Positions 1-64,000 of a DNA stretch of 64,000 nucleotides are shown here, one piece after another. A model generated the notes under the pieces. It was not told where the DNA came from and did no database searches. It saw nothing but the letters and a program-made list of their open reading frames with translations. Source of the DNA: Erysipelotrichaceae bacterium (lineage in GTDB: Bacteria > Bacillota_I > Bacilli_A > Acholeplasmatales > Anaeroplasmataceae); NCBI GenBank assembly GCA_015059145.1, contig SVAZ01000006.1, forward strand, positions 2,268 through 66,267. Reading direction: 5' to 3'. How positions within the stretch are numbered: position 1 is the stretch's first letter; the number at the start of each line of letters is the position of its first letter. The position numbers and the translations under genes were made by a program.

Positions 1-289
1 AATGATAATAAAGGCTTGAGGAGGAATAAATACTAGTAGCTAATAAAATAATTGACGAGGATAAATTAGAATGATGTTCAAACAAATAAATTAATATTTC
101 CTTTAATAGGCCATCCTCTATATAGCTATTTAAAACATCCATAACGTTTAATGGAAAATAAGAAAATAAAGAAACAAATAAAAATAAATACGAACCACCA
201 TTTAATAAAATAAAAAAGCATAACGCTCCTGATAATGTAGGTATCTTTGTACCTACAACTAAATGATAGATTTTTGTAATCCTACTCAT
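1..289 (-). CDS. YihY/BrkB-family membrane protein, partial (runs off window start)
   Basis: Hand translation from ATG 289: MSRITKIYHLVVGTKIPTLSGALCFFILLNGGSYLFLFVSLF...LLATSIYSSSSLYYH, open to position 1. GGTGA RBS; hydrophobic pattern resembles the YihY N-terminus. Confidence 0.55.
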   Translation of the reverse strand, partial: MSRITKIYHLVVGTKIPTLSGALCFFILLNGGSYLFLFVSLFSYFPLNVMDVLNSYIEDGLLKEILIYLFEHHSNLSSSIILLATSIYSSSSLYYH

Positions 290-321
290 TGTATCACCAG
301 TTATATTATGCTTTAAAATAT

Positions 322-1788
322 TTACTTTAATCGATTGTATTTAGCTGTAATCTTTAAAATGTATTCCTTAAGACCATTTGTAAAATCACTATCAAGACAC
401 CTATAGTTCCAATTTCCACCCAATGTAGATGGGGTATTCATTCTACCCTCACTATCAGATAACCCTAAGTAATCCTGTATAGGAATTATACAATATCTAG
501 AGGCTTGCCTCATACAATACTCTATTATTTTCAAATTAGGTCTATCAGTAAATTTTATTTTACAAATAGAATCTACTAATCCCTTATAATCAGCATTTAG
601 CTCATTATAAAAAGACATAATAGTTTGATTATCATGAGTACCTGAATACATAATAGTATTTTCCTTAAAGCCCTTTTTGATAGGTGCATTAGCCCCGTCA
701 CCAAGCTCAAATTGGAAAATATGCATTCCAGGATAACCACATTTATCTAATAGTTCAAAAACATCATCAGTTAGAAAGCCTAAATTCTCAGCCACTATTT
801 GGGCATTAGGAACTGACTTTTTTATAGCCTTAAATAAATCATATCCAGGTCCCTTAGCCCAAACTCCATTTTTAGCATTAACATCCTTAAATGGAATTTT
901 ATAATAGCCAGCAAAACCTCTAAAATGATCTATTCTTAAAATATCAAACATTCTTAGTGAATGCTTAACTCTTCTAACCCACCATGAATAATTATCCTTC
1001 TTCATTAAATCATAATTATAAAGGGGATTACCCCAAAGCTGACCGTCCTCTGTGAATTGATCAGGTGGGCAGCCTGCAACATTAATAGGGTTTAAATAAT
1101 TATCTAATTCAAAGTATTCAGGATTAGCCCAAACATCTGCAGAATCATATGCACAATATATTGGCATATCACCCATTATTTTAATACCCTTACTATTAGC
1201 ATATTTCTTTAGCTTTTGAAATTGCTTAAAGAATAAAAATTGATTAAATTTATGAGCTAATATATATTCACTAAATTCGTTAGTAGCCCATTGAATTGAA
1301 TTCAAATTCTTATATTTAAAATCATCATACCATTCATTCCAAGCCTTATTATTACAATATCCCTTTAATACCATATATAAGGCATAATCATCTAGCCATT
1401 CCTTTTCCTTATCAATAAATTTAATAAACTCCTTCTCATAAGGAGCTCTATTATTAAATGCCTTAAATAGAATATTAAATCGAGAATTAAAAAGTTCATT
1501 ATAATCTACTCTTCTACCAATATATTCATTAGGTAAATCCTCTTTATCTAATAATCCATCCTTAACTAAAGCTTCTAAGTCAATAAAATAAGGATTAAAC
1601 GCAAAGCTAGATAAGCTTGAATATGGAGAATCACCATATGATGTAGGGCCTATAGGAAGTATTTGCCATATTGATTGACCTGTTTCATCCAAGAAATCTA
1701 CAAAATCATAGGCCTCCTTACCTAATGAGCCTATTCCATATTTATTAGGAAGAGATGAAATATGAAGTAAAACTCCTGCTTCTTTCAT
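322..1788 (-). CDS. malQ: 4-alpha-glucanotransferase (amylomaltase, GH77)
   Basis: GVLLHISSLP, WQILPIGPT, GDMPIY, RIDHFRGF, AENLG, YSGTHDN motifs. Confidence 0.97.
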   Translation of the reverse strand: MKEAGVLLHISSLPNKYGIGSLGKEAYDFVDFLDETGQSIWQILPIGPTSYGDSPYSSLSSFAFNPYFIDLEALVKDGLLDKEDLPNEYIGRRVDYNELFNSRFNILFKAFNNRAPYEKEFIKFIDKEKEWLDDYALYMVLKGYCNNKAWNEWYDDFKYKNLNSIQWATNEFSEYILAHKFNQFLFFKQFQKLKKYANSKGIKIMGDMPIYCAYDSADVWANPEYFELDNYLNPINVAGCPPDQFTEDGQLWGNPLYNYDLMKKDNYSWWVRRVKHSLRMFDILRIDHFRGFAGYYKIPFKDVNAKNGVWAKGPGYDLFKAIKKSVPNAQIVAENLGFLTDDVFELLDKCGYPGMHIFQFELGDGANAPIKKGFKENTIMYSGTHDNQTIMSFYNELNADYKGLVDSICKIKFTDRPNLKIIEYCMRQASRYCIIPIQDYLGLSDSEGRMNTPSTLGGNWNYRCLDSDFTNGLKEYILKITAKYNRLK

Positions 1789-2510
1789 TATTTCATCTCC
1801 TCCTTTATTTCATTTAGCATTTTAACATCCTCTTCACTTAAAGGATAATCATCTAATAAATCAGGTCTTCTTAACAATGTCTTTCTTAAGCTTTCCTTTC
1901 TTCTAAATTCATTAATAAGCTTATGATTACCGTTTAATAAAACATCAGGAACCCTCTTGCCATCATATTCAACTGGTCTAGTATATTGGGGATATTCTAA
2001 TAATCCAGTTGAAAAGGAATCATCAGCATGAGATTCCTCTCTAATCGCATCATTAAGTAATCTAATAACACTATCTGAAATAGCCATTGCTGGTATCTCA
2101 CCACCAGTTAATACATAATCACCAATAGAAATCTCATCATCAGCATAATCCCTAATTCTTTCATCAAAGCCCTCATAATGTCCACATATTAAGACAAGCT
2201 CCTCAAGCTTAGAAAGCTCCATAGCAACACTTTGCTTAAATACTCTACCCTGTGGAGTCATTAAAGCAATATGTGATACCTCACTTGTATTATCCATTAT
2301 AGCTCTATGAACAACATCAACAGCCAAAACCATACCAGCTCCGCCACCACATGGTGTATCATCAACATGCCTATGCTTATTTAATGAATAATCTCTAATA
2401 TCAATAATTTCCACACTACATACGCCCTTTTCTATAGCTCTTTTAATAATTGATTCATTTAAAAAGCCATCGAACATATTAGGGAATAAGGTTAAAATTT
2501 TTATTCTCAA
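1788..2510 (-). CDS. trmD: tRNA (guanine37-N1)-methyltransferase
   Basis: LTLFPNMF, VDDTPCGGGAGMV, LICGHYEGFDER, SIGDYVLTGGE, LLEYPQYTRP. Confidence 0.98.
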   Translation of the reverse strand: MRIKILTLFPNMFDGFLNESIIKRAIEKGVCSVEIIDIRDYSLNKHRHVDDTPCGGGAGMVLAVDVVHRAIMDNTSEVSHIALMTPQGRVFKQSVAMELSKLEELVLICGHYEGFDERIRDYADDEISIGDYVLTGGEIPAMAISDSVIRLLNDAIREESHADDSFSTGLLEYPQYTRPVEYDGKRVPDVLLNGNHKLINEFRRKESLRKTLLRRPDLLDDYPLSEEDVKMLNEIKEEMK

Positions 2511-2998
2511 AATAATCCCTCTATTTCCTTAACAACTATTTTATCATTTACATCAATAACAAATTCCTTAATAAACGGAACTAATACTCTTTTACAATTA
2601 AATAAAACAACTAAATACTCAGCCTGAGGCATCTCTCTAATCTCAACTACCTTACCTCTAGCCTCTCCAGCTTGATTAACAACCTCTAACCCAATTAAAT
2701 CACTATAATAATATTCACCCTCAGTTAACTCATCCTTTCTATCTAATTCACTAACATAAATATCATTACTATGATACTTTAATACTAAATTAATATCCTG
2801 CATACCCTCAAAAGCTACTAAATAATAAGCACCAAAAATAGATGCCTTTACTACCTTAACCTCTTCATATTCACCATTATGTAAAATATATAATCTACTA
2901 CCCGTATAAAATCGATCAAAATCAGATAAAGGCTTAACCTTTAAATCACCCTTAATACCATGAGTTGTCATTATATGACCACACTTATAAAACTTCAT
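2507..2998 (-). CDS. rimM: 16S rRNA processing protein RimM
   Basis: THGIKGDLKV, EGEYYYSDLIGLEV, LVPFIKEFV; upstream of trmD. Start moved to ATG 2998 behind the AAGGAG RBS. Confidence 0.95.
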   Translation of the reverse strand: MKFYKCGHIMTTHGIKGDLKVKPLSDFDRFYTGSRLYILHNGEYEEVKVVKASIFGAYYLVAFEGMQDINLVLKYHSNDIYVSELDRKDELTEGEYYYSDLIGLEVVNQAGEARGKVVEIREMPQAEYLVVLFNCKRVLVPFIKEFVIDVNDKIVVKEIEGLF

Positions 2999-3100
2999 AT
3001 ATGTCACTCCTTTAATACAAAACACTATAAAATAATTATATTATAACTATTCTTAAAATACAAACTAATAAAATAAAGCGAATCAAATTGATTCGCTTAA

Positions 3101-3128
3101 CAGACTGCTGACTTTTGTCAACAGTCTG
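3101..3128. mobile_element. 28-bp palindrome resembling juxtaposed IS1182-type terminal inverted repeats (IS scar / minimal MITE)
   Basis: CAGACTGCTGAC-TTTT-GTCAACAGTCTG, 11/12 arm match, between two other hairpins. IS1182 TIR resemblance is from memory, not a search. Confidence 0.5.
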
Positions 3129-3153
3129 AAAAACGCACCTTGAGGTGCGTTTT
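3129..3153 (-). terminator. Intrinsic terminator of addA
   Basis: AAAACGCACC-TTGA-GGTGCGTTTT immediately after the addA stop. Confidence 0.8.
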
Positions 3154-3156
3154 ACT

Positions 3157-6100
3157 TTAATCAAGCTTTGTTATTTCAGCCTTTAATATTGATAGTAAAT
3201 AGATATTAATATCCTTATCCCATTTACTCTTTACATATTCTTTATAAATGCCTAATTGTCTTATATATTCAGGGCTATCTACATTAGACAGCTTATAATC
3301 GATTATATCAACATGATCATCATAAACCACTAATAGGTCGATGATGCCGTGATATTCATCATTATCCTTATTAAAATAAAACTCATGCTCATGATATGTT
3401 TTAGCATTACTTATGCTTTTAAATATATCATGAGATAAAACCTTATTGATTGTATCCTTGATAAAGGAATCGACTGGAAGTGCATCAATGTTAGGATTAG
3501 AAAAATCTAACGCTTCAAGTGCACTATGAAATCTTAGTCCTAAGGCGATACTTTCCTTAACCTCCTTAGTTGGAAGCTTTAAAAGCTCCTTAGAGATTCT
3601 AACATTCTCAAGCTTTGGTGGTAGCTTAGGTATATCATAGGAAATATCTTCAGCTCCTACAAGGTCACTCTTAGCATGCTTCTTTCTCTTATAATCCTCT
3701 GTTATACCAGAAGGAAATACTTCTACAGTATATTCATTATAAGCATTTGTATAGGCAAGCATTTCTTGAAATGATTTAAATTTTTTAGGATTTAAATTAT
3801 TATATTCCTTATCCTTTAAAATTAGAATAAGCTTCTCTCTTGCTCTAGTCAAGGCAACATACAATAATCTAACCTTTTCAGATATATCCTGTGATGAGGT
3901 CATATTGCCTACCAGTGTCTTTACAATTGTATTTGATTTACCCTCATCAGCAAATGGGATATATATACCATATTTCATATTAAAGCCACATGTAGCTCTA
4001 ATATCCTCCTGATTAAAGCTAGAGGATAATAATGGGAAAATACAATAAGGGAATTCTAACCCCTTTGACTTGTGAATAGTCATAATTCTAACACTATCAG
4101 AATTTTGAGATGCAAGCTTATATGGAAGCTTTATATCTCCCTCAAACACCTCAGATAAATACGTAGCAACAGCCTTTATATCCATTGAGGCTTGTAAAAA
4201 TGCATCAAACATTTTTGATATATATTCTAATACTGCAATAGAATTATCAACATCACCAATAAGAGAAAGCTTTTCATAAATCGCTAATTTCTCACATATT
4301 TTTGTAAACAGCTGTGGATATGATAACTCATTCATACCCGCAAGGCTATTAATATCTTCTAATATAGGATACTCTTTATTTAATTTAATAAGCTGATAAA
4401 TATCATTATCCGTATATTCATATAAAAAGCTTCTTGCTAAAGCCGCAAGTGAATGCTTATATTGAATATCATATTCCTTATTTTTCACCTTGTAAATAAG
4501 TGTAACTATATTAGAAAAAAGCTTAGGAAGGATAGAATCCTTTAAATCTAAATCAGCTTCTATAGATAAAGGAATTCCTAAGTATTCAAATATCTTTTTA
4601 AAGGTAGGAAAGCTTTTAGCCTTATCTATTAGTATTGCAAAATCACTATAGCTTACATCCTTATAGCCATTTCTTTTTAGCACCTTATTCTTAGAAGCAA
4701 TAATCTCCTTAATCTTATTAGCAGTAATAAATGCTTCTATTTCCTCAGTTGTAAATTTATCATCCTCAAAGCTATATGTTAGTGCTTCTAGATTAAAATC
4801 ATATTCCTGCTTAAGGTCATCATATGCTTTTAAGCCATAATTCATTTGATGCTCATATGAGTAATTTGCATCACCACATGAATCAGTCATTAATCTATTA
4901 AATAGTAAATTTATATTATCTAAAACCTCATGACGTGATCTAAAATTAAATGATAAATCTATTTTATAGCCTCCATCATTTTTAGAATAGCTATCATACT
5001 TGCTTTTAAAAATATACGGGTTAGCATTTCTAAATCTGTAGATGCTTTGCTTAATATCACCGACCATATATAAATTATCATTTGCTATTTCACTAATAAA
5101 TGCCTCTTGAATATCAGAGGTATCCTGATATTCATCAACTAATATTTCATTATAAAAATATTTCAGATCATTTCTTACATCATCAAATTCTCTAACAAGC
5201 TTTATGGCCATTTTAGCAATATCAGTATAATCAAAAAGCATTACACTCTTCTTATATTCAAATAATCTTCTTGAAACCTCATCACATATATCAAGTAGGA
5301 ACAATACGTCATTCTTAATTGATAAAAGCTCTGTTTTCATATCAGCCTTAAAAATATATTTACCAAATACATTGGTCTTTAAATTTTTAAGAATAGCACC
5401 ACAGGCATCCTTAAGCTCCTTAACTGCTTGTGAAGCCTTTGTGCTTACTCTAGGTAGTGATAATCCTGATAAATATCTATAGAAATCATCATAATCATTG
5501 AATCCTTCTAGATCTGAAATAACTACCTCAAGCTTATCAACCAGTGATTGATTAACAATCAAATCCTTATTACATTCCTTAACTAAGTCTGTCAAGGCAA
5601 TGATTAATTCAGCTACAGATTCCTTTGCATAAATTTCATACTCATCAATCATTCTATCAAGCTTATCCTCGTTATAATATACAGACTCATAGCCTTTTTT
5701 AAATGATTCATAGTTTACTATAAGCTCAAGCTTACCAATAAGCTTTTCTACAACATCGACTACATCCTTATCTCCCTGACGAGAATACTTTTTTAAATAC
5801 TGTAAAAACCTAGCATTCTCAGAATCATAATATTCCTTAAACAAGCCTTCTATTATGCTTCTACGCTTAATCCTAATAAGTGGAGAATCCATAATTGAAA
5901 TACTTTTAGAAATGCCTAGCTTATAATAATACTTCTTTACAAGCGCAAGGCTATAAGCATCAAATGTAGTAATATAAGCAGAATCTATGTAGGTAGCCTG
6001 CTCAAAAAGATTATTCTCTAATAGCTTCGCTCTTATTCTTTCCTTCATCTCCCTTGCTGCAGCGTTAGTAAATGTTAGTACTAAAACCTTGCGAATATCA

Positions 6101-6231
6101 TTACCCTTAAGACAGTAATCTAAAATACGCTCAGACAGCACTGCAGTTTTACCACTACCAGCACCAGCTGATACTATAATGCTAGAGCCCCTTTTATAAA
6201 TAGCCTCCTCCTGTTCTTTAGTCCAAGCCAT
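3157..6231 (-). CDS. addA: ATP-dependent helicase/nuclease subunit A
   Basis: VSAGAGSGKT, LTFTNAAAREMKER, LVDEYQDT, VGDIKQSIYRFR, MTIHKSKGLEF, LLYVALTRA, C-terminal GIIDLL...IIDYK. Start likely ATG 6231. Confidence 0.95.
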   Translation of the reverse strand: MAWTKEQEEAIYKRGSSIIVSAGAGSGKTAVLSERILDYCLKGNDIRKVLVLTFTNAAAREMKERIRAKLLENNLFEQATYIDSAYITTFDAYSLALVKKYYYKLGISKSISIMDSPLIRIKRRSIIEGLFKEYYDSENARFLQYLKKYSRQGDKDVVDVVEKLIGKLELIVNYESFKKGYESVYYNEDKLDRMIDEYEIYAKESVAELIIALTDLVKECNKDLIVNQSLVDKLEVVISDLEGFNDYDDFYRYLSGLSLPRVSTKASQAVKELKDACGAILKNLKTNVFGKYIFKADMKTELLSIKNDVLFLLDICDEVSRRLFEYKKSVMLFDYTDIAKMAIKLVREFDDVRNDLKYFYNEILVDEYQDTSDIQEAFISEIANDNLYMVGDIKQSIYRFRNANPYIFKSKYDSYSKNDGGYKIDLSFNFRSRHEVLDNINLLFNRLMTDSCGDANYSYEHQMNYGLKAYDDLKQEYDFNLEALTYSFEDDKFTTEEIEAFITANKIKEIIASKNKVLKRNGYKDVSYSDFAILIDKAKSFPTFKKIFEYLGIPLSIEADLDLKDSILPKLFSNIVTLIYKVKNKEYDIQYKHSLAALARSFLYEYTDNDIYQLIKLNKEYPILEDINSLAGMNELSYPQLFTKICEKLAIYEKLSLIGDVDNSIAVLEYISKMFDAFLQASMDIKAVATYLSEVFEGDIKLPYKLASQNSDSVRIMTIHKSKGLEFPYCIFPLLSSSFNQEDIRATCGFNMKYGIYIPFADEGKSNTIVKTLVGNMTSSQDISEKVRLLYVALTRAREKLILILKDKEYNNLNPKKFKSFQEMLAYTNAYNEYTVEVFPSGITEDYKRKKHAKSDLVGAEDISYDIPKLPPKLENVRISKELLKLPTKEVKESIALGLRFHSALEALDFSNPNIDALPVDSFIKDTINKVLSHDIFKSISNAKTYHEHEFYFNKDNDEYHGIIDLLVVYDDHVDIIDYKLSNVDSPEYIRQLGIYKEYVKSKWDKDINIYLLSILKAEITKLD

Positions 6232-8560
6232 TTTCATCACCATCACTTTCCTCTAGAAATGATTTTTTCTCTAGATACTTTAAATTGTCTGTAGTTTTAT
6301 AGCATAAGTCATAATAGCTACAAAAGCTACAAGCCGAATTCTTACCCTCAATATTCTTAGATAAAATATCAAATGAGCCATTCCTAATTTCCTTGCTAGC
6401 ATTATTAATCATTTCATCTACTAACGAAATAAGCTCATCCATTTTTTCATTGCTGATAATGTTTGCATTTTTGCTAAAGTCTCCACTTTTTAACGTAGAA
6501 AGCTTTGCAATATATGTACTCTTGTTATATTCCGGATCAAACATAGGGATAAGCTCATGACTTCTAATAGTAAAGCCTTGAAGCTTAAAAGCCTTTTCTC
6601 TTTGAGCAACAATATCCATTGAATTATCTAAAGCAATAATATTAACCTTTTGTAAATATATACCAATAATATTAATTTTCTTACCCTTAAATTTTTCATA
6701 CTTGCTCAATAAAAGCATGTAGCATGGTAGCTGTAAATTAAAGCCATCAGCAACATTATCTAATGAAACAACATCCTTGCCAGTTTTATAATCAACAATT
6801 ACTGCATAAATCTCATCATTAATAATCGTATACATAAGCTTATCAATATAGCCCTCAAAGGTAAATTCGTTAGCTTCATATTCTATATGAACCTCACGTT
6901 CAATATTATTAAGCATAGACTTCTCTTCATGCTCACGATTATATACAATTAAATCTCTTAAGACCTCCTCCATAACAGTAAAGTAGAATCGATCCTTAGA
7001 ATCAGTAGCATTTGATAGCTTACTTTTCTTAGTAGATTCATTAAAATCAAAATCATCATTATAGCTATCCTCTAATACTGCATGAGAAAATGTTCCAAGC
7101 CTTGCTGCCATATTAGGCTTAAATTCATTTAGGCCTAATATTCTATCTGCATAATAAGCAAATGGACATCCAAAAAAAGTCTTAATGCTTGAATACGAAA
7201 TTCTTAATGGCTTTTCACTAAATCTCTCATCAAGTAGCCTTTGATCAATTCTCTTATATGAATTATCAAAGCTATTAAACTTAAGATGACTAGCATCATA
7301 CTTATTTAAAGCATCTGACTCTTGATTATATTTTACCAGCCTTGTGTATTCAACACCCAACCTAATATCATCCTCAAGCTTAGAATAGCCATAGGCTGCA
7401 TTAGCGGCTTTAACCTCAAGCTTTAGCTCTATAATACAATTAGAAGGCAAGCACTCCTCTGATGCTATTGATTTTTTATATGAGACAAATATATTCTTAG
7501 TTCCTAATAATGTATTCATCAAATTGTCCTTAGATTTAATATTTCTATCAACAGATGTAGGTAATGAAATTAATGATAATTCCTCATCATTTAAATATTC
7601 ATCGTCCTTATAAACCTTAGGAAGTGCACCCAAATTAAGACCGACAATAAACAAATATTCATCATCACTATAATGCTTCTTAGCTATAGTAGATACCATT
7701 TCAGTATATTTTTCTTGCTTGAATCCAGCCTTCTTAAATTGCTCATAAAAGAAAGACTTATAGTCCTTTGGTTTCTTCTCCTCTAGATTATAATCAATAA
7801 TTAAATTCATAATATATTTATAATAATCACTATTGATATTTAGCTTTTCTAAAATATCCTTAAAGCTTTTCTCTATATCACAAAGCATTAAAAATTCATT
7901 AGCTATAGCTAGTGAATTAATATTAGCATCTGCCGGAAGATTAATTGGAATATTGTAGCCTTTTGCTAATCTTCTAAAAATAAAGGCATAATCCTTATCT
8001 ACATTATTTATATAAATCTTATTTAATGAAACACCCTTTTTATAAAGCTCTGCAATTTCATTATATACATATAAGCATTCCTCATATATATCATTAAATT
8101 CATAAACACATGGATTGTATTTATTCGCCTCATTATTAATTTCTATAACCTCTGTATAAGCTGACACTATATCCTTAATTCTTCTAACCTGGACTGTATC
8201 ATCAATATCTATAAAGCTCATTGGATATTGATTCAATCTGTAAATAAAAAAATCATCTTTATCAAAAAGCCCAGCATCACATAAAAGCCTCTTAGCAGAA
8301 GCTAGGCTATCTAATCTAAGACTTTTATATCCTCTATCCTCGATATATGGGATATATCTCAAATATTCCTCTGCCTCCTCATAGCTTAAGCTATATTTAT
8401 CAACAAGCAAAAATATAGCCTCAGGCTTATGTCTTCCTAATAGCTTAGCCTCAAGCTCATTTACGCTTAAAAATATATAATTTTTGAAGTCCTTATTTTC
8501 TCTTATTATTTGCTCCTTCATATAAGAATCACAAATAATAAATCCCTCTTTTAGTTTCAT
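6218..8560 (-). CDS. addB: AddB/RexB-type PD-(D/E)xK nuclease with Fe-S cysteines
   Basis: ISYSSIKTFFGCPFAYY, GYIDKL...VDYKTG, LQLPCY, CSFCSYYDLC; overlaps the addA start. Confidence 0.88.
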   Translation of the reverse strand: MKLKEGFIICDSYMKEQIIRENKDFKNYIFLSVNELEAKLLGRHKPEAIFLLVDKYSLSYEEAEEYLRYIPYIEDRGYKSLRLDSLASAKRLLCDAGLFDKDDFFIYRLNQYPMSFIDIDDTVQVRRIKDIVSAYTEVIEINNEANKYNPCVYEFNDIYEECLYVYNEIAELYKKGVSLNKIYINNVDKDYAFIFRRLAKGYNIPINLPADANINSLAIANEFLMLCDIEKSFKDILEKLNINSDYYKYIMNLIIDYNLEEKKPKDYKSFFYEQFKKAGFKQEKYTEMVSTIAKKHYSDDEYLFIVGLNLGALPKVYKDDEYLNDEELSLISLPTSVDRNIKSKDNLMNTLLGTKNIFVSYKKSIASEECLPSNCIIELKLEVKAANAAYGYSKLEDDIRLGVEYTRLVKYNQESDALNKYDASHLKFNSFDNSYKRIDQRLLDERFSEKPLRISYSSIKTFFGCPFAYYADRILGLNEFKPNMAARLGTFSHAVLEDSYNDDFDFNESTKKSKLSNATDSKDRFYFTVMEEVLRDLIVYNREHEEKSMLNNIEREVHIEYEANEFTFEGYIDKLMYTIINDEIYAVIVDYKTGKDVVSLDNVADGFNLQLPCYMLLLSKYEKFKGKKINIIGIYLQKVNIIALDNSMDIVAQREKAFKLQGFTIRSHELIPMFDPEYNKSTYIAKLSTLKSGDFSKNANIISNEKMDELISLVDEMINNASKEIRNGSFDILSKNIEGKNSACSFCSYYDLCYKTTDNLKYLEKKSFLEESDGDENGLD

Positions 8561-8632
8561 AATTATCAGCTCCTAATCTAATTATATACTAATAAAACAA
8601 ATAAATCTCGTAATAATTTTGTGCCATTTTTT

Positions 8633-8660
8633 TTACTTAAACATATATATGTTTAAGTAA
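8633..8660. repeat. Perfect 28-bp palindrome upstream of addB
   Basis: TTACTTAAACATAT|ATATGTTTAAGTAA read directly from sequence. Confidence 0.9.
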
Positions 8661-8753
8661 CTTTTTTTTAATTTTTCTACCTTTGTTTTTATAATAAAGA
8701 TATATTAGCCATAATCAATGTCTAAAAGAAAAAAAAGAGTCTTTCGACTCTTC

Positions 8754-8999
8754 TTACTTGCCATCTATGTCTAGATGTATCTTCTTTCCTTCTTTAGAAG
8801 CACCAGCGTATAAAACAGTACGAATTGCCTTAGCAATTGTTCCGTTCTTTCCAATTACACGCCCTAAGTCACTAGGATTAACCTTTACCTGATACTCAAG
8901 ATTTGCTTCAGTTTCATTTAAAAGTGTGATTTCTACATCCTCTGGATAAGCTACTAAAGGAAGAATTAAACTAGCTATTAACTCTTCGAATTTAATCAT
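8754..8999 (-). CDS. khpA: KH-domain RNA-binding protein KhpA (YlqC)
   Basis: DLGRVIGKNGTIAKAIRT KH motif; directly downstream of rpsP. Confidence 0.93.
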   Translation of the reverse strand: MIKFEELIASLILPLVAYPEDVEITLLNETEANLEYQVKVNPSDLGRVIGKNGTIAKAIRTVLYAGASKEGKKIHLDIDGK

Positions 9000-9011
9000 A
9001 ATAGCCTCCTA

Positions 9012-9257
9012 TTACTTAGTAATTACTTTGTTTGCTACTAAAATATTTTTTACAGTGATTGTAGGTTGTGCACCCTTAGCTAACCAAGCTTGTACCTTTT
9101 CTGCATCTAAAGTAACAGTTACAGGATCTGTTAATGGGTTATATGTACCAACGATTTCTAAGAACTTACCATCGCGAGGTGATCTTGAATCAGCAGCAAC
9201 AATACGATACTTTGGAGCCTTATGAGCACCGAATCTTTGTAATCTTAATTTTACCAT
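9012..9257 (-). CDS. rpsP: 30S ribosomal protein S16
   Basis: [10 protein letters not shown]...[25 protein letters not shown]; start ATG 9257 behind AAGGAG. Confidence 0.99.
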
Positions 9258-9291
9258 AATATTAATCTCCTTTTTACAATAATACATACCT

Positions 9292-9319
9292 ATTATATCA
9301 CAATAAAATATGCTGTCAA
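9292..9319 (-). promoter_or_regulatory. sigmaA promoter of rpsP
   Basis: TTGACA-N16-TATAAT with extended TG on the minus strand. Confidence 0.75.
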
Positions 9320-9389
9320 GTATTTTTTCTTGACAGTTTATTTTTTTATTTTGAGTCCGTTTTAATCAAACAGAATCTTTCCATCCGTT

Positions 9390-9737
9390 TTATATTTTCA
9401 TAATTTCATCCTTATTAAATTTATTAGAAATAGAATCCTTTAAATCATTTAAATCATTAGTTAAAAGCTCATCAAGCTGTCTTTCTAATTTAAAGTATTC
9501 TTTTACCTCTTCTTTTGAATATAGCTCAGATTTAGCCTCACTAAATTCCTTTTGAATAGAGATTACATCATATTGACTAGGATATTGTCTAGCCTCTATA
9601 TAACGTGCCTCCCTGTTCTTAAGCCTAACAATAAGGCTAGAATACTTAGAGTCTATAATTTTCTTTAATTCGATTAATCTTTTAAATTCATTAGTGGAAC
9701 TTAAGTTGTTTACATATTCAATCGCTAGATCCTCCAT
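9390..9737 (-). CDS. YlbF/RicF-like regulator
   Basis: Helical 115 aa with LYSKEEVKEYFKLERQLDELL pattern; ylbD-ylbE-ylbF order as in Bacillus. Confidence 0.7.
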   Translation of the reverse strand: MEDLAIEYVNNLSSTNEFKRLIELKKIIDSKYSSLIVRLKNREARYIEARQYPSQYDVISIQKEFSEAKSELYSKEEVKEYFKLERQLDELLTNDLNDLKDSISNKFNKDEIMKI

Positions 9738-9792
9738 ATGACCCTCCTAAATATTCTATATAAATTATACTTTTAAATAAAAAAATTTTCAA

Positions 9793-10008
9793 TTATTTAA
9801 TAAGACTTGCTAAAGAATAAATCATATTAAATTTGTTTTTAAATCCTTCAAGCTTATCATAACCTCTTATTTTAAGGCTAGCCTTAGCCTCAGCTAAAAA
9901 AGCATTAAAATAAGAGGGCTCATAATATAATATCTTGTACCATCTTGGATGATACCTTAAATACATTAACAAATCCAAATGCTCATAAAGATAGCCCATA
10001 TAATTCAT
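9793..10008 (-). CDS. ylbE: YlbE-like sporulation protein
   Basis: LLMYLRYHPRWYKILYYEP matches the YlbE F/YxRxxPxWY pattern; start overlaps the ylbD stop. Confidence 0.75.
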   Translation of the reverse strand: MNYMGYLYEHLDLLMYLRYHPRWYKILYYEPSYFNAFLAEAKASLKIRGYDKLEGFKNKFNMIYSLASLIK

Positions 10009-10391
10009 TAATACCACTCATCAAATCTTTTATCAAACAGTGGATCACCTGTTGATTTTTTTGCTAAAGCTTGCGTTGATGCTCCCGCACCAAATGAACC
10101 AATAAGCTCTAAAACCTTTTGAATGCTTGTAACAGTCTTAGTAACCTGATCTGGATTTATCTTCTTAACATATCCCATAATATTCTTAATCAAATCCTCA
10201 GTAGATGAATCCTTTTTCTTTACAGGCTCCTTTACCTCTACTTCCTCTTTTTCATCTTCAAAAGCCTCTTCACCTAATAGAACATAATCCTCATACAGCT
10301 CCTGCCATGTTCTTTTTTTGGATAAGACCTCTTGCTTTAATAAAGGATGTCTTTTAATAAATTCCTTAAATTCATCTAGTTTAGCACTCAT
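10008..10391 (-). CDS. ylbD: YlbD-like spore coat protein
   Basis: FKEFIKRHPLL...KRTWQELYEDYVLLGE N-terminal signature; start ATG 10391 behind AGGAG. Confidence 0.8.
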   Translation of the reverse strand: MSAKLDEFKEFIKRHPLLKQEVLSKKRTWQELYEDYVLLGEEAFEDEKEEVEVKEPVKKKDSSTEDLIKNIMGYVKKINPDQVTKTVTSIQKVLELIGSFGAGASTQALAKKSTGDPLFDKRFDEWY

Positions 10392-10407
10392 AAATATCAA
10401 GCTCCTA

Positions 10408-11883
10408 CTATATTTTATGATTTATTTTAGAGTTTGACACTCTTAAAAAGGCAATTAATAAAATATAAGCTAATATAAATATTATAATAAAGCCTATCAT
10501 ACCTACTATATCAGGATATTCAAGTAATAAGGATATCCTAAATATCGTAGCAGCAAGACCAGATATGATAGCTATAAAAATTGACGATATTATAGATTTA
10601 AAATTTTTAAAAAGAATATTTATTTTCGATTTGTTTAATATAAAATACGAAACGACTAAACAAATACCTATAGCTATTAGGGTAGCCATAATAGCTCCTC
10701 GATATGAATAACGTGGAACTAGTAAATAATTTAGAACAATTTTGGCAAGCATTCCTATAAATGTAGAAATGACGACATAATTAAATTTATTTACCCCTTG
10801 CGATATTCCTATCATAACCTTATAAAAGCCTATAAAAAAAATAAGTATTGAAATATCTGATAAAACTATATACACGGAATCATTATTATAAAAAAAGGTA
10901 TATAGCTCATAGGAATATATCTTGTAAAGCATGACTATAGGAATTAACAAATAAATCATAATAGTAGTTAGCCTAGTGGCAAGACGCTTAGCTTCATCTA
11001 ATTTATTATTAGTGCATAATGCATTAACCTTAGGATTAATCGCACCACCTACACTTTGAGCTAAAACTATCGGAATAAATATAAGCCTAATGGTTTCAAA
11101 CATATACGCTGTATATATATGACTTTCAATACCTAATGAGGAAAGAGTAATCGAATCTATAAGCTGATAAAATGTAAAAAATAGAGTTACAATTCCAAAG
11201 GGTATAGCTGTATTTAAAATAGCTGTTATAGCCTTGAATTTTATTTTAGGCTTAAAATAATCTCTTACTACATAAAAAAATAAAAATGCTAAGGCTAGGC
11301 TATATGATATAAAATTACATATAAAAATCTTAGTAATTGTAGTATTATCAATATTCTTAGATATATATAAATATAATAATATCCTTGCTATATTTTCTAA
11401 TAATATAGCTATTGCTGATGGTAGCATTTTTTGATAGCCCTGAATATATCCCTTATAAAAGCTTGTTAATGGATATATAAATAATGATAATGAGGCTATC
11501 CTCAAATGATTTAATATAATTGTATACTCCTCATTAGTATATCCATTATATAGTGAAGCTCCTAATATTTTCTCATTAAAAAAATTTAATAATAAGTAAA
11601 ATATTACTCCTAACACTAAAGAGAATACAGAACCAGTCTTTAACAAATATCTTTTCTTATCATCAACTTCTAATCTTGATATACACTTAGATACACCTGG
11701 AATCAATCCAAATGCAGACAAATCTAAAAACAAGGAAAAGGGAATATATGCATAGGTATAAAGATGTAATCCTATAGGCTTCAAATCCTGTGCAAGCCTA
11801 AATATAAAGATTAAAGATAATATCTTTCCTCCAACCTGACCAAACCCTAATATCAACGCTCCTAATAATAATTTATTCTTCAT
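10408..11883 (-). CDS. SpoVB/MurJ-family (MOP) flippase
   Basis: Multi-TM; FYKGYIQGYQKMLPSAIAILLENIAR; GAIMAT; heads the ylbDEF unit. Confidence 0.8.
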   Translation of the reverse strand: MKNKLLLGALILGFGQVGGKILSLIFIFRLAQDLKPIGLHLYTYAYIPFSLFLDLSAFGLIPGVSKCISRLEVDDKKRYLLKTGSVFSLVLGVIFYLLLNFFNEKILGASLYNGYTNEEYTIILNHLRIASLSLFIYPLTSFYKGYIQGYQKMLPSAIAILLENIARILLYLYISKNIDNTTITKIFICNFISYSLALAFLFFYVVRDYFKPKIKFKAITAILNTAIPFGIVTLFFTFYQLIDSITLSSLGIESHIYTAYMFETIRLIFIPIVLAQSVGGAINPKVNALCTNNKLDEAKRLATRLTTIMIYLLIPIVMLYKIYSYELYTFFYNNDSVYIVLSDISILIFFIGFYKVMIGISQGVNKFNYVVISTFIGMLAKIVLNYLLVPRYSYRGAIMATLIAIGICLVVSYFILNKSKINILFKNFKSIISSIFIAIISGLAATIFRISLLLEYPDIVGMIGFIIIFILAYILLIAFLRVSNSKINHKI

Positions 11884-11907
11884 CCTAACACCCTACATAG
11901 TATTTGT

Positions 11908-11935
11908 ATAATATGCCTCAAATATACATATTTAT
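11908..11935 (-). promoter_or_regulatory. Putative sigmaE promoter of the spoVB-like/ylbDEF unit
   Basis: Minus strand ATA-N17-CATATTAT, fits B. subtilis sigmaE ATa-N16-18-cATAcanT. Confidence 0.55.
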
Positions 11936-11954
11936 CCACTTATCATCATACTAT
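11926..11954 (+). promoter_or_regulatory. Putative sigmaE promoter of the 59-aa ORF
   Basis: ACATATT-N14-CATACTAT, near-consensus sigmaE, 4 nt before the GGGTGA RBS. Confidence 0.65.
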
Positions 11955-11968
11955 TAGTGGGTGATGTT

Positions 11969-12148
11969 ATGTTTAACAAATTCAATAAAAATAATAACAA
12001 TACAAATTATGATTATTACGAAAACATGCAGCTAAATAGAATCTTCTATGAGCTTGAGGATATAAATAGAAAGCTTAGGAATTTAAATAATAGGCTACAT
12101 CGTGTTGAAGGCTTTTTAGGATTAACAGTAGACGACAACAAGGAATAG
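11969..12148 (+). CDS. Small Asn-rich coiled-coil protein, probable sporulation protein
   Basis: MFNKFNKNNNN...LEDINRKLRNLNNRLHRVEGFLG; GGGTGA RBS favours ATG 11969; sigmaE-like promoter. Confidence 0.7.
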   Translation: MFNKFNKNNNNTNYDYYENMQLNRIFYELEDINRKLRNLNNRLHRVEGFLGLTVDDNKE

Positions 12149-12206
12149 GCGTTTATACTAGCTTTATTGCATCAAGCTGCATAAAGTAATATAGGAGGTG
12201 ACCCGT

Positions 12207-12362
12207 ATGTATTATCAAAATCCAGGCTATAATTATGGATATGGTTGCTGCATGCCTCAATATAATACTTGCTGCAATAACAACAGAGGTTCAAAAAATG
12301 GTTATGCACTTATCCTTGTATTATTTATTCTTCTTGTAATTATCGGAGCTGCTAGATGGTAA
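12207..12362 (+). CDS. YjcZ/SscA-family small sporulation membrane protein (51 aa, absent from ORF track)
   Basis: MYYQNPGYNYGYGCCMPQYNTCCNNNRGSKNGYALILVLFILLVIIGAARW; strong AGGAGGTG RBS; ALILVLFILLVIIG is the family motif. Confidence 0.88.
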   Translation: MYYQNPGYNYGYGCCMPQYNTCCNNNRGSKNGYALILVLFILLVIIGAARW

Positions 12363-12402
12363 TTTGTAAAATATTGTGATATAATACCCTCAGGTGATTT
12401 AA

Positions 12403-13005
12403 ATGTATTTATCAAAGGATATTGTAAAAGAAGGAAATCAAATATTAAAGAACATATCTACTAGAGTAAATCTACCACTATCTAGTGATGATTTAGAATG
12501 TGCAAAAGGATTATATGAATATGTAATAGTTTCAGCAATCGATGAGCTAGTAAAGAAATATGGCATTAGACCTGGAGTAGGAATTGCTGCACCACAGGTA
12601 GGAATTAACAAAAGAATGTTTGCCATAAACTGTACTGACTTCTTAGATGAAAAACAAACTAAGTATGCATATCTATTTATAAATCCAACTATTCTTTCTA
12701 AAAGCAAGGAAATGGTTTATTTACCAGGTGGAGAGGGCTGTCTATCAGTAGATAGACCTACAGATAATCTAGTAACACCTAGACATTTTCAAATAGTGAT
12801 TAAATCAGCAATATATGACTTCCAAACAAATAAAATTAAAAATATAAAGATGACATTAACTGGATATCCTGCTATAGTATTCCAGCATGAATATGATCAT
12901 CTAGATGGTATTCTATATACTGACAAAATGTACTCACTAAAGGATATTACTTGTGATCCTTTATATACAATAGATGAAGATGAGGATGAAGAAATAGATG
13001 AATAA
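12403..13005 (+). CDS. def: Peptide deformylase
   Basis: GVGIAAPQVG, EGCLS, QHEYDHLDG. Confidence 0.97.
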   Translation: MYLSKDIVKEGNQILKNISTRVNLPLSSDDLECAKGLYEYVIVSAIDELVKKYGIRPGVGIAAPQVGINKRMFAINCTDFLDEKQTKYAYLFINPTILSKSKEMVYLPGGEGCLSVDRPTDNLVTPRHFQIVIKSAIYDFQTNKIKNIKMTLTGYPAIVFQHEYDHLDGILYTDKMYSLKDITCDPLYTIDEDEDEEIDE

Positions 13006-13064
13006 GGAGTGAAGAAATTCACTTCTTTTTTTCATAAAAAAAGCTAATCATTTTGATTAGCCTT

Positions 13065-14327
13065 TTAATCCATCATTAATTTTATTATTTCCTTATCTGT
13101 CTCAAGCATACCTAGAGAAGCTAGCTTACCAACATTATGAATGGTGTTTTCAACACCCTTTTTAACAATGCCATCTCCACCCTTAAATTGATTGCCATTA
13201 ACATACATATGATACCCTAAAATACCAGCATCTACAGCAAGTGCAATTTTTGCAGCACATGATGCCTTAGCTCCATCACAAATAACGCCAGATTCAATAG
13301 CTAGTGCATTTACAAGTGTATGACAAATTTCTTTGAAGCCACCACCATGCAAATAAGCAATCGCCGCTCCTGCAGCACAGCCAGCCGCAATAGCTCCACA
13401 ATATGCAGAAAGCCTACCAATATCAGTCTTAATATGAGTAGTTAATAGATTTGATAATGCTAGTGCTCTATAAAGAGCTTCCTCAGAGACCTTAAGCTCT
13501 TGTGCATATACTATAACTGGTATAGAACAAGTCATACCCTGATTACCACTACCACTATTAATAACAACTGGCAAATTACATCCATTCATTCTAGCATCAC
13601 TTCCAGCTGCCGCATAGGCTTTAGCTTTTGTTTTAATAGAGTTTCCTTCATTATTTAATATTGTCTTACCAATATTTGCGCCATATGGCTTATTTAAGCC
13701 TTCCTCAGCTATTTTCATGTTGAGATCAATTTGAGACTGTAAAACATCCTTAATTTTATTAACATCTACACTTTGTGCAAATTCATATATACCCTCTACA
13801 CTAAGAATATCTCGATTAGTTAACTCACTATTTTTAATGCCCGTGATTTTCTTTTCAAGAATAACATTATTATTAGCCTTAATTAAAACCACATTAGTAT
13901 GATAATCAGCTATTCTACATTCATATAATCGTCCATTAGAATAGGCCTTAATATGAATATCAAAAATATAATCACTATCAGATAATATTACTTTTATTAT
14001 ATTTTTATTTAAAAGCTCCTTGCATTTTTCTATATCATTATCATTAACCTGTGATATACACTCTAGCTCTAAATCACTATTACCTGCCACTAAGCCAACT
14101 GCACAGGCTGCCTCAATACCTCTTAATCCATTTGTATTAGGCACTACTACAGATTTTACGTTCTTAATAATATTTCCTGAAACATACACATCAATTTTTT
14201 CAAAAGAGCTACCAATTATTGTTTTGAGAATAGATGCTGCATATGCAATCGCAATCGGCTCTGTACAGCCCATTGCTTTTTTTAATTCTTCATTAAGTAT
14301 CTTAATATATTCATTTTCATATTTCAT
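13065..14327 (-). CDS. L-cysteine desulfidase / serine dehydratase alpha-like (YhaM/CyuA family)
   Basis: AMGCTEPIA, KNVKSVVVP, AAAGSDARMNG, SGSGNQG, GRLSAYCG, CDGAKASCA. Confidence 0.88.
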   Translation of the reverse strand: MKYENEYIKILNEELKKAMGCTEPIAIAYAASILKTIIGSSFEKIDVYVSGNIIKNVKSVVVPNTNGLRGIEAACAVGLVAGNSDLELECISQVNDNDIEKCKELLNKNIIKVILSDSDYIFDIHIKAYSNGRLYECRIADYHTNVVLIKANNNVILEKKITGIKNSELTNRDILSVEGIYEFAQSVDVNKIKDVLQSQIDLNMKIAEEGLNKPYGANIGKTILNNEGNSIKTKAKAYAAAGSDARMNGCNLPVVINSGSGNQGMTCSIPVIVYAQELKVSEEALYRALALSNLLTTHIKTDIGRLSAYCGAIAAGCAAGAAIAYLHGGGFKEICHTLVNALAIESGVICDGAKASCAAKIALAVDAGILGYHMYVNGNQFKGGDGIVKKGVENTIHNVGKLASLGMLETDKEIIKLMMD

Positions 14328-14330
14328 AAA

Positions 14331-15029
14331 CTACCCTCTTAGCTTATACATTATTATTCCACCAGCAACACCTACATTTAATGATTCAGTATTGTCCATA
14401 GGAATATAAATGTTTTCCTTAATTATTTCCTTAACCTCTGGTGATATTCCATTACCCTCATTACCTAAAACAATTCCTAGCTTAAAGCTGTTTTTAACAT
14501 TATCAAGCTCTTCTCCGTTTATAACATCAGTACCATAAATTTTATAGTCCTTCAATGTTGGAATAAATTCATTTAAATTAGCATTAATGAAATTAATCTT
14601 AAATATAGCACCCTGTGATGATCTAATAACCTTATCGTTATATATATCAACACATCCATTACCTAGAATAATAGTCTTATATCCAAATGCACAAGCACTT
14701 CTCATTAATGCACCCATATTACCCGGATCCTGTATAGCATCTAAAATAAGGATATGATCTGATAGATCACTCTTTTCTATCATTTTACATAATCCAATTT
14801 CTGTAACAACAGTATCTGTATTTGAAATCTTCTGCATAACTGCTTTAGATACCTGAGTATATCCATCCTTATAATCCAAGCTAAAGGCTTCCTCTAGTAA
14901 GCCAAGCTTTCTAGCCTCATCTACTAAATGCTTCCCTTCAATTAAAAATCTCTTTTCCTTTTTACGGTACTTAGCAGTATTAAGCTTAGATAGATATTTT
15001 ACCTTTTGATTTTCTAAAGATTCAATCAT
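14331..15029 (-). CDS. TrmH/SpoU-family RNA methyltransferase
   Basis: IQDPGNMGALMRSA, VIRSSQGA, LGNEGNG, ESLNV; start ATG 15029. Confidence 0.93.
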   Translation of the reverse strand: MIESLENQKVKYLSKLNTAKYRKKEKRFLIEGKHLVDEARKLGLLEEAFSLDYKDGYTQVSKAVMQKISNTDTVVTEIGLCKMIEKSDLSDHILILDAIQDPGNMGALMRSACAFGYKTIILGNGCVDIYNDKVIRSSQGAIFKINFINANLNEFIPTLKDYKIYGTDVINGEELDNVKNSFKLGIVLGNEGNGISPEVKEIIKENIYIPMDNTESLNVGVAGGIIMYKLRG

Positions 15030-15125
15030 GTAATCACCACGCTTTATAAATATAATATCATAAATCAATAGATAAAAAAAGAATAAAGGCTCTACAATTA
15101 AGCATTGTAGAGCCTATACTATAAA

Positions 15126-15425
15126 TTAGTTAGATTGTTGTTTACCTTTATTGAAAAGCTTTTTAGTCATTTCGCCACCGATACGACCATTTTCTTCAGC
15201 TGTTGCATTCTTACCTGGAGTAATACCTAATTCATTTGCAACCTCTTGCTTTAAAGCTTCAGTGTCTGTAGTTTGCTTAGCACGTTCAACTGCTTGCTTA
15301 GTAATGTTTCCACCAATTGAACCATTCTCTTGACTAGAGTTTGACTTTGAACCCTTGTTCATAGTTGATGAATTTGATGTTGAAGACATTGCAGATGATG
15401 ATTGGGAGTTCTTCTTATTTGCCAT
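15126..15425 (-). CDS. alpha/beta-type small acid-soluble spore protein, extended
   Basis: LKQEVANELGI...ENGRIGGEMTKKL; follows thiI as sspA does in B. subtilis; AAGGAGGTG RBS before ATG 15425. Confidence 0.9.
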   Translation of the reverse strand: MANKKNSQSSSAMSSTSNSSTMNKGSKSNSSQENGSIGGNITKQAVERAKQTTDTEALKQEVANELGITPGKNATAEENGRIGGEMTKKLFNKGKQQSN

Positions 15426-15482
15426 AATTTCACCTCCTTGCAATATTTATGTTTTCCCAAAGAGATGAATTTATACTTTAAT

Positions 15483-16715
15483 TTACAAATTTTTTAAAAC
15501 GTCTCTAACCTCAAGACCTAGGAACGTTAAATCTAAATCACTATTCATATCAATAGTTATACTATTAGTATTCTCTACAGCCTCATCAACCATAGGCTCA
15601 AAATCAAATGCTTTTTCATATTGAATTGCTTTATCAAGCTTTGGTGATGTAGCAGGTGCCTTAGGAACATATACAGTACAGCAATCCTCAAAAGGCTTTA
15701 TAGATAGCTCGAAGCAATCAATACGCTGAGAAATCTTAATTATGTCCTGCTTATCATAAGTACATAACGGACGAAGAATTGGATAATTAGTAACTGCATT
15801 AATAGTATGCATGCTACCTAATGTTTGGCTTGCAACCTGACCAACAGATTCACCATTAATTAAGCACAAGCATTGATTTCTTTCAGCTAGCTTTGTAGCT
15901 ATTCTATACATCATTCTTCTCATAATAGTAATATTATAGCTTTCAGGAATATTATCTAGTAAAGCCATATGAAGCTCCTTAAATGGAACCATATGAACAT
16001 TGATCTTATTGTTAGGTGCATACTTAGACATCTTCTTAACTAAATCAATTACCTTTTGTGCTGATTCGATTGAGGTAAGTGGAGTAGACTCAAAATGAAC
16101 ACATTCTATCTCAACACCTTGCTTCATTGCTAAGAATCCTGCAACAGGAGAATCTATACCTCCTGATAGCATTAATAATCCCTTACCTGCAACACCTACA
16201 GGGAATCCTCCTAATGCTCTAATTTCAGTATTAAATAAATAGCAGGCATCTCTTCTTAATTCTATATTTAATGTAACCTCTGGATTATGGACATCAACTC
16301 TTAATTCCTTGTGATTAGAAAGGACATAACCAGCAACATGCTTTGTAACCTCCATTGATTGCATTGGATAATTTTTATTTGCACGCTTTGTTGTAACCTT
16401 AAATGTAGTTGGCTTATTGACTACCTCCTTCATCAGCTCAAGTGAAGTCTTCTTAATCTCATTAAGATCATTATCACACTTTACAACTAATGAATAAGAT
16501 GAAATACCAGATACTAAATTAAGCCTATCAATTACCTTATTAACATCTTCTTCTAAAAGATGAATAAATATTCTATCATGCTGATATTCAATTTCAATAT
16601 TTAGGCCTTCCATTTTTACAGCCATTAGCTTATATAGCTTTTGAAGGAATACCTTTTGATTTTTACCCTTTAATGTTAAATCTCCAAATCTTACTAATAT
16701 TTGATTATATAGCAT
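15483..16715 (-). CDS. thiI: tRNA 4-thiouridine synthase
   Basis: THUMP region plus LLMLSGGIDSPVA PP-loop, GESVGQVASQT, EDCC. Confidence 0.97.
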   Translation of the reverse strand: MLYNQILVRFGDLTLKGKNQKVFLQKLYKLMAVKMEGLNIEIEYQHDRIFIHLLEEDVNKVIDRLNLVSGISSYSLVVKCDNDLNEIKKTSLELMKEVVNKPTTFKVTTKRANKNYPMQSMEVTKHVAGYVLSNHKELRVDVHNPEVTLNIELRRDACYLFNTEIRALGGFPVGVAGKGLLMLSGGIDSPVAGFLAMKQGVEIECVHFESTPLTSIESAQKVIDLVKKMSKYAPNNKINVHMVPFKELHMALLDNIPESYNITIMRRMMYRIATKLAERNQCLCLINGESVGQVASQTLGSMHTINAVTNYPILRPLCTYDKQDIIKISQRIDCFELSIKPFEDCCTVYVPKAPATSPKLDKAIQYEKAFDFEPMVDEAVENTNSITIDMNSDLDLTFLGLEVRDVLKNL

Positions 16716-16832
16716 AGAATATCAACTCCTAATAATAATTTAACCGCCTTATTATAACACAATAAATTATAAAAAGAAATAAACCTTTCTAAATCTTAAA
16801 TATAATTATATAATAAGCATGAGGTGTTTAAA

Positions 16833-17297
16833 ATGAATAAAACAAATTATAATTCTATAATAAGTGAATTGCCACATTTAATCTGTGATTTAGAATATGA
16901 GGTTACTATATTAAGTAACGCTTCTGCATTACTTAATGAGCATTTGGACATTATTAACTGGGTTGGCTTTTATCTTTTAAAGGACAATAAATTAATATTA
17001 GGGCCATTCCAAGGCAAGCCTGCGTGTACAACAATTCCTTTAAACAAAGGCGTTTGTGGTGCATGTGCTACAAATGAAGCTACTATCATTGTAGATAATG
17101 TTCATGAGTTTAAAGGACATATCGCATGTGATAGTGCATCGAATAGTGAGATATGTATTCCAATTTTTAAGGATAATAAATTCTATGGATTATTAGATAT
17201 TGATTCACCTATAATAAATAGGTTTAATAACGAGGACAAAACCTATTTAGAGGCTGTTGTAAAAATAATTGAAAAAGCACTAATTTCGGCAAAATAA
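16833..17297 (+). CDS. msrC: GAF-domain free methionine-R-sulfoxide reductase (MsrC/YtsP)
   Basis: INWVGFY, LGPFQGKPAC, GVCG, GHIACDSASNSEIC, LDIDS. Confidence 0.9.
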   Translation: MNKTNYNSIISELPHLICDLEYEVTILSNASALLNEHLDIINWVGFYLLKDNKLILGPFQGKPACTTIPLNKGVCGACATNEATIIVDNVHEFKGHIACDSASNSEICIPIFKDNKFYGLLDIDSPIINRFNNEDKTYLEAVVKIIEKALISAK

Positions 17298-17300
17298 TAA

Positions 17301-17329
17301 TTGACATTGCTTATCCAATTTGTTATAAT
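17301..17329 (+). promoter_or_regulatory. sigmaA promoter of rpsD
   Basis: Perfect TTGACA-N17-TATAAT. Confidence 0.92.
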
Positions 17330-17334
17330 AACAC

Positions 17335-17500
17335 AGCGTGGGTAAAAAGCAGCAGCTTAAATACCTTAGTAAATATCTTAAAGCACAATAGTTAATTAGT
17401 AACCTCCGCTGCTTGTTGGTGAAAGTTCAATTTAAGATATCCTAAGGCTATAAGCCGAACATTTACTCCCATAAAAAATATATTATAGGAGGACATACAA
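17335..17500 (+). promoter_or_regulatory. S4 (rpsD) autoregulatory leader
   Basis: About 165-nt 5' UTR with GCAGC...GTAAC...GCTGC elements as in the Bacillus rpsD leader. Confidence 0.75.
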
Positions 17501-18100
17501 ATGTCAAGATTCACAGGATCAAGCTGGAAGGTATCTCGTCGTTTAGGTTATTCTATCAGTGAAACTGGTAAGGAATTAATCAAGAGAAAATACGCTCCAG
17601 GTCAACATGGTGCTAAGCGCACTAAATTAAAGGAATATGGTTTACAGTTACAAGAAAAGCAAAAAGTAAGATTTACTTATGGTGTTTCTGAAAAGCAATT
17701 CGTTAAGACTTTCGCTGAAGCTGGTAAGTTACCAGGAAAGCATGGTGTTAACTTCTTAAAAGTTTTAGAATGCCGTTTAGACAACCTAGTATATCGTTTA
17801 GGTTTTGCTTCTACTAGAGGACAAGCTCGTCAATTAGTTAACCATGGTCACATCGTAGTAGATGGAAAGAAGTTAGACATTCCATCATACCGTGTTAAGC
17901 CAGGTCAAACTATTGCTATGAAGGAAACTTCAAAGAACTTAGCAGTTGTTAAGGCTGCTTTAGAGGCTAAGCTTGCTCGTCCTGAATATGTAGCATTTGA
18001 TGACAAGAAGATGGTTGGTACATTCGTTAGAATGCCAGAAAGAAATGAATTCTTACCTGAAATCAACGAACAATTAATTGTCGAATTCTACAACAGATAA
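17501..18100 (+). CDS. rpsD: 30S ribosomal protein S4
   Basis: [46 protein letters not shown]. Confidence 0.99.
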
Positions 18101-18180
18101 TATGTAAAGTAAGGCTTGCGTTATGCAGGCCTTTTTTATTTCTTCTTCTACAATAAAAGGAGACTCAAATGAGTCTCCTT

Positions 18181-19296
18181 TTAACTATTTATAAGCTTAT
18201 TAATCTTTTCTAGCTGCTCAGGTATATTTATATGCTGAGGACATTCCTTCATACATTTCTTACACCTCTTACAGTTATTAGGAAGCATAGTTTCCTCTAG
18301 CTTAGATATTCTATCCTTAAATTGAACTAAATCCTTATTAATGCCATAAGTGTTAAAAATACTAAATAGCTTCGGAATAGCAACACCAAATGGACAAGGT
18401 AAGCAATATCTACAGCCAGTACAAGGAATAAAATCATTTCCTAGAATTTCCTTTTTAGCACTATTAATAATAGACATTTCCTCTTCATTCAATTCCTCAT
18501 AATTTGTAAATGTATTCATGTTATCCTTTAGCTGGTCCATATTAGACATACCAGATAGGATAACCTTTATATTAGGGAATTTAGCAACAAAGCGTAAAGC
18601 CCATGATGCATTACTACTATTAGGTCTATAGCTCTTAAAAAGCTTTTCTGCAGGCTCACATACATTCGCAAGCATTCCACCTCTTACAGGCTCCATTACT
18701 ACAACTGAGATATCTCTTTTAGTTAATTCATCATATTGCTTCACGCAATCCTGAATGTCAACATCTAAATAATTGAATTGAATTTGAGCAAAATCCCAAG
18801 GTAATTCATCAGCTATCGGAATAATATTTTGAGGAGCATCATGATAAGAGAACCCTAAGAATCTAATCTTACCTTCAGCCTTCATTTCAGAAAGGAAGCT
18901 ATATACATCTAATTTTTTATATATCTCATGTCTTTCTAAATTCATTGCATGGCATAAATAAAAATCAAAATATTCAACCTGACATTTTTCTAGCTGCTCA
19001 AAGAAAATTCTTTTCGCATCCTCTAATGTTTCACATTCCCAAATAGGCATTTTATCTGCTAAGCAAAAGGTACTTCTATCATATTTCTTTAATATTTTAC
19101 CAATAACAATTTCGCTTTGCTTATTGTGATAAGGATATGCTGTATCAAAATAATTAATTCCATTCTTATATGCATAATCAATCATTTCCTCTGTTAATTT
19201 ATAATCAATCTCGTCAGACCCTTCTAGCTTAGGTAGCCTCATACAGCCCATTCCTAATAATGATACACTTTGATTTCTAATGCTTCTCTTTTCCAT
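18181..19296 (-). CDS. Aldo/keto reductase with C-terminal 4Fe-4S domain
   Basis: LGMGCMRLP, NYFDTAYPY, VMEPVRGG, CTGCRYCLPCP and CKRCKKCMKECP. Confidence 0.92.
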   Translation of the reverse strand: MEKRSIRNQSVSLLGMGCMRLPKLEGSDEIDYKLTEEMIDYAYKNGINYFDTAYPYHNKQSEIVIGKILKKYDRSTFCLADKMPIWECETLEDAKRIFFEQLEKCQVEYFDFYLCHAMNLERHEIYKKLDVYSFLSEMKAEGKIRFLGFSYHDAPQNIIPIADELPWDFAQIQFNYLDVDIQDCVKQYDELTKRDISVVVMEPVRGGMLANVCEPAEKLFKSYRPNSSNASWALRFVAKFPNIKVILSGMSNMDQLKDNMNTFTNYEELNEEEMSIINSAKKEILGNDFIPCTGCRYCLPCPFGVAIPKLFSIFNTYGINKDLVQFKDRISKLEETMLPNNCKRCKKCMKECPQHINIPEQLEKINKLINS

Positions 19297-19359
19297 AGTA
19301 CCTCCAACATATTTAAATTATCAAACTATATATACGAATTTAATCTTTATCTTATTATA

Positions 19360-20010
19360 TCATAATGTATTTAATAAAGTAAGACTTCCATAATAAATAC
19401 TACTAGCTAGCTTATACTGATAAGCCTTATCCATTAATAATTTTAGCTCTAAAGGATTTGACATAAAGCCACACTCCACCAAGCAGGCTGGTATTGATGC
19501 CTTATTAAGTAAATAGATATTATTTCTTTTTTGAACTATTCTATCAGTATTATTTAAGTATATTTTAATCGATTCCTGAATTCCTTCTGCTAGGGCTTTA
19601 TTATTTGGATTTGCCGTACTATAAAAAACCTGTGCTCCGCTATATTTAGAATTACTATATTTATTTTGGTGTATTGATATACATAAAAAGTAGCTACCGC
19701 TATTAATCATTTTAAGCCTTTTATTCATATCTGTTCGCTTAACAAACTTACCATCACACAAATCATTTTCATCTTCTCTAGTTAGGTCTGCTATAAAACC
19801 ATTATCCTCAAATATAGACTTTAGCTCATATGCAATTTCTAAATTCAAATCATCCTCATTAATATTACCAACTGATGCACCAGCATCCATTCCCCCATGA
19901 CCAGCATCAATTATTACTCTCTTTTCTATATTAGCTATAGATTTATTTGAGGTTATTAATAACGAAAATAAACAAATAATTAAAGCTATCGCTATCAATG
20001 CTTTTTTCAT
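19360..20010 (-). CDS. cwlD: N-acetylmuramoyl-L-alanine amidase, CwlD-like
   Basis: IIDAGHGGMDAG, LTREDENDL, ISIHQN, GAQVFY, LVECGFMSNPLE; single N-terminal TM like CwlD. Confidence 0.8.
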   Translation of the reverse strand: MKKALIAIALIICLFSLLITSNKSIANIEKRVIIDAGHGGMDAGASVGNINEDDLNLEIAYELKSIFEDNGFIADLTREDENDLCDGKFVKRTDMNKRLKMINSGSYFLCISIHQNKYSNSKYSGAQVFYSTANPNNKALAEGIQESIKIYLNNTDRIVQKRNNIYLLNKASIPACLVECGFMSNPLELKLLMDKAYQYKLASSIYYGSLTLLNTL

Positions 20011-20063
20011 AATCTCACCTAATTAAGAATATGAAATAAAAAAAGAAAAATGCCTGAGTATAA

Positions 20064-21041
20064 TCAGGCATTTGTTAATTTGAATTCCTCATAAAAATCT
20101 AAAAATTCATATATCCTATGAAGTGGAATGGCATAAGCCTCTTGAAATAAGTTTCCATCTGTATCCTGCTTTACGGCATAATTAATACCAACAAGCTTAA
20201 GATCTGAATTAAGCAAAGCTCCACCACTAGATCCTAGGTTTATATAGCTACTATGGGCAAGAACCTCAAAATGTACATCAGATTTTGTGTTGTCAACACT
20301 TAGCTCAGGTCCTATTACATAATCTGACATAACTCCATAGGTGATTGTGTTAGGAATTCCACCAGGACGACCTACCGATAAAATATCCTCACCTATATTA
20401 TAGCCATCAGCAAATTCTATTTCCTCTAAATCGCTACCAAATGGTTTACATTCAAATATTGCTAAATCATAATCACTTCTTTCGAAAACTAGCGTTGCCA
20501 CATTACAATTTCCCAAGTAATCATATGCAAAAAATCTTATGTTATTAAAGCCATAGCTTGGTAAAGATAAATGACTATTAGAAAGCAAATAATACCTATT
20601 ATCAGTCATTTCTAGAATAACTCCACTTCCCCAGCTATATCTTGTTAGAAAGCGATTAAAGTATTCTATTTTAATTCCCACGTGTGACTTTAATCCACCA
20701 GCTTGCAGGATGGCATTAATTTTATCCTGATCTAAGGTATACTTGCCATAAATAGTAGTATCTTCGTATATTTTTTTATTGAAATTAAATTTAGTCACAT
20801 ATTCCTCATCCTTATACCAATTGTCAAAGATATAATTATTTTTTTCTACTAATTCTGGCTTTGAAGTCTTCTTTCCTTTTTCAATTTCAATAGTAATTGG
20901 ATCGCCAGCATTACCATAATCATATGTTATAGAAATCATCTCAGATGGTTCATTAGAGCTGTTACAAGAGGAAATGGAAAAAAATAGTAATATAAAAAAT
21001 ACTATCAAAAAAACTATTTTACTCCTCATCTTAAACTTCAT
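20064..21041 (-). CDS. Lipoprotein trypsin-like serine protease with InlB B-repeat-like domain
   Basis: Lipobox-like SISSC; FDNWYKD...FNF B-repeat; triad SNSH, YDLAI, GSSGGAL. Confidence 0.82.
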   Translation of the reverse strand: MKFKMRSKIVFLIVFFILLFFSISSCNSSNEPSEMISITYDYGNAGDPITIEIEKGKKTSKPELVEKNNYIFDNWYKDEEYVTKFNFNKKIYEDTTIYGKYTLDQDKINAILQAGGLKSHVGIKIEYFNRFLTRYSWGSGVILEMTDNRYYLLSNSHLSLPSYGFNNIRFFAYDYLGNCNVATLVFERSDYDLAIFECKPFGSDLEEIEFADGYNIGEDILSVGRPGGIPNTITYGVMSDYVIGPELSVDNTKSDVHFEVLAHSSYINLGSSGGALLNSDLKLVGINYAVKQDTDGNLFQEAYAIPLHRIYEFLDFYEEFKLTNA

Positions 21042-21131
21042 AGCACCGTACCATCCCTTAATTATATTATATAAATAAATGATATACCTTTCAAGAAAAA
21101 AAAGGAAGAATTCCTTCTTCCTTAATCTAAA

Positions 21132-22526
21132 TTACTTTTTTGATTTAATATATTCATCAATACCTTGTGCAGCTGTCTTACCAGCACCCATTGCTAAAAT
21201 AACTGTTGCAGCACCTGTAACTGCATCTCCACCAGCGTATACGCCTTCCTTAGATGTAGCTGCAGCCTCATTGACAATAATACCTCCCCAAGACTCTGTG
21301 TCTAATCCTGGAGTTGTAGCCTTAATTAATGGGTTAGGGCTAGTACCTAAAGACATAATTACACAATCAACCTCTAAATCAAATTCGCTATTTTCTTTAA
21401 CAACTGGACGTCTTCTACCAGAAGCATCAGGCTCACCTAATGTCATTTCAACACACTTCATAGCTGAAACAGTACCAGTTTCATCACCGCTAATTGAAAT
21501 AGGATTTGTTAATACCTTGAAGATAATTCCTTCCTCTTCAGCATGCTCAACCTCTTCGTGTCTTGCAGGTAATTCCTCCATACCACGACGATATACGATA
21601 TATACGTTTTCAGCACCTAAGCGCTTAGCACATCTTGCAGCATCCATAGCTACGTTACCTCCACCGACAACTGCAACATTCTTGCTAATCTTAATTGGTG
21701 TAGTGCTATCTGGCTGATAAGCCTTCATTAGGTTTACACGAGTTAAGAACTCATTAGCTGAATATACACCCTTAAGATTTTCACCAGGAATATTCATAAA
21801 CTTAGGTAAACCAGCACCACTACCTACGAATACAGCCTCAAAGCCATATTCATTAATTAATTCATCAATAGAAATAGTTCTACCGATAACCATATTTGTT
21901 TCAACCTTAACTCCTAAAGCCTTAAGACCATCAATTTCCTTTTGAACGATTGCCTTAGGTAAACGGAATTCAGGAATACCATAAACTAAAACACCACCAG
22001 CTAAGTGTAATGCTTCAAAAATAGTAACCTCATAGCCTAATTTTGCTAAGTCACCAGCACATGTTAATCCTGCAGGACCAGAACCAACGATAGCAACCTT
22101 ATGTCCGTTAGACTCAGGCTTATTTGGAGCCTCCTTAGCATTTGCATTGTGCCAATCGGCAACGAATCTTTCTAATCTACCGATACCTACTGGCTCACCC
22201 TTAATTCCTCTTACACATTGTCCCTCACATTGTGATTCCTGTGGGCAAACACGACCACATACTGCTGGTAATGATGAAGACTTAGAAATAACATTATAAG
22301 CCTCCTCAAAGCGTCCCTCAGCTACATGTGCAATAAATTCAGGGATGTGAATATGTACAGGACATCCACCCATACATTTAGGATTTTTACATTGAAGACA
22401 ACGCTTTGCCTCATCTATAGCAATATCCTCAGTATAGCCTGTTGCTACCTCTAGGAAATTTTTATTACGTACATTTGGATCCTGTGAAGGCATAGGATTC
22501 TTCTTTAAGCTCATATTAAATGCCAT
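21132..22526 (-). CDS. nfnB: NfnB/SudA-type flavoprotein (glutamate synthase small-subunit homologue)
   Basis: RCLQCKNPKCMGGCP, CGRVCPQE, GSGPAG, YGIPEFRLP, GGGNVAMDAAR, AGGDAVTG; paired with an NfnA homologue. Confidence 0.88.
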   Translation of the reverse strand: MAFNMSLKKNPMPSQDPNVRNKNFLEVATGYTEDIAIDEAKRCLQCKNPKCMGGCPVHIHIPEFIAHVAEGRFEEAYNVISKSSSLPAVCGRVCPQESQCEGQCVRGIKGEPVGIGRLERFVADWHNANAKEAPNKPESNGHKVAIVGSGPAGLTCAGDLAKLGYEVTIFEALHLAGGVLVYGIPEFRLPKAIVQKEIDGLKALGVKVETNMVIGRTISIDELINEYGFEAVFVGSGAGLPKFMNIPGENLKGVYSANEFLTRVNLMKAYQPDSTTPIKISKNVAVVGGGNVAMDAARCAKRLGAENVYIVYRRGMEELPARHEEVEHAEEEGIIFKVLTNPISISGDETGTVSAMKCVEMTLGEPDASGRRRPVVKENSEFDLEVDCVIMSLGTSPNPLIKATTPGLDTESWGGIIVNEAAATSKEGVYAGGDAVTGAATVILAMGAGKTAAQGIDEYIKSKK

Positions 22527-22528
22527 GA

Positions 22529-23371
22529 TTACTTAACCTCCTTCTTATAAAGGTTACATGCTTCCTCACGAGCATGAGCCTCAAATTCAGTATAGCTTCT
22601 ACCACGAGACATTGCCTCATCGAAGTCTACCTCAAAACCATCAAAATCTGGACCATCAACGCAAGCGAACTTAGTCTTTCCACCTACTGTTAATCTACAT
22701 CCACCGCACATTCCTGTACCATCAATCATAATTGGATTCATAGATACAACTGTCTTTATATTAAATGGCTTAGTTGTTGCAACAACGAACTTCATCATGA
22801 TAAGTGGTCCAATTGCGATAACCTCATCATAATTTTCACCACTCTCGATTAATTCCTTAAGTGGAGCTGTAACAACACCCTTTTGTCCATAAGAGCCATC
22901 ATCAGTCATTAAGAACAATTTATCGGATACAGCCTTGAATTCATTTTCAAGAATTACTAAATCCTTATTTCTAAAGCCGACAATTGAGTGAACCTCGCAG
23001 CCTTGCTCATGAAGCTTCTTAGCAACTGGGTAAGCGATAGCACAACCAACACCACCACCTACAACTGCAACCTTCTTTAATCCTTCAGTATGTGTAGGAA
23101 CACCTAATGGACCAACAAAGTCTTGGATGTAATCACCCTCGTTAAGTGAATTTAAATGAATAGTTGATCCACCAACGATTTGGAAAATAATTGTTATAGT
23201 TCCCTTCTTTCGATCATAATCAGCTACTGTTAAAGGAATTCTTTCTCCCTTCTCATCAACTCTTAAAATGATGAATTGACCTGCTTGTGCCTTCTTAGCT
23301 ACAAATGGAGCATCAATTTCCATTAATGTAACTGTAGGATTTAAAGCAACCTTTTTTACAATCTTAAACAT
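22529..23371 (-). CDS. nfnA: NfnA/SudB-type FAD/[2Fe-2S] subunit
   Basis: AGQFIILR, ERIPLT, GPLG, MIDGTGMCGGCR, FACVDGPDFD; start ATG 23371. Confidence 0.9.
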   Translation of the reverse strand: MFKIVKKVALNPTVTLMEIDAPFVAKKAQAGQFIILRVDEKGERIPLTVADYDRKKGTITIIFQIVGGSTIHLNSLNEGDYIQDFVGPLGVPTHTEGLKKVAVVGGGVGCAIAYPVAKKLHEQGCEVHSIVGFRNKDLVILENEFKAVSDKLFLMTDDGSYGQKGVVTAPLKELIESGENYDEVIAIGPLIMMKFVVATTKPFNIKTVVSMNPIMIDGTGMCGGCRLTVGGKTKFACVDGPDFDGFEVDFDEAMSRGRSYTEFEAHAREEACNLYKKEVK

Positions 23372-23384
23372 TCTTTTATCTCCT

Positions 23385-24236
23385 TTATTTCTTATTGATT
23401 GACATAGCAACCTTATATAATGAACCAAATAATGCGCCAGGCTTATCAAAGCATAGCATTCTAAGCGAATGCTTACCCTTCCTTATTAAAACCCTATCTA
23501 AAGGTTTTATTTCATAGCTCTCACAGCCATCAATTTCTAACAAGGCAGTCTCAGATGCATCTGATAGCATCAGAGTAATGATTTCCTCATCATCATATAC
23601 AACTGGTGAGAAGGCTTTAAATTGTGGACTTATAGGTGTTAATACAAAGCATTTTGTTGAAGGTAACAGCAATGGACCTCCACAGCTTAAATTATAAGCT
23701 GATGAGCCTGTTGGAGTAGATATTACAACACCATCGCAATAAAACTTATTTTCAGGCGAATCATTTATTTTTGCAGTTACACCTAAAATTTTACGAGATG
23801 CACCTCTACGCAAGGACATATCGTTATAAGCAACTATACTCTTTGAATCACCATTTTCAAAATATATAGAAATATCTAGAACACTTCTATTCTCTATTCG
23901 ATATTTCGATTTTGTGATATTTAAAATATAATCCTTATAGTCCGATAGCTCAGCATATGCTAAAGCCCCAACCCTTCCAAGATTGATACCTAAAAATGGA
24001 ATAGCGTATTTTGCATACCTTCTAGCATAATTGATAATAGTTCCATCTCCACCTAGAATAATGGAAACATCCATTTTTTCAAGGTCCTCATCTGCTACCA
24101 TAAGGCAGCCATCAATCAGATAATTCTTATCCTCAACATAAACCTTAAAATTATTTTCTAGAAGAAATCCTATGACCTCTTTACCAATTATTGCATCAGT
24201 ATCCTTCGTGCTATTCACTATGAATAATGCATTCAT
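23385..24236 (-). CDS. nadK: NAD kinase
   Basis: LGGDGT, GINLGRVG, YND, DGVVISTPTGSSAYNLSCGGP. Confidence 0.95.
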   Translation of the reverse strand: MNALFIVNSTKDTDAIIGKEVIGFLLENNFKVYVEDKNYLIDGCLMVADEDLEKMDVSIILGGDGTIINYARRYAKYAIPFLGINLGRVGALAYAELSDYKDYILNITKSKYRIENRSVLDISIYFENGDSKSIVAYNDMSLRRGASRKILGVTAKINDSPENKFYCDGVVISTPTGSSAYNLSCGGPLLLPSTKCFVLTPISPQFKAFSPVVYDDEEIITLMLSDASETALLEIDGCESYEIKPLDRVLIRKGKHSLRMLCFDKPGALFGSLYKVAMSINKK

Positions 24237-24400
24237 AATTTCCACCACTCAAACCTTTTAGCATCTATTAGGACACCTAAAGCCCTAACATAACTATTAT
24301 ACTATTATATAGTATATTTGTAAATATTACATAATTCATTTTTGTCTAAATATGTTTTAAATAAATGACTGAATGAGGGCTCTCATTCAGTCATAAAAAT

Positions 24401-25393
24401 TTACTTCTTATATGCATTTGAAATTAAGGCTGCATCACATAACGCAATAGCAAGGCATGCCTCTAAAACTACCATAGCTCTTAATATAATAGCTGCGTCA
24501 TGTCTACCCTCAATTATAAGCTCCTCAACCCTTCCATTTTTAAAATTGAAGGTATCCTGAGCTACACCAATTGAAGGCGTTGGCTTAACAAATACTCTAA
24601 CATCTATATCATTACCATTAGAAATGCCACCATTTATACCACCATTATTATTAGTCTTAGTAGTGCCGCTTTCATTAATTATACAATCATTAAAGCTACT
24701 TCCATTTAATTTAGCACCTTCAAAGCCTATACCAAATTCAACACCCTTTACTCCACCAATAGAGAATAATAAGTGTGAAATTGTAGATTCTAAAGAATCA
24801 AAATATGGCTCGCCTAATCCTACTGGAACATTTTTAGCCTTAAGTGAAACAACACCACCAACACTATCATGTGCTTCAATTACCTTATCTAATATCTCAT
24901 TAAATTTAGTAGTATCAGTGCATCCACCTAAATTAGCAAGCTTAGTTTCAAATTGTACCCCATCAAGCATCTTCTTTGCCACAACACCTGCAGCAACTAT
25001 ACCTAGTGTTAAACGTGCAGAGAAATGTCCACCACCACGATAATCATTATAGCCATTATATTTTTCATGAGCTGTATAATCTGAATGTGATGGTCTTGGA
25101 TGATTCACTAAATTTGAATAATCCTTGCTTTTAGTATTAGTATTTAAAAATCTAAGTAATACAGGGGCACCTGTTGTTAAATCATTAAATACACCAGATT
25201 CAATAATAATTTCATCAGCCTCTATTCTTGGAGTTGTACCCTTACCACCAGATTTTCTTCTTATTAAATCAGCCTTAAAATCCTCACTAGTAAGATGCAT
25301 ACCTGGCTTAACACCATCTAATAATATACCTACACCAGCACCATGGCTTTCTCCAAAAATACTTATTCTAAATAATCTTCCGAAGCTATTCAT
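24401..25393 (-). CDS. aroC: Chorismate synthase
   Basis: FGESHG, RPSHSD, RGGGHFSAR, GGINGGISNG, KPTPSI, GRHD. Confidence 0.97.
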   Translation of the reverse strand: MNSFGRLFRISIFGESHGAGVGILLDGVKPGMHLTSEDFKADLIRRKSGGKGTTPRIEADEIIIESGVFNDLTTGAPVLLRFLNTNTKSKDYSNLVNHPRPSHSDYTAHEKYNGYNDYRGGGHFSARLTLGIVAAGVVAKKMLDGVQFETKLANLGGCTDTTKFNEILDKVIEAHDSVGGVVSLKAKNVPVGLGEPYFDSLESTISHLLFSIGGVKGVEFGIGFEGAKLNGSSFNDCIINESGTTKTNNNGGINGGISNGNDIDVRVFVKPTPSIGVAQDTFNFKNGRVEELIIEGRHDAAIILRAMVVLEACLAIALCDAALISNAYKK

Positions 25394-26157
25394 AACATCA
25401 TCTCAATTCTTTTTAATAAATCTTTTACCTCATTGCTATAGCATTTATCCTGCCATATTTCTTCAGCCTTTATTGCTTGTCCTACAAGCATAAATAATCC
25501 ATTCATATTAGATTTAGCATCAGCTAAAAGCTTAGTAACTCTAGGATTAAAAATAATATCAACTACATTTTTAGCTTTCTTTGTGATCTTTTCATCAAGT
25601 GGTGATGCATCAACATTAGGATACATCCCAACTGGAGTTGTATTAACAATTAAATCAATATTTCTTTTAGCTAATTCATCATATGTAATTGTATTATCAT
25701 TTTTTGGATTTCTAGATACATATAAAGCATTCCCTCCTAAATCAATTAACGCTTTATATACAGCAAGTGATGCTCCACCTGTACCTAAAATATAACAATC
25801 CTTATTTTTAACCTCAACCTTGTAATAAACTAATTCATTATAAAATCCATAATAATCAGTATTAAAACCAACAATCTTACCATTGATGCTAGCAACAGTA
25901 TTTACACTACCTATGGCCTTCGCCTCAGGAGAAATTTCATCTAAATACTTGATAACCTCAACCTTATAAGGAATTGTTACATTAAACCCTTGAAATTCGC
26001 CCATTCTTAGCTTTTTTATTGCATCAGGAAGCTTATCCCTTTCTACCTCTAAAAGCTCGTATGTGGCTTCAATTCCCATATCCTTAAATATTTCCTTATG
26101 AATCATAGGAGAATAGCTATGAGATAGCTTTTCACCTAATAAAGCATACCTTTTCAT
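25390..26157 (-). CDS. aroE: Shikimate dehydrogenase
   Basis: HSYSPMIH, GFNVTIPYK, GSVNT, NTDYYG, GTGGA. Confidence 0.96.
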   Translation of the reverse strand: MKRYALLGEKLSHSYSPMIHKEIFKDMGIEATYELLEVERDKLPDAIKKLRMGEFQGFNVTIPYKVEVIKYLDEISPEAKAIGSVNTVASINGKIVGFNTDYYGFYNELVYYKVEVKNKDCYILGTGGASLAVYKALIDLGGNALYVSRNPKNDNTITYDELAKRNIDLIVNTTPVGMYPNVDASPLDEKITKKAKNVVDIIFNPRVTKLLADAKSNMNGLFMLVGQAIKAEEIWQDKCYSNEVKDLLKRIEMML

Positions 26158-26429
26158 TACTTGATCAAATCCTTTTGATAATCCTTAGAGGCTGTTAGCA
26201 TTCCTTCAATAAATGTTAAATAATATTCCTCTAATTCCTTATTATTTAAAATCTTTAAATTCTTTTCCTTTAATAAATTCTCTCTTTTTTGATCTAAAAT
26301 AGGAAGGTTGTTGTCGCTTTTATATTCTGCAACCATTTTTGCAGCTTCCATTCTTTTAATAAAAAGCTCAATCATTTTTGCATCAACATCATTAATAATT
26401 TCTCTTGCTAATTCTAGCTTAGTCTTCAT
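26157..26429 (-). CDS. Chorismate mutase type II, stand-alone
   Basis: LAREIINDVDAKMIELFIKR...ILDQKRE; start ATG 26429 overlaps the aroA stop. Confidence 0.9.
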   Translation of the reverse strand: MKTKLELAREIINDVDAKMIELFIKRMEAAKMVAEYKSDNNLPILDQKRENLLKEKNLKILNNKELEEYYLTFIEGMLTASKDYQKDLIK

Positions 26430-27684
26430 AAGTAACATTACCTCCAATAGACTCAAATACTTCCCAGAAATTAGGATAAGACTTAGATACACATTCTGCA
26501 TTTATAATCTTAATATCTCCGGTTGACTTAAGAGATGCCATCGCAATAGCCATAGCTACTCTATGATCATTATGTGAATCAATAACACCACCAGTAAGCT
26601 TATCTACTCCTGTTATAATCATTCCATCAGGATTTTCCTCTATCTTAGCACCTAGCTTAGCTAGCTCATCCTTCATACAAGTGATTCTATCACATTCCTT
26701 AATTCTTAATCTAGCTGCATTTATAAATTCAGTAACACCACTAGACAAAGCCGCTAAAACAGTAAGAGCAGGTCCTAAATCTGGTGATTGTGCAAAATCA
26801 ATTACACAGCCCTTAGTTTGAACCGGATAAGCCTTTAGCTTATCGTCCTCAAACGTAATTTTACCACCTAAATCTAAAACATCCTGAATAATTTTCTTAT
26901 CACCCTGATGAGAATCCTTATTCATTGCATGAAGAGTAATATCAGCACCTAATGTGTCAGCCACTAAAAAGAATGCTGATTGTGAGAAATCACCTTCAAT
27001 TGTATAATCAGCAGGCTCATAGCTTTGATTACCCTTTATTATAAAGCTCTTATAATCAACATTTTCTATTACAATACCAAATTTTTTTAACATATCTAAA
27101 GTCAAATCAACATATCCCTTAGATTCTAAATTTGTAGTAATATTTATAACACTATCACCATTTAATAATGGCAGTGCATATAAAAGACCAGTTATAAATT
27201 GTGAAGAAATATCTCCTCTAATATTAAACTGTCCTGGCCTTAAGCCACCATTAACCTTTAAAGGTAAATAATCCTCACCTCTAGAATACTCTATTCCCTG
27301 ATTATCAAAGATTTCAAAGAAAGTATCTAATGGTCTTTTACATAAATGATTTTTTCCAGTGAAGGTAATAGGCTCATTTACTGCTAAAGCAATAGGAATC
27401 ATAAAACGAATTGTAGATCCAGATTCATTTGCGTCTATTACATCATCTACTCTTTTAACATCACTACCAATAATCTCTAAGTGATCCTTATATTCAGTTA
27501 TATTAGCACCACAGGCTCTCATTGCACCAATTGTAGCTTTTATGTCCTTAGAATATAAAACATTAGAAATAATGCTTTTACCTTTAGCTAAGGAAGCAGC
27601 AATAATTGCACGATGTGATAAGCTTTTTGATGGTGGAATAATTACATCCCCACTTAGCTTACCAGGCTTAATTATAACATTCAT
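26419..27684 (-). CDS. aroA: EPSP synthase
   Basis: PPSKSLSHR, ESGSTIR, ISSQF, RIKECDR, DHRVAM, KSYP. Confidence 0.97.
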   Translation of the reverse strand: MNVIIKPGKLSGDVIIPPSKSLSHRAIIAASLAKGKSIISNVLYSKDIKATIGAMRACGANITEYKDHLEIIGSDVKRVDDVIDANESGSTIRFMIPIALAVNEPITFTGKNHLCKRPLDTFFEIFDNQGIEYSRGEDYLPLKVNGGLRPGQFNIRGDISSQFITGLLYALPLLNGDSVINITTNLESKGYVDLTLDMLKKFGIVIENVDYKSFIIKGNQSYEPADYTIEGDFSQSAFFLVADTLGADITLHAMNKDSHQGDKKIIQDVLDLGGKITFEDDKLKAYPVQTKGCVIDFAQSPDLGPALTVLAALSSGVTEFINAARLRIKECDRITCMKDELAKLGAKIEENPDGMIITGVDKLTGGVIDSHNDHRVAMAIAMASLKSTGDIKIINAECVSKSYPNFWEVFESIGGNVTYED

Positions 27685-28709
27685 TAAAATCTCTCCTTGA
27701 TTTCCTCTTCTGTAAGCTTATAGATAACACACTTCCCAAGCTCAGTTAGGAAAATAAAATTAATTGTTCCAGCAATATTCTTTTTATCAAACAATATGTC
27801 CTTTAAATATTCCTTATAATCATAATGCTCGATTGGTAAATTATAAAGCTTTAATACCTTTAAAATATCATTATAGCATGACTTATCAGTAACACCTAAA
27901 TCAACACCCATATTTATTGCCATAAGCATACCAATAGCTACTGCTTCTCCATGCTTATAGCCATATTTAAGCTCTATTGCATGACCAAATGTATGTCCAA
28001 AATTTAAAGTCATTCTTTCCTTTAAATCAAATTCATCAAGCTCAACAACTCTCTTTTTAACAGTTAAGCTTTCATAAATAATATCCTCTGTAATCTTAGG
28101 CTTATTATCAAGCATCTTTAAAAGCTTATAATTTCCTATAGCTCCATGCTTAATTAACTCACCCATACCATTATTAAATTCTCTTTCATCTAATGTATCT
28201 AATGTTTTAGGATCAATTAAAACCATAGAAGGCTGCTTAAATGCCCCCAATATATTTTTTCTACCAGCAAAATCAATACCAGTTTTACCACCAATAGATG
28301 AATCCATTTGACTTAATAATGATGTAGGTATACCAACATAAGGAATACCTCTATAAAGCGTTGCAGCAACAAAGCCACATAAATCACCAATTACACCACC
28401 GCCTAAGGCAAGTAATAAATGGTTTCTTTTAATGCCCTTTTCAATTAGCTGCTCACATACTGATGCATAGGTAGATATGCTTTTAGATTCCTCTCCATTT
28501 GGAATAACAACATAATCAACATCAAAATCATTTCTTAAAGAATCTAAAGCCTGATTTAAATATAGACCCTCTACCTTATCATCAGTAAGAATATATATTT
28601 TCTTATTTTTATAAATCTCTTTAATATAAAAAGAAAGATGGGAAAGTAATCCATCTTCAATTATAATTTTATAAGCACTGTTGCTTAGTTTTATTTCTAG
28701 CTGTCTCAC
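27684..28709 (-). CDS. aroB: 3-dehydroquinate synthase
   Basis: LGGGVIGD, DSSIGGKTG, ELIKH, LNFGHTFGHAIE, HGEAV. Confidence 0.97.
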   Translation of the reverse strand: MRQLEIKLSNSAYKIIIEDGLLSHLSFYIKEIYKNKKIYILTDDKVEGLYLNQALDSLRNDFDVDYVVIPNGEESKSISTYASVCEQLIEKGIKRNHLLLALGGGVIGDLCGFVAATLYRGIPYVGIPTSLLSQMDSSIGGKTGIDFAGRKNILGAFKQPSMVLIDPKTLDTLDEREFNNGMGELIKHGAIGNYKLLKMLDNKPKITEDIIYESLTVKKRVVELDEFDLKERMTLNFGHTFGHAIELKYGYKHGEAVAIGMLMAINMGVDLGVTDKSCYNDILKVLKLYNLPIEHYDYKEYLKDILFDKKNIAGTINFIFLTELGKCVIYKLTEEEIKERF

Positions 28710-29536
28710 TTTTCCATCTCTTTTCTAATTTTAGTTGATGATATAAACAATTCCTTTAATGCTCCCTTATCATTTGATATTAAAGCGTCCTTAAGCCTTG
28801 AAAGCTCAAGCTCAAAGGAATTTATATGCTTAACTAAATAATCCTTATTTTCTAAAAATAACTCACTCCATAAATTTTCATTAATCATCGCAATTCTTGT
28901 TAGGTCACGATAAGAATCTCCAATGAAATTCTTTGTGTCCGAATCGTGATCGCTATTAACTAATGAAACTGCAATAGCATGAGTTAATTGACTAGTAAAT
29001 CCAATCATTTCGTCATGGCGCTCATAATCCATTAACGAAATTCTAAAAAAACCCAAATCAACACCTAAACCTTTAATAACATCTACAGCATTTGCTGGAG
29101 TACTATCAGATGGAGTAATTAAAAAATTAGCCCCTTCAAAAATACATTCCTTAGAGTACTCAATCCCTATTTTTTCTCTACCAGCCATCGGATGGTGAGA
29201 GCAATATACTGCAGGGTATGCAAGCCTTTCAGCCTCTTTAATAAATGATGACTTAACGCCACAAACGTCAGTAATAATTTGACTTGGCTTGAAGTATTTA
29301 TTATTATCCTTTAAAAAGCTTAAAATAGCCTGTGGATAAATAGATAATACAATGATATCTACGATAGGAATAAAATCCATTGCATCCACGCTTCCATCAA
29401 CTATATAATTATTATCCCTAGCATAATTTATAGAATTAATATTTGTGTCGCAGCCATATACCTCATGGCCCTTATTGGATAATCTATATGCATAAGCCCC
29501 ACCAATGAGACCTAAGCCAACTACCAATACCTTCAT
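28706..29536 (-). CDS. tyrA: Prephenate dehydrogenase
   Basis: VGLGLIGG, TDVCGVK, HPMAGRE, HDEMIGFTSQLTH, RDLTRIA. Confidence 0.95.
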   Translation of the reverse strand: MKVLVVGLGLIGGAYAYRLSNKGHEVYGCDTNINSINYARDNNYIVDGSVDAMDFIPIVDIIVLSIYPQAILSFLKDNNKYFKPSQIITDVCGVKSSFIKEAERLAYPAVYCSHHPMAGREKIGIEYSKECIFEGANFLITPSDSTPANAVDVIKGLGVDLGFFRISLMDYERHDEMIGFTSQLTHAIAVSLVNSDHDSDTKNFIGDSYRDLTRIAMINENLWSELFLENKDYLVKHINSFELELSRLKDALISNDKGALKELFISSTKIRKEMEK

Positions 29537-29538
29537 AA

Positions 29539-30555
29539 TTACTTCATCACCTTATCAACAATTGGAGCAATTAATTTTAGCTTCTTCATCATATCATCAA
29601 ATGCCTTTGGCTTTAAGCTTTGAGCACCATCACACAACGCATGCTCAGGATCATTATGAACCTCTACTATAATACCATCAGCACCTACCGCAAGTGCAGC
29701 TTGACTTAATCCCTCTACCATACTCCATTTTCCTGCAGAATGTGAAGGGTCAATCACAACTGGTAGATGTGATAATTCCTTAACTGCTAATACTGCAGAT
29801 AAATCAAGTGTATTTCTAGTGTACTTCTCGAATGTTCTAATTCCGCGTTCACATAAAATAACCTTTTCATTTCCGCCAGCCATAATATATTCAGCAGCCA
29901 TTAACCATTCTTCAATAGTTGCAGATAAGCCCCTCTTTAATAAAATTGGCTTATCAATTTTTCCTAAGGCTTTTAACAAATGGAAATTTTGCATATTACG
30001 TGCACCAACTTGAATTATATCCACATCCTTAACAAATTGTGGGATCATATCCTCACTCATTATTTCTGTAATAATTGGCAAGCCGGTTTCCTTTCTAGCC
30101 TCCTTTAATAGCTCTAAGCCCTCTAGCTCTAAGCCTTGGAAAGCATATGGCGATGTTCTTGGCTTAAAAGCACCACCTCTTAATATATTAGCACCACTAG
30201 CCTTTACAGCATTAGCACATTCTAAAATTTGATCATGGTTTTCTACACTACATGGTCCAGCCATAACAGTGAAGTTCCCACCACCAATTTTAACTCCCTT
30301 AACATCAATAATTGTAGGGTCAGGGTGGAAAACCTTAGAAGCCTTTTTATATGGAGATTGAATTCTTGTAATTTCACCTACTGCCGGATTAGCATATAGT
30401 GCTCTTTCATCAATTTTTGATGTATCACCAATAACACCTAGTACCTTAAATGTTTCACCTGAGACATCCTTAACCTGTAATCCCATGTTAATTATCGTTT
30501 GTTTTAATCTTTCAAATTCCTCAACAGTAGTATTTTGCTTCGCTCTAATAATCAT
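29539..30555 (-). CDS. aroF: DAHP synthase type I-beta with N-terminal regulatory domain
   Basis: AGPCSVE, RGGAFKPRTSPY, GARNMQN, LKRG, ERGIRTF, DPSH. Confidence 0.96.
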   Translation of the reverse strand: MIIRAKQNTTVEEFERLKQTIINMGLQVKDVSGETFKVLGVIGDTSKIDERALYANPAVGEITRIQSPYKKASKVFHPDPTIIDVKGVKIGGGNFTVMAGPCSVENHDQILECANAVKASGANILRGGAFKPRTSPYAFQGLELEGLELLKEARKETGLPIITEIMSEDMIPQFVKDVDIIQVGARNMQNFHLLKALGKIDKPILLKRGLSATIEEWLMAAEYIMAGGNEKVILCERGIRTFEKYTRNTLDLSAVLAVKELSHLPVVIDPSHSAGKWSMVEGLSQAALAVGADGIIVEVHNDPEHALCDGAQSLKPKAFDDMMKKLKLIAPIVDKVMK

Positions 30556-30648
30556 TTATCTCACAAACCTTTCAATTTATCTAATAAATTTTTTATAATT
30601 CATTATTATATCACAAATCAACAAATATTCAATAAAAATACAAATCAA

Positions 30649-31470
30649 TTACTTGTAAATAAAACCAACACCTATAGTATTTGGGCCAAGCTGATAACCA
30701 ATTGCAGGAGCTATTGGGAACATCTTAAGCTTTTTAAATATTGGGTTTATTGCTAGTAGATCCTCCTCTAATAACTCAACATATCTAGATGATTTAGATG
30801 TATATAGTAAAAATGGTATTATTTCTCGATCATCATATTCAATATCAAGTAGCTTTAATAGCTTTTTATAGCCTGGAAGTCCTCGTTCATTTTCTAGTGT
30901 TACAAGTTCTCCATTTTCTAAAACCTTAACCTTACCCTTTTTATAATTCTTATTAAACGCTAGCCTTGATTCATTATATTTGTGCGTGAAAAAGCATATA
31001 AAATGATTCTTATTAATAAAATCTAATCTTTTAATAACATCATCAAGTGATGCACCCTTAGTAAACATATTATTTGCCTCAATAGCCATATATGCAAGTG
31101 GATATAATATCGTATCAGCATTGTATATATGACATAAAATATCCTTATTTTCAGATATCGCAATTGATATCGAAACATAAAGATTAGAAAAATCCTTAGG
31201 TGGAATTATAAATAAAACCTGTTCATACCCTTGCTTCTTGGCTTTTTGAATGCTATCACTAATATCTGAATAATTTTTAAACTCAGTTCTAACACGAGCC
31301 TTTTTATCCAATCTTATTCTATTATAAAAGGCATCAGTTGAAAAATCTATATAATCCTCATATTGCTCCTCATCAGAAAAAATTATCCTAACAGGAATAG
31401 GACTAATATTACTATTGTGTGAAACATAATCTATAGCTGAATTACTGCATACAAAAATCTTAGTCTTCAT
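30649..31470 (-). CDS. DegV-family fatty-acid binding protein, divergent
   Basis: N-terminal SAID...IPVRI, C-terminal IGYQLGPNTIGV. Confidence 0.8.
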   Translation of the reverse strand: MKTKIFVCSNSAIDYVSHNSNISPIPVRIIFSDEEQYEDYIDFSTDAFYNRIRLDKKARVRTEFKNYSDISDSIQKAKKQGYEQVLFIIPPKDFSNLYVSISIAISENKDILCHIYNADTILYPLAYMAIEANNMFTKGASLDDVIKRLDFINKNHFICFFTHKYNESRLAFNKNYKKGKVKVLENGELVTLENERGLPGYKKLLKLLDIEYDDREIIPFLLYTSKSSRYVELLEEDLLAINPIFKKLKMFPIAPAIGYQLGPNTIGVGFIYK

Positions 31471-31529
31471 AAAATCACCCTAATAGAAATTATAACACAA
31501 AAGAAAATAAATCCAAAACAAGTTTGGAT

Positions 31530-33293
31530 TTATTCTTTATTATTATATTGGCTATCATACATGTCTCTATATTGTAAGCAGTCTCTATATAGTGATTCGT
31601 GTGTACCTTTTCCTACAATCCTTCCACTATCTAATACAATTATTTCATCTGCATTTTTAATAGTTGATAATCTGTGAGCAATAATAAACGATGTTCTATC
31701 CTTTGCGACAATGTCCATCGCATTTTTTATTTTAGCCTCTGTATCACTATCAATATTTGCAGTAGCCTCATCTAATACTAATATTTTAGGATTTCTAAGA
31801 AGTATTCTTGCAAACGCAATTAGCTGCTTCTCACCTAAAGATAAATTATCACCCTTAAATGTTATAGGCATATCTAATCCATATTCTGTCTTATTAAGCA
31901 TATAGCCTGCACCTACAGCGTTTAATACATTGATAATTTCTTCATCAGTATATATATCCCTTTCCATAGTTAGGTTTGTTCTAAGGGTACCTGCGAATAA
32001 CGCTGGTGTTTGTAATACAATACCTAGGTTTCTTCTATATGATGCCTTATTGTATCGCTTAATATCAACACCATCTACTAATAGCGATCCCTCTTGATAA
32101 TCGTTATATGCAAGCAATAAATTCATCATAGATGATTTACCGCTTCCGGTATGACCAACAATACCAATAGTCTTTCCAGCCTCAACATGAAGTGAAACAT
32201 CATCTAAAACATATTTATTATCAACATAAGCGAATCTAATGTTTTTAAATTCAACCTCACCCTTAATAACATCTGGAGCATCATCTCCATCTAATGTTCT
32301 AGTATCATTTTCCTCATCGATAAATAAGAAGGCTCTAGTAGCACCTACCATCGAATCCTCAAGCTCATTTAGATTTTGGAAAATAGCATTAATAGGATTA
32401 ATCATCTTATCTAGGTTTTCACTAAATGCTGATATTAAACCAACTGTTAATATTACTCCACCCACCTCTAGTGATGAGAAGCCTAGGAACATCAACAATG
32501 TAATTTCGGCTGCACGCTTGATTAAAGATAGAAGCTCCCAACCAAAATAAATATTAATAGTTGCTGCCTTTCTATCATTTTTCACATAGGTATTAACCAA
32601 GTCCTTATAATCTCCAAGCATTTCTTCCTCTTGATTAAAGTCCTGAATAATTAAAGCTCCTGAAATAAGCTCATTAAGCTTACCTGTTATACGTGAGCCA
32701 GTTTCTCTTGTTTCTACAAAATATTTATGAACCTTTTTGCGATATAATGTTATCCATAATGATAATATTGGAATTAATGCTAATATTAATAAGCCAAGCT
32801 TTGGCTCTAATATAATAACACCAACATATACAATTGCAATATTTAATAGTGCATTAAATATAGAAAACATTGTCATATAGAACACTCTTACACCAGCACT
32901 ATCATTTGTAATTTTCGCAACTATTTTACCATCTGGCTCTAATGAATAATAATCTACAGCTAGGTAATTGATTTTCTTAATTGCATCCTCACGAACTCTA
33001 CGCTCGATATGCATACCTGTTAAAGTATGAATGTATTGATAAATATATCTGAATACTACAATTATAAAAATAATTACACCATAAATTATTAATGCCTTAA
33101 CAATCTTAGAATATTCACCTAAAGGTAAGAATTCATCTAGGATTGCCTTTGTTATAAACGGAGTAAAGGCAGATAATACCGCAACTATTAAGCTACTAAT
33201 AATAGTTAGGATAAATAACCAAAATTCCTTTTTTAGATAAGGAAGAGTCTTTCTAAACAAAACCTTCTTAGTAAGATTTTCGTGTCTTGCCAT
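31530..33293 (-). CDS. ABC exporter subunit (BmrD/YheH-like)
   Basis: TMD plus GHTGSGKS, LSLGEKQ, LVLDEAT. Confidence 0.92.
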   Translation of the reverse strand: MARHENLTKKVLFRKTLPYLKKEFWLFILTIISSLIVAVLSAFTPFITKAILDEFLPLGEYSKIVKALIIYGVIIFIIVVFRYIYQYIHTLTGMHIERRVREDAIKKINYLAVDYYSLEPDGKIVAKITNDSAGVRVFYMTMFSIFNALLNIAIVYVGVIILEPKLGLLILALIPILSLWITLYRKKVHKYFVETRETGSRITGKLNELISGALIIQDFNQEEEMLGDYKDLVNTYVKNDRKAATINIYFGWELLSLIKRAAEITLLMFLGFSSLEVGGVILTVGLISAFSENLDKMINPINAIFQNLNELEDSMVGATRAFLFIDEENDTRTLDGDDAPDVIKGEVEFKNIRFAYVDNKYVLDDVSLHVEAGKTIGIVGHTGSGKSSMMNLLLAYNDYQEGSLLVDGVDIKRYNKASYRRNLGIVLQTPALFAGTLRTNLTMERDIYTDEEIINVLNAVGAGYMLNKTEYGLDMPITFKGDNLSLGEKQLIAFARILLRNPKILVLDEATANIDSDTEAKIKNAMDIVAKDRTSFIIAHRLSTIKNADEIIVLDSGRIVGKGTHESLYRDCLQYRDMYDSQYNNKE

Positions 33294-33294
33294 A

Positions 33295-35049
33295 CTAATC
33301 AGCCTCCTTATCTTTATTCATTTGTTGTGATATAAATTGGTCGTGGTACCAGCCACCCTTAGCCATAAGCTCTGAATGTCTACCTCTTTCCACAATACTA
33401 CCATTATCTAAAACTATGATTTCATCTGCATGCATTACAGCAGATAATCTATGAGCAACAATAATGTTAGTTTTCTTAGCTCTATATTTTTTAAGTGTAT
33501 CAATAATATTAGCCTCAGTCTTACCATCTACTGCTGATAAGGAATCATCTAAAACTAAAACATCTGAATCCTTAATAAACGCACGTGCAATTGAAAGACG
33601 TTGCTTTTGTCCACCTGATAATGTAACACCATATTCACCTACAACAGTATCTAATCCTTCTGGTAGATTAACAATATCCTTTTTGAAATCAGCAAGCTCA
33701 ATTGCCACCTGAACATCCTCATCAGTTGAACCAATGCTACCTAATGCGACATTTTCCTCAACTGTTCTAGAGAACAATACATGCTCCTGTGGAACATAGC
33801 CTACTCTACTTCTAACTGTCTCCTGTTCAAAGCTTTCAATAGGCTCGTTATTAATAAATAAGGTACCTTCACAAATAGGACGCTGTCTAACTAATTGCTT
33901 TACAAGTGTAGACTTACCACTACCAGTATGTCCAACTATTCCTATTGTTTGACCTTGATTAATTGTTAAATTAATATTTTTTAAAACGTCTGAGTTATCT
34001 CCATCATATCTAAATGAAAAATTCTTAAATTCAATCTTCTTAACATTATCAAGCTCTCTTGCATCATCATTATCAATAACTGTACTTTTTGAATTATAAA
34101 CCTCATTTAATCTATCAGCAGAAATTAAAGACTGATAGAAATTATTTAATAAATTACCAATATTTGTTAATGGCGATTGGAATAAATTTAAATACATTAC
34201 AAATTGAATTAGCATTGCAATAGTAAAGGCTTCTGAATCTAAATAATAAAAATAAGCTCCTAAGCCATAGCAAACAATTGTTGATATGGCAGCAATAGAT
34301 TGAAACATTGGTTGAAATATTACATTGATTTTTAAATTCGCATGCTCTACCTGATATGCAGCCTTTGAATATTGTAGATTTTTTCTATAATTCTCCTCTT
34401 CCTTTGAAAAGGCTCTAATAGTTCTAACATTAGTAACACTTTCTAATACCACATTACTTAGCTCAGCATGTTTCTCTCTAACAAATTTCCAATTCTTTTT
34501 TACCTTAGCTCTTAAGAAGAAATTTGCAAAGAATATTAGCGTTAATGGTAGGAAGCAGCACACTGCTAATATAGGATGGATTAAAATTAATGCTATAAAG
34601 GTTACGATAACCGTTAATAGCTCATATAAAATATTTAATAGTCTATTACCAGCACTAAATTTAACAGTCGCAATATCTCCTAAGGCTCTAGATAATAAAT
34701 CACCTGTTTGAAATCTTTCAAAGAATGTTGCATCCTGAACTAGGATATTTTCCATATATCTTAATTGAAGCTCTCTGTATACTGTAGTAGTTAATCTATT
34801 TTGTGATAGCCTTCTACTAGTTGAGGCTAAATACATCGCTAATACTGTTAATATATAAGGTATCAAAATTGTAAATATTAAGAACTCATAAGTAATCGCA
34901 TTATCCTGAATACCCTGAGTAAGCCTTGCAATGATTGTTGCCGGTATTAAATTTATAAATGGGATGATAAAACTAAAAAATAGTACAAGAATATATCTGT
35001 ACCAATGCTTCTTTACTATCCACCACATACTTTTAACAAAGCTCAACAT
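33295..35049 (-). CDS. ABC exporter subunit (BmrC/YheI-like, degenerate Walker B)
   Basis: TMD plus GHTGSGKS, LSGGQKQR, VLDDSLS; heterodimer partner of the adjacent gene. Confidence 0.92.
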   Translation of the reverse strand: MLSFVKSMWWIVKKHWYRYILVLFFSFIIPFINLIPATIIARLTQGIQDNAITYEFLIFTILIPYILTVLAMYLASTSRRLSQNRLTTTVYRELQLRYMENILVQDATFFERFQTGDLLSRALGDIATVKFSAGNRLLNILYELLTVIVTFIALILIHPILAVCCFLPLTLIFFANFFLRAKVKKNWKFVREKHAELSNVVLESVTNVRTIRAFSKEEENYRKNLQYSKAAYQVEHANLKINVIFQPMFQSIAAISTIVCYGLGAYFYYLDSEAFTIAMLIQFVMYLNLFQSPLTNIGNLLNNFYQSLISADRLNEVYNSKSTVIDNDDARELDNVKKIEFKNFSFRYDGDNSDVLKNINLTINQGQTIGIVGHTGSGKSTLVKQLVRQRPICEGTLFINNEPIESFEQETVRSRVGYVPQEHVLFSRTVEENVALGSIGSTDEDVQVAIELADFKKDIVNLPEGLDTVVGEYGVTLSGGQKQRLSIARAFIKDSDVLVLDDSLSAVDGKTEANIIDTLKKYRAKKTNIIVAHRLSAVMHADEIIVLDNGSIVERGRHSELMAKGGWYHDQFISQQMNKDKEAD

Positions 35050-35133
35050 AATATCACCGCACTTTACATTTTTTATTATATTCCAATTAAAATATTTGTT
35101 AAGGAAAAATTAACACAATAAATAAAAGAAGCC

Positions 35134-35967
35134 TCAGCAGCTTCTTTTACTTTTTAATAATTCAATTTCTTCCTTATATCCTTCAATTTCATTAGGAGTT
35201 TCTAAATAAAATGGAAGGCTTTTAAGCTTTGGATGATTAATGATTCTTACTATTGCATCTAACCCAATAGTACCCTCTCCTATTTTCTCATGTCTATCCT
35301 TATTAGATGCAAATGGCATTTTAGAATCATTTAAATGAATTGCCTTTAGCTTATCTAATCCAATAATTCTATCAAACTCATCTAGCACCTCGTCTAGATT
35401 ATTTATTATATCATAGCCCGCAGAATAAACATGACATGTGTCTAAGCATACACCAAGCTTTTCCTTATAATTAACCTTAGAAATTATTTCTGCAATTTCT
35501 TCAAAGCTTCTACCTATCTCAGAGCCCTTTCCAGCCATAAGCTCTAATACGATTGTAGTTTTCATTTCTGGATAGATGATTTCATTTAATATCTCTACAA
35601 TCTGATTTATACCTACATCAACACCTTGACCTGTATGACTACCAGGATGAAAATTATATAAAGCGTTAGGGAAGTTCTCTAAATTCTTAATATCATCTCT
35701 AAAGCACATTCTTGCGAACTCTCTAATATCTGGATTAGATGAGCAGGCATTAAGAGTATATGGAGCATGGCATAATAATCCTTCTATATTGTTCTCTTTA
35801 GCATATTCCATAAATCCTTCAAAATCCTTTTGATCCCAAGCCTTAGCCTTTCCACCCTGTGGATTCCTAGAGAAATATTGATATGTATTTCCACCTATTG
35901 AAATTATTTCCTTAGCAGCCTTTAAAAAACCATTAGAAATAGATAAATGACAACCTATTTTAAACAT
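35134..35967 (-). CDS. nfo: Endonuclease IV
   Basis: [38 protein letters not shown]. Confidence 0.97.
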
Positions 35968-36074
35968 ACATTATACCTCATGATTATAATCTTTAATATG
36001 ATTTTATCACAAACAAAAAAAGAATAAAATAAAAAAATGCCTTGCATTTTCATGCAAAGCATTTTAATTAAATA

Positions 36075-39000
36075 TTACTTGTTTGGATATTCAATCTCAG
36101 ATAAACGCTTGTAGTTAGCATAACGCTTTTGAGCATCCTTAAGGTTAGTCTCGAATAAGCATTGAGCCTCTTCAGGATTTGCCTTAACTAATTGAGCATA
36201 ACGACCTTCATTTAATAAGAAGTCATTATACTTAGTCCAATCTGGCTCCTTAGAATCTAATTGCATTGGATTCTTGCCTTCCTTAGCTAAATCTGGATTA
36301 TATCTGAATGTTGGCCAGTAACCACATTCTGTAGCCTTCTTAGCCTCCATTTGGCTCATGAATAAGCCCTTCTTAATATTGTGAGCAATACATGGAGCAT
36401 AACAAATAACGATTGATGGACCATTATAAGCTTCTGCTTCCTTTAATGCCTTAATAACTTGATTTTGGTTATAACCATGAGAAACTGTAGCTACATATAC
36501 ATGTCCATAAGACATTGCGATAGAAGCTAAATCCTTCTTGAATGTTGGCTTACCAGCTGCAGCGAACTTAGCGATAGCACCTGTTCTAGAAGACTTAGAT
36601 GCTTGACCACCTGTGTTAGAGTAAACCTCTGTATCTACAACCAAAATATTAACATCTTGGTTATTAGCAATAACATGGTCTAAACCACCGTAACCGATAT
36701 CGTAAGCCCAACCATCACCACCGATAATCCATTGAGAAACCTTAACTAGGTAATCCTTTAATGATAAGATTTCCTTAGCATATGGAGCATTAATAGCCTC
36801 CATAGCACTAACGATTTGTGGAGCTAATTCCTTAGTTACTAAGCCACTGTTTCTATTTTCAATCCACTTAGTACATAAGTCAGCAACCTCAGCAGGCATT
36901 GCATCCTTGTTAAGAGCCATTACAGTTTGTAATCTGTCTCTTAATGTTTCAACAGCCATTCTCATACCGAAGCCGAATTCAGCATTATCCTCGAATAATG
37001 AGTTAGCCCAAGCTGGTCCGCGACCTTCAGCATTTGTAGTATATGGTGAAGATGGATAAGAACCAGAGTAGATTGATGTACAACCTGTAGCATTAGCTAC
37101 CATCATTCTATCACCAAATAATTGAGATACAGCCTTAACGTATGGAGTTTCACCACATCCACCACAAGCTCCAGAGAACTCGAATAATGGTTGAGCGAAT
37201 TGTACGTTCTTAGCATTATTTAAACCAGCAACATCACTCTTGTATGTTACATTGTTAGCGAAATAATCAAATACACCATGCTCGTTATTAGCACGAGATT
37301 GAGCCATTGTATGGCTTACTAATGCAGGAGACTTAACTGGATTACCATCAGCATCCTTCTTAGGCTTACCTGGACAAACTGTTAAACATACACCACAGCC
37401 AGTACAGTCTAATGTAGAAATAGCAAGTGAATACTTATAACCCTTGAATCCTGTTGCCTCTAAGAATTGAGCCTCCTTAGGAGCATTTGCAACCTCTTCC
37501 TCTGTGCATAAGAATGGACGGATACATGCATGTGGACAAACAAATGCACATTGGTTACATTGAATACAGTTATCAGAAAGCCACTCAGGAACATCAGTAG
37601 CTACACCACGCTTTTCGTATGCAGCAGTACCTTGAGGCATATGACAGTCATCACCAAACTTAGCAAATGTAGATAATGGTAATGAATCACCCTTAATAGC
37701 ATTAATTACGTCAGCAATTTCTCTTACGAATTGAGGACGAGACATATCCACAGTCTTAACCTCATCAGTTAGGTTAGCCCATTCAGGCTTAACTTGAACC
37801 TCAACAAGTCTATCGCCGCCCATATCAATTGCCTTATGATTTTGATCTACTACATCTTGACCCTTCTTAATATAAGTCTTTGTAGCAAATTCCTTCATAT
37901 GTTGCTTAGCTTCTTCGAAGTCCATGATTTGTTCATTTAGTTTGAAGAATGCAGATTGCATAATTGTATTAACACCTAAACCAGCACGGAATCCACATTC
38001 TCTTGCTGCTGCATTAGCAGCGATAATGTAGAACTTAGCATTCTTTTGAGCTAATAATCTCTTATACTTGTTAGGTAATCTATTTTCGATATTATCCTTA
38101 TCAACAACTGTATTTAATAAGAATGTACCACCATCACGTAAACCATCGATCATATCGAACTTATCTAAATAAGCATCTAATGAACAAGATACAAAGTGTG
38201 GTTGGTTAACTAAGTAAGTTGAACGAATTGGCTTCTTAGAGAAACGTAAATGTAATCTTGTAGAACCACCTGACTTCTTAGAGTCATATGCTGCATAGCT
38301 TTGAGAATAGAAATCTGTATAGTCACCTACAATCTTAGCAATGTTCTTACATGCACCTACAGTACCATCTGAACCTAAACCGAAGAATAATAATTCTGTA
38401 GTTGAAGGATCAGCTACGTCGATAGCTGGACCTAAAGGTAATGACTTATTATCAATATCATCAACGATACCAACAACGAAATGATCCATTGGTTCAGCCT
38501 TTTCTAGGTTAGTAAATACTGCATGGATGCATTGAGGAGTTGTATCCTTTGAAGATAAACCATAACGACCACCAACAATAATTGGAGCGTTCTTCTTTCC
38601 ATAATAAACTGATTGAACATCTAAGCATAAAGGCTCATATAAAGCACCTTGCTCAATTGTTCTATCTAATACAGCAATCTTCTTTGCTGTTTGAGGCATA
38701 GCTGCTAAGAACTTAGCAGTATCAAATGGACGGTAAACATGAACCTTTACCATACCAACCTTTTCACCCTTTGCTGTTAAGTAATCAATTACTTCCTCAG
38801 CACATTCAGTAACAGAACCCATAGCAACGATTACTCTTTCAGCATCCTTAGCTCCATAGTAATCAAATGCCTTATATGTACGACCTGTAACCTTACCGAT
38901 TTCAGCCATATAATATTCAGCTGTATCTACAACATTTGTATACTTCTTAGCTTGTAACTCTCTAGTTTGGAAATATACGTCGTCATTTTGAGCAGTACCA

Positions 39001-39653
39001 CGAGTCTTAGGATGAGCTGGATTTAATGCATCTGCTCTAAACTTAGCTACTGCTTCTCTATCTAATAATTTATCAAATACTTCATAATCAACTGGATGAA
39101 TAGTATTAACTTCGTGAGAAGTTCTAAATCCATCAAAGAAGTGTAGGAATGGAATTCCAGTCTTAATTGCAGTTAAGTGTGCAACACCTGCTAAATCCAT
39201 GACCTCTTGAACTGAACCAGCACATAGCATAGCAAAACCAGTTTGACGACAAGCCATAACATCTTGGTGGTCACCGAAGATTGCTAATGATTGTGCAGCA
39301 ATTGTACGTGCAGAAACATGAATAACACCTGGTAAGCATTCACCAGCAATTTTATACATGTTTGGAATTTTTAATAATAAACCTTGTGATGCAGTATATG
39401 TAGTAGTTAATGCACCAGCTTGTAAAGATCCGTGTACTGTACCAGCAGCACCAGCCTCAGATTGCATTTCAACAATCTTAACAGGCATTCCAAATAAGTT
39501 TTTCTTTCCTTGAGCAGCCCATTCATCTGTATACTCAGCCATTGGTGATGAAGGAGTAATAGGATAAATACCAGCTACCTCTGTGAAGGCATAAGATGAA
39601 TATGCAGCAGCATAGTTACCATCTATGGCCATTCTTTTTATTTCTTTGCTCAT
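36075..39653 (-). CDS. nifJ: Pyruvate:ferredoxin oxidoreductase
   Basis: YPITPSS, EMQSEAGAAG, CIQCNQC, CTGCGVC, GACGGCGE, GGDGWAYDIG. Confidence 0.98.
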   Translation of the reverse strand: MSKEIKRMAIDGNYAAAYSSYAFTEVAGIYPITPSSPMAEYTDEWAAQGKKNLFGMPVKIVEMQSEAGAAGTVHGSLQAGALTTTYTASQGLLLKIPNMYKIAGECLPGVIHVSARTIAAQSLAIFGDHQDVMACRQTGFAMLCAGSVQEVMDLAGVAHLTAIKTGIPFLHFFDGFRTSHEVNTIHPVDYEVFDKLLDREAVAKFRADALNPAHPKTRGTAQNDDVYFQTRELQAKKYTNVVDTAEYYMAEIGKVTGRTYKAFDYYGAKDAERVIVAMGSVTECAEEVIDYLTAKGEKVGMVKVHVYRPFDTAKFLAAMPQTAKKIAVLDRTIEQGALYEPLCLDVQSVYYGKKNAPIIVGGRYGLSSKDTTPQCIHAVFTNLEKAEPMDHFVVGIVDDIDNKSLPLGPAIDVADPSTTELLFFGLGSDGTVGACKNIAKIVGDYTDFYSQSYAAYDSKKSGGSTRLHLRFSKKPIRSTYLVNQPHFVSCSLDAYLDKFDMIDGLRDGGTFLLNTVVDKDNIENRLPNKYKRLLAQKNAKFYIIAANAAARECGFRAGLGVNTIMQSAFFKLNEQIMDFEEAKQHMKEFATKTYIKKGQDVVDQNHKAIDMGGDRLVEVQVKPEWANLTDEVKTVDMSRPQFVREIADVINAIKGDSLPLSTFAKFGDDCHMPQGTAAYEKRGVATDVPEWLSDNCIQCNQCAFVCPHACIRPFLCTEEEVANAPKEAQFLEATGFKGYKYSLAISTLDCTGCGVCLTVCPGKPKKDADGNPVKSPALVSHTMAQSRANNEHGVFDYFANNVTYKSDVAGLNNAKNVQFAQPLFEFSGACGGCGETPYVKAVSQLFGDRMMVANATGCTSIYSGSYPSSPYTTNAEGRGPAWANSLFEDNAEFGFGMRMAVETLRDRLQTVMALNKDAMPAEVADLCTKWIENRNSGLVTKELAPQIVSAMEAINAPYAKEILSLKDYLVKVSQWIIGGDGWAYDIGYGGLDHVIANNQDVNILVVDTEVYSNTGGQASKSSRTGAIAKFAAAGKPTFKKDLASIAMSYGHVYVATVSHGYNQNQVIKALKEAEAYNGPSIVICYAPCIAHNIKKGLFMSQMEAKKATECGYWPTFRYNPDLAKEGKNPMQLDSKEPDWTKYNDFLLNEGRYAQLVKANPEEAQCLFETNLKDAQKRYANYKRLSEIEYPNK

Positions 39654-39797
39654 TTTTTTCCCTCCTAATGAGTTATATTTCCATCATTTCTTATTATAAA
39701 ACTTTTGACAAAAATAATCAATAACTTAAGCACCTAAAACAATTAAAAAAGGAATGATAATTTGTGTTTCATCATTCCTCTATTTTTATATTCTACA

Positions 39798-42005
39798 TTA
39801 TGCCAAAATTATTAATAATAATTCAGTTGAATCACCCTTTGTAATCTCATGTGATCCAGCAGCGATTGTAATTGTAAGTACTCCATCTGAATTAGCAGTA
39901 TAGCTAGTATCATCAATTTTTATTCTCTTTGATGGAGCAGTTATTACTAATGTTATTGTCATTTCTTTATCAGTGGTAAATTTTATAAATGTTGAGCCTT
40001 CTAGCTTTAAGGCTTTAGTTAATACATAATCTCCGTAGGTAAAATCATAAGTCTTATCCTTCATATTACCAACAATAGTAAAATATTCATTACCATTGTT
40101 TTCAAACTCAGAAACATTATAAACAATTGATCCCTCTATAACAGATGAGCTATTACCTCCTGTAGATTCCTCTTCTGTAGAATCTCCCGGATTATCACTA
40201 TTAGCCTCTTCTCCTAAGATTTGAACAATACTAGATTTATAATTTGCAATCTTAGATTTTAATTCTGCTATAACCGCATAATTAGAATCCTCAACAGCAT
40301 CATCAAATTCATATTTTAAATCTCCACCATTGATACGACCAGCATATGTCATTACCTTTTCCTTAGCAACCTGTGGTGTATCTACAGTATATGCATAAAA
40401 ATCTGAAGCAGTATCAAAATTATTATAAGCTGTTCCGCCAGCAACAGTAATAACAGTTGATGGGATAACCTCATCACGGCTTGAAGCTAAATATGCATCA
40501 AAGCTTAAATTAGATGAGCTGTAGTAAATAACCTCATTCCCACCCTCAATATGATTACCATAGGCTTTAATAATTCCTCCATCCTCACCACTAAAAGTTC
40601 CTTCTCCTAAAGCGTCTGTACCTTGCTTAGATGAAAGCATTGGATTTTTACAATTTCTAAAATAATTATTTTCAACGAATATAGAAGCACCTGTAGTGGC
40701 ACCAATACCATACTTCGCATTTCCATCGAAGAAATTATTATAAACATGAACTGTACAAGTTCTTACACGTGGATGTCTAGAATCAGAATGATCATACCAA
40801 TTATGATGATATGTTATTTTATTATCCACTGTTTCTGCCTTCATTCCTTGTAGATTAGATTTACCTGAATCCCAAAAATGATTATAGGAATGAGTGACAT
40901 ATGTAGATAACTTAGTATCTAACGCTCCATCACCCTTTACTTGGTCTGCATCACTACCTGCATCTCCGTAAAAGAAATCACAATTATGAACCCAAATGTG
41001 ATTATTTTCTTGTTGTAAACCTATGTTGTCTCCTTCTTCACTATTACAATTCATAGTTGCAAGATTTCTAACCTCTACATTAGATGAGCCCTTAATTCTA
41101 ATACCAAAGCCATTAATTACAGAATCCTCACCAATACCCTCTAATGTAATACCATTAGTAGCTCCATCTATTAAAAGGTCTCCCTTTTCTAATACAGATG
41201 GATCTGTAATATTACCAACAAATCTAACACACAATGGTGTAGTAATTGTTTTTTTGTGTGCAGCAATGATATTTTGAACTCCAGTAAATGTTGTTGTTCC
41301 AGAAGTCAACGAAACTGAGTCCTTAGTCTTTTGTGTAACATAAATAACATTAGCATTACTCCTTAAGCTTCCATCATTGTTGTATGCGCCTGAAGATGTT
41401 CCATCTACAAAGGCATAGCCTGATCTATCATGAGCTGCAACGGTTACGTTTGCAGTTGCAGCATCACTTCCCTCTCCATCATCAAAAACTGGAGCAATTT
41501 TTAAAGTGTAATTTCCAGCTCTTAATCCAACCACATCGGCTCTTAAATGATCTGAATATAATCTAATTAATTGAGTATCTATTTTAGAGTAGCTTGAAGC
41601 ATTCTCCTCTTTATAATAAACATTATAGCTAATTGCAGAGCTAACACCTGTCCATTCAATATAAGCACTCTCCAAATGTCCCGCACTGCGCTTAATGCTA
41701 ATTGAGCTAGATGAGTTAACACTATCCCATACAGGATTAGATGGTGTTACCTGCTCATTAGAATCACCTGCTCCTGTACCTTGATTACCAGAATCATTTG
41801 TAGATGTGTTTTCGTCATTGTTTAAATTGGAGTTATCAGTCACTGGAGTGCCTGTCTCATTTGAATTACTATTATTATTTTCTATCTCATTGTTATTTAT
41901 ATTATCGTCGTTATTATCCTTTGGACTATCTTTAGTATCGCATGATGCCATAAAAAATGCCATCAATAGCATAATACCTCCAAAAAGTATTCTTTTCATT
42001 TTCAT
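39798..42005 (-). CDS. Lipoprotein pectate lyase PL1 with Fn3-like N-domain and CBM77-like C-domain
   Basis: Lipobox MASC; IWVHNCDF, GDGALD, RHPRVR; C-terminal LTKALKLEGST...GSHEITKGD. Confidence 0.88.
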   Translation of the reverse strand: MKMKRILFGGIMLLMAFFMASCDTKDSPKDNNDDNINNNEIENNNSNSNETGTPVTDNSNLNNDENTSTNDSGNQGTGAGDSNEQVTPSNPVWDSVNSSSSISIKRSAGHLESAYIEWTGVSSAISYNVYYKEENASSYSKIDTQLIRLYSDHLRADVVGLRAGNYTLKIAPVFDDGEGSDAATANVTVAAHDRSGYAFVDGTSSGAYNNDGSLRSNANVIYVTQKTKDSVSLTSGTTTFTGVQNIIAAHKKTITTPLCVRFVGNITDPSVLEKGDLLIDGATNGITLEGIGEDSVINGFGIRIKGSSNVEVRNLATMNCNSEEGDNIGLQQENNHIWVHNCDFFYGDAGSDADQVKGDGALDTKLSTYVTHSYNHFWDSGKSNLQGMKAETVDNKITYHHNWYDHSDSRHPRVRTCTVHVYNNFFDGNAKYGIGATTGASIFVENNYFRNCKNPMLSSKQGTDALGEGTFSGEDGGIIKAYGNHIEGGNEVIYYSSSNLSFDAYLASSRDEVIPSTVITVAGGTAYNNFDTASDFYAYTVDTPQVAKEKVMTYAGRINGGDLKYEFDDAVEDSNYAVIAELKSKIANYKSSIVQILGEEANSDNPGDSTEEESTGGNSSSVIEGSIVYNVSEFENNGNEYFTIVGNMKDKTYDFTYGDYVLTKALKLEGSTFIKFTTDKEMTITLVITAPSKRIKIDDTSYTANSDGVLTITIAAGSHEITKGDSTELLLIILA

Positions 42006-42017
42006 TAATTTCTCTCC

Positions 42018-44324
42018 TTAATTTGCATATCTTTCAAACGTCAACTTAGTAACCTTAGTTTCCTTGTCTACAGAAGCTGAGCATATATAATACAACCCAG
42101 GCTTTAAAACTACTGATCCAGACTCATGTAGCATAATTTGACCAAATTCAGAAACTACATAAACATTGTGATCAGCATCTGTTGTACCTGATGTCGCATT
42201 TAAATTAACCTTAGCATATTCAGATAATCTAAATGTAATACCTTGTCCCATAAATCTACCTTTATTAGCATTAGTATATAATATGCCTGTATCACTTGAT
42301 AATGACGCTTCATAAGCTCCACTACATAAATCAACTGCAGTAGAAATGCTGTATTTATTTGATTGAATGCTTGCATCTCTAGCTGCTTGATTAAGAATCG
42401 TTCTATAATAAGAGCCTGAAAATTTCAAGCATTCCTCTCTAGCTACCATTGGTATTGTAAGATAACAATCAGACACCTTATTTATAGTATCAAAATAAAA
42501 TACCTCAGGATTAGTATCAAAATTTGAATAATCTATATCATTATATGCACAGCTGTTTTCTACAGCTGTTTCTCTATTAATATATATCATTTTTGATGTA
42601 TTTGATTTAAGACATGCTAGATATATATTATTAAACATCTTACCACTATTTGATTTACCATCACTAATCTGCTTGCAGCCCTCATAATAGTTTCCTTCTG
42701 AAAACATATATGAATCTGCACGCAAGGAATGAACATATCCTAATTGTGTTATACCGTTGGATAAGTCACCATATATATAATTATTATAAAAATGGAAATT
42801 TGCTTTTCTCAATAATGGAATACGCCCTTCGCAATTATACCATATATTGTGATGGAATGAAATATTATATTGAAGTGATGTATCACTTGAACCAATTAAA
42901 TTAGATTTACGACAATACTCATAATAGCAATAGCTCATAGTATAATATTGACCGCGTTTAAAGTCACAAGCTCCGTCTCCATAGAGTTTATCATTTTCCA
43001 CAGGATTTTCACAATATCCAGCAAAGAACGTACAGTGATGAATCCAACAACGCTCTACTGGAGCAACAAGAATATTATCATTCTGTTGACCCTCCATCCC
43101 TATTGCATCTTCTGGATAATTTTTGAATGTTAAATTTCTAACCTCAAAGCTCTTCCCATATACTCCTGTTGTATCATCACATATAAAATGAAAGCCCCAT
43201 CCCTCAATTATTGCATCAAAGCCTACACCCTCTAATGTAACATTCTTTAAATTCTTCATTTTAACCATGTGGCCGTTTTCTTCTACTGTTCCACCCTCAT
43301 GTGAAGAATTATATGAGGTTGCACCCTCGGGTGTTGTTACAGTACCTATAAACCTAACAACAACTGGTCTAGAAATACTACGGAAGCCTAAATCTTTCCC
43401 AGTTGGGCTATATGTGTTACTGCTTGATTCAGCATTAAGTGTACCATTTTCATTTTTCACACACATTGTGTATTGAGAATTATTTAGCCACCAGCCTATA
43501 CCTGAGGCTTCTTTATTATACCAGCTATTAGAAAAATAATTAGGAATATTAAACATATCTAAGTCATATTCAGCACATACATCAGTCATAACGGTATTCT
43601 TATTTTCCTCTGTCACATAAATAACTATAGCATCGTCCTTTAATGTGCCATCATCGTTATATGCACCAACACCATCACTGTATTTAAAATGAGCATATCC
43701 AGATCTATCATATTCAACTACATTAATTTCGCAAATAGCCTTCCAGCCTTCCATTTCAGTAGAATCAACTACTGGAATTAGCTTAACATCATAATCACCC
43801 TTAGCTAAGCCAAATAAATCTATTCTTGTGGTAGTTTCCGTTAATTGTCTTACATAAAAATCTTCTTTGTAAAGCAATTTATAATCAGTATCATTTGTAC
43901 CCTTTATATATACATTAAATGAATCAGCATTTTCGATATTTATAAATTCAAAATAAGCAGCTTCATTTAATCCACTAACCTCAATAAAATTAAACTCCCC
44001 ACTTGTAACTACATTACCTGTACCATTTTTTAAAAGCCCTTCAGTAAGACCTAAATTAGTTGAAGCGATTTCTTCCACCTTTTCCTTATCAGTATCATCC
44101 TCTATTAAAGCATCATCCTCAACGTCAGGCTCTTGTGGAGCTTGAACATCCTCCTGTATTTGATTGTCATCCTTATCTGCTTCATTTTTATCTTCTTCTA
44201 CATCACCAGTATTTGGCTTTGTAATATCTTCAAATCCATTATCCTTCTTACATGAAGCAAGCATAGTAGTAGATACTAATAAAAACACTAAAACTATGCC
44301 AATAAAAAATCTTCTAAATTTCAT
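42018..44324 (-). CDS. Second lipoprotein pectate lyase PL1 (paralogue)
   Basis: Lipobox LASC; YDRSGYAHF/GAYNDDG shared with neighbour; CWIHHCTF, GDGACD, RIPLLR; start ATG 44324. Confidence 0.85.
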   Translation of the reverse strand: MKFRRFFIGIVLVFLLVSTTMLASCKKDNGFEDITKPNTGDVEEDKNEADKDDNQIQEDVQAPQEPDVEDDALIEDDTDKEKVEEIASTNLGLTEGLLKNGTGNVVTSGEFNFIEVSGLNEAAYFEFINIENADSFNVYIKGTNDTDYKLLYKEDFYVRQLTETTTRIDLFGLAKGDYDVKLIPVVDSTEMEGWKAICEINVVEYDRSGYAHFKYSDGVGAYNDDGTLKDDAIVIYVTEENKNTVMTDVCAEYDLDMFNIPNYFSNSWYNKEASGIGWWLNNSQYTMCVKNENGTLNAESSSNTYSPTGKDLGFRSISRPVVVRFIGTVTTPEGATSYNSSHEGGTVEENGHMVKMKNLKNVTLEGVGFDAIIEGWGFHFICDDTTGVYGKSFEVRNLTFKNYPEDAIGMEGQQNDNILVAPVERCWIHHCTFFAGYCENPVENDKLYGDGACDFKRGQYYTMSYCYYEYCRKSNLIGSSDTSLQYNISFHHNIWYNCEGRIPLLRKANFHFYNNYIYGDLSNGITQLGYVHSLRADSYMFSEGNYYEGCKQISDGKSNSGKMFNNIYLACLKSNTSKMIYINRETAVENSCAYNDIDYSNFDTNPEVFYFDTINKVSDCYLTIPMVAREECLKFSGSYYRTILNQAARDASIQSNKYSISTAVDLCSGAYEASLSSDTGILYTNANKGRFMGQGITFRLSEYAKVNLNATSGTTDADHNVYVVSEFGQIMLHESGSVVLKPGLYYICSASVDKETKVTKLTFERYAN

Positions 44325-44426
44325 ACAACTCACCCTGTAGTTTTTTATGGTACTAATTAAAATAATTATATTATATTATATTTTAATATATATTATTTAC
44401 ATAGTCAATTAAGCAGCTATAATAAA

Positions 44427-45296
44427 TCATTCGTTTTCCAACAGGATATACATTTCATTTTCTAATAATCTTTTTAAATAATTAGATGGTTTATCAAGCG
44501 GGCGCCTATATTCAAGAGTATTATATCCCAGTAAATACATTACATACTTAATACCAATAGGAGATACCTCAGCATACATGATTCTAATAAGATTAAACAG
44601 CCTATAAAACATCTCTTTGCATAGAGAATCATTGGTTTTAAATAACTGTATTATTTTTCTGATGTCACTAGGAAATGCATTTCCTATAACATTAATTACA
44701 CCACTTGCTCCTAAATAAAGAGATAGTAGCATTGTAGAATCATCACCACTATATAGCTTAAAATCATCATTAATAAAATTAGCTATTTGCAGCTGATATA
44801 AAAAATCGCCTGAGGCTTCCTTTATTCCTACAATATTTCTATGATAAGATAATGCACTTACCACATCAATGGGAATATTCATACTAGTTCTCTTGGGAAC
44901 ATTATAAATAACCAAAGGCTTCCTTATATGATCAGCTATATACGTAAAATGCTTTAAAAGTCCAGAGGTATTTGTTTTATTATAATATGGATTTATAGCT
45001 AAAAAGCAATTTACATCAAAATCATCAAAAAGGCCTGCTAATCTTACAGCCTCCTCAGTAATGTTTGATATTATTCCTACCATTATATCAATCTTTTTAT
45101 AAACTCTTTCATAAATAAATTTTACAACGCTAACCTTTTCATCATCACTTAGTGCTTCGGCCTCTGCAGTTGTGCCAAGTAATAATAGTCCATCTGTGTT
45201 TTTTTCCAGATGAAGACTACATAGTCTATCCAGTTCTTTAAAATCTATTTTATTATTTTTAAATGGAGTTATTAACGCAACAATACTTCCATTCAT
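44427..45296 (-). CDS. dapA: 4-hydroxy-tetrahydrodipicolinate synthase
   Basis: ALITPF, GTTAE, PYYNK, YNVPKRT, IKEASG, YSGDD, PIGIK. Confidence 0.88.
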   Translation of the reverse strand: MNGSIVALITPFKNNKIDFKELDRLCSLHLEKNTDGLLLLGTTAEAEALSDDEKVSVVKFIYERVYKKIDIMVGIISNITEEAVRLAGLFDDFDVNCFLAINPYYNKTNTSGLLKHFTYIADHIRKPLVIYNVPKRTSMNIPIDVVSALSYHRNIVGIKEASGDFLYQLQIANFINDDFKLYSGDDSTMLLSLYLGASGVINVIGNAFPSDIRKIIQLFKTNDSLCKEMFYRLFNLIRIMYAEVSPIGIKYVMYLLGYNTLEYRRPLDKPSNYLKRLLENEMYILLENE

Positions 45297-45299
45297 AAA

Positions 45300-45334
45300 A
45301 AATCACACTCCGTTTTATTGTATGAGTGTGATTT
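45300..45334 (-). terminator. Terminator-like hairpin overlapping the dapA RBS
   Basis: Minus strand AAATCACACTC-N13-GAGTGTGATTT, U6 tract overlapping the stem base, then ATG. Confidence 0.75.
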
Positions 45335-45342
45335 AATATTTG

Positions 45343-46644
45343 CTATTTATTTTTCCTTCCAGACTTGATTAATTCCTCTTCCATTAGTTCTGGATTTTTA
45401 AGTGCATAATCCTGATGGTATTCCTCAGCCTTGAAAAAAACTGCATTAGGCAAAACAGGAATACGAGCACTCTTATTATACTGCTCCTCCAGCTTACCCA
45501 TAACCTCATGAGAATAATAAATGACAGTTTGATCATCAGAATAAATAGCACATGTATAATTGCTACCTCTATCAATAAATTGCCCCTCAGAATCGAACGG
45601 ATCAATTGTATCAAAATAAATATCAATAAGCTGAGTCGAAGAAATTACATTGCTATCATATTCAATAAGGATACCCTCTTTAAATTTAGTTTTACCTGCT
45701 TTAACATCCTCGTATGTTGGATTAATAGTATCCCCACCAACAAAGCCACTCAAAACCCTACGAACTCCATCATATTCATAATACGGCTTTGCCATACACC
45801 AAAAGCAGCCTCCCGCTACTAATAGGCTTCTAACACTATCAGACATATATTCAACCTCATATTTAGAATTACCGTATTTATAGCCAAGGCTTGAATAAGT
45901 ATGATTAGAAATAGGATTATTTTTGTCTACATATAGATAAGGTGTCTTTCCATCAAACAAAATATCCTTTGAAATTTTACCTACCACCTTTTTGGCATAG
46001 CCCTTAGATCTAAATTTTTTCTTAGTATAAACATAAGATATAGAGCATATAGTTTCATCTTCTCTAGTTTTTCTAGCTATTGAAACAATTTCATCGTTTT
46101 CCTTCACACAATAAAAATTAAAATAATAATCGTCGACCAAAGACTTTATACCACTAGCATCAGCACGTCCTAATGCCTCTAATGAAAACTCCTTGCATAA
46201 GCTATATAAAGCCTTCTTATCCGTAGCTGTACAAGCCATAACATCAGTAGTATCAATATCTGCACATTCATCAAGATACATTATGTCCATAGACATATTA
46301 ACCTTATGACTACCACCCATTCTAGCTTCATAATGCTTATAAAATTCCTTATAAATATTCTGAGTTGTTAATACAGCTTGAAAAAATAAATTATGATCAC
46401 AAATAACATCACAGGCTTCCTTACATAATGATACATCTCCAAATAACAAAAGATTATATGGATAGTATTGACATAATAGCAAAGCCTTATTATTAGAGTA
46501 AACCTTAATCAAATAGTTTTCTCTAGTAAAGCCATTCATTTTCCTTGCATTAGTATAGAAAAATGAGGTATCAAGGATATTTTTATTTAATATATCCTTA
46601 TTCTCTTTTAAAAACTCTAAACCACTTGTATATATCTTAAACAT
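45343..46644 (-). CDS. GNAT acetyltransferase fused to peptide methionine sulfoxide reductase MsrA
   Basis: ISYVYTKKKFRSKGYAKK GNAT motif A; C-terminal AGGCFWC...QFIDRG...AEEYHQDY. Confidence 0.87.
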   Translation of the reverse strand: MFKIYTSGLEFLKENKDILNKNILDTSFFYTNARKMNGFTRENYLIKVYSNNKALLLCQYYPYNLLLFGDVSLCKEACDVICDHNLFFQAVLTTQNIYKEFYKHYEARMGGSHKVNMSMDIMYLDECADIDTTDVMACTATDKKALYSLCKEFSLEALGRADASGIKSLVDDYYFNFYCVKENDEIVSIARKTREDETICSISYVYTKKKFRSKGYAKKVVGKISKDILFDGKTPYLYVDKNNPISNHTYSSLGYKYGNSKYEVEYMSDSVRSLLVAGGCFWCMAKPYYEYDGVRRVLSGFVGGDTINPTYEDVKAGKTKFKEGILIEYDSNVISSTQLIDIYFDTIDPFDSEGQFIDRGSNYTCAIYSDDQTVIYYSHEVMGKLEEQYNKSARIPVLPNAVFFKAEEYHQDYALKNPELMEEELIKSGRKNK

Positions 46645-46708
46645 AAATATCCTCCTTTCTAAGAAAAATAAAGAGCCAGGAGCACTGGCTCTTAATTCCC
46701 TTTCTTAG

Positions 46709-46906
46709 TTAAGCTTTACAAACGTTCTTTGCTAATTGGCCTCTATCGCCATTCTCAACCTCAAAGGTAACCTCTTGGCCCTCTTCTAATGACTTATAGC
46801 CATCAGCTACAATTGCGCTAAAATGAACAAATACATCATTACCCTCTTCAGATACAATGAATCCGTATCCCTTTTCAGCATTGAACCATTTTACTTTCCC
46901 TTTCAT
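46709..46906 (-). CDS. cspA: Cold-shock protein
   Basis: [17 protein letters not shown]...DVFVHFSAI; start ATG 46906. Confidence 0.96.
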
Positions 46907-47046
46907 TTTTAATACCCCTTTCAAACCTCTTAATAGTTAGTATCGAACTTCCTATTATGTAAATTATACAATAAAATTGAAAAATCTACAATATTTTTAA
47001 CACAAGAAAATTAAAATAATAAACCCCCTATCACTAGGGGATTTTT

Positions 47047-48876
47047 CTAATTATTCTTTTCTGATCTTACCTTTGCATCATATTTCTTACGTTCAACAGT
47101 ATCTAAAATTTTCTTACGTAAACGAATATTCTTTGGAGTAACCTCTACAAGCTCATCCTCATTAATAAACTCTAAACAAGCCTCTAGCGTTAAAACTCTC
47201 GGTTTCTTTAAAACAACTGTTGTATCCTTATTAGAAGAACGAGTATTTGTTTGCTGCTTTGCCTTTACAACATTAACAGCTAAATCTAAATCCTTATTAG
47301 CCTCACCGACAATCATACCCTCATATATTTCCTCACCTGGAGAGATAAACATACTTCCTCTATCCTCAAGCGCGCCTATAGAATACGCAGTAGATTGACC
47401 CTGAGCCATAGAAACTAATACACCAGTATTTCTTTCACCAACGCTCACGCTTTCCATTGGGCGATAATCCATAAAGCTATGATTGATAATACCATATCCT
47501 TTTGTTAATGTCATAAAATCAGTGTTAAAGCCTATCAATCCTCGAGATGGAATATTATATATTAATCTAGTCTGAGTTTCAGTATTAGTCATTGTTTCCA
47601 TACTACCATGACGGTTACCCATCATTTCAATAATAGATCCAGCACATTCACTAGGTAAATCAATAACACAGTATTCGTATGGTTCACATAAAACGCCATC
47701 AATTTCCTTCATGATAACTCTAGGTCGAGAAACCTGAAATTCATATCCCTCGCGTCTCATATTTTCAATTAATATACCTAAATGTAATTCACCACGTCCT
47801 GATACAATCCATTCCTCTGAACCAGATAATCTTTCCACCTTAAGAGACACATCCTTTTGTACCTCTTTAAAAAGTCTTTCCTCGATTTTTGTTGCGGTTA
47901 CAAGCTTCCCATCCTTACCACAAAATGGAGATGTATTTGTACCAAATGTCATTTGTACTGTAGGCTCAGAAATATGAAGCTTTTCTAAAGCCTCCTCTTG
48001 GCCCTGAGTACAAATAGTTTCACCAACAGAAATATCTGGCAAACCAGCTACCGCCACAATATCTCCGGCATATCCTTCATTAATTTCAATTCTTTCTAAT
48101 CCCTGAAATCCATAAAGCTTTTGTACTCTAAATGATTTAATGCTACCATCAAGCCTACAGCATGAGACAGACTCACCAAGCTTAATAGTACCTCTTGTAA
48201 TTCTACCAATACCAATACGACCCACAAAATCAGTATAATCAAGTAGTGCAGGCTGTAGCTGTAATGGCATATCATTATCCATTTGAGGAGCAGGGATATG
48301 CTTTATAATCATATCTAACAACTGATCCATTCCAACCTTTTGAGTTGATAAATCCATTTCAAGTGAGCATGTATTATTTACAGCTGATGCATAGCACACT
48401 GGGAAATCAAGTTCATCCTCATCACAGCCTAAATCTATAAATAGCTCTAGCACCTCATCAATAACCTCTAGTGGTCTAGCTGATGGCTTATCTACCTTGT
48501 TAATAACAACTATAGGCTTTAAATGAGCTTCGAATGCTTTCTTTAAAACGAATCTAGTTTGTGGCATTGTGCCTTCATAAGCATCTACAACTAAAACGAC
48601 ACCATCAACCATCTTCATAATTCTTTCTACCTCTCCAGAGAAATCAGCATGACCTGGAGTATCTAAAATATTAATCTTTGTATCCTTATATTTAATTGCG
48701 GTATTCTTTGCTAAAATCGTAATACCTCTCTCACGCTCTATAGCATTAGAATCCATTACTCTTTCTTGAACAACCTGATTATCTCTAAATGTATGAGAGC
48801 TTCTTAATAGCTTGTCTACTAATGTTGTTTTACCATGGTCTACATGGGCAACAATAGCTATGTTTCTAATTTCCAT
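47047..48876 (-). CDS. typA: Translational GTPase TypA/BipA
   Basis: AHVDHGKTT, ERERGITI, DTPGHADF, NKVD, SGRGELHL. Confidence 0.98.
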   Translation of the reverse strand: MEIRNIAIVAHVDHGKTTLVDKLLRSSHTFRDNQVVQERVMDSNAIERERGITILAKNTAIKYKDTKINILDTPGHADFSGEVERIMKMVDGVVLVVDAYEGTMPQTRFVLKKAFEAHLKPIVVINKVDKPSARPLEVIDEVLELFIDLGCDEDELDFPVCYASAVNNTCSLEMDLSTQKVGMDQLLDMIIKHIPAPQMDNDMPLQLQPALLDYTDFVGRIGIGRITRGTIKLGESVSCCRLDGSIKSFRVQKLYGFQGLERIEINEGYAGDIVAVAGLPDISVGETICTQGQEEALEKLHISEPTVQMTFGTNTSPFCGKDGKLVTATKIEERLFKEVQKDVSLKVERLSGSEEWIVSGRGELHLGILIENMRREGYEFQVSRPRVIMKEIDGVLCEPYEYCVIDLPSECAGSIIEMMGNRHGSMETMTNTETQTRLIYNIPSRGLIGFNTDFMTLTKGYGIINHSFMDYRPMESVSVGERNTGVLVSMAQGQSTAYSIGALEDRGSMFISPGEEIYEGMIVGEANKDLDLAVNVVKAKQQTNTRSSNKDTTVVLKKPRVLTLEACLEFINEDELVEVTPKNIRLRKKILDTVERKKYDAKVRSEKNN

Positions 48877-48946
48877 AATACACACCTTCACTTTTCCAAA
48901 ACAAAGTAATTATATCACTATAATTTGCTATTTAAAACAGAAAACG

Positions 48947-50038
48947 TTATTTTTTTCTTTTATATTCCTTTATAGGTAAAACAAGTGCATAAACCATATC
49001 ATGCTCATTTTTCTCATATTGCTTTAATATCATATCTAGATATGAAACTGCACCATTTACTCTTTTGATTGTCGCTTCCTTTTTCAAAGCCTTAATAGAT
49101 GTTATAAATAACGGATGATTAGAATTATCTAAATAATCCAAATATGAATACATACTTTTGTTCTTATTTAAAAATCTATATAACGAAGAAATATACATAG
49201 GCGTTTGCTTGAATGTTTCAACCTTGTATTTTGATTTATACACGAGCTCATATATTTTGATAAGCTCTAAGCCTATACAGTAAAATATTACGTTCTTTTC
49301 CTCCATAGTAGCCGCCTTATAATTAACAAGCTTATCTATTAAATCCTTTCTCCATAAAACTCTATGCTGCTCCTTCTTAGAATTAGGATATAGCTTTTTA
49401 TATTCCTTAATAAAATTATCAAACGATGCTAAATAATCTCTATTCATATAATAGTCATCAACCACTACCGAAATATAAGCCTCTAATGATGTTTTATTTT
49501 TATCATTAGCCGCAAGCTTGTAAAGCTCATCCAGTAAAGAATTAGCCTCCTGATAATATGATTTCAAAATATCAATAACATTTATTTCCTTTTTAATTAC
49601 GTCATCCTTTGTATAGATATCGTAGGAAAATGTTTGTGGAGTAATAGACTCATTATCTAAAATACAATAAGCTAAAGTATCACTATCAAATACACGATTA
49701 GAAGGATGACCAACAACATCATTTCTTATATATCTCAATTGTCTTAAATCCTTGTTATTATTAATATTAATAAAGCTTTTACTCTTAGTTAAGGATAAAG
49801 CTAAAGAATATAATGAATCTACTGAAACAAACAATCCCTGAAGAAGTGCATACAGCCTTAGAATATTATCTCCGACTGAATGCTTTTCATTAGCCCATTT
49901 AAAATAACTCTTTTGAATTTCATTAGTCGTTTCTAAAGCACTAATAGCTGCAGCCATAGAATAATTCTTTATGCTTAAGTAATATTTAGAATCAAAGCGT
50001 TCTATTCTTCTTTCGTTTTCTTTAATTATCTTATCCAT
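48947..50038 (-). CDS. Hypothetical protein with HEPN-like RN-x4-H motif
   Basis: LYALLQGLFVSVDSL...LRYIRNDVVGHP (49706-49726) in a helical N-terminal region; fold inferred. Confidence 0.55.
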   Translation of the reverse strand: MDKIIKENERRIERFDSKYYLSIKNYSMAAAISALETTNEIQKSYFKWANEKHSVGDNILRLYALLQGLFVSVDSLYSLALSLTKSKSFININNNKDLRQLRYIRNDVVGHPSNRVFDSDTLAYCILDNESITPQTFSYDIYTKDDVIKKEINVIDILKSYYQEANSLLDELYKLAANDKNKTSLEAYISVVVDDYYMNRDYLASFDNFIKEYKKLYPNSKKEQHRVLWRKDLIDKLVNYKAATMEEKNVIFYCIGLELIKIYELVYKSKYKVETFKQTPMYISSLYRFLNKNKSMYSYLDYLDNSNHPLFITSIKALKKEATIKRVNGAVSYLDMILKQYEKNEHDMVYALVLPIKEYKRKK

Positions 50039-50082
50039 AATTCCTCCTTAAAAAATAAACACACGAAAACTCGTGTATTTAT

Positions 50083-51270
50083 TTATTGATACTTATTAAC
50101 TAAATAGCTAATAAATTGAGCAGCACACCTTCCTGATAAAGAGCCATATTTAAGCTCCCACTTGCTAGCCTCTTGAATTAAAATGCTTTCTTCCACCTTA
50201 ATATCATTCTTATTAGCAAGCTCCTTTACCATAGCTCTAAACTCCTTAGGTGATAATGAGCTATAGTAGATTTGTAAACCAAAGCGATAAGCCAAGGAAA
50301 GCTTTTCTGCTTGAGTTTCGTTACGATGTAGATCATCAGCTAAATTATCTATAGATGTTTCCTTAATTAAATGTCTACGATTAGATGTAGCATAAATAAC
50401 TACATTATTTGGCTTAGGCTCGATTCCACCCTCAATAATACTCTTTAAGTATTTATATTCAATTTCATCCTCCTCGAAAGATAAATCATCCATATAAATT
50501 ATATAATGGTATGGTCTAGCTCTTAAGGTATGTATAATCTTAGATATTTCCTCCATTTGATGCTTATATACCTCTATAATTCTAAGGCCTGCTGCATAAT
50601 AGGTATTTAATAATGCCTTAATAGATGTTGATTTACCAGTACCTGATTCACCATATAATAAAACATTATTACATGGCTTCCCATTAATAAAGCATTCTGT
50701 ATTTTCAATTAATAAGCTCTTTTGATAATCATAACCAATTAAATCATTAAAGCTGACATCTAAAACATTATATATTGGGGACAATACTCCATCTTCAACT
50801 CTAAATGCCTTATAGATAGCCATATCAGCTAACCCTTTTGTTTTATAGAAATTTAAAATTGAAGACTTAAATGTATTAATATCCTTAATATCATTTTTTA
50901 TTTCATTAACTATCTTTGAAATATCTGTAGTCCTTGTACAATAATCAAAATTCTCTATTTCCTGTAAATCAAGCTTATAGGTATACATTTTATAATAAGT
51001 CTCTAAATCAAAATCAACTAAATTAAATGTGCTAGCATTTATATTTCTTTCTATACTTCTAGTATAAGCATTATCATTAAACATTAAGGAATAAATTAAA
51101 AATGATTGCCATATATTACCAGTGAAACCATATTCTATCGCTAAAGAGCACAATGATGATTTAAAAGTATTAGCCTTATAACTATTTTTAAATTCAATCC
51201 AGTTATTACATCCATCTAAAAATATAGACATTATATCTTTATGTATTACATTATCAAACAAATAAAACAT
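50083..51270 (-). CDS. DUF815-family AAA+ ATPase
   Basis: LLYGESGTGKSTS, YMDDLSFEEDE, SIIEGG, YATSNRRHL, SGRCA. Confidence 0.9.
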   Translation of the reverse strand: MFYLFDNVIHKDIMSIFLDGCNNWIEFKNSYKANTFKSSLCSLAIEYGFTGNIWQSFLIYSLMFNDNAYTRSIERNINASTFNLVDFDLETYYKMYTYKLDLQEIENFDYCTRTTDISKIVNEIKNDIKDINTFKSSILNFYKTKGLADMAIYKAFRVEDGVLSPIYNVLDVSFNDLIGYDYQKSLLIENTECFINGKPCNNVLLYGESGTGKSTSIKALLNTYYAAGLRIIEVYKHQMEEISKIIHTLRARPYHYIIYMDDLSFEEDEIEYKYLKSIIEGGIEPKPNNVVIYATSNRRHLIKETSIDNLADDLHRNETQAEKLSLAYRFGLQIYYSSLSPKEFRAMVKELANKNDIKVEESILIQEASKWELKYGSLSGRCAAQFISYLVNKYQ

Positions 51271-51442
51271 AATCATCACCTCTTAATTACACAATAATTA
51301 TAGCATTCATTTAAAAATTTATAAATGATTAAAAAAAATAAAATAAAAGACTTTCAATTCCTTTACTAAAAATGTATATAATGATATAATAGAGTTAATA
51401 GTTTCGATTGTAAAATAATTAATAAGCAAAGGAGATTTTAGT

Positions 51443-51862
51443 ATGTCATCAGAAAAACACAATTTACTCTTAATTATAGGTCGTCCAGGTTCTGGAAAAT
51501 CTAAATTTCTTCACAACTATTCTAAGGACAAGGGAATACCTATTTTAAATCTGGACAACATTTTAGGCAAGCAAATTCCAGAAGGAAAGGATGCTAATTA
51601 TGTCTATGAATTTATTAGAGGATTTTTAGCAAGCTATAAGCCTCAAGAAATTCTAATCGATAAAAAAACTATTTTATACCAAAAGGATACTGATATAGAT
51701 CTATTAGACTTCCTAAAGGAAATATCAGCAAATAAAACAGTCATTACAACTTGGACTGGATGGACTGAAAACAACAAGCTTATCCATGTATGTGAAGAGC
51801 TTGGCACTACAGTCGAATATCCATTAGACTCAATTAATTGTCAATATATGGAGCTTAAATAA
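51443..51862 (+). CDS. BrxF-like small P-loop protein
   Basis: LLLIIGRPGSGKS, LNLD, LLDFLKEISANKTVITTWTG...KL resemble BrxF's SRNKTVxxxWxG pattern (recognised by eye). Confidence 0.65.
   Translation: MSSEKHNLLLIIGRPGSGKSKFLHNYSKDKGIPILNLDNILGKQIPEGKDANYVYEFIRGFLASYKPQEILIDKKTILYQKDTDIDLLDFLKEISANKTVITTWTGWTENNKLIHVCEELGTTVEYPLDSINCQYMELK
51749..51862 (+). repeat. Direct repeat copy 1 (3' end of the brxF-like gene)
   Basis: 51749-51853 identical to 52348-52452 (105 bp); last 9 nt differ only by CTT vs TTA (Leu). Confidence 0.97.
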
Positions 51863-51863
51863 T

Positions 51864-52340
51864 ATGAAAGAACTAGTATTACATCAAACACAAGACAAAG
51901 AAATAAATGAAGAAGTTAGGATGATTGTCGAAAAGGATTATATTTCAATAATTGATTGCGAAAATCAAAATGATCAAATCAGTTATAATGATGAAATAAA
52001 ATATACTAGTATTATGAAGGATAATATAGCGTTAATAAGATACGAAGCAAATCATAATACTCAAAAAAAAATTAATGCTGGTCTAATAGGATTAGGAATA
52101 CTAATATTCTTAATTTCAATATTCCCATTCGTTTATGAATTAATTGGCTTAGGTATAGCACTTCTAATAATAGGTATGATTTTGATAATCGTAGGTGGAT
52201 TGACTACTAGGAGAGGTCATACAACTAAGATGGGAAATTTTAAAATCATTAATTATCAAGATGAAATAATATATTCAAAAAATATAATACTAGAACAAGA
52301 GCAAATTAATGAAATCATAACATCAATTCATCAAGAATAA
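51864..52340 (+). CDS. Hypothetical two-TM membrane protein between the repeats
   Basis: 158 aa, hydrophobic hairpin GLIGLGILIFLISIFPF...IGMILIIVGG; starts 1 nt after the brxF-like stop. Confidence 0.75.
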   Translation: MKELVLHQTQDKEINEEVRMIVEKDYISIIDCENQNDQISYNDEIKYTSIMKDNIALIRYEANHNTQKKINAGLIGLGILIFLISIFPFVYELIGLGIALLIIGMILIIVGGLTTRRGHTTKMGNFKIINYQDEIIYSKNIILEQEQINEIITSIHQE

Positions 52341-52347
52341 TTTGGCT

Positions 52348-52461
52348 ACTTGGACTGGATGGACTGAAAACAACAAGCTTATCCATGTATGTGAAGAGCT
52401 TGGCACTACAGTCGAATATCCATTAGACTCAATTAATTGTCAATATATGGAGTTAAAATAA
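52348..52461 (+). repeat. Direct repeat copy 2 (stranded brxF-like 3' fragment)
   Basis: Encodes TWTGW...MELK* with no start codon; followed by a terminator. Confidence 0.97.
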
Positions 52462-52462
52462 C

Positions 52463-52488
52463 AAATGCAGCTTAGGCTGCATTTTTTT
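52463..52488 (+). terminator. Intrinsic terminator after repeat copy 2
   Basis: AAATGCAGC-TTAG-GCTGCATTT plus T tract. Confidence 0.85.
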
Positions 52489-52577
52489 GCATATAAAATT
52501 AAAAAATGACTATCCCTCACGAATAGTCAATCTATTAAATATCAAGCAGTAAATCCGGCTTAATAATCACTTCTATA

Positions 52578-52654
52578 TGGCGCATCCAAGAGGACTCGAA
52601 CCCCTAACCTTTTGATCCGTAGTCAAACGATCTATCCAATTGATCTATGGATGC
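52578..52654 (-). tRNA. tRNA-Arg(ACG)
   Basis: GCATCCA acceptor, TTTGA-CTACGGA-TCAAA anticodon arm, GGTTCGAG T-loop, encoded CCA; 77 nt. Confidence 0.97.
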
Positions 52655-52686
52655 ATGTATATTAAGTTGACGGTTAAAAAAAATAA

Positions 52687-52762
52687 TGGCGGTCCGGACG
52701 GGACTTGAACCCGCGATCTCCAGTGTGACAGACTAGCATGTTAACCACTACACCACCGGACC
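52687..52762 (-). tRNA. tRNA-Asp(GTC)
   Basis: GGTCCGG acceptor, CTGTCAC anticodon loop, GGTTCAAG T-loop, encoded CCA; 76 nt. Confidence 0.97.
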
Positions 52763-52780
52763 ATCCGTCAACGCTTGTTT

Positions 52781-52810
52781 ATTATAGCATAACAATAAAT
52801 CATAATGCAA
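52781..52810 (-). promoter_or_regulatory. sigmaA promoter of the tRNA pair
   Basis: TTGCAT-N18-TATAAT with extended TG. Confidence 0.75.
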
Positions 52811-52869
52811 GTCTTTTTATTCTTTTTTTGCAAAAAAATATTCCCCTAGATTTCCTAGGGGAATTTTAA

Positions 52870-53823
52870 TTATTTATCCTTTGCTATCTCTTTAATAGCT
52901 GTAACTGTAGTTGCTAAATTTTGCATATCTGATGGAACAATAATCTTTGTTGCTTGACCATCTGCAACCTTTTGCATAGCTTCATAGCTCTTAAGCTTTA
53001 ATACTGCCTCAGTAACATTTGCTTCCTTTAAAAGCTTTAAACCTTCTGCTTCTGCTTCACGAGTAATTTTAATACCCTCTGCTTCAGCTGTTTTAACCTT
53101 AAGAATAGCTTGTGCTTCACCCTCAGCCTTACGAATCATTGCTTCTCTATCAGCTTCAGCTGTTAAAATTTGAGATTCCTTCTTACCTTCTGCAAGTAAA
53201 ATTTGAGACTTCTTTTCACCTTCTGCTAAAAGAATCTTTTCTCTACGCTCACGCTCAGCACGCATTTGACGTTCCATCGCATCACGGATATCCTTTGGAG
53301 GTAAGATATTCTTAACCTCTACACGATTAACCTTAATACCCCATGGATCTGTAGCCTCATCTAAAATTGAACGCATCTTTGTGTTAATGATATCACGGCT
53401 TGTTAAAGTTTCATCTAAATCTAATTCACCGATGATATTACGTAATGTTGTTGCAGATAAATTTTCAATTGCTGAAATTGGATTTTCAACACCATAAGCA
53501 TATAGCTTAGGATCAGTTACTTGATAGAATACAATTGAGTCAATTTGCATTGTAACGTTATCCTTAGTAATAACTGGCTGTGGATCAAAATCCTTAACCT
53601 GCTCCTTCATTGAAACAATGTAAGCAATCTTATCCATAAATGGAACTAAGAAATGGAAGCCTACACTCCATGTAGCGTGATAACCACCAAAACGCTCAAT
53701 AATATATTTATTTGTTTGACGAACAATTCTAATTCTTGAAATTAAATAAGCTACTATTACTAATACAATAATACTTGCAACAACAGCAACTAAAACATAT
53801 GTACTTTGACCACTTAAAAACAT
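52870..53823 (-). CDS. SPFH/stomatin-family protein
   Basis: VITKDNV, TTLRNIIGELDLDETL, WGIKVNRVEVK, QMRAERERR. Confidence 0.95.
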   Translation of the reverse strand: MFLSGQSTYVLVAVVASIIVLVIVAYLISRIRIVRQTNKYIIERFGGYHATWSVGFHFLVPFMDKIAYIVSMKEQVKDFDPQPVITKDNVTMQIDSIVFYQVTDPKLYAYGVENPISAIENLSATTLRNIIGELDLDETLTSRDIINTKMRSILDEATDPWGIKVNRVEVKNILPPKDIRDAMERQMRAERERREKILLAEGEKKSQILLAEGKKESQILTAEADREAMIRKAEGEAQAILKVKTAEAEGIKITREAEAEGLKLLKEANVTEAVLKLKSYEAMQKVADGQATKIIVPSDMQNLATTVTAIKEIAKDK

Positions 53824-53836
53824 TTTCTTTTCTCCC

Positions 53837-54268
53837 TTATTCTTCTATTTTTTTAACTACTATTTTATTACCTCTAAGAGTAACAACCTCTACAATGCTA
53901 CCCTCTTCAATAGCTTCCTCTACATCCTCCATAAGGACTGCAGAATAAACAATACCATTCACCTTTATTTCACCAGCGTTATACTTTGTTACTTCCTTAT
54001 CTAACTTAACTCTCTTACCTACAAACTCATCAACATTTGTATGTCTAATTGCTCTTTCAGTCATCTTTTTAACTAAAGGACGAGTAAATGCTAAGGCAAG
54101 TAAAGAAACAACGCTAAAAATAAGTATTTGAGCCCATATTTCTAGAGCAAATGATGAAACAAGTGCTACTAAGGCTCCTACAGCGAACCATATAGACACA
54201 AATTCCTGTGTCACAGCCTCTACTATTACCGCAATAACAAATATTGCTAGCCAAATCCATACCATCAT
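53837..54268 (-). CDS. NfeD-family protein
   Basis: N-terminal TMs, GEIKVNGIVYSA OB-fold; canonical partner of SPFH. Confidence 0.9.
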   Translation of the reverse strand: MMVWIWLAIFVIAVIVEAVTQEFVSIWFAVGALVALVSSFALEIWAQILIFSVVSLLALAFTRPLVKKMTERAIRHTNVDEFVGKRVKLDKEVTKYNAGEIKVNGIVYSAVLMEDVEEAIEEGSIVEVVTLRGNKIVVKKIEE

Positions 54269-54271
54269 TTC

Positions 54272-54646
54272 CTACATATCTCCCTTCATATCAATTATGA
54301 TAGCTTTCTTTTTGTCATCGTAGGTTGCATCATATCGAATATAATCCTTTTTAGGCACAACCAAATCAAATGTCTTACACACATATTCTACCATAGCTCT
54401 TGAGCATATTCTAGCATATGTCTTAGAAATTGATATTGATAACAATGATGTTTCAGGAATTTCTCCACTTAATGCATAGTCCTTATTTAATACAAAGACA
54501 TATAGCTTTGAATTTTCCTTATCTATTCCAACACGTGCCTTATATCCATCTATAAAATATTTCAACATGCTTTTATTAAAGGTTATATGATTTTCATAGA
54601 TAGATGCTGTACCCTTACAGGTATCAATGTCAAAAAATTCAATCAT
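54272..54646 (-). CDS. Hypothetical protein
   Basis: 124-aa ORF with AAGGAGG RBS, in operon with nfeD/SPFH. Confidence 0.8.
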   Translation of the reverse strand: MIEFFDIDTCKGTASIYENHITFNKSMLKYFIDGYKARVGIDKENSKLYVFVLNKDYALSGEIPETSLLSISISKTYARICSRAMVEYVCKTFDLVVPKKDYIRYDATYDDKKKAIIIDMKGDM

Positions 54647-54760
54647 AATATACCTCCTTCTTTACTTATATTATATGACAACATTTTAATAAATTCAATA
54701 TAATTCATAAAAATTTTTTAAAATTTTAAGAAATAAAAAATGGATTAAAAAATCCATTTA

Positions 54761-55603
54761 TTATTTAACTATAAAGGTTTTATCATCATCAAAGTCTATA
54801 ATTCTATCCTTATATAATCCACCATAAGCACGTTTAAATGCCTTTCTACTCATCCTGAATATCTTTTCAATATCCTCTGAGCTTGACTTGGCAGTAAGCT
54901 TCATGATGCCATGATGCTCATTCATATAATCTAAAATTATTTGTCTATCACCATCAATTAGATTTTCCTTTAATGTATTCAGCGTTCCATAGCATTCACC
55001 GTCTAAGTTCTTAGTTATTATTACACTAATTTCTTGACCCAATCTATAGCTTCCTCTGAATTGTGAATTTGGAACGAAAACATACATGTTATGTACAGTA
55101 ATAATACCTAATCCCTTTTCAGCAATTCTAATTACATTTCCTAATACCTCTTCACGCTCAGCATATTGAATATTTGCTTTTAGCTCTTTAATTTCAAATC
55201 TGTTTAATGGCTTACCAGTTAAAATATTACCTTTAACCTTTAACCTAATAAATAACTTATCACCAGCCACTGGCCAAAGAGCTTCATCAAATGGAAGATA
55301 GTCCTTTGATATTAAAATATCCTTAGGCGTATTTATGTTAACAAATACACCAACACCACTCATAACCTCTATAACCTCGGCATATCCAGCCTTTGAAATA
55401 GTCGCAGTTGGCTCCTGTTGTGTTGCTGTTAATCTTTTTTCCTTATCTGAATATATAAATACTGATAGCTCTTCATCAGCAGCTAATTCCTTTGTAGCTT
55501 GCTTAAAGTGCATTAGTACCTCTTCCTTACCATCAGTAAGCATATATCCTAAATCAGATTTTCTTATGACTCTTAAGGTATTATAATCGCCTAATTTAAT
55601 CAA
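54761..55603 (-). CDS. cvfB: CvfB-family S1 RNA-binding protein
   Basis: LGDYNTLRV...GYML, VFIYSDKEKRL, C-terminal MSRKAFKRAYGGLYK winged-helix motif; TTG start. Confidence 0.88.
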   Translation of the reverse strand: MIKLGDYNTLRVIRKSDLGYMLTDGKEEVLMHFKQATKELAADEELSVFIYSDKEKRLTATQQEPTATISKAGYAEVIEVMSGVGVFVNINTPKDILISKDYLPFDEALWPVAGDKLFIRLKVKGNILTGKPLNRFEIKELKANIQYAEREEVLGNVIRIAEKGLGIITVHNMYVFVPNSQFRGSYRLGQEISVIITKNLDGECYGTLNTLKENLIDGDRQIILDYMNEHHGIMKLTAKSSSEDIEKIFRMSRKAFKRAYGGLYKDRIIDFDDDKTFIVK

Positions 55604-55737
55604 TTACGATCACCATCCTTATAATTTCTATCAGTTTGCTTAAGATACATTTCTTTTTTTGAATCAAAGCTATTTGTCTTTTTCTTTGATTCAAACTTCT
55701 TAATTAGTTCCTTCTCCTTCTGTGTCAGGTTCTTCAT
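55600..55737 (-). CDS. Small 45-aa Lys-rich protein (absent from ORF track)
   Basis: MKNLTQKEKELIKKFESKKKTNSFDSKKEMYLKQTDRNYKDGDRN; stop overlaps the cvfB TTG (TTGA); AAGGATGTG upstream. Confidence 0.6.
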   Translation of the reverse strand: MKNLTQKEKELIKKFESKKKTNSFDSKKEMYLKQTDRNYKDGDRN

Positions 55738-56158
55738 TACCCATCACATCCTTTTCAAAATTTATTTGCTTAATACCCATTTCCTCTAAAACCTTAATAA
55801 TTCTATCAATATTGTCCTCAGTTGTAAAGGTGTCAGCAATACCCTTATGATAATGGATTTCAATAAATCTTTTATTTCTATCAAATAAAGTTAAAGTATT
55901 ATTAAAGCTCCTTACTGTAAATGCATATGCTTCCATTATTCTTAAATCAATGCTAAAATCTTCCTTTGGCTGAAGGCGTCTTAAAAATAAAGATAGCTTT
56001 TGGAAGTGAAGCATAGTTTTATTCATGCTCATAACAAAATCAGCTTGACCCTCATTATATATCTTACCCATATTTCTTTTTAAATAAACTATGCAAGGCT
56101 TAACACCCTTAAGCTTGCCAGTATTTCTTAATTCCATAATTATTCTTCTACGTTGCAT
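55700..56158 (-). CDS. Hypothetical protein
   Basis: GAGGT RBS and TG-TATAAT upstream favour ATG 56158 (152 aa). Confidence 0.75.
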   Translation of the reverse strand: MQRRRIIMELRNTGKLKGVKPCIVYLKRNMGKIYNEGQADFVMSMNKTMLHFQKLSLFLRRLQPKEDFSIDLRIMEAYAFTVRSFNNTLTLFDRNKRFIEIHYHKGIADTFTTEDNIDRIIKVLEEMGIKQINFEKDVMGNEEPDTEGEGTN

Positions 56159-56223
56159 AATATATACCTCGGTTAGTATTATAACATACATTTTAATTTT
56201 TTTAAAAAAGTTTGACAAAATAT

Positions 56224-56252
56224 TTGACAAGCGCTTTCATAAGTGCTATTAT
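56224..56252 (+). promoter_or_regulatory. sigmaA promoter overlapped by a cre/LacI-like operator
   Basis: TTGACA-N17-TATTAT with extended TG; minus strand ATGAAAGCGCTTGTCAA has one perfect cre half-site and the AAGCGCTT core. Confidence 0.7.
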
Positions 56253-56258
56253 ATAAGT

Positions 56259-56335
56259 AGAAATTGACTTTTCAAATAATCTCTCCCAAAAAAGCGAAAA
56301 GGGCCAATCATTTGATTGGTCCTTTTCGTTATTTA
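56259..56335 (+). ncRNA. Candidate small RNA
   Basis: No credible gene between the promoter and a bidirectional terminator; contains a CUCUCCC motif. Prediction only. Confidence 0.45.
56295..56328. terminator. Bidirectional terminator
   Basis: CGAAAAGGGCCAATCA-TT-TGATTGGTCCTTTTCG with U-rich tails on both strands. Confidence 0.85.
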
Positions 56336-57219
56336 TTTTTTAAGTTATCATTTAAGCTTTTTAATAGCTTATATAAAACCTTATTAACAGGAACATCGAT
56401 ACCCTTTGCCTCAGCAAGCTTAATCAATGTAGGTGAAAAGCTCTCTAATTCATTATATTCAGAATTATAAAAATCCAATGTCAATGATGTAACCCTATCA
56501 GATGTGAATGCTTCACATCTTTTATTTGTTTCTTTTAGATCATCTTCATCAAGCCCTATATTATACGCTTGTGAAACTATGTATACCTCTTTAAATATAT
56601 CACTCATTAATTCCTTTAATAACGGATGAGACATATCCTTATATGTAGCATTGCATAAGGCCGATATTTGATTAATTCCCATATTGAGCATCCACTTAAG
56701 CCATACTCTTTTCTTCATAGACGGGTATATCATATGATTTACATTGTATTGAGTTAATAAACGATCGATTTGTAATAAATATTCCTTTATAGGCTCATTA
56801 AACTCCTCACCAAATTGAAGATTAATGATTCTACTAGTTTTTAAAACATTATCCTTTTTGTTAGCCTCTACATTTATTACACCATATAAGACATTATTAT
56901 TTTTAAAATAATCTTGAAGGATATCATGAGCCATAATACCATTTAGAAGTGGAATAATAATAGTATCCTTAGAAACAAATATTTCTAAATCCTTAAGTGA
57001 AGACTCTAGCTGATAATTTTTCACACAAACAAAGATTATATCAGGCTTTATGCTAGAGGTATAATTTGGATTAAACCTCTTATCATTAATAATGATTCCA
57101 TTTTCCTTATATCTAGCTATTCTATTTTCATCCGCTAATATATATAAATCCTTATATCCATATAATTCATTTAATAGTGCGCAGCCAACTGCCCCCATCC
57201 CAAATATTCCAATCCTCAT
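56329..57219 (-). CDS. panE: Ketopantoate reductase family protein
   Basis: GIFGMGAVG, CVKNYQ, LLNG, WLKWMLN, SLTLD..ELE; start ATG 57219. Confidence 0.85.
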   Translation of the reverse strand: MRIGIFGMGAVGCALLNELYGYKDLYILADENRIARYKENGIIINDKRFNPNYTSSIKPDIIFVCVKNYQLESSLKDLEIFVSKDTIIIPLLNGIMAHDILQDYFKNNNVLYGVINVEANKKDNVLKTSRIINLQFGEEFNEPIKEYLLQIDRLLTQYNVNHMIYPSMKKRVWLKWMLNMGINQISALCNATYKDMSHPLLKELMSDIFKEVYIVSQAYNIGLDEDDLKETNKRCEAFTSDRVTSLTLDFYNSEYNELESFSPTLIKLAEAKGIDVPVNKVLYKLLKSLNDNLKNK

Positions 57220-57265
57220 ATAAACCTCCAAAATGGTACAGCAATAACTGTACCATTTTTTTAAA

Positions 57266-58255
57266 TTATAAATTTGCAATAATTGCGTTAGTTAATTCCT
57301 TAGTAGTAGCACTACCACCTAAATCCTTAGTTAATGCCTTACCATCATTTAAAGTTTTTAAAATAGCGTCAGTAATTTTCTTACCAATTTCCTTCTTGCC
57401 CATATGATCAAGCATCATAACTGCAGCCTGAAGTAAAGCAATTGGATTTGCGATACCTTGACCAGCAATATCAGGAGCTGACCCATGAACAGCTTCAAAA
57501 ATTGCAACATCCTTACCTAGGTTAGCACCTGGTACTAATCCTAATCCACCAACTAAACCAGCAATTAAGTCAGAGATAATATCTCCATAAAGATTTGGAG
57601 CAACTAATACATCGTACTTTTCAGGATACATTACTAATTGCATACACATATTATCAATAATCTTATCATCAAATGCGATAGTAGGATATTCCTTTGCAAT
57701 TTCTCTAAATCTAGCTAAGAATAATCCATCTGTTTGTTTAAGAATATTTGCTTTATGAATACAAGTAACCTTCTTACGATTATTTTCCTTAGCATATTCA
57801 AAAGCATATCTTATAATTCTATCAGTTGCAGGAACTGTAATTCTCTTAATGGCTTCAAAGCCATTTTCAATTTCATGCTCCTCACCAATATATAAATCCT
57901 CTGTATTTTCTCTTACTGTAACAATATCAACATTTTGATATTTAGAAATATTTGCAAAAGAATATGCAGGTCTTAAGTTTGTATATAAGTCAAATGCTAA
58001 ACGTAAATTAACATTTACTGAACGGAATCCTTTACCAACTGGAGTTGTAACAGGACCCTTTAAAGCCACCTTATATTTCTTAATTGCTTCTAAAGTTTCA
58101 GCAGGAATTAATTCTCCACACTTATCATAAGAAGTCTGACCAATATCAAATGTATGATATTTTAAATCAGCACCAGCTGCATCTAAAATGCTGCAAACGG
58201 CCTCTACTATTTCTGGACCAATTCCATCACCTGGAAGTAAAACTATATCTGTCAT
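57266..58255 (-). CDS. icd: Isocitrate dehydrogenase (IDH/IPMDH family)
   Basis: GDGIGPEI, KGPVTTP, RENTED, HKANI, NLYGDIISD, EAVHGSAPDIAG; in operon with acn and citrate synthase. Confidence 0.9.
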   Translation of the reverse strand: MTDIVLLPGDGIGPEIVEAVCSILDAAGADLKYHTFDIGQTSYDKCGELIPAETLEAIKKYKVALKGPVTTPVGKGFRSVNVNLRLAFDLYTNLRPAYSFANISKYQNVDIVTVRENTEDLYIGEEHEIENGFEAIKRITVPATDRIIRYAFEYAKENNRKKVTCIHKANILKQTDGLFLARFREIAKEYPTIAFDDKIIDNMCMQLVMYPEKYDVLVAPNLYGDIISDLIAGLVGGLGLVPGANLGKDVAIFEAVHGSAPDIAGQGIANPIALLQAAVMMLDHMGKKEIGKKITDAILKTLNDGKALTKDLGGSATTKELTNAIIANL

Positions 58256-58257
58256 TA

Positions 58258-59562
58258 TTATTTCTCCTCTTTTCCTACATATTTTGTTGCAGGTCTTACA
58301 ATCTTATTACAATATAATAAATTCTCAATATCGTGAGAAATCCATCCCACAATTCTCGCGGCTGCAAAAATTGGAATAAATAAATCACGTGGAATGCCAA
58401 GCATTTCATAAATCAAGCCTGAATAAAAATCAACATTAGCACAGCAATCCATGCCCTTCTTTTCCTTTAAAGCCTTAAGTGCAAGCTTCTCAAATCTATA
58501 ATAGAATTCAAATTTCTTTAGATTCTTTTCCTTAGCTAATGCTTCTGCTTCACCTCTTAACAATTCACATCTTGGATCAGAAAGTGAATATATTGCATGG
58601 CCTATACCATATATTAAACCAGTTTGGTCAAAGAATTTTTTATTTAAAATCTTTTCAATTATCTTATTAATTTCATCATCAGTAGCATCTAAGCCAATTT
58701 CATTTATAACCTCATTCATCATATCAAGGTTAGCCATATTAGCACCACCATGACGCGGTCCCTTTAATGATGCCATAGATGCCGAAATCATTGAATATAA
58801 ATCTGTTAATGTTGATGATACTACAGTACCAACAAACGCAGAGTTATTTCCACCACCATGATCAGCATGAACCATTAAGCATGTATCTAAGGTCTTTGCC
58901 TCTAAATCAGTAAACTTACCATCATTACGTGATAAATATAAGACATTTTCAGCAAAAGAATATTCCTTCTTAGGGAAATGAATATGTAATGCATCATGAT
59001 CTAAATAATGAGTTTTAGCTTGTAATGAATATGAAATAATTGCAGGCATTTTTCCAATTAATGAAATAGCCTTTTTAATTAATTCAAATGGCTCAATATC
59101 ATCTGGATTTTCATCAAATGAATATAAAGATAATATTGATCTTGATATATGATTCATTAATGATTTAGATGGATTCTTTAAAATAATATTTTCTAAAAAT
59201 CCTTCTGGTAAATCATATTCCTCACTTAATAATTCTCTAAATTCCTTAGCTTCAGCCTCATTTGGATAATGACCAAATAATAATAGGAAGCAGGTATTTT
59301 CATAGCCAAAATCATCACCACACATATTAGCAACATCAGCTATATCAATACCACGATAATATAAGTTACCCTTCTTAGGCTGCTTAACATTATCAACTAC
59401 AGTATAACCTGAAACCTCACATACCTTTGTAAGGCCTACAAGTACTCCTGTTCCATTATCATTTCTTAAGCCACGCTTAACCTTATATTCATCATATAGG
59501 CTTGGCTCAATAAATCCATCCTTAAGAAGCTCTTGAAATTTTTTCTTTAAAAAATCTCCCAT
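58258..59562 (-). CDS. Citrate synthase
   Basis: RGLRNDNGTGVLVG, HADHGGGNNS, GPRHGGAN, GIGHAIY..DPR, NVDFYSG. Confidence 0.95.
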   Translation of the reverse strand: MGDFLKKKFQELLKDGFIEPSLYDEYKVKRGLRNDNGTGVLVGLTKVCEVSGYTVVDNVKQPKKGNLYYRGIDIADVANMCGDDFGYENTCFLLLFGHYPNEAEAKEFRELLSEEYDLPEGFLENIILKNPSKSLMNHISRSILSLYSFDENPDDIEPFELIKKAISLIGKMPAIISYSLQAKTHYLDHDALHIHFPKKEYSFAENVLYLSRNDGKFTDLEAKTLDTCLMVHADHGGGNNSAFVGTVVSSTLTDLYSMISASMASLKGPRHGGANMANLDMMNEVINEIGLDATDDEINKIIEKILNKKFFDQTGLIYGIGHAIYSLSDPRCELLRGEAEALAKEKNLKKFEFYYRFEKLALKALKEKKGMDCCANVDFYSGLIYEMLGIPRDLFIPIFAAARIVGWISHDIENLLYCNKIVRPATKYVGKEEK

Positions 59563-59587
59563 ACTTTCACCTACTTTATAATTATTT

Positions 59588-60202
59588 TTATTTTATATAA
59601 AGTGTTTTGATTACCTTTTCTTTTACTTCATAAACATGTAAATATAATTTTTTACCTTTAGATAGTAAATAATAAATTAATTCATTATCAATATCTACTA
59701 GATTAGAAATATCAATTGTTTCTAATCCTAATAAATAATAAAAATCACTGGTGCTATTACATATATCTTTAGATGTTATTTCATATATTCCTTCTTTTAA
59801 GGAATTATGATAATAATTCTTTTTTATATAAAAATCAGCTATTATATTTGCCAAATTTTTATCATCAATATTTAATAATAATTCTATAGCATCATTTGTT
59901 AATCCACATAATGACAGCATATATTTATTGTTTGATTTATGAACTATAATTTTTTCAAATAATCCTTTAACAAATAATTTTAATTCTTTAAATTCAACTT
60001 CATTACACTCATAATTATATACAAATGAATCACCATGTAAATAACATGAACCTAATATAAAATAAAGATATTTATATTTTTCTAAGCAACAATCTAATTC
60101 TTTTATTTTACGATTTATAAAAGAATACCTAGCTACTACAAAATCCTCATTATTATTTAATATATTAAAATCATTTTCTAATTTTGTAATTTCTAATTTC
60201 AT
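59588..60202 (-). CDS. Hypothetical protein, very AT-rich
   Basis: 204-aa ORF between acn and citrate synthase; no motif recognised. Confidence 0.65.
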   Translation of the reverse strand: MKLEITKLENDFNILNNNEDFVVARYSFINRKIKELDCCLEKYKYLYFILGSCYLHGDSFVYNYECNEVEFKELKLFVKGLFEKIIVHKSNNKYMLSLCGLTNDAIELLLNIDDKNLANIIADFYIKKNYYHNSLKEGIYEITSKDICNSTSDFYYLLGLETIDISNLVDIDNELIYYLLSKGKKLYLHVYEVKEKVIKTLYIK

Positions 60203-60206
60203 ATAA

Positions 60207-62072
60207 TTAGAAGGTATTTAATAATCCACCGCAATTAATAAGGCTTAATTCTTCTTCAGTTAAATCACATGAAGTAGCATATTCCTTATTCTTAGTCTTA
60301 TTAATTACCTTAATATCCTTTTCATTCCAAACAACTTCAATTTCATCTAATAAATCAGCCTCAATAGCAAGCTCAATAGGTAAAATACCAAAGTTAATTA
60401 AATTCTTCTTATGAATTCTAGCAAATGATGCTGCAATAACAGCCTTAATTCCTAAATAACGAGGAGCAATTGCTGCATGCTCTCTTGAAGAGCCTTGACC
60501 ATAATTAGAACCAGCAACAATAACACCAGCTCCATTATCTAAGCATCTTTGAGAGAATCCCTCATCAATATTAGAGAATACGAATTCAGAAATCTTTTCA
60601 ATATTACTACGATAAGGTAATACCTTAGCACCTGCAGGCATGATATGATCTGTTGTAATATTATCCTCTAAAGTAATCATTGCCTTAGCAGTAAAGCTAT
60701 TACCGATAGGTGCAAACTTAGGAATTGGCTTAATGTTTGGACCCATTACAACCTCAGATGTAAATGTTGGCTTATATAATAAGCTATCACACTTAGGATA
60801 TTCAACATCTAAAGAGAAATCATTTAATTCCATACCAAGTGGTGATGAAATATAACCGTTTACTGCAGATAATGCAGCAACCTCAGGAGATACTAAATAT
60901 ACCTTAGCTGAGTTTGTACCGCTTCTACCATAGAAGTTACGATTAAATGTTCTAAGTGATACTGCATCAGTTGCAGGTGATTGACCCATACCGATACATG
61001 GACCACATGCTGATTCTAAAATTCTAGCACCAGCCTCTAATAATACATCTAAAATACCATTCTTTGTAATCATTTGTAATACTTGTTGGCTACCAGGAGC
61101 AATTCCTAAAGACACATCCTTATGAATTCTCTTACCCTTTAAAATTGAAGCAACCTTAACAAAGTCATAATAGCTTGAGTTTGTACAGCTACCAATTAAT
61201 ACTTGGTCAACCTTAATATTAGCTAATTCCTTTACTTCCTTAACTGCATCTGGAGAATTAGGACAAGAAGCAACTGGCTCTAGCTCTGCTAAATCAATTG
61301 TAATATTTTCATCATATTCACAGCCCTCATCAGCACTTAATTCTACGAAATCCTCTTCTCTTGATTGTAGCTTTAAGAATGCTCTAGTTTGCTCATCTGA
61401 TGGGAATACTGATGATGTAGCACCTAATTCAGCGCCCATATTACAAATAGTTGCACGCTCAGGTACTGTTAATGATTTAACACCCTCACCATAATATTCA
61501 ATAACCTTATTTACTCCGCCCTTAACTGTCATCTTACCAATTAAGTAAATGATGATATCCTTAGCTGATACACCACCGCGAAGCTTATTTAATAGCTTAA
61601 CACCAACTACCTTTGGTCTAACAATTGAAAAAGGCATACCAGCCATTGCGCATGCAACATCTAGTCCACCAGCACCAATTGCAAGTGCTCCTACACCAGA
61701 AGATGTAGGTGTATGTGAATCTGATCCTAATAGAGTCTTACCAGGCTTTGCAAATCTTTCTAGATTTACTTGATGGCAAATACCATTACCAGCCTTTGAA
61801 TAAACAATACCATATTTATCTGCTACTGTTTGTAAGAACTTATGATCATCTGCATTCATAAATCCATTTTGTAATGTGTTGTGATCAACATAGCTTACTG
61901 ATAATTCTGTCTTAACCTTATCAATACCAAAGCTTAAAAACTCAAGGTATGCCATTGTACCAGTTGCATCCTGAGTTAATGTGTGATCGATTTTAATACT
62001 CATCTTGTTGTTTTCTAAATCTTCAGATACCTTATGTGCATCTAAAATCTTATAAGTTAATGTTTTCTTCAT
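60207..62072 (-). CDS. acnA: Aconitate hydratase
   Basis: TQDATG, GICHQ, GSDSHT, GSCTN, CGPCIG, FNRNF, TTDHI, GSSREHA. Confidence 0.95.
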   Translation of the reverse strand: MKKTLTYKILDAHKVSEDLENNKMSIKIDHTLTQDATGTMAYLEFLSFGIDKVKTELSVSYVDHNTLQNGFMNADDHKFLQTVADKYGIVYSKAGNGICHQVNLERFAKPGKTLLGSDSHTPTSSGVGALAIGAGGLDVACAMAGMPFSIVRPKVVGVKLLNKLRGGVSAKDIIIYLIGKMTVKGGVNKVIEYYGEGVKSLTVPERATICNMGAELGATSSVFPSDEQTRAFLKLQSREEDFVELSADEGCEYDENITIDLAELEPVASCPNSPDAVKEVKELANIKVDQVLIGSCTNSSYYDFVKVASILKGKRIHKDVSLGIAPGSQQVLQMITKNGILDVLLEAGARILESACGPCIGMGQSPATDAVSLRTFNRNFYGRSGTNSAKVYLVSPEVAALSAVNGYISSPLGMELNDFSLDVEYPKCDSLLYKPTFTSEVVMGPNIKPIPKFAPIGNSFTAKAMITLEDNITTDHIMPAGAKVLPYRSNIEKISEFVFSNIDEGFSQRCLDNGAGVIVAGSNYGQGSSREHAAIAPRYLGIKAVIAASFARIHKKNLINFGILPIELAIEADLLDEIEVVWNEKDIKVINKTKNKEYATSCDLTEEELSLINCGGLLNTF

Positions 62073-62194
62073 GTTACGCCTCCCAAAATCATTATCAAAA
62101 GAATTATATCATATATAATTCAATAATCAAACAAATATAAAAAATAAAAATAGCATAAAACGCTTAACAAGCAATTTTTATGCTATTTTTACAC

Positions 62195-63415
62195 TTAAAA
62201 TTTAACTAATGCGTAAAGCTTCTTACCTCTACGTAATACTACGAATCTACCTTCAATAGCGACATCCTTAGAAATCATAAATGCTTCATCAGTAACCTTT
62301 TCACCATTTACTAATGCTGCACCATTTTTAATAAATTCTCTTGCTTCTCTCTTACTTGATGCAAGCTTAGCTTCAATTAACGCATCTACTAAAGTCATAT
62401 CATGACCCTCAATAGAAGGTAATTCACTAAATCCCATTTCAATTTCATCTGCAGTTAATGCTTTAATATTTCCACTGAATAAAGCCTCACTAATCTTAAT
62501 AGCTTGATTATAAGCAGTTTCTCCATGTAGGAATGTAATAACAGACTTAGCTAATGCCTTATGAGCTTCTCTTAAATGAGGCTGAGTATTATTCTTTTCC
62601 TCTAATTCTTCAATTTCCTCCTTAGTTAGGAATGTTAAGAACTTTAAGTAATCAATAACCTTAGAATCCTCTGAATTGATAAAGAATTGATACATTTCAT
62701 ATGCTGATGTTTTATTAATATCTAACCATACAGCCTTACCATTTGTCTTGCCAAACTTAGAGCCATCACTCTTAGTTAATAATGGCATAGTAAATCCATA
62801 AACCTCTTTTTGAGATTTCTTTCTACATAATTCAATACCAGCTGTAATATTGCCCCATTGATCTTGACCTGCAACCTGTAATGTAACATTCTTATTTTGA
62901 TTTAACCACCAGAAATCTAATGCTTGCATAATCATATAAGAGAACTCTGTATATGTAATACCAGCATCTAATCTACGTGCTACAATATCCTTATTTAGCA
63001 TGTAGTTAACGTTGAAGAATTTACCAAAATCTCTTAAGAAATCAATAAAGTTTAAATCCTTACTCCAATCATAATTATTAACAACCTCACAACCAAATAA
63101 ATTAGTTAATTGGCTCTTTAAGCATTCAAAATTATGATTAACTGTTTCATAAGTAATCATAGGTCTCTCACTATCTGGCTTTGGATCACCAATAAGACCT
63201 GTAGCGCCACCAACTAATACAATTGGATTATGACCAGCATCCTTTAATCTCTTACAAATTAAAAAGCTTGAAAAATGACCGATATGAAGTGAGTCTCCTG
63301 TAGGATCTGTCCCAATGTAAAAAGTCATTCCTCCTTTATTTAGCTTTTCTCTTAATACAGGATCTGACACATCCTTAATTAAGCCTCTCCATTCTAATTC
63401 CTCATAAATACCCAT
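62195..63415 (-). CDS. tyrS: Tyrosine--tRNA ligase
   Basis: DPTGDSLHIGH, QVAGQDQWGNI, KFGKT, C-terminal S4-like domain. Confidence 0.99.
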   Translation of the reverse strand: MGIYEELEWRGLIKDVSDPVLREKLNKGGMTFYIGTDPTGDSLHIGHFSSFLICKRLKDAGHNPIVLVGGATGLIGDPKPDSERPMITYETVNHNFECLKSQLTNLFGCEVVNNYDWSKDLNFIDFLRDFGKFFNVNYMLNKDIVARRLDAGITYTEFSYMIMQALDFWWLNQNKNVTLQVAGQDQWGNITAGIELCRKKSQKEVYGFTMPLLTKSDGSKFGKTNGKAVWLDINKTSAYEMYQFFINSEDSKVIDYLKFLTFLTKEEIEELEEKNNTQPHLREAHKALAKSVITFLHGETAYNQAIKISEALFSGNIKALTADEIEMGFSELPSIEGHDMTLVDALIEAKLASSKREAREFIKNGAALVNGEKVTDEAFMISKDVAIEGRFVVLRRGKKLYALVKF

Positions 63416-63444
63416 AATAAATCTTCTCCTTTTCTTAATGAAAT

Positions 63445-63632
63445 AAAAAACGCCCCTAGAATAATCTAAGGACGAAATAATCGCGGTACCACCTTAGTTC
63501 CATATAATAATATATATGGCACTCAATAAAAGCTTTCTCATAGAGTGTATTTCATATATTATCCTATACTTGTTTTCACCAACCACAAGCTCTCTAAAAT
63601 ATAAATAATATACTACTTAATATCTAATCATC
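63445..63632 (-). promoter_or_regulatory. Tyrosine T-box riboswitch
   Basis: AGTAG, AGAGAG, GGTG elements; specifier GAAA-TAC (63547-63549); AAGGTGGTACCGCG (63482-63495); terminator with U tract. Confidence 0.93.
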
Positions 63633-63639
63633 GAAATAT

Positions 63640-64000
63640 TTATTTTGATTCTCTTTCCACAACCTGATAAGGTAATACAACCTTACTAGCAGTAACCTCT
63701 TCATGCTTCATATACTTTGTTAGAAGTCTCATTGATACTGCTCCTATATCATACACCGGAGTATCCACACATGTCAAGTTAGGACGTGATAAAATTGCAT
63801 ATTTAGTGTTTTGAAGACCAACGATAGAAATATCCTTTGGAATATCAAAGCCTTGCTTAATTGCTTCATTCATAAAGCTAACAGCAATACTATCTCTTAC
63901 AGAAATAACACCATCAACATCATAGTTCTTCAAAAACTCCTCAAAATGTAGCTTGTTAACAGCAACATCTCCACTTGTTCTAAATACTAATGGCTCTAAG
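63640..64000 (-). CDS. ccpA: Catabolite control protein A, C-terminal part (partial)
   Basis: RPNLTCVDTPVYDIGAVSMRLLTKYM matches the CcpA C-terminus; frame open to the window end. Confidence 0.85.
   Translation of the reverse strand, partial: LEPLVFRTSGDVAVNKLHFEEFLKNYDVDGVISVRDSIAVSFMNEAIKQGFDIPKDISIVGLQNTKYAILSRPNLTCVDTPVYDIGAVSMRLLTKYMKHEEVTASKVVLPYQVVERESK

Follow-up and report, generated by a model that had tools for sequence, protein, structure and literature searches.

A probable, strongly reduced endospore programme under selection in an uncultured lineage labelled Anaeroplasmataceae

The 64,000-nucleotide stretch of DNA analyzed here (the window) probably carries part of a strongly reduced endospore programme that is still under selection in an uncultured, 1.4-Mb Anaeroplasmataceae-labelled lineage. 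The Anaeroplasmataceae have so far been known as a family of wall-less, non-sporulating mollicutes. The source genome, G000, is a 34-contig metagenome-assembled genome (MAG) of an uncultured gut bacterium (1.43 Mb, 94% complete, contamination 0.25%). An initial annotation of the window had proposed a working sporulation programme. Intact ORFs, dN/dS values of 0.06-0.36, conserved promoter motifs and 0A boxes support this proposal, and from them we infer sporulation itself.

Sporulation genes in the window

The first cluster holds the following features.

9390 to 9737, minus strand: YlbF/RicF-like protein, 115 aa (Pfam Com_YlbF 22.5 bits, cut-off 23.9)
9793 to 10017, minus strand: YlbE-like protein (Pfam YlbE, 27.0 bits with a cut-off of 27.0)
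10008 to 10391, minus strand: YlbD, putative coat protein family, 127 aa from ATG (Pfam YlbD_coat 71 bits, cut-off 27)
10412 to 10419, minus strand: putative mother-cell-type -10 box CATAAAAT upstream of ylbD
10408 to 11883, minus strand: MOP-superfamily (MurJ/SpoVB-like) flippase, 491 aa (TIGR02900 66 bits, MurJ 40 bits)
11908 to 11915, minus strand: CATAnnnT match CATATTAT upstream of the flippase gene
11926 to 11954, plus strand: sigmaE-like promoter of the 59-aa ORF, ACATATT-N14-CATACTAT (-10 box 11947 to 11954)
11969 to 12148, plus strand: 59-aa coiled-coil ORF, recognized by cross-species conservation
12180 to 12188, plus strand: yjcZ promoter box CATAAAGTA, sigmaK-type CATAnnnTA (box proper 12180 to 12187)
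12207 to 12362, plus strand: YjcZ-family small sporulation membrane protein, 51 aa (Pfam YjcZ_2 40.6 bits, cut-off 21)

The annotated YlbD, YlbE and YjcZ were all borne out, YlbE exactly at its cut-off and YjcZ with a further match to TIGR01732 (38.4 bits, cut-off 21.35). YlbD shares 81% amino-acid identity with its G007 counterpart, and ylbE keeps its linkage to ylbD and the flippase gene in sister families (G017, G019 and G023). The YlbF assignment is weak: similarity to Com_YlbF stands, but the score is below the cut-off, and a homologue (51% identity) persists in the non-sporulating relative G005. This gene does not appear to be sporulation-specific.

The gene annotated as a SpoVB-like flippase does encode a MOP/MurJ-type flippase; as a SpoVB equivalog it was rejected (TIGR02900 cut-off, 372 bits). 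It is confined to genomes with peptidoglycan and sporulation genes (G002, G007, G008, G017, G019, G021 and G023) and has a dN/dS of 0.22. Family searches with Pfam and TIGR profiles gave no match for the 59-aa ORF. It is 88% identical to its G007 homologue, with 47-53% homologues in sister families that keep the same cluster linkage, and judged by this conservation it is a real gene.

Further features concern the spore core, the cortex and dapA.

15126 to 15425, minus strand: divergent alpha/beta-type SASP, 99 aa (Pfam SASP, PF00269, 60.8 bits against 22, in two stretches)
15444 to 15476, minus strand: forespore-type SASP promoter, GTATAA-N13/14-GG..A..CATAAATA
15483 to 16715, minus strand: thiI, housekeeping gene that anchors the SASP adjacency, found in 25 of 26 relatives
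19360 to 20010, minus strand: CwlD-like N-acetylmuramoyl-L-alanine amidase (best match TIGR02883, 182 bits)
20026 to 20033, minus strand: mother-cell-type -10 box CATATTCT of cwlD, directly downstream of a terminator-like hairpin
44427 to 45296, minus strand: dapA (TIGR00674, 256 bits)
45317 to 45324, minus strand: dapA box CATACAAT, placed in a hairpin loop, with the dapA Shine-Dalgarno in the 3' arm
Contig C3 of G000, 1064 to 1789: PdaA-like protein, partner of CwlD (257 bits, cut-off 298)

The SASP gene had been annotated beside thiI and indeed lies 57 nt downstream of it. The protein carries the ENG(S/R)IGG motif twice, the second copy, ENGSIGG, being held in an N-terminal extension, and its dN/dS is 0.13. 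SASP adjoins thiI in every sporulating relative examined and is missing there in nine non-sporulating ones. The annotated CwlD proved to be CwlD-like, its score lying below the equivalog cut-off of 221.5 bits yet far above other amidase models. It is confined to genomes with peptidoglycan and sporulation genes, and the PdaA-like protein is confined to sporulating relatives.

Putative sporulation promoters

Canonical mother-cell -10 boxes read CATATTAT and CATATAAT (Saujet et al. 2013, PMC3789822). All five CATAnnnT boxes of the initial annotation lie where it placed them, upstream of the 59-aa ORF, yjcZ, cwlD, dapA and the flippase gene. The estimated chance rate of about 1% was of the right order but slightly low, as the background is 18-29 matches per 10-nt bin per 1377 genes (1.3-2.1%). 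The bin from -30 to -21 holds 53 matches (3.8%); this peak is by itself unspecific, as the usual TATAAT boxes are also most frequent there. SigmaA may use these boxes as well, since CATAnnnT includes the sigmaA core TAnnnT.

Conservation across species supports the specificity of several boxes. The 'CA' is kept in orthologous promoters of the 59-aa ORF (4/4), yjcZ (4/4), cwlD (4/5) and spoIVA (8/10). At the 59-aa ORF both promoter blocks are kept in four of four species and the remaining spacer has diverged, and at yjcZ CATAAnnTAATA followed by the RBS is kept in all four. The cwlD box keeps CATA in four of five species at constant spacing to the RBS. The flippase box is not kept in G007, G008 or G002 and is probably a chance match; the block conserved at this promoter in those genomes is TATGTATAAT-like and common with the divergent promoter of the 59-aa ORF.

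Seven mother-cell or cortex genes were picked by HMM before their promoters were inspected, and all seven carry a box within -50 to -12, against a genome-wide rate of about 8.5%. Genome-wide, the CATA set consists mostly of orthologues of sigmaE/K-regulon genes, and TTGACA -35 elements are scarce in it (13% vs 31%). It includes spoIVA, spoIIID, cotE, yabP, yabG, cwlD, ylbD, yjcZ, the 59-aa ORF, dapA and a dpaA-like gene, together with the peptidoglycan genes murA, murC, murD, murE, murG, mraY, spoVE-like and spoVD-like. For most mur genes the CATA box is the sole recognizable promoter. Leaders are extremely short, with the box 3-6 nt upstream of the Shine-Dalgarno. The dapA hairpin has a predicted fold of -15.2 kcal/mol (z = -5.3), and a box-in-hairpin of this design also precedes murC, which lies outside the window (z = -5.1).

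The GTATAA, GG and CATA blocks of the SASP promoter are kept in six species, and a motif upstream of spoIIR resembles it (GTATA-N15-GGATATGATA). The genome has 33 matches to the 0A box; three cluster in the 50 nt before spo0A and another precedes spoIIAA.

Sporulation genes elsewhere in the genome

We searched G000 for the wider programme that the initial annotation implied. Spo0A, SigE, a SigG-like sigma factor, SigK, Gpr and mur genes were found; sigF, spoIID and spoIIP were not. Spo0A matches TIGR02875 at 324 bits (cut-off 200) and SigK matches NF004471 at 261 bits (cut-off 252). SigE (NF006158, 293 bits) and SigG (NF006071, 357 bits) are best matches that fall under the equivalog cut-offs. 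These two genes stand in the order spoIIGA-sigE-sigG, and the SigG-like gene has a promoter of its own, GCATAA-N17-CATATTA. Regulators comprise SpoIIAB (155 bits, cut-off 135), SpoIIAA (76.7 bits for its STAS domain), SpoIIE (657 aa, PP2C domain at 63.5 bits), and SpoIIGA and SpoIIR (53.7 and 53.9 bits). The scores of SpoIIE, SpoIIGA and SpoIIR exceed the Pfam gathering scores, as do those of SpoVAC and SpoVAD given below.

Coat and core proteins include SpoIVA (475 bits, cut-off 460), CotE (160 bits), Gpr (219 bits, cut-off 120), SpoVAC (111 bits) and SpoVAD (326 bits), and SpoIIID, YabG, YabP, CotZ, SpoVIF and Hydrolase_2 are also present. A DpaA-like protein is a weak match (87 bits, cut-off 261), and DpaA gave no match at E <= 1e-20 in 25 of 26 genomes searched.

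In G000 and G026, sigF is absent after spoIIAB, which is followed directly by spoVAC. G000 has four sigma-70 ORFs in total, and congeners that are 96-97% complete have no second F/G-type sigma. In sister families a short sigma is still in the slot after spoIIAB. SigF is thus genuinely missing, and by gene order it appears to have been cleanly deleted between spoIIAB and spoVAC. SpoIID, SpoIIP and SpoIIIAE gave no match in the 94%-complete assembly.

Peptidoglycan genes and selection

G000 departs from the wall-less criterion for mollicutes in having peptidoglycan synthesis genes: MurA, MurC, MurD, MurE, MurG, MraY, one SEDS protein (SpoVE-like, 407 bits), one class-B PBP (SpoVD-like, 647 bits) and two GT51 proteins. 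Sporulation and peptidoglycan genes have identical distributions among the relatives, and MurG and MurE are absent in all 16 sampled relatives without sporulation genes. On this distribution, the two sets were lost together at least three times.

The genes could be ancestral leftovers in a Spo0A-positive asporogen that no longer makes spores and is en route to the full loss seen in sister species. Such Spo0A-positive non-spore-formers exist (Galperin et al. 2022, bioRxiv 10.1101/2022.02.25.481979). Spo0A is absent in 25 of the 39 other species of the genus searched, and the lineage is prone to loss because many congeners lost the whole set. The absence of sigF, spoIID, spoIIP and spoIIIAE and the raised dN/dS of cwlD, murG and murE (cortex and mur genes evolve 3-8x faster than housekeeping genes) point the same way. 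The SpoMAG classifier also puts the sporulation probability of Acholeplasmatales MAGs at 0% (PMC12536801), which counts against a programme still in use. Nevertheless, we consider decay unlikely. Upwards of 40 sporulation and cortex genes have stayed intact together in at least 10 species of three families, with ORFs intact in at least six congeneric and four sister-family species. Each genome searched has the whole set or none, and no half-decayed genome was seen. In addition, dN/dS is well under 1, short promoter elements are kept within otherwise diverged spacers, and a clean sigF-sized deletion beside intact spoIIAA and spoIIAB speaks for rewiring rather than decay. These data favor a reduced programme that is maintained by selection.

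A possible sigma cascade and comparison with known spore-formers

In such a reduced programme, Spo0A would autoregulate through its three 0A boxes and turn on spoIIAA-spoIIAB(-spoVA) and spoIIGA-sigE-sigG. The SigG-like protein, supplied by the spoIIG operon and its own promoter, would be the sole forespore sigma factor. It may be held by SpoIIAB until the SpoIIE/SpoIIAA pathway frees it, after which it would replace the deleted SigF and act on GTATA...GG..CATA-type promoters to transcribe spoIIR, gpr and the SASP gene. SpoIIR and SpoIIGA would activate SigE, with SigK next. SigE and SigK would read the CATAnnnT boxes close to the Shine-Dalgarno, including those of most peptidoglycan genes. 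The CATA-boxed genes would make cortex and coat, CwlD and PdaA would modify the cortex, and SASP, Gpr and SpoVAC/D would equip the core. Engulfment and the feeding tube would operate without SpoIID, SpoIIP and SpoIIIAE.

Like Bacillus subtilis and Clostridioides difficile (Saujet et al. 2013, PMC3789822), G000 has spoIIAA-spoIIAB beside spoVA, a spoIIGA-sigE-sigG operon, mother-cell -10 boxes of the canonical form, 0A boxes at spoIIA and spo0A, and forespore promoters with a GNATA -35 and a G upstream of the -10. Unlike them, it has three sporulation sigma factors rather than four, very short leaders, most mur genes with a CATA box as the only recognizable promoter, and no match for SpoIID, SpoIIP or SpoIIIAE.

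Spore-forming Erysipelotrichales (for example Erysipelatoclostridium ramosum and [Clostridium] innocuum) also have a reduced set in which most SpoIIIA genes are missing (Galperin et al. 2022). The set in G000 is similarly small, apparently with little of the SpoIIIA channel and with many genes for coat and germination missing; the Erysipelotrichales form spores regardless. In this comparison, dpaAB-type and SASP markers serve as indicators. Differences are that SpoIID and SpoIIP are also without match in G000, and that an Erysipelotrichales MAG (Coprobacillus) retains a 200-aa sigma after spoIIAB, where the slot is empty in G000.

The Spo0A/sigma cascade might instead serve another kind of differentiation, one that yields, for instance, a walled resting cell or a cyst and no true engulfed endospore. 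The lack of engulfment hydrolases (SpoIID, SpoIIP) and of the SpoIIIA channel component SpoIIIAE, the absence of MreB anywhere in the order, and the sporulation-type promoters on peptidoglycan genes would fit such a cell. We judge this somewhat less probable still than decay, as forespore-specific SASP, Gpr, SpoVAC/D, SpoIIR and SpoIIAA/AB are kept, as are the coat and cortex proteins SpoIVA, CotE, YabP, CwlD and PdaA, and Erysipelotrichales without most spoIIIA genes still make endospores (Galperin et al. 2022).

Placement of the lineage and earlier work

In RpoB, G000 shares 86% identity with a MAG titled 'uncultured Anaeroplasmataceae bacterium' (relatives of the same genus span 77-93%), and this MAG nests in the G000 genus clade with 100% support in an RpoB tree. 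The family name rests on this one anchor, an NCBI title. The tree sets G000 among wall-less, Spo0A-negative species, in agreement with the initial annotation, which had proposed a group with wall-less, non-sporulating cultured relatives. Sequence comparison places G000 in what appears to be an Anaeroplasmataceae-labelled lineage of GTDB class Bacilli, in an Acholeplasmatales-type order. Most congeners searched lack Spo0A and the sampled non-sporulating relatives lack MurG, so the family is not one of the ordinary spore-formers. Binning of contaminating Firmicute genes or a mistaken taxon, suggested by the 34 contigs and the single name anchor, is very improbable given the RpoB tree, the low contamination, the interleaving of sporulation genes with rpsP, rpsD, thiI, def and aro genes on one 71-kb contig of uniform 31% GC, the recurrence of identical arrangements in independent assemblies, and a family Spo0A frequency (57 of 106 genomes) that matches the published one for Anaeroplasmataceae (Field, Bowerman & Hugenholtz 2024, Microb Genom, PMC10868615).

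That sporulation genes are known in uncultured relatives, as the initial annotation stated, is borne out by the study of Field et al., which covers uncultured Anaeroplasmataceae, RF39, RFN20 and ML615J-28. It reports sporulation genes including spo0A in the majority of Anaeroplasmataceae genomes and mur genes in 40-60%, infers multiple independent losses, and terms the observation 'not the main focus'. The headline for this lineage is therefore not new. Their analysis uses KEGG presence/absence and family averages, and the text searched makes no mention of sigF or promoters. New here are a sigF-less cascade with its sigF deletion, conserved and apparently sigma-specific promoters and 0A boxes as promoter-level evidence of function, the finding that each species searched has peptidoglycan and sporulation genes together or not at all, and mur genes with putative mother-cell-type promoters.

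A sporulation gene set in a lineage related to the Mollicutes

Cultured Anaeroplasmataceae are wall-less non-sporulators, and NCBI taxonomy places the family under Mollicutes. The initial annotation proposed that the genome carries a working endospore gene set with promoters in such a lineage. The closest named Spo0A (77% identity) is found in a MAG titled 'uncultured Anaeroplasmataceae bacterium', and we assessed the kinship of named MAGs from RpoB identity and an RpoB tree. RpoB of this MAG is 86% identical to that of the source MAG (G000), as compared to 77-93% within the genus (the RpoB clade of G000), 67-72% for other families of the order and about 60% for the Haloplasmataceae, Coprobacillus and UBA11505 MAGs. 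In the tree, the named MAG falls within the genus clade with 100% support. Of 106 species genomes in the family, 57 have Spo0A; within the genus, the search covered 39 species besides G000, and 13 of them have it. The RpoB placement, the named MAG and the Spo0A frequencies therefore bear out the assignment to a mollicute-related group rather than to an ordinary spore-forming family.

The annotation also stated that sporulation genes are known in uncultured relatives. This is correct, as the majority of Anaeroplasmataceae genomes were reported to contain sporulation genes including spo0A, and 40-60% to contain mur genes (Field, Bowerman & Hugenholtz 2024, PMC10868615). The general claim is thus already in print, in a passing comment based on KEGG presence or absence, and the headline is not new. 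The present analysis adds evidence of function from the promoters, a three-sigma variant of the cascade that lacks sigF, and a close link, both regulatory and phyletic, between peptidoglycan synthesis and sporulation. A 2025 classifier paper gives Acholeplasmatales MAGs a sporulation probability of 0% (PMC12536801). Our results bear on such gene-content classifiers, which now score the order as non-sporulating, and, if these bacteria sporulate, on the transmission of a common gut lineage via ethanol-resistant spores.

We checked the gene calls by ORF listing and by Pfam and NCBIfam scans of the window.

Sporulation-associated genes in the window
9793-10017, minus strand: YlbE, 27.0 bits, exactly the cut-off
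10008-10391, minus strand: YlbD, 71 bits
12207-12362, plus strand: YjcZ, 40.6 bits
15126-15425, minus strand: alpha/beta SASP, 60.8 bits, with thiI 57 nt upstream of the gene
19360-20010, minus strand: CwlD-like amidase, clear best match TIGR02883 at 182 bits, below the equivalog cut-off of 221.5
orf59, a 59-aa ORF: no family match in the Pfam and NCBIfam scans

The scores uphold the YlbD, YlbE, YjcZ, SASP and CwlD-like calls, with YlbE at its cut-off and CwlD below equivalog level. The CwlD-like protein recurs in ENA ERZ27247052, SRR7031497 and JGI 3300018475. Despite the absent family match, orf59 is a real gene: its homologue in a congener is 88% identical, and sister families carry homologues at 47-53% identity with linkage to the same cluster. 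The identification as SpoVB did not hold: the protein scored 66 bits where 372 are required, and it is best called a MOP/MurJ-type flippase. YlbF, listed in the annotation as a sporulation gene, reached 22.5 bits and thus fell short of its cut-off (23.9). Because a non-sporulating relative retains a homologue, YlbF does not serve as a sporulation marker.

The SASP of the genus is atypical: the protein (15126-15425) has 99 aa, a Ser/Asn-rich N-terminus and the DNA-binding motif ENG(S/R)IGG in two copies. SASPs of the sister families are canonical-looking, unlike that of the genus. Elsewhere in the window, a complete-looking shikimate/aromatic block with aroF, aroB, aroA, aroE, aroC and tyrA-like genes (24401-30555) represents an unusual capacity in a mollicute relative. 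T-box leader and tRNA-Arg/tRNA-Asp genes at 63465-63640 and 52578-52762 (both minus strand) are ordinary.

The genome encodes Spo0A and three sporulation sigma factors

The source assembly comprises 1.43 Mb in 34 contigs (C-numbers below) at 31% GC, with 94.4% completeness and 0.25% contamination; the window corresponds to C3:2268-66267. The annotation had named spo0A and the sporulation sigma factors among the genes to look for, and Spo0A, SigE, a SigG-like factor and SigK are all present. Spo0A scored 324 bits against a cut-off of 200 in a profile search of the assembly. An operon of spoIIGA, sigE and sigG lies on C25 and sigK on C9. Only four sigma-70 ORFs are present: SigA, SigE, the SigG-like factor and SigK. 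G000 also encodes SpoIIAA, SpoIIAB and a SpoIIE-like phosphatase of 657 aa for partner switching, along with SpoIIR, SpoIIID, YabG and SpoIVA (475 bits versus 460). CotE, a CotZ-like protein, SpoVIF, YabP and a CwlJ/SleB-type hydrolase are present too, as are SpoVE-like and SpoVD-like proteins, MurA/C/D/E/G, MraY and DapA. Gpr is encoded as well, and PdaA lies immediately to the left of the window. SpoVAC and SpoVAD are followed by a 119-aa ORF in the spoVAE position, which was identified solely by 28% similarity to SpoVAC. SpoIID, SpoIIP and SpoIIIAE had no match in the 94.4%-complete assembly. DpaA had no match at E <= 1e-20; a weakly matching DpaA-like protein was reached later via the promoter list. 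If the genome does support sporulation, its roughly 45 identified genes, without sigF, SpoIID, SpoIIP and SpoIIIAE, would make up one of the smallest endospore programs known.

Mother-cell-type promoters precede sporulation genes

Canonical mother-cell -10 boxes are CATATTAT and CATATAAT (Saujet et al. 2013, PMC3789822). Sequence inspection located the CATAnnnT boxes (CATA boxes, resembling sigmaE/K -10 elements) where the annotation had described them, including that of the flippase gene. Across the genome, CATAnnnT starts cluster 21-30 nt before start codons (53 versus about 22 per 10-nt bin). This peak fails as stand-alone proof of specificity, as TATAAT and every NNTAnnnT class peak there too, all NNTAnnnT classes being enriched 1.3-2 fold at this position. 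TATAAT boxes share this position owing to the very short leaders throughout the genome, and they number 126-142 per 10-nt bin at 21-40 nt before start codons, over a background of about 27.

Three other lines of evidence are more informative. First, a TTGACA-like -35 element accompanies 13% of the CATA set versus 31% of other -10-like boxes. The CATA set shows no TTG signal, and no clear -35 consensus for it emerged from the AT-rich background. Second, we asked whether promoters of orthologues in other species keep the 'CA' at the same spacing from the RBS, where the remaining spacer has diverged.

Conservation of the CATA box in orthologous promoters
orf59: 4 of 4 species
yjcZ: 4 of 4 species
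cwlD: 4 of 5 species
spoIVA: 8 of 10 species, another family included
murD: 5 of 5 species
murE: 5 of 6 species
mraY: 3 of 3 species
murG: 3 of 5 species

The box of the flippase gene is not conserved across species, and we rejected CATATTAT upstream of this gene as the sporulation promoter the annotation had taken it for. Third, about 50 genes have a CATA box followed by an RBS, and orthologues of B. subtilis sigmaE/K-regulon genes dominate this group. Among them are spoIIID, cotE, cotZ-like, yabG, yabP, spoVIF, ylbD, cwlD, cwlJ-like, dacB-like, spmA-like, dpaA-like, dapA, dapB-like, spoVD and spoVE genes. Seven mother-cell or cortex genes had been found by HMM before promoters were inspected, and every one of them has a box at -50 to -12, compared to a genome-wide rate of about 8.5%. 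The -35 depletion, the 'CA' conservation and the gene content carry the weight in arguing for real CATA promoters, and the positional peak alone carries little. CATAnnnT includes a sigmaA-compatible TAnnnT core, and the boxes may also be used by sigmaA.

Forespore and Spo0A signals suggest that the cascade is in use

The SASP promoter, GTATAA-N13/14-GG..A..CATA, is conserved in six species. Upstream of spoIIR is GTATA-N15-GGATATGATA. The sigE-sigG spacer contains GCATAA-N17-CATATTA, which is conserved in one congener and which we take to match the B. subtilis sigmaG-type consensus. A regex scan for forespore promoters was too loose, returning chiefly combinations of sigmaA -10 boxes and an RBS. 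Spo0A boxes (TTGTCGAA or TTCGACAA) occur 33 times in the genome; three lie within 50 nt upstream of spo0A (C15:122780-122830), and another upstream of spoIIAA overlaps its promoter region. dN/dS values range from 0.06 to 0.36, with dS saturated. Together, these signals and the dN/dS values argue that the cascade is probably in use. The original observation is real and non-random, and sequence evidence, within its reach, supports a working sporulation program in a lineage related to the mollicutes.

sigF appears to have been deleted in the genus

In G000, spoIIAA and spoIIAB are followed directly by spoVAC, spoVAD and the 119-aa SpoVAE-like ORF (C5:3223-5809, outside the window). Nothing lies between spoIIAB and spoVAC, either here or in the named Anaeroplasmataceae MAG, and congeners at 96-97% completeness encode a single F/G-type sigma factor each. 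The slot after spoIIAB holds a 225-aa SigF in the Haloplasmataceae MAG, a 200-aa sigma factor in the Coprobacillus MAG, a 157-aa remnant in UBA11505 and sigma factors of 151-259 aa in two sister families. These slot sizes, together with the empty slot, indicate that SigF shrank progressively across the wider lineage and was cleanly deleted in the genus.

All four sporulation sigma factors have been described in every spore-former (Galperin et al. 2022, bioRxiv 10.1101/2022.02.25.481979), and a text search of a literature collection turned up no spore-former that naturally lacks sigF. If it sporulates, the genus would be a counter-example to the four-sigma rule. In such a cascade, SigG would take the place of the deleted SigF. 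Its gene would be transcribed along with that of pro-SigE as part of the Spo0A-dependent operon, and also from a promoter of its own. SpoIIAB would hold SigG, and SpoIIE and SpoIIAA would free it in the forespore.

Peptidoglycan genes are coupled to sporulation

Of 26 genomes, the same 10 encode SigG, SpoIVA, MurG, MurE, CwlD, PdaA and the SASP linked to thiI, except for a few gaps: PdaA has no match in one relative (G002), and CwlD and MurE have none in another that is 78% complete (G008). Neither the peptidoglycan nor the sporulation package occurs without the other in the 26 genomes. Species with both packages make up a paraphyletic grade in the RpoB tree, so that the two must have been lost together three times or more. 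Within this one genus, sister species have either the whole package or none of it, which makes the genus a natural experiment on the origin of mollicutes from spore-forming Bacilli.

A CATA box is the sole recognizable promoter of murA, murC, murD, murE, murG, mraY and the spoVE-like and spoVD-like genes, and these boxes often sit directly after a terminator.

Examples of G000 peptidoglycan genes with their own CATA box, 3-6 nt upstream of the RBS
C2:24012-28415: murE, mraY and murD
C10:33681: murG
C22:207239: murA
C31:8048: spoVD-like gene, encoding the only class-B PBP (best match SpoVD, 647 bits)
C2:8778: spoVE-like gene, encoding the only SEDS protein (best match SpoVE)

The leaders of murC (C3:68234-68290, just past the right end of the window) and dapA (45297-45345 in the window) share one design: a stable hairpin (z about -5) followed by a U-run, with the Shine-Dalgarno sequence in the 3' arm and the CATA box in the loop. 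With this arrangement, only transcripts started at the box would be translatable. Mur enzymes diverge unusually quickly among congeners: MurG is 53% and MurE 55% identical between species whose RpoB is 93% identical (53-65% across the Mur enzymes). A search across the order found no MreB. A 116-aa ORF at C31:6210-6560 strongly resembles part of the SpoVD-like PBP (248 bits); it lies 1.5 kb from the full-length gene and could represent a duplicated piece of it or a pseudogene.

One reading is that peptidoglycan is essentially a sporulation product and that vegetative cells are wall-less or nearly so, like the mollicute congeners. The mother-cell sigma factors alone would switch on the Mur enzymes and the single SpoVE/SpoVD-like synthase pair to build the germ-cell wall and cortex, and the cascade would use three sigma factors, SigG standing in for the deleted SigF. 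Peptidoglycan made for the spore only would explain the joint loss of both gene sets. The CATA boxes of the mur genes and their conserved 'CA', the buried Shine-Dalgarno sequences, the shared phyletic pattern, the fast Mur divergence and the missing MreB suggest that peptidoglycan may serve the spore mainly, or even exclusively. We nevertheless regard this reading as unlikely. Two GT51 proteins, a murF-like gene and a second carboxypeptidase have no CATA box, and these genes, as well as the sigmaA-compatible TAnnnT core, count against it. The GT51 pair was found with PF00912, which overturned a phmmer-based suggestion that class-A PBPs are absent.

A leader at C2:26450-26565, which G000 shares in conserved form with the relative G007, precedes an mntP-like gene for a putative Mn exporter and may be a yybP-ykoY-type riboswitch.

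Follow-up and report, generated by a model that had tools for sequence, protein, structure and literature searches.

Is the dapA gene on the minus strand of this DNA a sporulation gene, read from a late mother-cell promoter that lies within the very hairpin that would silence it in RNA arriving from the gene upstream? This question was raised by an earlier reading of the sequence (hereafter, the original prediction) for the window, by which we mean the whole 64,000-nucleotide stretch of DNA that was analyzed. We refer to the gene as dapA2 and to its housekeeping paralogue as dapA1. Upstream to downstream, the minus strand holds the following features.

45343..46644, minus strand: upstream gene, a GNAT acetyltransferase-MsrA fusion of 433 aa (Pfam PMSR 1.6e-42 plus GNAT domains)
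45345-45343, minus strand: TAG stop codon of the upstream gene (direct reading of the strand)
45341..45344, minus strand: -35-like AGCA, overlapping the upstream gene's stop codon (direct reading)
45324..45334, minus strand: hairpin 5' arm AAATCACACTC, the anti-SD segment (direct reading and folding)
45316..45324, minus strand: -10 box CATACAATA, of the sigma-K type CATAnnnTA (direct reading)
45311-45323, minus strand: hairpin loop ATACAATAAAACG, 13 nt (direct reading)
45309..45311, minus strand: predicted TSS, placed by the offsets of mapped C. difficile sigma-K promoters, which initiate at the 5th to 7th base beyond the 9-nt box (Table S7, PMC3789822)
45311-45306, minus strand: SD GGAGTG (direct reading)
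45300..45310, minus strand: hairpin 3' arm GAGTGTGATTT, holding most of the SD (direct reading and folding)
45297..45302, minus strand: U6 (T6 in DNA), immediately 5' of the ATG, the putative terminator tail of the upstream gene
45296, minus strand: ATG start codon of dapA2 (direct reading)
44427..45296, minus strand: dapA2, a stand-alone second 4-hydroxy-tetrahydrodipicolinate synthase gene, 289 aa (TIGR00674, Pfam DHDPS)

The original prediction had described an 11-bp stem followed by U6 directly before the dapA ATG, and direct reading of the minus strand bears this out. Most of the SD had been assigned to the 3' arm, and 5 of the 6 bases of GGAGTG (GAGTG) do lie there. The placement of CATACAAT at 45324-45317, with AGCA 16 nt upstream, is likewise correct; the spacing from AGCA to CATA is exactly 16 nt, and the full box CATACAATA extends to 45316, so that it covers the final base of the 5' arm and part of the loop. 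The predicted TSS range falls at the first bases of the 3'-arm region, and a transcript from the gene's own promoter would therefore lack the 5' arm. Between the stop codon at 45343 and the ATG, neither direct reading nor the terminator scan revealed a second terminator-like structure, and the hairpin is the only terminator candidate of the GNAT-MsrA gene, the product of which scores 129.6 bits with the msrA model TIGR00401 in a profile search. An Rfam E-value search of 44000-47200 found no riboswitch or known leader RNA in the dapA2 leader; its sole match in that interval was a weak, cspA-thermoregulator-like one upstream of a csp gene.

We folded the predicted transcripts using ViennaRNA. 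The hairpin is both the MFE and the centroid structure at -15.2 kcal/mol (z = -5.28), with 0 of 200 shuffled sequences folding as stably, and the 84-nt read-through context folds at -22.7 kcal/mol (z -4.8). Five of the 11 bp are G-C pairs, and three residues of U6 can pair with AAA at the stem base, i.e. serve in the stem. In read-through RNA the dapA2 SD has a predicted pairing probability of 0.91, which ranks 18th among 1302 crudely called genes of the same genome, against a median of 0.53; a value of at least 0.9 is attained by only 1.9% of these genes. The original prediction had also held that the gene's own transcript, without the 5' arm, would leave the SD free. The calculations agree with this, as the predicted TSS at 45311-45309 lies within the start of the 3' arm and the fold over the SD of an RNA starting at 45311 is not significant (z -0.85). 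Thus, as in the IS10 arrangement discussed below, a segment 5' of the inferred TSS is predicted to pair with the RBS in the longer RNA. The predicted leader, at about 15 nt, is unusually short, with the SD at its extreme 5' end; in the orthologues of one genus, g12, the predicted TSS may cut into GGTGAT.

As a terminator, the hairpin is atypical in having a long 13-nt loop. It has the stable stem and the direct U run of an intrinsic terminator, and lacks the short loop, typically of 3-8 nt; 81% of the 279 terminator-like hairpins in the genome have loops of 3-6 nt. The hairpin is absent from the list returned by a consensus terminator scan because its 13-nt loop exceeds the 3-8 nt limit of that scan. 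The long loop is what makes room for the -10 box.

The dapA2 product scores 255.9 bits with TIGR00674 (cut-off 206) and 3.6e-65 with Pfam DHDPS, while the NanA, HpaI and KDG-aldolase models remain far under their own cut-offs. Its best PDB match is the dihydrodipicolinate synthase 3a5f, with which it aligns at the motifs GTTAE/GTTGE, PYYNKT, IYNVPKRT/IYNVPGRT and GIKEASG/AVKEASG. These motifs cover the Schiff-base Lys, the catalytic Thr, Tyr and Tyr, and the substrate-binding Arg, which in the E. coli enzyme are K161, T44, Y107, Y133 and R138. The predicted enzyme is a DapA. The gene is monocistronic, is followed downstream by two pectate lyases, and is unlinked to dpaA, asd and dapG. A second, better-scoring dapA, dapA1, to which dapA2 is 39% identical, sits in a lysA-dapF-dapA1-dapB-asd operon on contig C23. 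The check for other dap and lys genes and for spoVFAB called for in the original prediction turned up a lysine operon, and canonical spoVFAB is absent. As regards lysine control of that operon, the genome has one L-box, situated at the end of a contig ahead of a transposon-like ORF. Because dapA1 sits in the separate lysine operon, the apparent sporulation-specificity would be limited to dapA2; the claim that DapA is made mainly during sporulation finds comparative support for this paralogue and does not extend to DapA activity overall.

The genome of this uncultured organism (1.43 Mb, 31% G+C, 94% complete) has as its nearest named relatives MAGs labelled Anaeroplasmataceae, Anaeroplasma and Avacholeplasma. 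Sporulation genes are present in many Anaeroplasmataceae genomes, for which a sporulation capacity has been suggested from gene content (PMC10868615). This genome encodes SigK (NF004471, 260.6 bits against a cut-off of 252), SigE and SigG (adjacent on contig C25), Spo0A with TTCGACA-type boxes upstream, SpoIVA above its cut-off, and SpoVAC/SpoVAEB. A profile search of the genome did not find DpaB, and the DpaA-like protein of 256 aa is divergent, scoring 65 bits with TIGR02853 against a cut-off of 320; on these two counts a canonical spoVF was rejected. There is also a short DapB paralogue of 207 aa, which we call DapB2.

We searched 106 genomes of the family, in which dapA2 orthologues, of at least 47% identity, separate from dapA1 at about 40%. 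dapA2 is present in 29 of the 106 genomes, belonging to three genera, and dapA1 in most of the 106; a metagenome scan added only two close dapA2 orthologues. spoIVA occurs in 49 of the 106 genomes and accompanies dapA2 in 28 of 29; the remaining one, G038, encodes Spo0A and DapB2 and carries the DpaA-like gene. In the window's genus dapA2 was found in 13 of 14 spoIVA-positive genomes versus 1 of 26 spoIVA-negative ones, these being related genomes and not independent samples. dapA1 is kept in both spoIVA-positive and spoIVA-negative genomes, whereas dapA2, the DpaA-like gene and the short dapB paralogue occur only in genomes carrying sporulation genes. The phyletic pattern fits a putative sporulation-only role of dapA2.

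We next consider the promoter. The B. subtilis sigma-K -10 consensus is CATAnnnTA, and an exact match to it precedes the start codon by 22-29 nt in 29 of 29 dapA2 orthologous loci. The same exact box is present in L068, a human-gut metagenome contig (65% identity) that has msrA upstream as in the window. The middle three bases of the box take the form of 13 triplets among the 29 loci, and the flanking intergenic sequence has diverged to the point of not being alignable. By inspection, the ninth base is A in 29 of 29 loci as well as in L068. A forespore sigma-G/F promoter, the -10 consensus of which is CATnnTA, was rejected on the spacing of CATA-N3-TA. The fit to the sigma-K consensus that had been claimed is therefore complete for the -10. 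The picture is mixed for the -35, which in the window and in G039 is AGCA, i.e. GC rather than AC, with the C in place and G instead of A. A TAGCA-type -35 is found in two mapped C. difficile sigma-K promoters (PMC3789822). CACA occupies the same position in G038, G031 and L068, giving AC at N17, and in G002 the AC stands at N16. The csp terminator tail makes up the -35 region of genus g12, where C at -18 is the only frequent base (19/29). For the predicted sigma-K promoter, the -35 evidence is weaker than the -10 evidence.

The control consisted of the spoIVA upstream regions of 29 of the same genomes, spoIVA being a sigma-E target in model organisms. These regions read ATA-N16-CATAnnnT, with ATA at -19 to -17 (A in 27, T and A in 29/29) and a ninth base that is T or G in 27/29 and A in 2/29. 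AC at N16-17 was observed in 0 of the 29 spoIVA loci, and the spoIVA leaders are longer, at 34-38 nt. ATA at the spoIVA-type distance was observed in 4 of 29 dapA2 loci. The predicted dapA2 promoter class is distinct from the spoIVA sigma-E class. Sigma-E and sigma-K recognize a common -10 and are told apart by the -35 (ATA for sigma-E, AC for sigma-K), and the contrast between dapA2 and spoIVA matches this published rule (PMC3789822).

The box also precedes other genes of this genome. CATAnnnTA lies 15-45 nt upstream of 39 genes, compared with 11-37 for permuted motifs (crude gene calls), which is only a modest enrichment; box positions concentrate at 20-33 nt, and 28 genes have the box at 18-36 nt. 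Among the box-bearing genes are those for CotE, a CotZ-like protein, YlbD, a weak CotO-like match, a SpoVB-like flippase, a large asparagine synthase, a MurE-like ligase, the DpaA-like protein and the short DapB paralogue. The DpaA-like gene has CATAnnnTA 22-27 nt before its start in 25 of 30 orthologous loci, and the short dapB paralogue has the box 23-25 nt before its start in 26 of 30, the other four reading CGTAnnnTA. Both dpaAB and murE belong to the C. difficile sigma-K regulon, and in model organisms dpaA depends on sigma-K (PMC3789822). dapA2, the DpaA-like gene and the short dapB paralogue thus carry the same sigma-K-type box and would be co-regulated. Occluded SDs are only slightly overrepresented among box-bearing genes: a pairing probability of at least 0.8 was calculated for 21% of them versus 7%, with p = 0.04 on crude gene calls.

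The original prediction had staked itself on conservation of both the box and the stem in relatives. Only the former is general. Of about 31 orthologous loci, only 4 retain the SD-hiding stem, namely the window, L068, G031 and G038, with loops of 13, 13, 14 and 27 nt. L068 has a 9-bp stem with a 13-nt loop. The stem of G031, also of 9 bp, shows one compensatory change from T-A to A-T and one A-to-G change that gives G.U, and that of G038 has 11 bp with the 5' arm displaced 14 nt further upstream and a loop of 27 nt. These stem pairs were checked by hand, as the MAFFT alignment matched the CATA boxes and not the displaced 5' arm of G038. Unrelated stems that occlude the SD or the AUG are predicted at this box in G016 (15 bp, formed between the box and the AUG region), G020 and G033 (11 bp) and G072 (10 bp), and in genus g12 the csp terminator adjoins the box. 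We regard the differing predicted hairpins of other orthologues as convergent solutions. Because the stem is absent from most orthologues, it would not be essential to dapA2 regulation.

We propose that dapA2 is a sporulation-specific dapA paralogue in a small spore-forming, Anaeroplasmataceae-like gut bacterium. On comparative grounds, it is very likely a late mother-cell gene that is transcribed by a sporulation sigma factor, and its promoter is probably read by sigma-K specifically. In the chain that we infer, mother-cell transcription would proceed from a sigma-K-type promoter, (A/G)C-N16/17-CATAnnnTA, with its -10 placed where the 5' arm meets the loop. Starting at about 45311-45309, the transcript would have a leader of about 15 nt that opens with the SD, lacks the 5' arm and would thus be translatable. 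RNA reading through from GNAT-msrA would carry both arms, and the 11-bp stem with U6 would terminate most of it; in the read-through RNA that remains, the stem would bury the SD by the logic of fold-back inhibition. The dapA2 enzyme would provide 4-hydroxy-tetrahydrodipicolinate for dipicolinate and, together with DapB2, diaminopimelate for the cortex, late in sporulation and independently of the supply from the lysA-dapF-dapA1-dapB-asd operon. We lean towards the chain as a whole, in which a late mother-cell dapA2 has its promoter nested in a hairpin that would end the upstream transcript and silence read-through.

The same gating with an earlier timing would result if the mother-cell promoter were read by the early factor sigma-E and not by the late factor sigma-K. 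The window does have ATA at -22 to -20, and the box is shared with the genes for the SpoVB-like protein, YlbD and asparagine synthase, which are sigma-E dependent in B. subtilis. However, that ATA lies 19 nt from CATA, compared with 15-18 nt in mapped sigma-E promoters (PMC3789822), and it is missing in G038, G031 and L068. The family's spoIVA promoter, unlike that of dapA2, has ATA at N16 and a ninth base of T or G. In addition, AC at N17 accompanies the DpaA-like gene of genus g12, and C. difficile dpaA is sigma-K dependent (PMC3789822). We thus consider a sigma-E promoter to be quite unlikely. A housekeeping promoter would make dapA2 constitutive, and the box does contain a TAnnnT core (TACAAT or TATAAT, with TATAAT in many orthologues) that could be taken for a sigma-A -10. 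Against this, a TTGACA-like -35 and a TG extension are both missing, a sigma-70 scan lists no promoter at this position, and the CA ahead of TA and the A following T never vary, although sigma-A has no need of them. Moreover, dapA2 occurs only where sporulation genes are present, whereas relatives that do not sporulate still retain dapA1. A regulatory protein might instead use the inverted repeat as the operator of a dimeric repressor. The spacing between the arms (13, 13, 14 and 27 nt) is incompatible with a fixed protein dimer, and because it varies over 13-27 nt, RNA pairing is favored over a protein operator. Taken together, the sigma-A and operator readings are highly improbable.

It is also conceivable that the hairpin is simply the terminator of the msrA fusion gene, pressed against dapA2 by genome compaction, such that occlusion of the SD is a by-product and dapA2 has a promoter of its own. 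Like a terminator, the stem passes into a U run; elsewhere in this genome, several genes are preceded by terminator-like hairpins in which the 3' arm contains the SD and is followed by a U run and the AUG; and most dapA2 orthologues are without the stem and adjoin a csp terminator instead. On the other hand, G038 keeps the stem despite a csp gene upstream that has its own canonical terminator, and the arms co-vary in G031. For this genome the loop is unusually long and unstructured, and it houses the -10 box, around which SD- or AUG-occluding stems unrelated to this one recur (G016, G020/G033 and G072). We judge a terminator without a role in gating to be unlikely, and the nested, gating hairpin remains the reading that we prefer.

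If this preferred reading is correct, the locus illustrates how a spore former with a 1.4-Mb genome may keep an enzyme developmental: the gene is duplicated, and the copy is wired to a late promoter within an insulating hairpin, leaving the lysine operon untouched. The DpaA-like gene without DpaB and the short DapB paralogue would then be candidates for the missing dipicolinate chemistry. A broader rule can be formulated, which we offer as speculative and somewhat doubtful. In the compact genomes of sporulating Anaeroplasmataceae-like bacteria, a sigma-K -10 within or next to a hairpin masking the SD or AUG of RNA from upstream would insulate late mother-cell genes, and a dedicated, unlinked module of DapA2, DapB2 and the DpaA-like protein, lacking DpaB, would make dipicolinate and cortex diaminopimelate apart from the lysine pathway. 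Were this rule true, strict developmental expression would be kept without intergenic space, and the module would imply a dipicolinate synthase able to function in the absence of its flavoprotein subunit.

Recruitment of biosynthetic genes to sporulation has precedents. For B. subtilis, dapA and dapB are described as having been recruited to sporulation (PMC6878958), and C. beijerinckii is reported to have a sporulation-induced dapA/dapB operon beside a second dapA (PMC6362236). Like the B. subtilis spoVFA-spoVFB(-asd-dapG-dapA) and C. difficile dpaAB clusters, dapA2 would couple a late mother-cell promoter of the type AC-N16/17-CATAnnnTA to the supply of a dipicolinate precursor. Unlike those clusters, it is a diverged, unlinked and monocistronic paralogue with its own sigma-K-type promoter and a predicted leader of about 15 nt, in a genome that lacks DpaB and in which the one DpaA-like protein is divergent. 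The hairpin has a different precedent. In IS10, a segment upstream of the element's own TSS is complementary to the RBS; external transcripts fold back, and internal transcripts are without the segment. Davis, Simons and Kleckner (1985) reportedly described this fold-back inhibition as protecting IS10 (Tn10) transposase against read-through from outside promoters. By analogy, the dapA2 5' arm lies upstream of the predicted TSS and would pair with the RBS in read-through RNA. Unlike the IS10 transposase gene, dapA2 is a chromosomal metabolic gene, its stem also has a U run with predicted termination, and its promoter is of a developmental, sigma-K type. Likewise, the hairpin resembles the intrinsic terminators that overlap the next RBS in compact genomes, with a stem and U run after a gene and the SD in the 3' arm, and it differs from them in a 13-nt, unstructured loop that houses the conserved -10 box of a putative promoter.

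Control of dipicolinate synthesis by sigma-K is already known, as are sporulation-induced copies of dapA and dapB (PMC6362236). The general picture of that control is unchanged by this locus, which represents a variant of known spore biology and not a new type of system. What differs here from the known cases is an unlinked paralogue with its own putative promoter, a context without DpaB, and an architecture that would insulate the gene from the transcription of its neighbor.

Two further genes of the genome that contains the window (G000), both located outside the window, carry the sigma-K-type -10 element CATAnnnTA (the box) shortly upstream of their starts.

C1:47376-48146, minus strand: divergent DpaA-like dehydrogenase, 256 aa
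C15:84506-85129, minus strand: short second DapB paralogue, 207 aa

The DpaA-like protein matches TIGR02853 with 65 bits and DpaA_N with 22 bits, and it retains the GYGNIG Rossmann motif. We observed CATATTTTA 22 nt 5' of its TTG start. Orthologues are present in 48 of the 106 genomes of the Anaeroplasmataceae-like family set, which is essentially the spoIVA-positive set, and the box is retained in 25/30 of them. No DpaB was found in the whole G000 genome. The short DapB paralogue retains the active-site motif EIH..K.DSPSGTA and has CATATAATA 23 nt 5' of its start. Its orthologues are confined to the sporulating subset of the family genomes, with the box retained at 26 of 30 loci. This paralogue may supply diaminopimelate for the cortex or have a role in dipicolinate synthesis.

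G000 has one lysine riboswitch (RF00168, 86 bits), which lies at a contig end (C29:305-471, minus strand). Its terminator comes next, and after this an ORF that by eye resembles the N-terminus of an IS200/IS605-type TnpB; the assembly does not show the gene that the riboswitch would normally control.

We also found further G000 genes in which a terminator-like hairpin with the SD as its 3' arm is followed by a U run and the AUG. Positions are 0-based start indices counted on the gene's own strand, except for C15, where the gene end is given.

C6 4188, minus strand: hairpin-SD gene
C30 25009, minus strand: hairpin-SD gene
C33 59234, minus strand: hairpin-SD gene
C29 5357, minus strand: hairpin-SD gene
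C13 28097, plus strand: hairpin-SD gene
C15 1774 (gene end), minus strand: hairpin-SD gene

Three or four more G000 genes, including one for a Q/N-rich protein of 139 aa and one for a protein of 80 aa, have a hairpin of this kind with CATAnnnTA in its loop or its 5' arm. The design seen at dapA2, the stand-alone second dapA of the window, is thus recurrent in G000.

The dapA2 orthologues of L038 (genome G002) and L069 (a metagenome contig) have ATC at the homologous start position, with no ATG, GTG or TTG there, and their sole in-frame GTG lies 2 nt 3' of the box. Either these genes use a non-canonical start or they are decaying copies.

Within the window, the stretch 44334-44426 (minus strand), which separates the stop codon of dapA2 from the first of the pectate lyase genes, contains no terminator, so the dapA2 transcript might extend into these genes.

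44408-44380, minus strand: sigma-A-like promoter of the first pectate lyase gene, TTGACT-17-TAAAAT

At 46668-47082 (minus strand), the cold-shock gene together with its leader matches the Rfam cspA thermoregulator weakly, with 32 bits versus a gathering score of 78.

Promoter regions of two other sporulation genes were also inspected.

C15:123380-123691: spo0A gene match
C9:33943-35409, plus strand: spoIVA, with 28 related loci (L146-L175)

Several 0A-box-like repeats (TTCGACA / TGTCGAA) lie approximately 160 nt 5' of spo0A, suggesting from sequence that Spo0A autoregulation has been retained. The spoIVA promoter, ATA-N16-CATAnnnT with T or G as the ninth base, lies 34-38 nt 5' of the ATG and is retained in all 29 relatives examined. 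It is of the textbook sigma-E type and provides a clean sigma-E reference for this lineage.

Follow-up and report, generated by a model that had tools for sequence, protein, structure and literature searches.

A one-gene insertion, without a recombinase, behind a brxF-like gene and flanked by a long duplication of that gene's end

How does a gene come to lie behind a resident gene, one nucleotide past its stop codon and ahead of its terminator, between two long copies of the resident gene's own 3′ end, when nothing that could have moved it is found alongside? The locus that raises this question is in a window of 64,000 nucleotides (positions 2,268 to 66,267 of contig SVAZ01000006.1 in assembly GCA_015059145.1, from an Erysipelotrichaceae bacterium placed by GTDB in the Anaeroplasmataceae), and coordinates below count from the first nucleotide of that window. 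The genome is metagenome-assembled (1.43 Mb in 34 contigs, 31% GC, 94% complete), and the contig with the module is referred to as C3.

Anatomy of the module

The features on which the argument turns are the following.

51362..51390, plus strand: promoter-like site, TTTACT-17-TATAAT with TG (consensus scan; prediction only)
51443..51862, plus strand: resident gene for a BrxF-like P-loop NTPase, 139 aa (PADLOC BrxF match)
51749..51862, plus strand: repeat copy 1, 105 nt exact and then CTT AAA TAA; working 3′ end of the brxF-like gene
51854..52347, plus strand: inserted segment, 494 bp (boundaries set by aligning the two copies and by L046, an empty-site contig)
51864..52340, plus strand: cargo gene, here called Y, 158 aa (ORF list, hydropathy, AF2 model)
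52348..52461, plus strand: repeat copy 2, 105 nt exact and then TTA AAA TAA; native 3′ end of the brxF-like gene, displaced downstream
52463..52484, no strand assigned: intrinsic terminator (9-bp stem, T-runs on both strands), native to the brxF-like gene
52578..52762, minus strand: tRNA-Arg(ACG) and tRNA-Asp(GUC), at the border of a spot whose content varies among relatives

The direct repeat is exact over 105 nt (51749-51853 and 52348-52452, at a spacing of 599 bp), and with the comparison carried on through the stop codon the repeat is 114 nt long at 98% identity (51749-51862 against 52348-52461), with the sole mismatches in the terminal CTT AAA TAA of copy 1 as against TTA AAA TAA of copy 2, both of which specify L-K-stop. 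A match was obtained in none of 100 shuffles that preserved dinucleotides, and a repeat of this length and exactness cannot be chance. Within the 1.43-Mb genome the 105 nt occur twice, both times at this locus. Copy 1 makes up the final 38 codons, stop included, of the 139-codon brxF-like gene, and its GGAG at 51850-51853, 10 nt upstream of the Y ATG, is the putative ribosome-binding site for Y, whose ORF begins 1 nt past the brxF-like stop codon; the terminator in turn starts 1 nt downstream of copy 2. A reading of the window from sequence only had described a perfect 105-bp duplication of a gene's 3′ end with copies 599 bp apart, a last 9 nt that differ synonymously only, a GGAG provided by the repeat ahead of a 158-aa membrane gene, and a terminator following the second copy, and each of these holds at the positions just given.

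The insert starts CTTAAATAAT-ATG and finishes TAA-TTTGGCT. It is foreign DNA, with a GC content of 25% where the brxF-like gene has 32% and the genome as a whole 31%. The predicted promoter is the likely start of a transcript that covers both the brxF-like gene and Y. Around the module are genes for a DUF815 protein, a HEPN-like protein, typA, a Band_7 protein and NfeD, and a search against Rfam returned no RNA besides the tRNA-Arg and the tRNA-Asp, of neither of which is there an att-like partial copy in the window.

Which of the two gene ends is native

The resident protein matches the PADLOC BrxF entries PDLC02497 (E 8e-20) and PDLC02496 (E 6e-11) and its Walker A motif, GRPGSGKS, is intact, while its match to Pfam AAA_33 stays below the cut-off. 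The sequence match is shared with the BrxF of type 3 BREX, whereas here there is no BREX operon and the neighbours are unrelated. Orthologues are present in 19 other genomes of the genus (56-74% identity), always as a single gene and in several different neighbourhoods. Since PglZ is encoded nowhere in the genome and the orthologues stand alone, the gene is an orphan outside any BREX system.

The orthologues also offer a view of what the end of the gene looks like when nothing has been added to it. At 15 of the 18 orthologue loci examined the C-terminus is of the form Y(M/I)ELK, with the majority reading GAA TTA AAA TAA, and at all 18 a hairpin and T-run come within a few bases of the stop. 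Neither the cargo gene nor a duplicated gene end is present at the orthologue loci of any of the related genomes, a comparison that had been proposed in the sequence-only reading. The orthologue ends match copy 2 with its terminator and not copy 1. It follows that copy 2 and the terminator are native, copy 2 being the original gene end displaced downstream, and that the CTT AAA TAA junction at copy 1 came about with the insertion.

The junctions

At the left joint the native end of the brxF-like gene reads GGAGTTAAAATAAC, and the junction of copy 1 with the cargo reads GGAGCTTAAATAATATGAAAGAA. Upstream of the homologues of Y (dealt with below) the sequence takes the forms GGAG-N10-12-ATG and ..AATAAT-ATGAAAGAA, and for one of these homologues, L067, it is GGGAGAAAAAAATAATATGAAAGAA. 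The start of the insert resembles these 5′ UTRs, and CTT AAA TAA seems better explained as part of the sequence that the cargo would have carried with it.

The similarity available at the left joint is GGAG(C)TTAAA-TAA against native GGAG-TTAAAATAA, and that at the right joint is TTGGCT/ACTTGGACT. The right junction itself, TAA TTTGGCT / ACTTGGACTGG, is mid-gene with respect to the brxF-like gene and beside the TTGG(A/C)CT similarity. Each of the two has the look of an illegitimate joint made where there is short similarity, a post hoc reading for which the donor was not found. On the simplest reading the cargo brought a ribosome-binding region of its own, and joining at the interrupted patch of GGAG, TTAAA and TAA would have the consequence that the new junction still encodes L-K-stop, and selection for an intact conserved C-terminus may have contributed to the same outcome.

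Comparable modules in the same genome

A comparison of the genome with itself, in which long (>100 nt), nearby, non-tandem direct repeats were sought, bears on whether this locus is alone. All four repeats of that kind proved to be cargo flanked by duplicated gene ends, and the genome-wide search for similar 3′-end duplications, proposed in the sequence-only reading, has thereby added three modules to the one considered here. By contig, with the repeat, the resident gene, the cargo and the empty site given in that order, they are as follows.

C3 (this module): 105 nt exact (114 nt, 98%); brxF-like NTPase gene; gene for a 158-aa membrane protein; empty site in L046, 1.3 kb
C31: 350 bp, 94%; penicillin-binding-protein-like gene; Fic gene; no empty-site contig obtained
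C33: 238 bp, 97%; gene of 138 aa with terminator; four genes including ADP-ribosylglycohydrolase and Fic; empty site in L061, 13.3 kb
C1: 235 bp, 97%, with a third partial copy; GerE-type HTH gene; gene of 350 aa, then a set including GNAT and Fic; empty site in L127, 8.1 kb

The empty-site contigs L061 and L127 mean that the C33 and C1 modules are polymorphic among near-identical strains, and the one copy present in each contig is a hybrid, combining parts of both repeat copies. For the C31 module, an exact-protein look-up with the neighbouring DUF1016 protein gave no match. That the repeats of the sister modules are 94-97% identical, which counts against simple target duplication, fits better with a diverged donor having supplied one copy along with the cargo; the four modules may differ in sub-mechanism. 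There are four modules per 1.43 Mb, three of them with presence and absence between near-identical strains (for C3, by way of the 1.3-kb L046).

Routes of insertion

For the module at the brxF-like gene, the explanation that appears probable, if modestly so, is a one-off illegitimate insertion, assisted by microhomology, with duplication of 105 nt of the target. A foreign fragment of 494 bp, bearing Y together with its own ribosome-binding region, would have landed at the end of the brxF-like gene in an event that copied the gene's final 101-105 nt, and it would be host recombination, repair or template switching on the incoming DNA that made the joints. The proximal copy would keep the NTPase gene intact, with its final GGAG serving as the ribosome-binding site of Y, and the brxF-like gene, Y and the distal copy would form one transcription unit of which copy 2 is an untranslated tail. 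Recombination or slippage between the 105-nt repeats could then remove Y and one copy, restoring the ancestral sequence exactly. The insertion is probably recent. Certain observations sit uneasily with this explanation: a donor sequence for the cargo was not found, an exact L-K-stop at the new junction needs either microhomology or selection, and the sole empty-site contig for this particular module is only 1.3 kb in length.

A rather unlikely route, though the one that comes next in order, is integration of the Campbell or ‘ends-in’ type, in which a circle of about 599 bp, with the last 114 nt of the brxF-like gene joined to Y, would enter by one crossover. Insertion-duplication of the Campbell type is a laboratory tool and is natural for integrated circles, and a layout of homology, insert and homology, a regenerated target and reversal mediated by the repeats are common to it and to the present case. 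The geometry is exactly that expected from a single crossover, as the sequence-only reading had recognized, and what stands of its proposal is that the target gene has been preserved by the insertion; for the circle or the brxF-Y donor, no counterpart is present in the contigs or in relatives. The cargo-adjacent end of the repeat has the non-native CTT, as if brought with the cargo, and the 94-97% identity of the sister repeats, together with their hybrid empty sites, is what such a route would leave. The population also recombines imported DNA, as is evident from strains that differ by short dense mosaic tracts (52795-52918 and 53737-53960), and ComEC is present in the genome; both observations also count for the illegitimate insertion. 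However, simple deletion predicts hybrid empty sites equally well, and the Campbell route requires the same two illegitimate joints with an extra crossover besides. It needs, in addition, an earlier genome with brxF-Y and no copy 2, of which neither the roughly 22 contigs with Y nor the related genomes offer an example, and no contig has the circle junction. As distinct from the classical case, the circular donor was not found here, and the left end of the duplicated segment is mid-gene and featureless.

The illegitimate, microhomology-assisted insertion has also to be set against the involvement of an enzyme. It is improbable that the module is a remnant, or a satellite mobilisable in cis, of a site-specific element whose integrase acts in trans. 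Elements that integrate into the 3′ ends of genes carry replacement ends, e14 in icd and the islands that target tRNA genes being familiar instances, and replacement gene ends are to this extent expected of such an element. The homologue of Y in genome G116 adjoins a tyrosine integrase gene, and in an assembly 94% complete an integrase could have been missed. Against this, recombinase genes are absent from the module and from the 4 kb on either side of it, in accord with the statement of the sequence-only reading that no integrase or transposase is present, which holds for the module and its neighbouring genes. The tyrosine and serine recombinases of the genome are on other contigs and consist of two Xer-like tyrosine recombinases of Xer size (C4 and C6) and a small serine recombinase of 202 aa (C8). 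The repeat is present nowhere else in the genome, and no tRNA end is duplicated in the window. The whole of the 105 nt is identical, instead of there being a short core and a diverged surrogate, and the four modules have no boundary motif in common, which speaks against a site-specific enzyme.

Filled and empty sites in metagenomes

The population from which the genome was drawn provides a separate view of the locus. The identical arrangement is shown by at least 24 independent contigs of JGI and ENA metagenomes. Exact-protein look-ups with the NTPase, Y and the DUF815 neighbour gave 22-31 contigs, drawn from a large number of samples in JGI and ENA, Y being encoded on roughly 22. The contigs that span the module and were read are 100% identical to window positions 51300-52600, with the exception of L044, from one sample, in which a 1-nt deletion puts Y out of frame and reflects either a pseudogene or an assembly error. 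Filled-form contigs reach 71 kb, and all contigs except L046 have the filled form.

L046 (JGI, 1,330 bp) is, base for base, the window minus the 599 bp that make up one repeat and the cargo, and its gene end is TTA AAA TAA followed by the terminator. Since the differences between the two copies are at the extreme 3′ end of the repeat, this sequence is what would be given equally by the ancestral allele or by deletion between the repeats; the contig being short, it could also be a collapsed repeat from a low-coverage assembly. With X for the repeat, an empty site would have the upstream sequence followed by X and TTAAAATAAC, and a circle or tandem would have TTTGGCT followed by X and CTTAAATAAT. 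The latter is not in any contig.

These counts bear on a further proposal, namely that the cargo loops out and re-enters as a programmed on/off switch, with phase variation of Y as its result, for which the likelihood is slight. Direct repeats of about 100 bp are known substrates for deletion, and the pair here would be of that kind; one contig is an exact empty site, and in one sample Y is frameshifted (L044). But the state is one and the same in at least 24 contigs, the circle junction was not seen in contigs, and deletion would be one-way unless there were a system for capture of the circle. Of the loop-out proposed from sequence, then, it is the existence of the empty-site form that is borne out by L046, and neither an active switch nor a 599-bp circle finds a counterpart in the contigs.

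That the arrangement is an artefact of assembly, as a chimera of strain variants or a mis-resolved repeat, is scarcely credible: the source genome is metagenome-assembled and several contigs (L052-L055 and L119-L121) end within the repeat, but the reads must contain the junction from cargo end to copy 2, and independent assemblies from many samples, among them JGI contigs and ENA contigs with k141_ names, recovered the arrangement in full. Those names suggest a final k of 141, which exceeds the 114-nt repeat, so that single k-mers would support each copy with both of its flanks, and for short contigs to break inside the repeat is as expected of a true repeat. The earlier argument that this is no assembly duplication is thus upheld by the contigs, at least 24 in number; the synonymous differences on which it had been founded are better explained by the junction. 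Tandem duplication was rejected, as the cargo is present once only and unique DNA follows copy 2, as was a diversity-generating retroelement, the 105 nt being identical, the differences being C>T and T>A, and no reverse transcriptase being encoded among the neighbours.

The cargo protein

Hydropathy gives Y two predicted membrane helices, at about residues 70-113, and an AF2 model (pLDDT 81) has five N-terminal strands, a hairpin of two membrane helices, two further strands and a C-terminal helix. That Y is a chance ORF was rejected in view of its conserved homologues. A HMMER search of 1.84 billion representatives, in which relatives were counted as 5-6 clusters, yielded five full-length proteins of 158-165 aa at 27-34% identity and a fragment of 69 aa, and two further relatives are encoded in genomes of the same family; the relatives align end to end. 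The family is real but tiny. A word-index protein search found no homologue of Y, Pfam, PADLOC and PHROG gave no assignment (a holin match in Pfam was below the cut-off, and the PHROGs were without a consistent family), and tblastn against phage records gave no match. Foldseek with the AF2 model against the PDB returned nothing at E <= 0.001, and the top match, ‘Lockin’, was set aside as not meaningful (E 0.1, TM 0.28).

The contexts of the homologues are more informative. In the three for which context is usable (L066, L067 and G116), the gene is directly after a small gene of the XRE-type HTH kind, and in G116 the order is HTH, Y homologue, tyrosine integrase and tRNA-Cys, with a second, decayed copy 11 kb off. 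Temperate elements often keep genes for exclusion or abortive infection in such a position within the lysogeny module. A role for Y in exclusion or abortive infection might be proposed by analogy, with low confidence and as a lead more than a demonstration. A possible parallel is with the superinfection-exclusion and moron membrane proteins of prophages, small proteins encoded in the lysogeny module between the genes for repressor and integrase; the homologue in G116 comes ahead of an integrase gene, and characterised exclusion proteins gave neither a sequence nor a fold match to Y.

Relation to known systems

The closest known kind of event is insertion with long target duplication, which was reportedly described by Nobusato et al. 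in 2000. In the survey of Furuta, Abe and Kobayashi 2010 (NAR 38:2428, PMC2853133), it comprises gene units with flanking direct repeats of >30 bp, the repeats being from 46 to >400 bp and corresponding to a single copy where a genome has the empty site. Such units are without mobility genes, often overlap the 3′ end of a gene and come mostly from naturally competent species; the inserts are <20 kb, and restriction-modification cargo was a criterion of the screen and not of the geometry, with the mechanism unknown (PMC2853133). The present repeat, at 105 nt exact and 114 nt at 98%, is well above the 30-bp threshold. Empty sites are represented by L046, at 1.3 kb only, and by the 18 orthologue loci with a single gene end and terminator. 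The insert, at 494 bp, comprises one gene, with no integrase or transposase in it or beside it. The cargo is not a restriction-modification system, Y being a membrane protein of 158 aa.

The module is accordingly a clean, enzyme-less example of a kind already described, and it does not amount to a new class of mobile element. Its differences from the described cases are that the cargo is one membrane-protein gene (Fic, ADP-ribosylglycohydrolase and others in the sister modules), that it is fused into the operon of its target, 1 nt past the stop, and that the host, which is related to the Mollicutes, is of low GC. What is seen is an insertion without a recombinase that leaves its target intact, is precisely losable by way of its repeats and is near-fixed in the population sampled; dedicated mobility was not seen.

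Insertion with long target duplication has so far been tied mostly to restriction-modification genes, and its mechanism has been unknown since 2000. The footprint here is unusually clean: the 105-nt repeat is exact, it is possible to distinguish the native end from the derived one, and the sequence can be read at both junctions. A tentative possibility is that there is a general route, free of recombinases and independent of the nature of the cargo, by which selfish or defence-type genes, such as those for Fic toxins, an ADP-ribosylglycohydrolase and Y, are added directly behind resident genes, with duplication of 100-350 bp and scope for removal through the repeats. Cargo other than restriction-modification genes, here and in the three sister modules, supports independence from the cargo. 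If such a route were to operate, this gut population could serve as a natural system in which to work out how insertion with long target duplication comes about, possibly in connection with DNA uptake. In the case of Y, a gene of a family that apparently belongs to the lysogeny modules of mobile elements has been wired into a host operon with the host gene undamaged.

Insertion by integrases into the 3′ ends of genes and tRNA genes (e14 in icd, tRNA islands and CIMEs) likewise involves a duplicated 3′ end and an intact target, whereas the present case lacks an integrase, a reused site and a short core accompanied by a diverged surrogate, and the boundaries vary between modules. Further parallels come from the ‘orphan’ 3′ ends of Rhs, CDI and T6SS loci and from illegitimate recombination facilitated by homology (Kirchberger et al. 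2017, PMC5361080). In those loci too, new DNA comes to be behind a conserved upstream gene and the old 3′ part is pushed downstream, with no recombinase. There, however, it is the variable toxin end that is replaced, with the immunity gene kept, whereas here the displaced part duplicates the gene end exactly and is without an evident function. The arrays of Rhs, CDI and T6SS loci can grow by repetition, with which the array on contig C1 of this genome may be compared.

Sister modules in the same genome

Cargo between duplicated gene ends is also found on three other contigs of this genome (G000), all outside the window, with the repeats placed as follows.

C31:6212-6560 and 8050-8398, repeat pair, 350 bp, 94% identity, offset 1,838 bp
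C33:22772-23009 and 26083-26319, repeat pair, 238 bp, 97% identity
C1:2862-3047, 6558-6873 and 8082-8326, three repeat copies

On C31 the duplicated segment is the 3′-terminal 350 bp of a gene for a 635-aa penicillin-binding-protein-like product, the cargo between the repeats is a 408-aa Fic-domain gene, and a DUF1016/YhcG nuclease gene adjoins the distal copy. With C33, the segment comprises the 3′ end and terminator of a 138-aa gene, and the cargo is four genes, two of them for products of 188 aa and 110 aa and the others for an ADP-ribosylglycohydrolase and a Fic protein. This cargo is absent from a 13.3-kb contig of another strain (L061), where the single repeat copy is a hybrid.

The C1 case involves a GerE-type HTH gene of 68 aa, whose 3′ end, terminator and promoter region form the repeated segment. 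Its three copies set apart two cargo sets, one being a 350-aa HExxH-like protein, while the other is made up of a GNAT, a Fic and an XRE gene plus one of 229 aa. The first cargo is absent from contig L127. Copies 2 and 3 also have about 45 nt in common to the left of the repeat, and simple target duplication leaves this shared flank unexplained.

Strain variation in and beside the main module

Four contigs from other samples (L042, L049, L053 and L054) are the same as the window sequence outside two short tracts, 52795-52918 and 53737-53960, located around the end and start of the Band_7 gene, each with 15-35 differences. The pattern is mosaic, as is typical of recombination with diverged DNA. 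Within the cargo gene itself, a single sample (JGI 3300032167; L044, L117) has a 1-nt deletion at 52033 (TT to T) that breaks it in two, leaving one ORF of 56 aa and another of 54 aa, and it is these fragments that constitute the 100%-identity matches to the cargo protein in the 50%-identity representative library.

Related genomes

In the window, one gene pair lies near brxF.

48947-51279, minus strand, DUF815 AAA ATPase gene and 363-aa gene

The pair is kept in G022, the closest syntenic relative (64% and 57% identity respectively, with the flanking typA and Band_7 at 88%). For the 363-aa gene, HEPN-like on the sequence-only reading, no family match was found. The typA-to-Band_7 stretch of G022 has an additional 526-aa gene, by appearance a putative asparagine synthetase, and, in place of brxF, a 184-aa gene beside tRNA-Arg.

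A relative of the cargo gene is carried by an integrative element in another genome, G116.

G116:C1:138500-158000 (L068), integrative element at tRNA-Cys

Its gene order is integrase, cargo-gene homologue and XRE repressors. A second, decayed copy with integrase and homologue truncated lies about 11 kb away, the two sharing a 552-bp repeat (99.6%); the arrangement suggests that elements accreted in tandem at a single attachment site.

Multi-copy sequence at contig ends

Several G000 contig ends have copies of one recurring sequence (130-245 bp, 91-98% identity), probably an unassembled repeat, e.g. an insertion sequence or rRNA-flanking element.

C22:1-167
C7:1-248
C29:28-272
C27:124-252
C32:23413-23579

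Follow-up and report, generated by a model that had tools for sequence, protein, structure and literature searches.

A conserved candidate small RNA gene with a C-rich unpaired core and a LacI-like operator in a lineage of uncultured Acholeplasmatales-like gut bacteria

The intergenic region at 56159-56328 of the window (the whole 64-kb stretch of DNA that was analysed), which is flanked by the two minus-strand genes panE and p152, very probably contains an independent gene for a functional small RNA (sRNA), whose transcription is predicted from the sequence. Such a small non-coding RNA gene, as proposed in the original prediction, is supported by the conservation of the promoter geometry, of a 13-19-nt core and of a covarying intrinsic terminator, across genera in which the neighbouring proteins are 32-63% identical. 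The complete reading, to which we give a probability of about 0.6, is that of a lineage-specific sRNA of ~80 nt that would pair in trans with Shine-Dalgarno (SD) sequences and that, in one class of copies (type A), would be under LacI/CcpA-type control.

Architecture and conservation of the element

The coordinates of the features are collected in Table 1. By its sequence, the promoter at 56224 to 56252 on the plus strand is of the sigma-A type; it scores 11 of 12 positions in addition to the TG, and it is the top promoter-like site of the segment 55000-58000 in a pattern scan. In the same segment, five terminator-like sites are observed, against 0.8 expected. The terminator hairpin is preceded by an A-run, besides the T-run that follows it, and therefore it is predicted to work both ways. 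The sole plus-strand open reading frame (ORF) at the locus is a 68-aa TTG frame that passes through the terminator and runs antisense into panE; conservation of this frame was not found among the relatives. The original picture of a promoter that points into an ORF-poor stretch ending at a bidirectional terminator is thus borne out by the pattern scan, the ORF list and the relatives.

The predicted RNA (56259-56339) has a minimum free energy (MFE) of -27.7 kcal/mol (z = -6.4 relative to shuffled sequences) and, in its predicted fold, a 5' hairpin of 4 bp is followed by the unpaired stretch AAAUAAUCUCUCCCAAAAAA and then by the terminator. Its 3' end is placed within the U-tract at 56331-56341. 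Positions 56274-56292, which contain AAUAAUCUCUCCCAAAAAA, are unpaired in the predicted fold, and the core at 56275-56292, with its CUCUCCC, is unpaired in both the MFE and the centroid structures, in agreement with the unpaired C-rich segment originally described. The core occurs as a single copy within the 64-kb window. When the covariance model of the element (R1) was run on the window, 56256-56339 on the plus strand was the lone strong match (76.2 bits, E 1.2e-12), the runner-up being the same hairpin read in reverse.

Table 1. Positions of the features of the element, its neighbours and its possible targets in the window
Feature	Positions	Strand	Remarks
-35 hexamer	56224-56229	+	TTGACA; pattern scan
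-10 hexamer	56247-56252	+	TATTAT; 17-nt spacer to -35; upstream TG at 56244-56245 (-15/-14)
Operator	56225-56241		TGACAAGCGCTTTCATA; overlaps -35 and spacer; imperfect palindrome around CG
'Cre-like' site	56225-56239		TGACAAGCGCTTTCA; one perfect and one imperfect half-site
Predicted sRNA	56259-56341	+	~80 nt; putative transcription start A56259, 7 nt past -10
5' stem-loop SL1	56260-56273	+	GAAA/UUUC in the window
Core (proposed seed)	56275-56292	+	AAUAAUCUCUCCCAAAAA; C-rich CUCUCCC at 56281-56287
Terminator hairpin	56293-56330	both	17 pairs; A-run before, T-run after; pattern scan
p152	55700-56158	-	152-aa lineage-specific protein; divergent neighbour of the sRNA
p152 extended -10 promoter	56186-56178	-	TGTTATAAT
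panE (ketopantoate reductase)	56329-57219	-	Pfam ApbA/ApbA_C; convergent; terminator in common with the sRNA
LacI-family gene, partial	63643-63999	-	Last ~118 codons; cut by the window end
Pectate lyase gene	39798-42005	-	PF00544
Aconitase ribosome-binding site (RBS)			9-nt complement, UUUUGGGAG
EPSP-synthase RBS			9-nt complement, GGAGAGAUU
Amidase gene start region			8-nt complement
Pectate-lyase RBS			7-nt complement, GGAGAGA

The architecture recurs in at least 24 distinct related loci. When metagenomes were scanned with the 18-mer AATAATCTCTCCCWAAAA, at least 120 stretches were obtained; among the matches listed, approximately 25 carry the full architecture (promoter and hairpin), and approximately 90 of 120 were set aside because they have no promoter and hairpin and lie in unrelated contexts. 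Matches of this sort are what an AT-rich 18-mer would give by chance in so large a collection. After duplicates and incomplete copies were taken out, 24 distinct full-length copies were aligned (alignment A2). The -35 element is TTGAC in 23 of them and TTTAC in the other (L058), the spacer is 17 bp in all 24, and the -10 element has the form TAnnnT, with the first T, the A and the last T invariant throughout. The single-stranded core is invariant as AAUAAUCUCUCCC(A/U)AAAA, and the sequence is randomised upstream of -35, directly past -10 and at the apex of the hairpin. Other syntenic genes, e.g. orf124, served as controls; their promoter regions keep only -10 and SD. Both the promoter and the proposed seed, on the conservation of which the original prediction was staked, are therefore conserved across at least 24 loci.

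Covariation in relatives had also been put forward as a check, and the terminator stem does covary: RNAalifold reports compensatory changes at 11 of its 12 pairs, and by explicit count both sides change at nine of the ten pairs of the main helix (helix 2). The covariation score of the whole structure is 0.384, compared with 0.200 ± 0.017 for shuffled alignments, none of which (0 of 500) reaches 0.384; slid-partner controls give 0.11-0.16. The SL1 hairpin is moderately supported by the comparison, less strongly than the terminator. It is mostly AAAAG/CUUUU in type A, with some copies in a GAAAA/UUUUC register, and AUAAG/CUUAU in type B; helix 1 shows one compensatory pair (type A versus type B), and SL1 is absent in L003.

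Since the metagenome copies were retrieved with the core as query, the invariance of the core among them is circular. An unbiased set was reached via p152 (the window, L001, L002, L003, L005, L006, L127/L128, L129, L130 and L132). The element is present in all ten loci of this set, in which the p152 proteins are 40-63% identical to that of the window. The 13-nt sequence AATAATCTCTCCC was read as identical in nine p152-reached loci, and L129 is included by its model score of 90 bits alone. The flanks of the core differ slightly, L002 having CCCT and both L130 and L132 having ...AAAAC. Five genomes fetched via p152 display the same succession of TTGACA, a 17-nt spacer, the -10 element, ~10-30 variable nt, ACTTTTCAAAATAATCTCTCCCAAAAA, a differing hairpin and a T-run, on the strand opposite to p152. 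R1 finds one copy per related locus. In L131, where p152 is 40% identical, the spacer measures just 77 nt and comprises a plain terminator and the promoter of p152 but no element at this position, and therefore the RNA can be lost.

Only metagenomes from faeces and gut contain the window stretch at ~100% identity, and relatives of p152 occur in metagenome-assembled genomes (MAGs) labelled Anaeroplasmataceae, Anaeroplasma sp., Candidatus Avacholeplasma and Acholeplasmatales. The Anaeroplasma relatives of Acholeplasma are gut and rumen Mollicutes-like bacteria that are mostly known from metagenomes. The distribution of the sequence suggests that the sRNA is specific to an Anaeroplasmataceae/Acholeplasmatales-like lineage of uncultured gut bacteria.

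None of the public RNA runs searched contains the window sequence. For the sheep-rumen homologue L005, contigs from RNA runs cover the element at a depth of ~2-8; they are unstranded, of single-read size, and extend over the promoter. A bovine metatranscriptome (X28), also unstranded, covers positions 3739-3991 of L005, and p152 is at depth 0 over the initial ~230 nt of its coding sequence. These contigs neither demonstrate the transcript nor argue against it, and they may stem from DNA carry-over or read-through, because they are unstranded, low in depth, and span a promoter presumed to be untranscribed. RNAs of ~80 nt are poorly captured by such libraries.

The operator and its candidate repressor

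The original prediction placed a cre-like site between -35 and -10, and what is conserved there is a LacI-like operator, which, however, does not conform to the consensus of cre and is missing in type B and L002. The operator has the consensus ACAA-N-CG-N-TTTCA, and the type A copies conserve TTGACAAGCGCTTTCATA in their spacers. The pattern TGAAARCGYTTKWCA is matched by 19 loci, among which the operator core varies solely at the two positions flanking the CG (AGCGCT, AACGTT, AGCGTT and AACGCT) and the arms are constant except at the 3' end, which is TTTCACA in L130. In L083 the operator is inverted and shifted upstream, and the imperfect arm again supplies the -35 element. The type B copies (L021, L032, L033, L061 and L096) and L002 keep the promoter, with unrelated AT-rich spacers and no operator.

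A fixed CG, free flanking positions and dyad symmetry, i.e. the pattern of conservation of a LacI-type site, are found in type A only. From its sequence, the operator looks like a dimeric LacI-family site in which one arm has to serve as the TTGACA too and is compromised thereby. A search with the cre consensus TGWAANCGNTNWCA or WTGNAANCGNWNNCW at no more than one mismatch each did not return the operator, and by hand alignment it has three mismatches to TGWAANCGNTNWCA and at least two to WTGNAANCGNWNNCW; of its two half-sites, CGCTTTCA is perfect and TGACAAG has an extra base. Degenerate cre patterns occur in the window at chance frequency (29 observed, 22.8 expected). A strict half-site search of the window found no second copy of the operator, and TTGTTAAGCGTTTTAT, upstream of aconitase, was rejected as such a copy because its arm lengths differ. 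The spacer was also considered as a Rex box, to which its half-sites and spacing fit poorly by hand alignment; the invariant CG favours a LacI-type site.

The presence of ccpA in the window, also asserted originally, holds to the extent that ccpA (TIGR01481) is the best model for the LacI-family gene at the window end (100.6 bits, the next model scoring 61), but only ~118 C-terminal codons are present, and the score of the 119-aa product is below the cut-off because the protein is partial. A longer LacI-family fragment in L132 (268 aa) scores 175 bits with the same model, against 87 for the next, and this score is also below the curated cut-off. The type A copies are probably repressed by a LacI-family protein, judging from the operator. 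CcpA is a reasonable candidate for this repressor from sequence; that the repressor is indeed CcpA, responding to sugar, is a distinctly more doubtful proposition.

Candidate targets and comparison with known small RNAs

Targets in the window were sought by counting contiguous Watson-Crick complementarity in the region -30 to +6 of 55 crude gene calls, and also by duplex energy. The complementarity in these 55 genes is not enriched over that of shuffled cores (P = 0.08 for matches of at least 9 nt and 0.20 for those of at least 8 nt), and the RBS targeting that had been proposed gains no support from this search of the window. The 7-nt complementarity to the pectate-lyase RBS, which had been singled out, does exist, but it is at the chance level of shuffled cores and does not mark a special target. 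The best matches, at the aconitase and EPSP-synthase RBSs, are not kept in relatives other than the closest one; that of aconitase is present in L125 and absent from L083, L033/L021, L096 and L105. The start regions of citrate synthase, icd, panE, p152, orf45, cvfB, orf124 and nfeD have no conserved complementarity. A stretch of 64 kb is too little sequence in which to find the target set.

The following mechanism is proposed. A sigma-A-type promoter with a fixed 17-bp geometry would drive a single-copy RNA of ~80 nt (56259 to ~56338 on the plus strand), in which a short hairpin at the 5' end, an invariant unpaired segment of ~19 nt, AAAUAAUCUCUCCCAAAAA, and a covarying intrinsic terminator would follow one another. 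The RNA would act in trans via its unpaired C-rich core, which would most likely base-pair with purine-rich GGGAGAG or GGAG SD regions and so block the initiation of translation. In type A, which makes up most of the members, a dimeric LacI-family regulator, for which a CcpA-like protein is the obvious candidate, would repress transcription at the CG-centred operator, and type B and L002, which have no operator, would be controlled differently. Pairing of the core with SD-like GGGAGAG/GGAG sequences is suggested because of the anatomy of the RNA and the precedent of RsaE/RoxS and RsaI; taken by itself, we put it at slightly under even odds.

The features common to trans-acting sRNAs in general, namely a promoter and an intrinsic terminator of their own, no conserved ORF, and conservation across species, are all found in the element. 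With respect to function, the closest analogy to the proposal is RsaI (RsaOG) of Staphylococcus aureus, an intergenic sRNA that is repressed by CcpA in abundant glucose and pairs with SD sequences to repress translation (PMC9266662). Like the element, it is a short intergenic sRNA with its own promoter and terminator. In contrast, there is no homology of sequence or structure, the RsaI/RsaOG covariance model being unmatched even at E ≤ 10; CcpA control of the element would be deduced from an imperfect operator; and the element, from an Acholeplasmatales-like lineage instead of Staphylococcus, has a simpler architecture, in which a single C-rich motif is unpaired.

In the RsaE/RoxS sRNAs of the Bacillales, C-rich unpaired UCCC/CCCC motifs pair with the G-rich SD sequences of mRNAs of central metabolism, including the TCA cycle (PMC4409812, PMC6158497). 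The likeness to this class that had been claimed stands for the unpaired C-rich motif, and the element moreover adjoins an aconitase-citrate synthase-icd cluster and has the 9-nt complement at the aconitase RBS. However, the RsaE/RoxS covariance model is unmatched at the gathering threshold in the window and at E ≤ 10 in 56000-56500, the element has a single C-rich motif (CUCUCCC) where the class has at least two, and no control of the ResD/SrrAB/Rex type is evident. Moreover, the aconitase complementarity is not conserved, and the sRNA persists in genomes that do not have these TCA genes next to it. RosA (S345) of Bacillus subtilis is a CcpA-controlled sRNA in the sRNA network of central metabolism (PMC8216469). 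It differs in being a sponge of RoxS, there being no sign of a sponge role in the element, and no homology exists between the two.

No sRNA family of Rfam matches the window at the gathering threshold, and at E ≤ 10 the segment 56000-56500 gives only sub-threshold, terminator-driven noise; the matches to psm_mec, AbsR25, GibS and MicC are far below their thresholds and were rejected as due to chance and driven by the terminator. The Rfam comparison that had been suggested thus yields no family for the element. A full-text literature search for small RNAs of Acholeplasma likewise brought up no trans-acting sRNA for this lineage, of which the original prediction knew none either. The element represents an sRNA family that is new but of a familiar type, and it overturns no concept.

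Neighbouring genes, alternative explanations and implications

The divergent gene p152 adjoins the sRNA in all 25 loci with enough flank, and the order orf45-cvfB-orf124-nfeD-flotillin is conserved downstream of it; CvfB, encoded two genes from the sRNA, is an S1-domain RNA-binding protein. No Pfam or NCBIfam match and no DNA-binding domain were detected in p152. Its family comprises 89 clusters, all at E ≤ 1e-30, with nothing more distant. The AF2 model of p152 (pLDDT 82) gives top PDB matches in Foldseek that are mostly PH/PTB-like domains with TM ~0.45, and the modelled fold may be called PH-like, the matches being weak and generic. In enterobacteria, several sRNA genes are divergent from a partner gene (oxyS/oxyR, gcvB/gcvA and sgrS/sgrR). 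The present arrangement resembles these in that the back-to-back promoters of sRNA and protein gene are conserved as a pair, and differs in that the partner there is a recognisable transcription factor, whereas here it is the PH-like p152.

The gene on the convergent side varies: it is panE in the window, icd in L001, tyrS after a LacI-family gene in L130 and L132, and, in L003, a gene that we take to be aminotransferase-like from its SFSK motif, as judged by eye. For the type B loci, citrate synthase is the first gene to be recognised on this side, at a distance of ~0.9 kb. The antisense overlap with panE noted originally exists, but it takes in no more than the common terminator and two nucleotides of the stop codon, and it is incidental, because the convergent gene differs in other genomes; panE is not part of the element.

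That the RNA is real while its core serves otherwise is an alternative that we consider rather unlikely. The core would then be a protein-binding site, for p152 or CvfB, or would pair with one conserved RNA as a sponge or decoy. An invariant single-stranded stretch of 19 nt, kept across genera, exceeds the typical length of a seed, and therefore it could point to a protein partner or to one highly conserved partner sequence; the constant adjacency of p152, while the gene on the far side varies, the p152-orf45-cvfB order that always lies downstream, and the failure of the 55 in-window genes to give an enriched or conserved mRNA target all agree with this. On the other hand, the whole region is syntenic in the clade, so that adjacency may be mere inheritance; L131 retains p152-cvfB without the sRNA; p152 has no recognisable nucleic-acid-binding domain, its fold matches being only weak and generic; and the target search took in 55 genes only. 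A dedicated lineage-restricted module of sRNA and p152, in which p152 would be the binding partner, chaperone or regulator, is less probable still. It is very unlikely that there is no functional RNA at all and that the conserved blocks are instead DNA-level control elements of p152 (operator, UP-like and far-upstream elements) together with the terminator of the upstream operon. In all genomes, p152 does have the blocks on its upstream side, the terminator of the convergent gene takes its U-tract from the A-run of the core, and a minus-strand TTGAAA-16-TATAAT overlaps the blocks in the window. This last match, considered as a promoter of p152, is specific to the window and gone in L003; its spacing shifts as the 5' segment varies, and it is a by-product of the AT-palindromic -10 element combined with the conserved TTTTCAA. 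The plus-strand -35/17 bp/-10 arrangement, in contrast, is invariant. Moreover, p152 has its own conserved extended -10 promoter (TGnTATAAT, kept 20-35 nt upstream of its ATG). The ATG lies 112-234 bp from the core, and the p152 promoter ~35 to ~150 bp from the sRNA operator, across the loci; this variation of more than 100 bp is incompatible with a phased DNA site and rules out phased activation of p152 by the operator. The variable distance and the lost minus-strand match argue that the blocks are not promoter elements of p152, and the core is always a fixed few nt from the terminator hairpin, which is an arrangement at the RNA level.

A convergent transcript could also act in cis as an insulator against read-through from panE, icd or tyrS into p152, by collision or by pairing, in which case the sequence of the short transcript would matter little. 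The element is convergent with, and has its terminator in common with, whichever operon lies upstream, and one of the L005 contigs spans the terminator to the promoter, as read-through would. However, the read depth is too low to demonstrate read-through, the antisense overlap is confined to the hairpin, and an invariant core of 13-19 nt and a regulated operator would be left unexplained; we regard such insulation as highly improbable. The chance that a very small protein is encoded on either strand is negligible: a minus-strand GGGAGAG-N6-TTG could open an 8-codon frame in the window, but the length of this frame is 6, 8 or 26 codons, indels shift it, L003 has no start, and there is no conserved ATG, GTG or TTG frame on the plus strand. 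The reading of an independent trans-acting sRNA is accordingly preferred.

The locus is a well-delimited candidate, with a promoter, an operator, a 19-nt core, a terminator, 24 natural variants and a covariance model. R1 and the variants allow the annotation of MAGs, searches of metatranscriptomes, and tests in cultured Anaeroplasma, and the location beside a partial TCA branch suggests where targets may be sought. If a module with p152 were true, the core would be a protein-recognition element and not only a seed, and a new type of sRNA-protein pair would lie in wall-less Firmicutes. If LacI/CcpA-type control and SD pairing are true, the 'carbon-status sRNA' theme of RsaI, RosA and RoxS/RsaE would reach beyond the Bacillales and extend to a very distant, genome-reduced branch of the Firmicutes.

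Promoter and operator variants of the sRNA

The operator of the predicted non-coding RNA (sRNA), a LacI-family-like imperfect palindrome, is inverted and shifted upstream in one relative only, L083 (TTATGAAAGCGCTTGACAA, 5974-5988 in locus coordinates), so that the other operator arm makes the -35. This natural rearrangement could weaken or switch regulation. An extra TTGACA lies in the window at 56212-56217, 12 nt upstream of the -35 of the sRNA promoter (GTTTGACAAAATATTTGACAAG); it is window-specific and is not kept in the relatives.

The sRNA core sequence in other contexts

Among the metagenome matches listed for the 18-mer of the sRNA core, a second set of mutually similar contigs carries the identical 18-mer in another context (L007, L008, L014-L016, L019, L022, L025, L027, L030, L034, L042, L047, L071, L072, L085, L087, L088, L090, L091, L093, L098, L108, L110, L113-L115). 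Their layout is ...TTCATAATATTAT-AATAATCTCTCCCAAAAA-AATTTAGAATTTTTT..., with the 18-mer in reverse orientation upstream of a AAAGGAGGG RBS about 75 nt away, and with neither the TTGACA/17 bp promoter nor the GC hairpin. Repeated sampling of a single unrelated lineage probably accounts for these contigs, and in a database of this size the 18-mer could plausibly match by chance.

Also among the matches listed are very large contigs, up to 530 kb in length, from one sample set, in which a CCCT variant of the 18-mer belongs to a repeated AT-rich element (L012, L020, L039, L050, L056, L068, L077, L089, L094, L101, L109, L119). This element has no relation to the sRNA, and its host is possibly eukaryotic.

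Genes divergent from the sRNA

The p152 gene adjoins the sRNA in every locus except L131. The p152 family comprises 89 clusters, none outside E 1e-30; a PH-like beta-sandwich with a C-terminal helix is confidently predicted for the protein, whose N-terminal helix is basic and whose tail is acidic and disordered.

Coordinates of the features flanking the sRNA (window positions)
Feature	Position	Strand	Description
p152	55700-56158	-	lineage-restricted protein
orf45	55600-55737	-	45-48-codon ORF, in the window and every related locus
ccpA-like and TCA gene run	57266-62072 and 63465-63999	-	all on one strand

The 3' end of p152 is overlapped by orf45, the end of which in turn overlaps the TTG start of cvfB by 4 nt. 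In all loci the last ~20 codons of orf45 and the ~35 nt ahead of the cvfB start (CAAACTGATAGAAATTATAAGGATGGTGATxGxAATTG) are nearly unchanged in nucleotides, synonymous positions included. No match to orf45 was found in Pfam or NCBIfam. Possible readings are that orf45 encodes a translationally coupled leader peptide or that the region is a structured cvfB initiation region.

The ccpA-like gene and the TCA genes

The gene order in the run is ccpA-like, T-box leader (RF00230, 105.7 bits), aconitase, a 204-aa gene, citrate synthase, isocitrate dehydrogenase and panE. Judging from the gene order in L130 and L132, tyrS would be expected next after the T-box leader. In these two loci ccpA-tyrS are the immediate neighbours of the sRNA, and the TCA genes are not adjacent to it. 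Aconitase, citrate synthase and isocitrate dehydrogenase make up an oxidative branch of the TCA cycle, present here in a gut bacterium that is Mollicutes-like.
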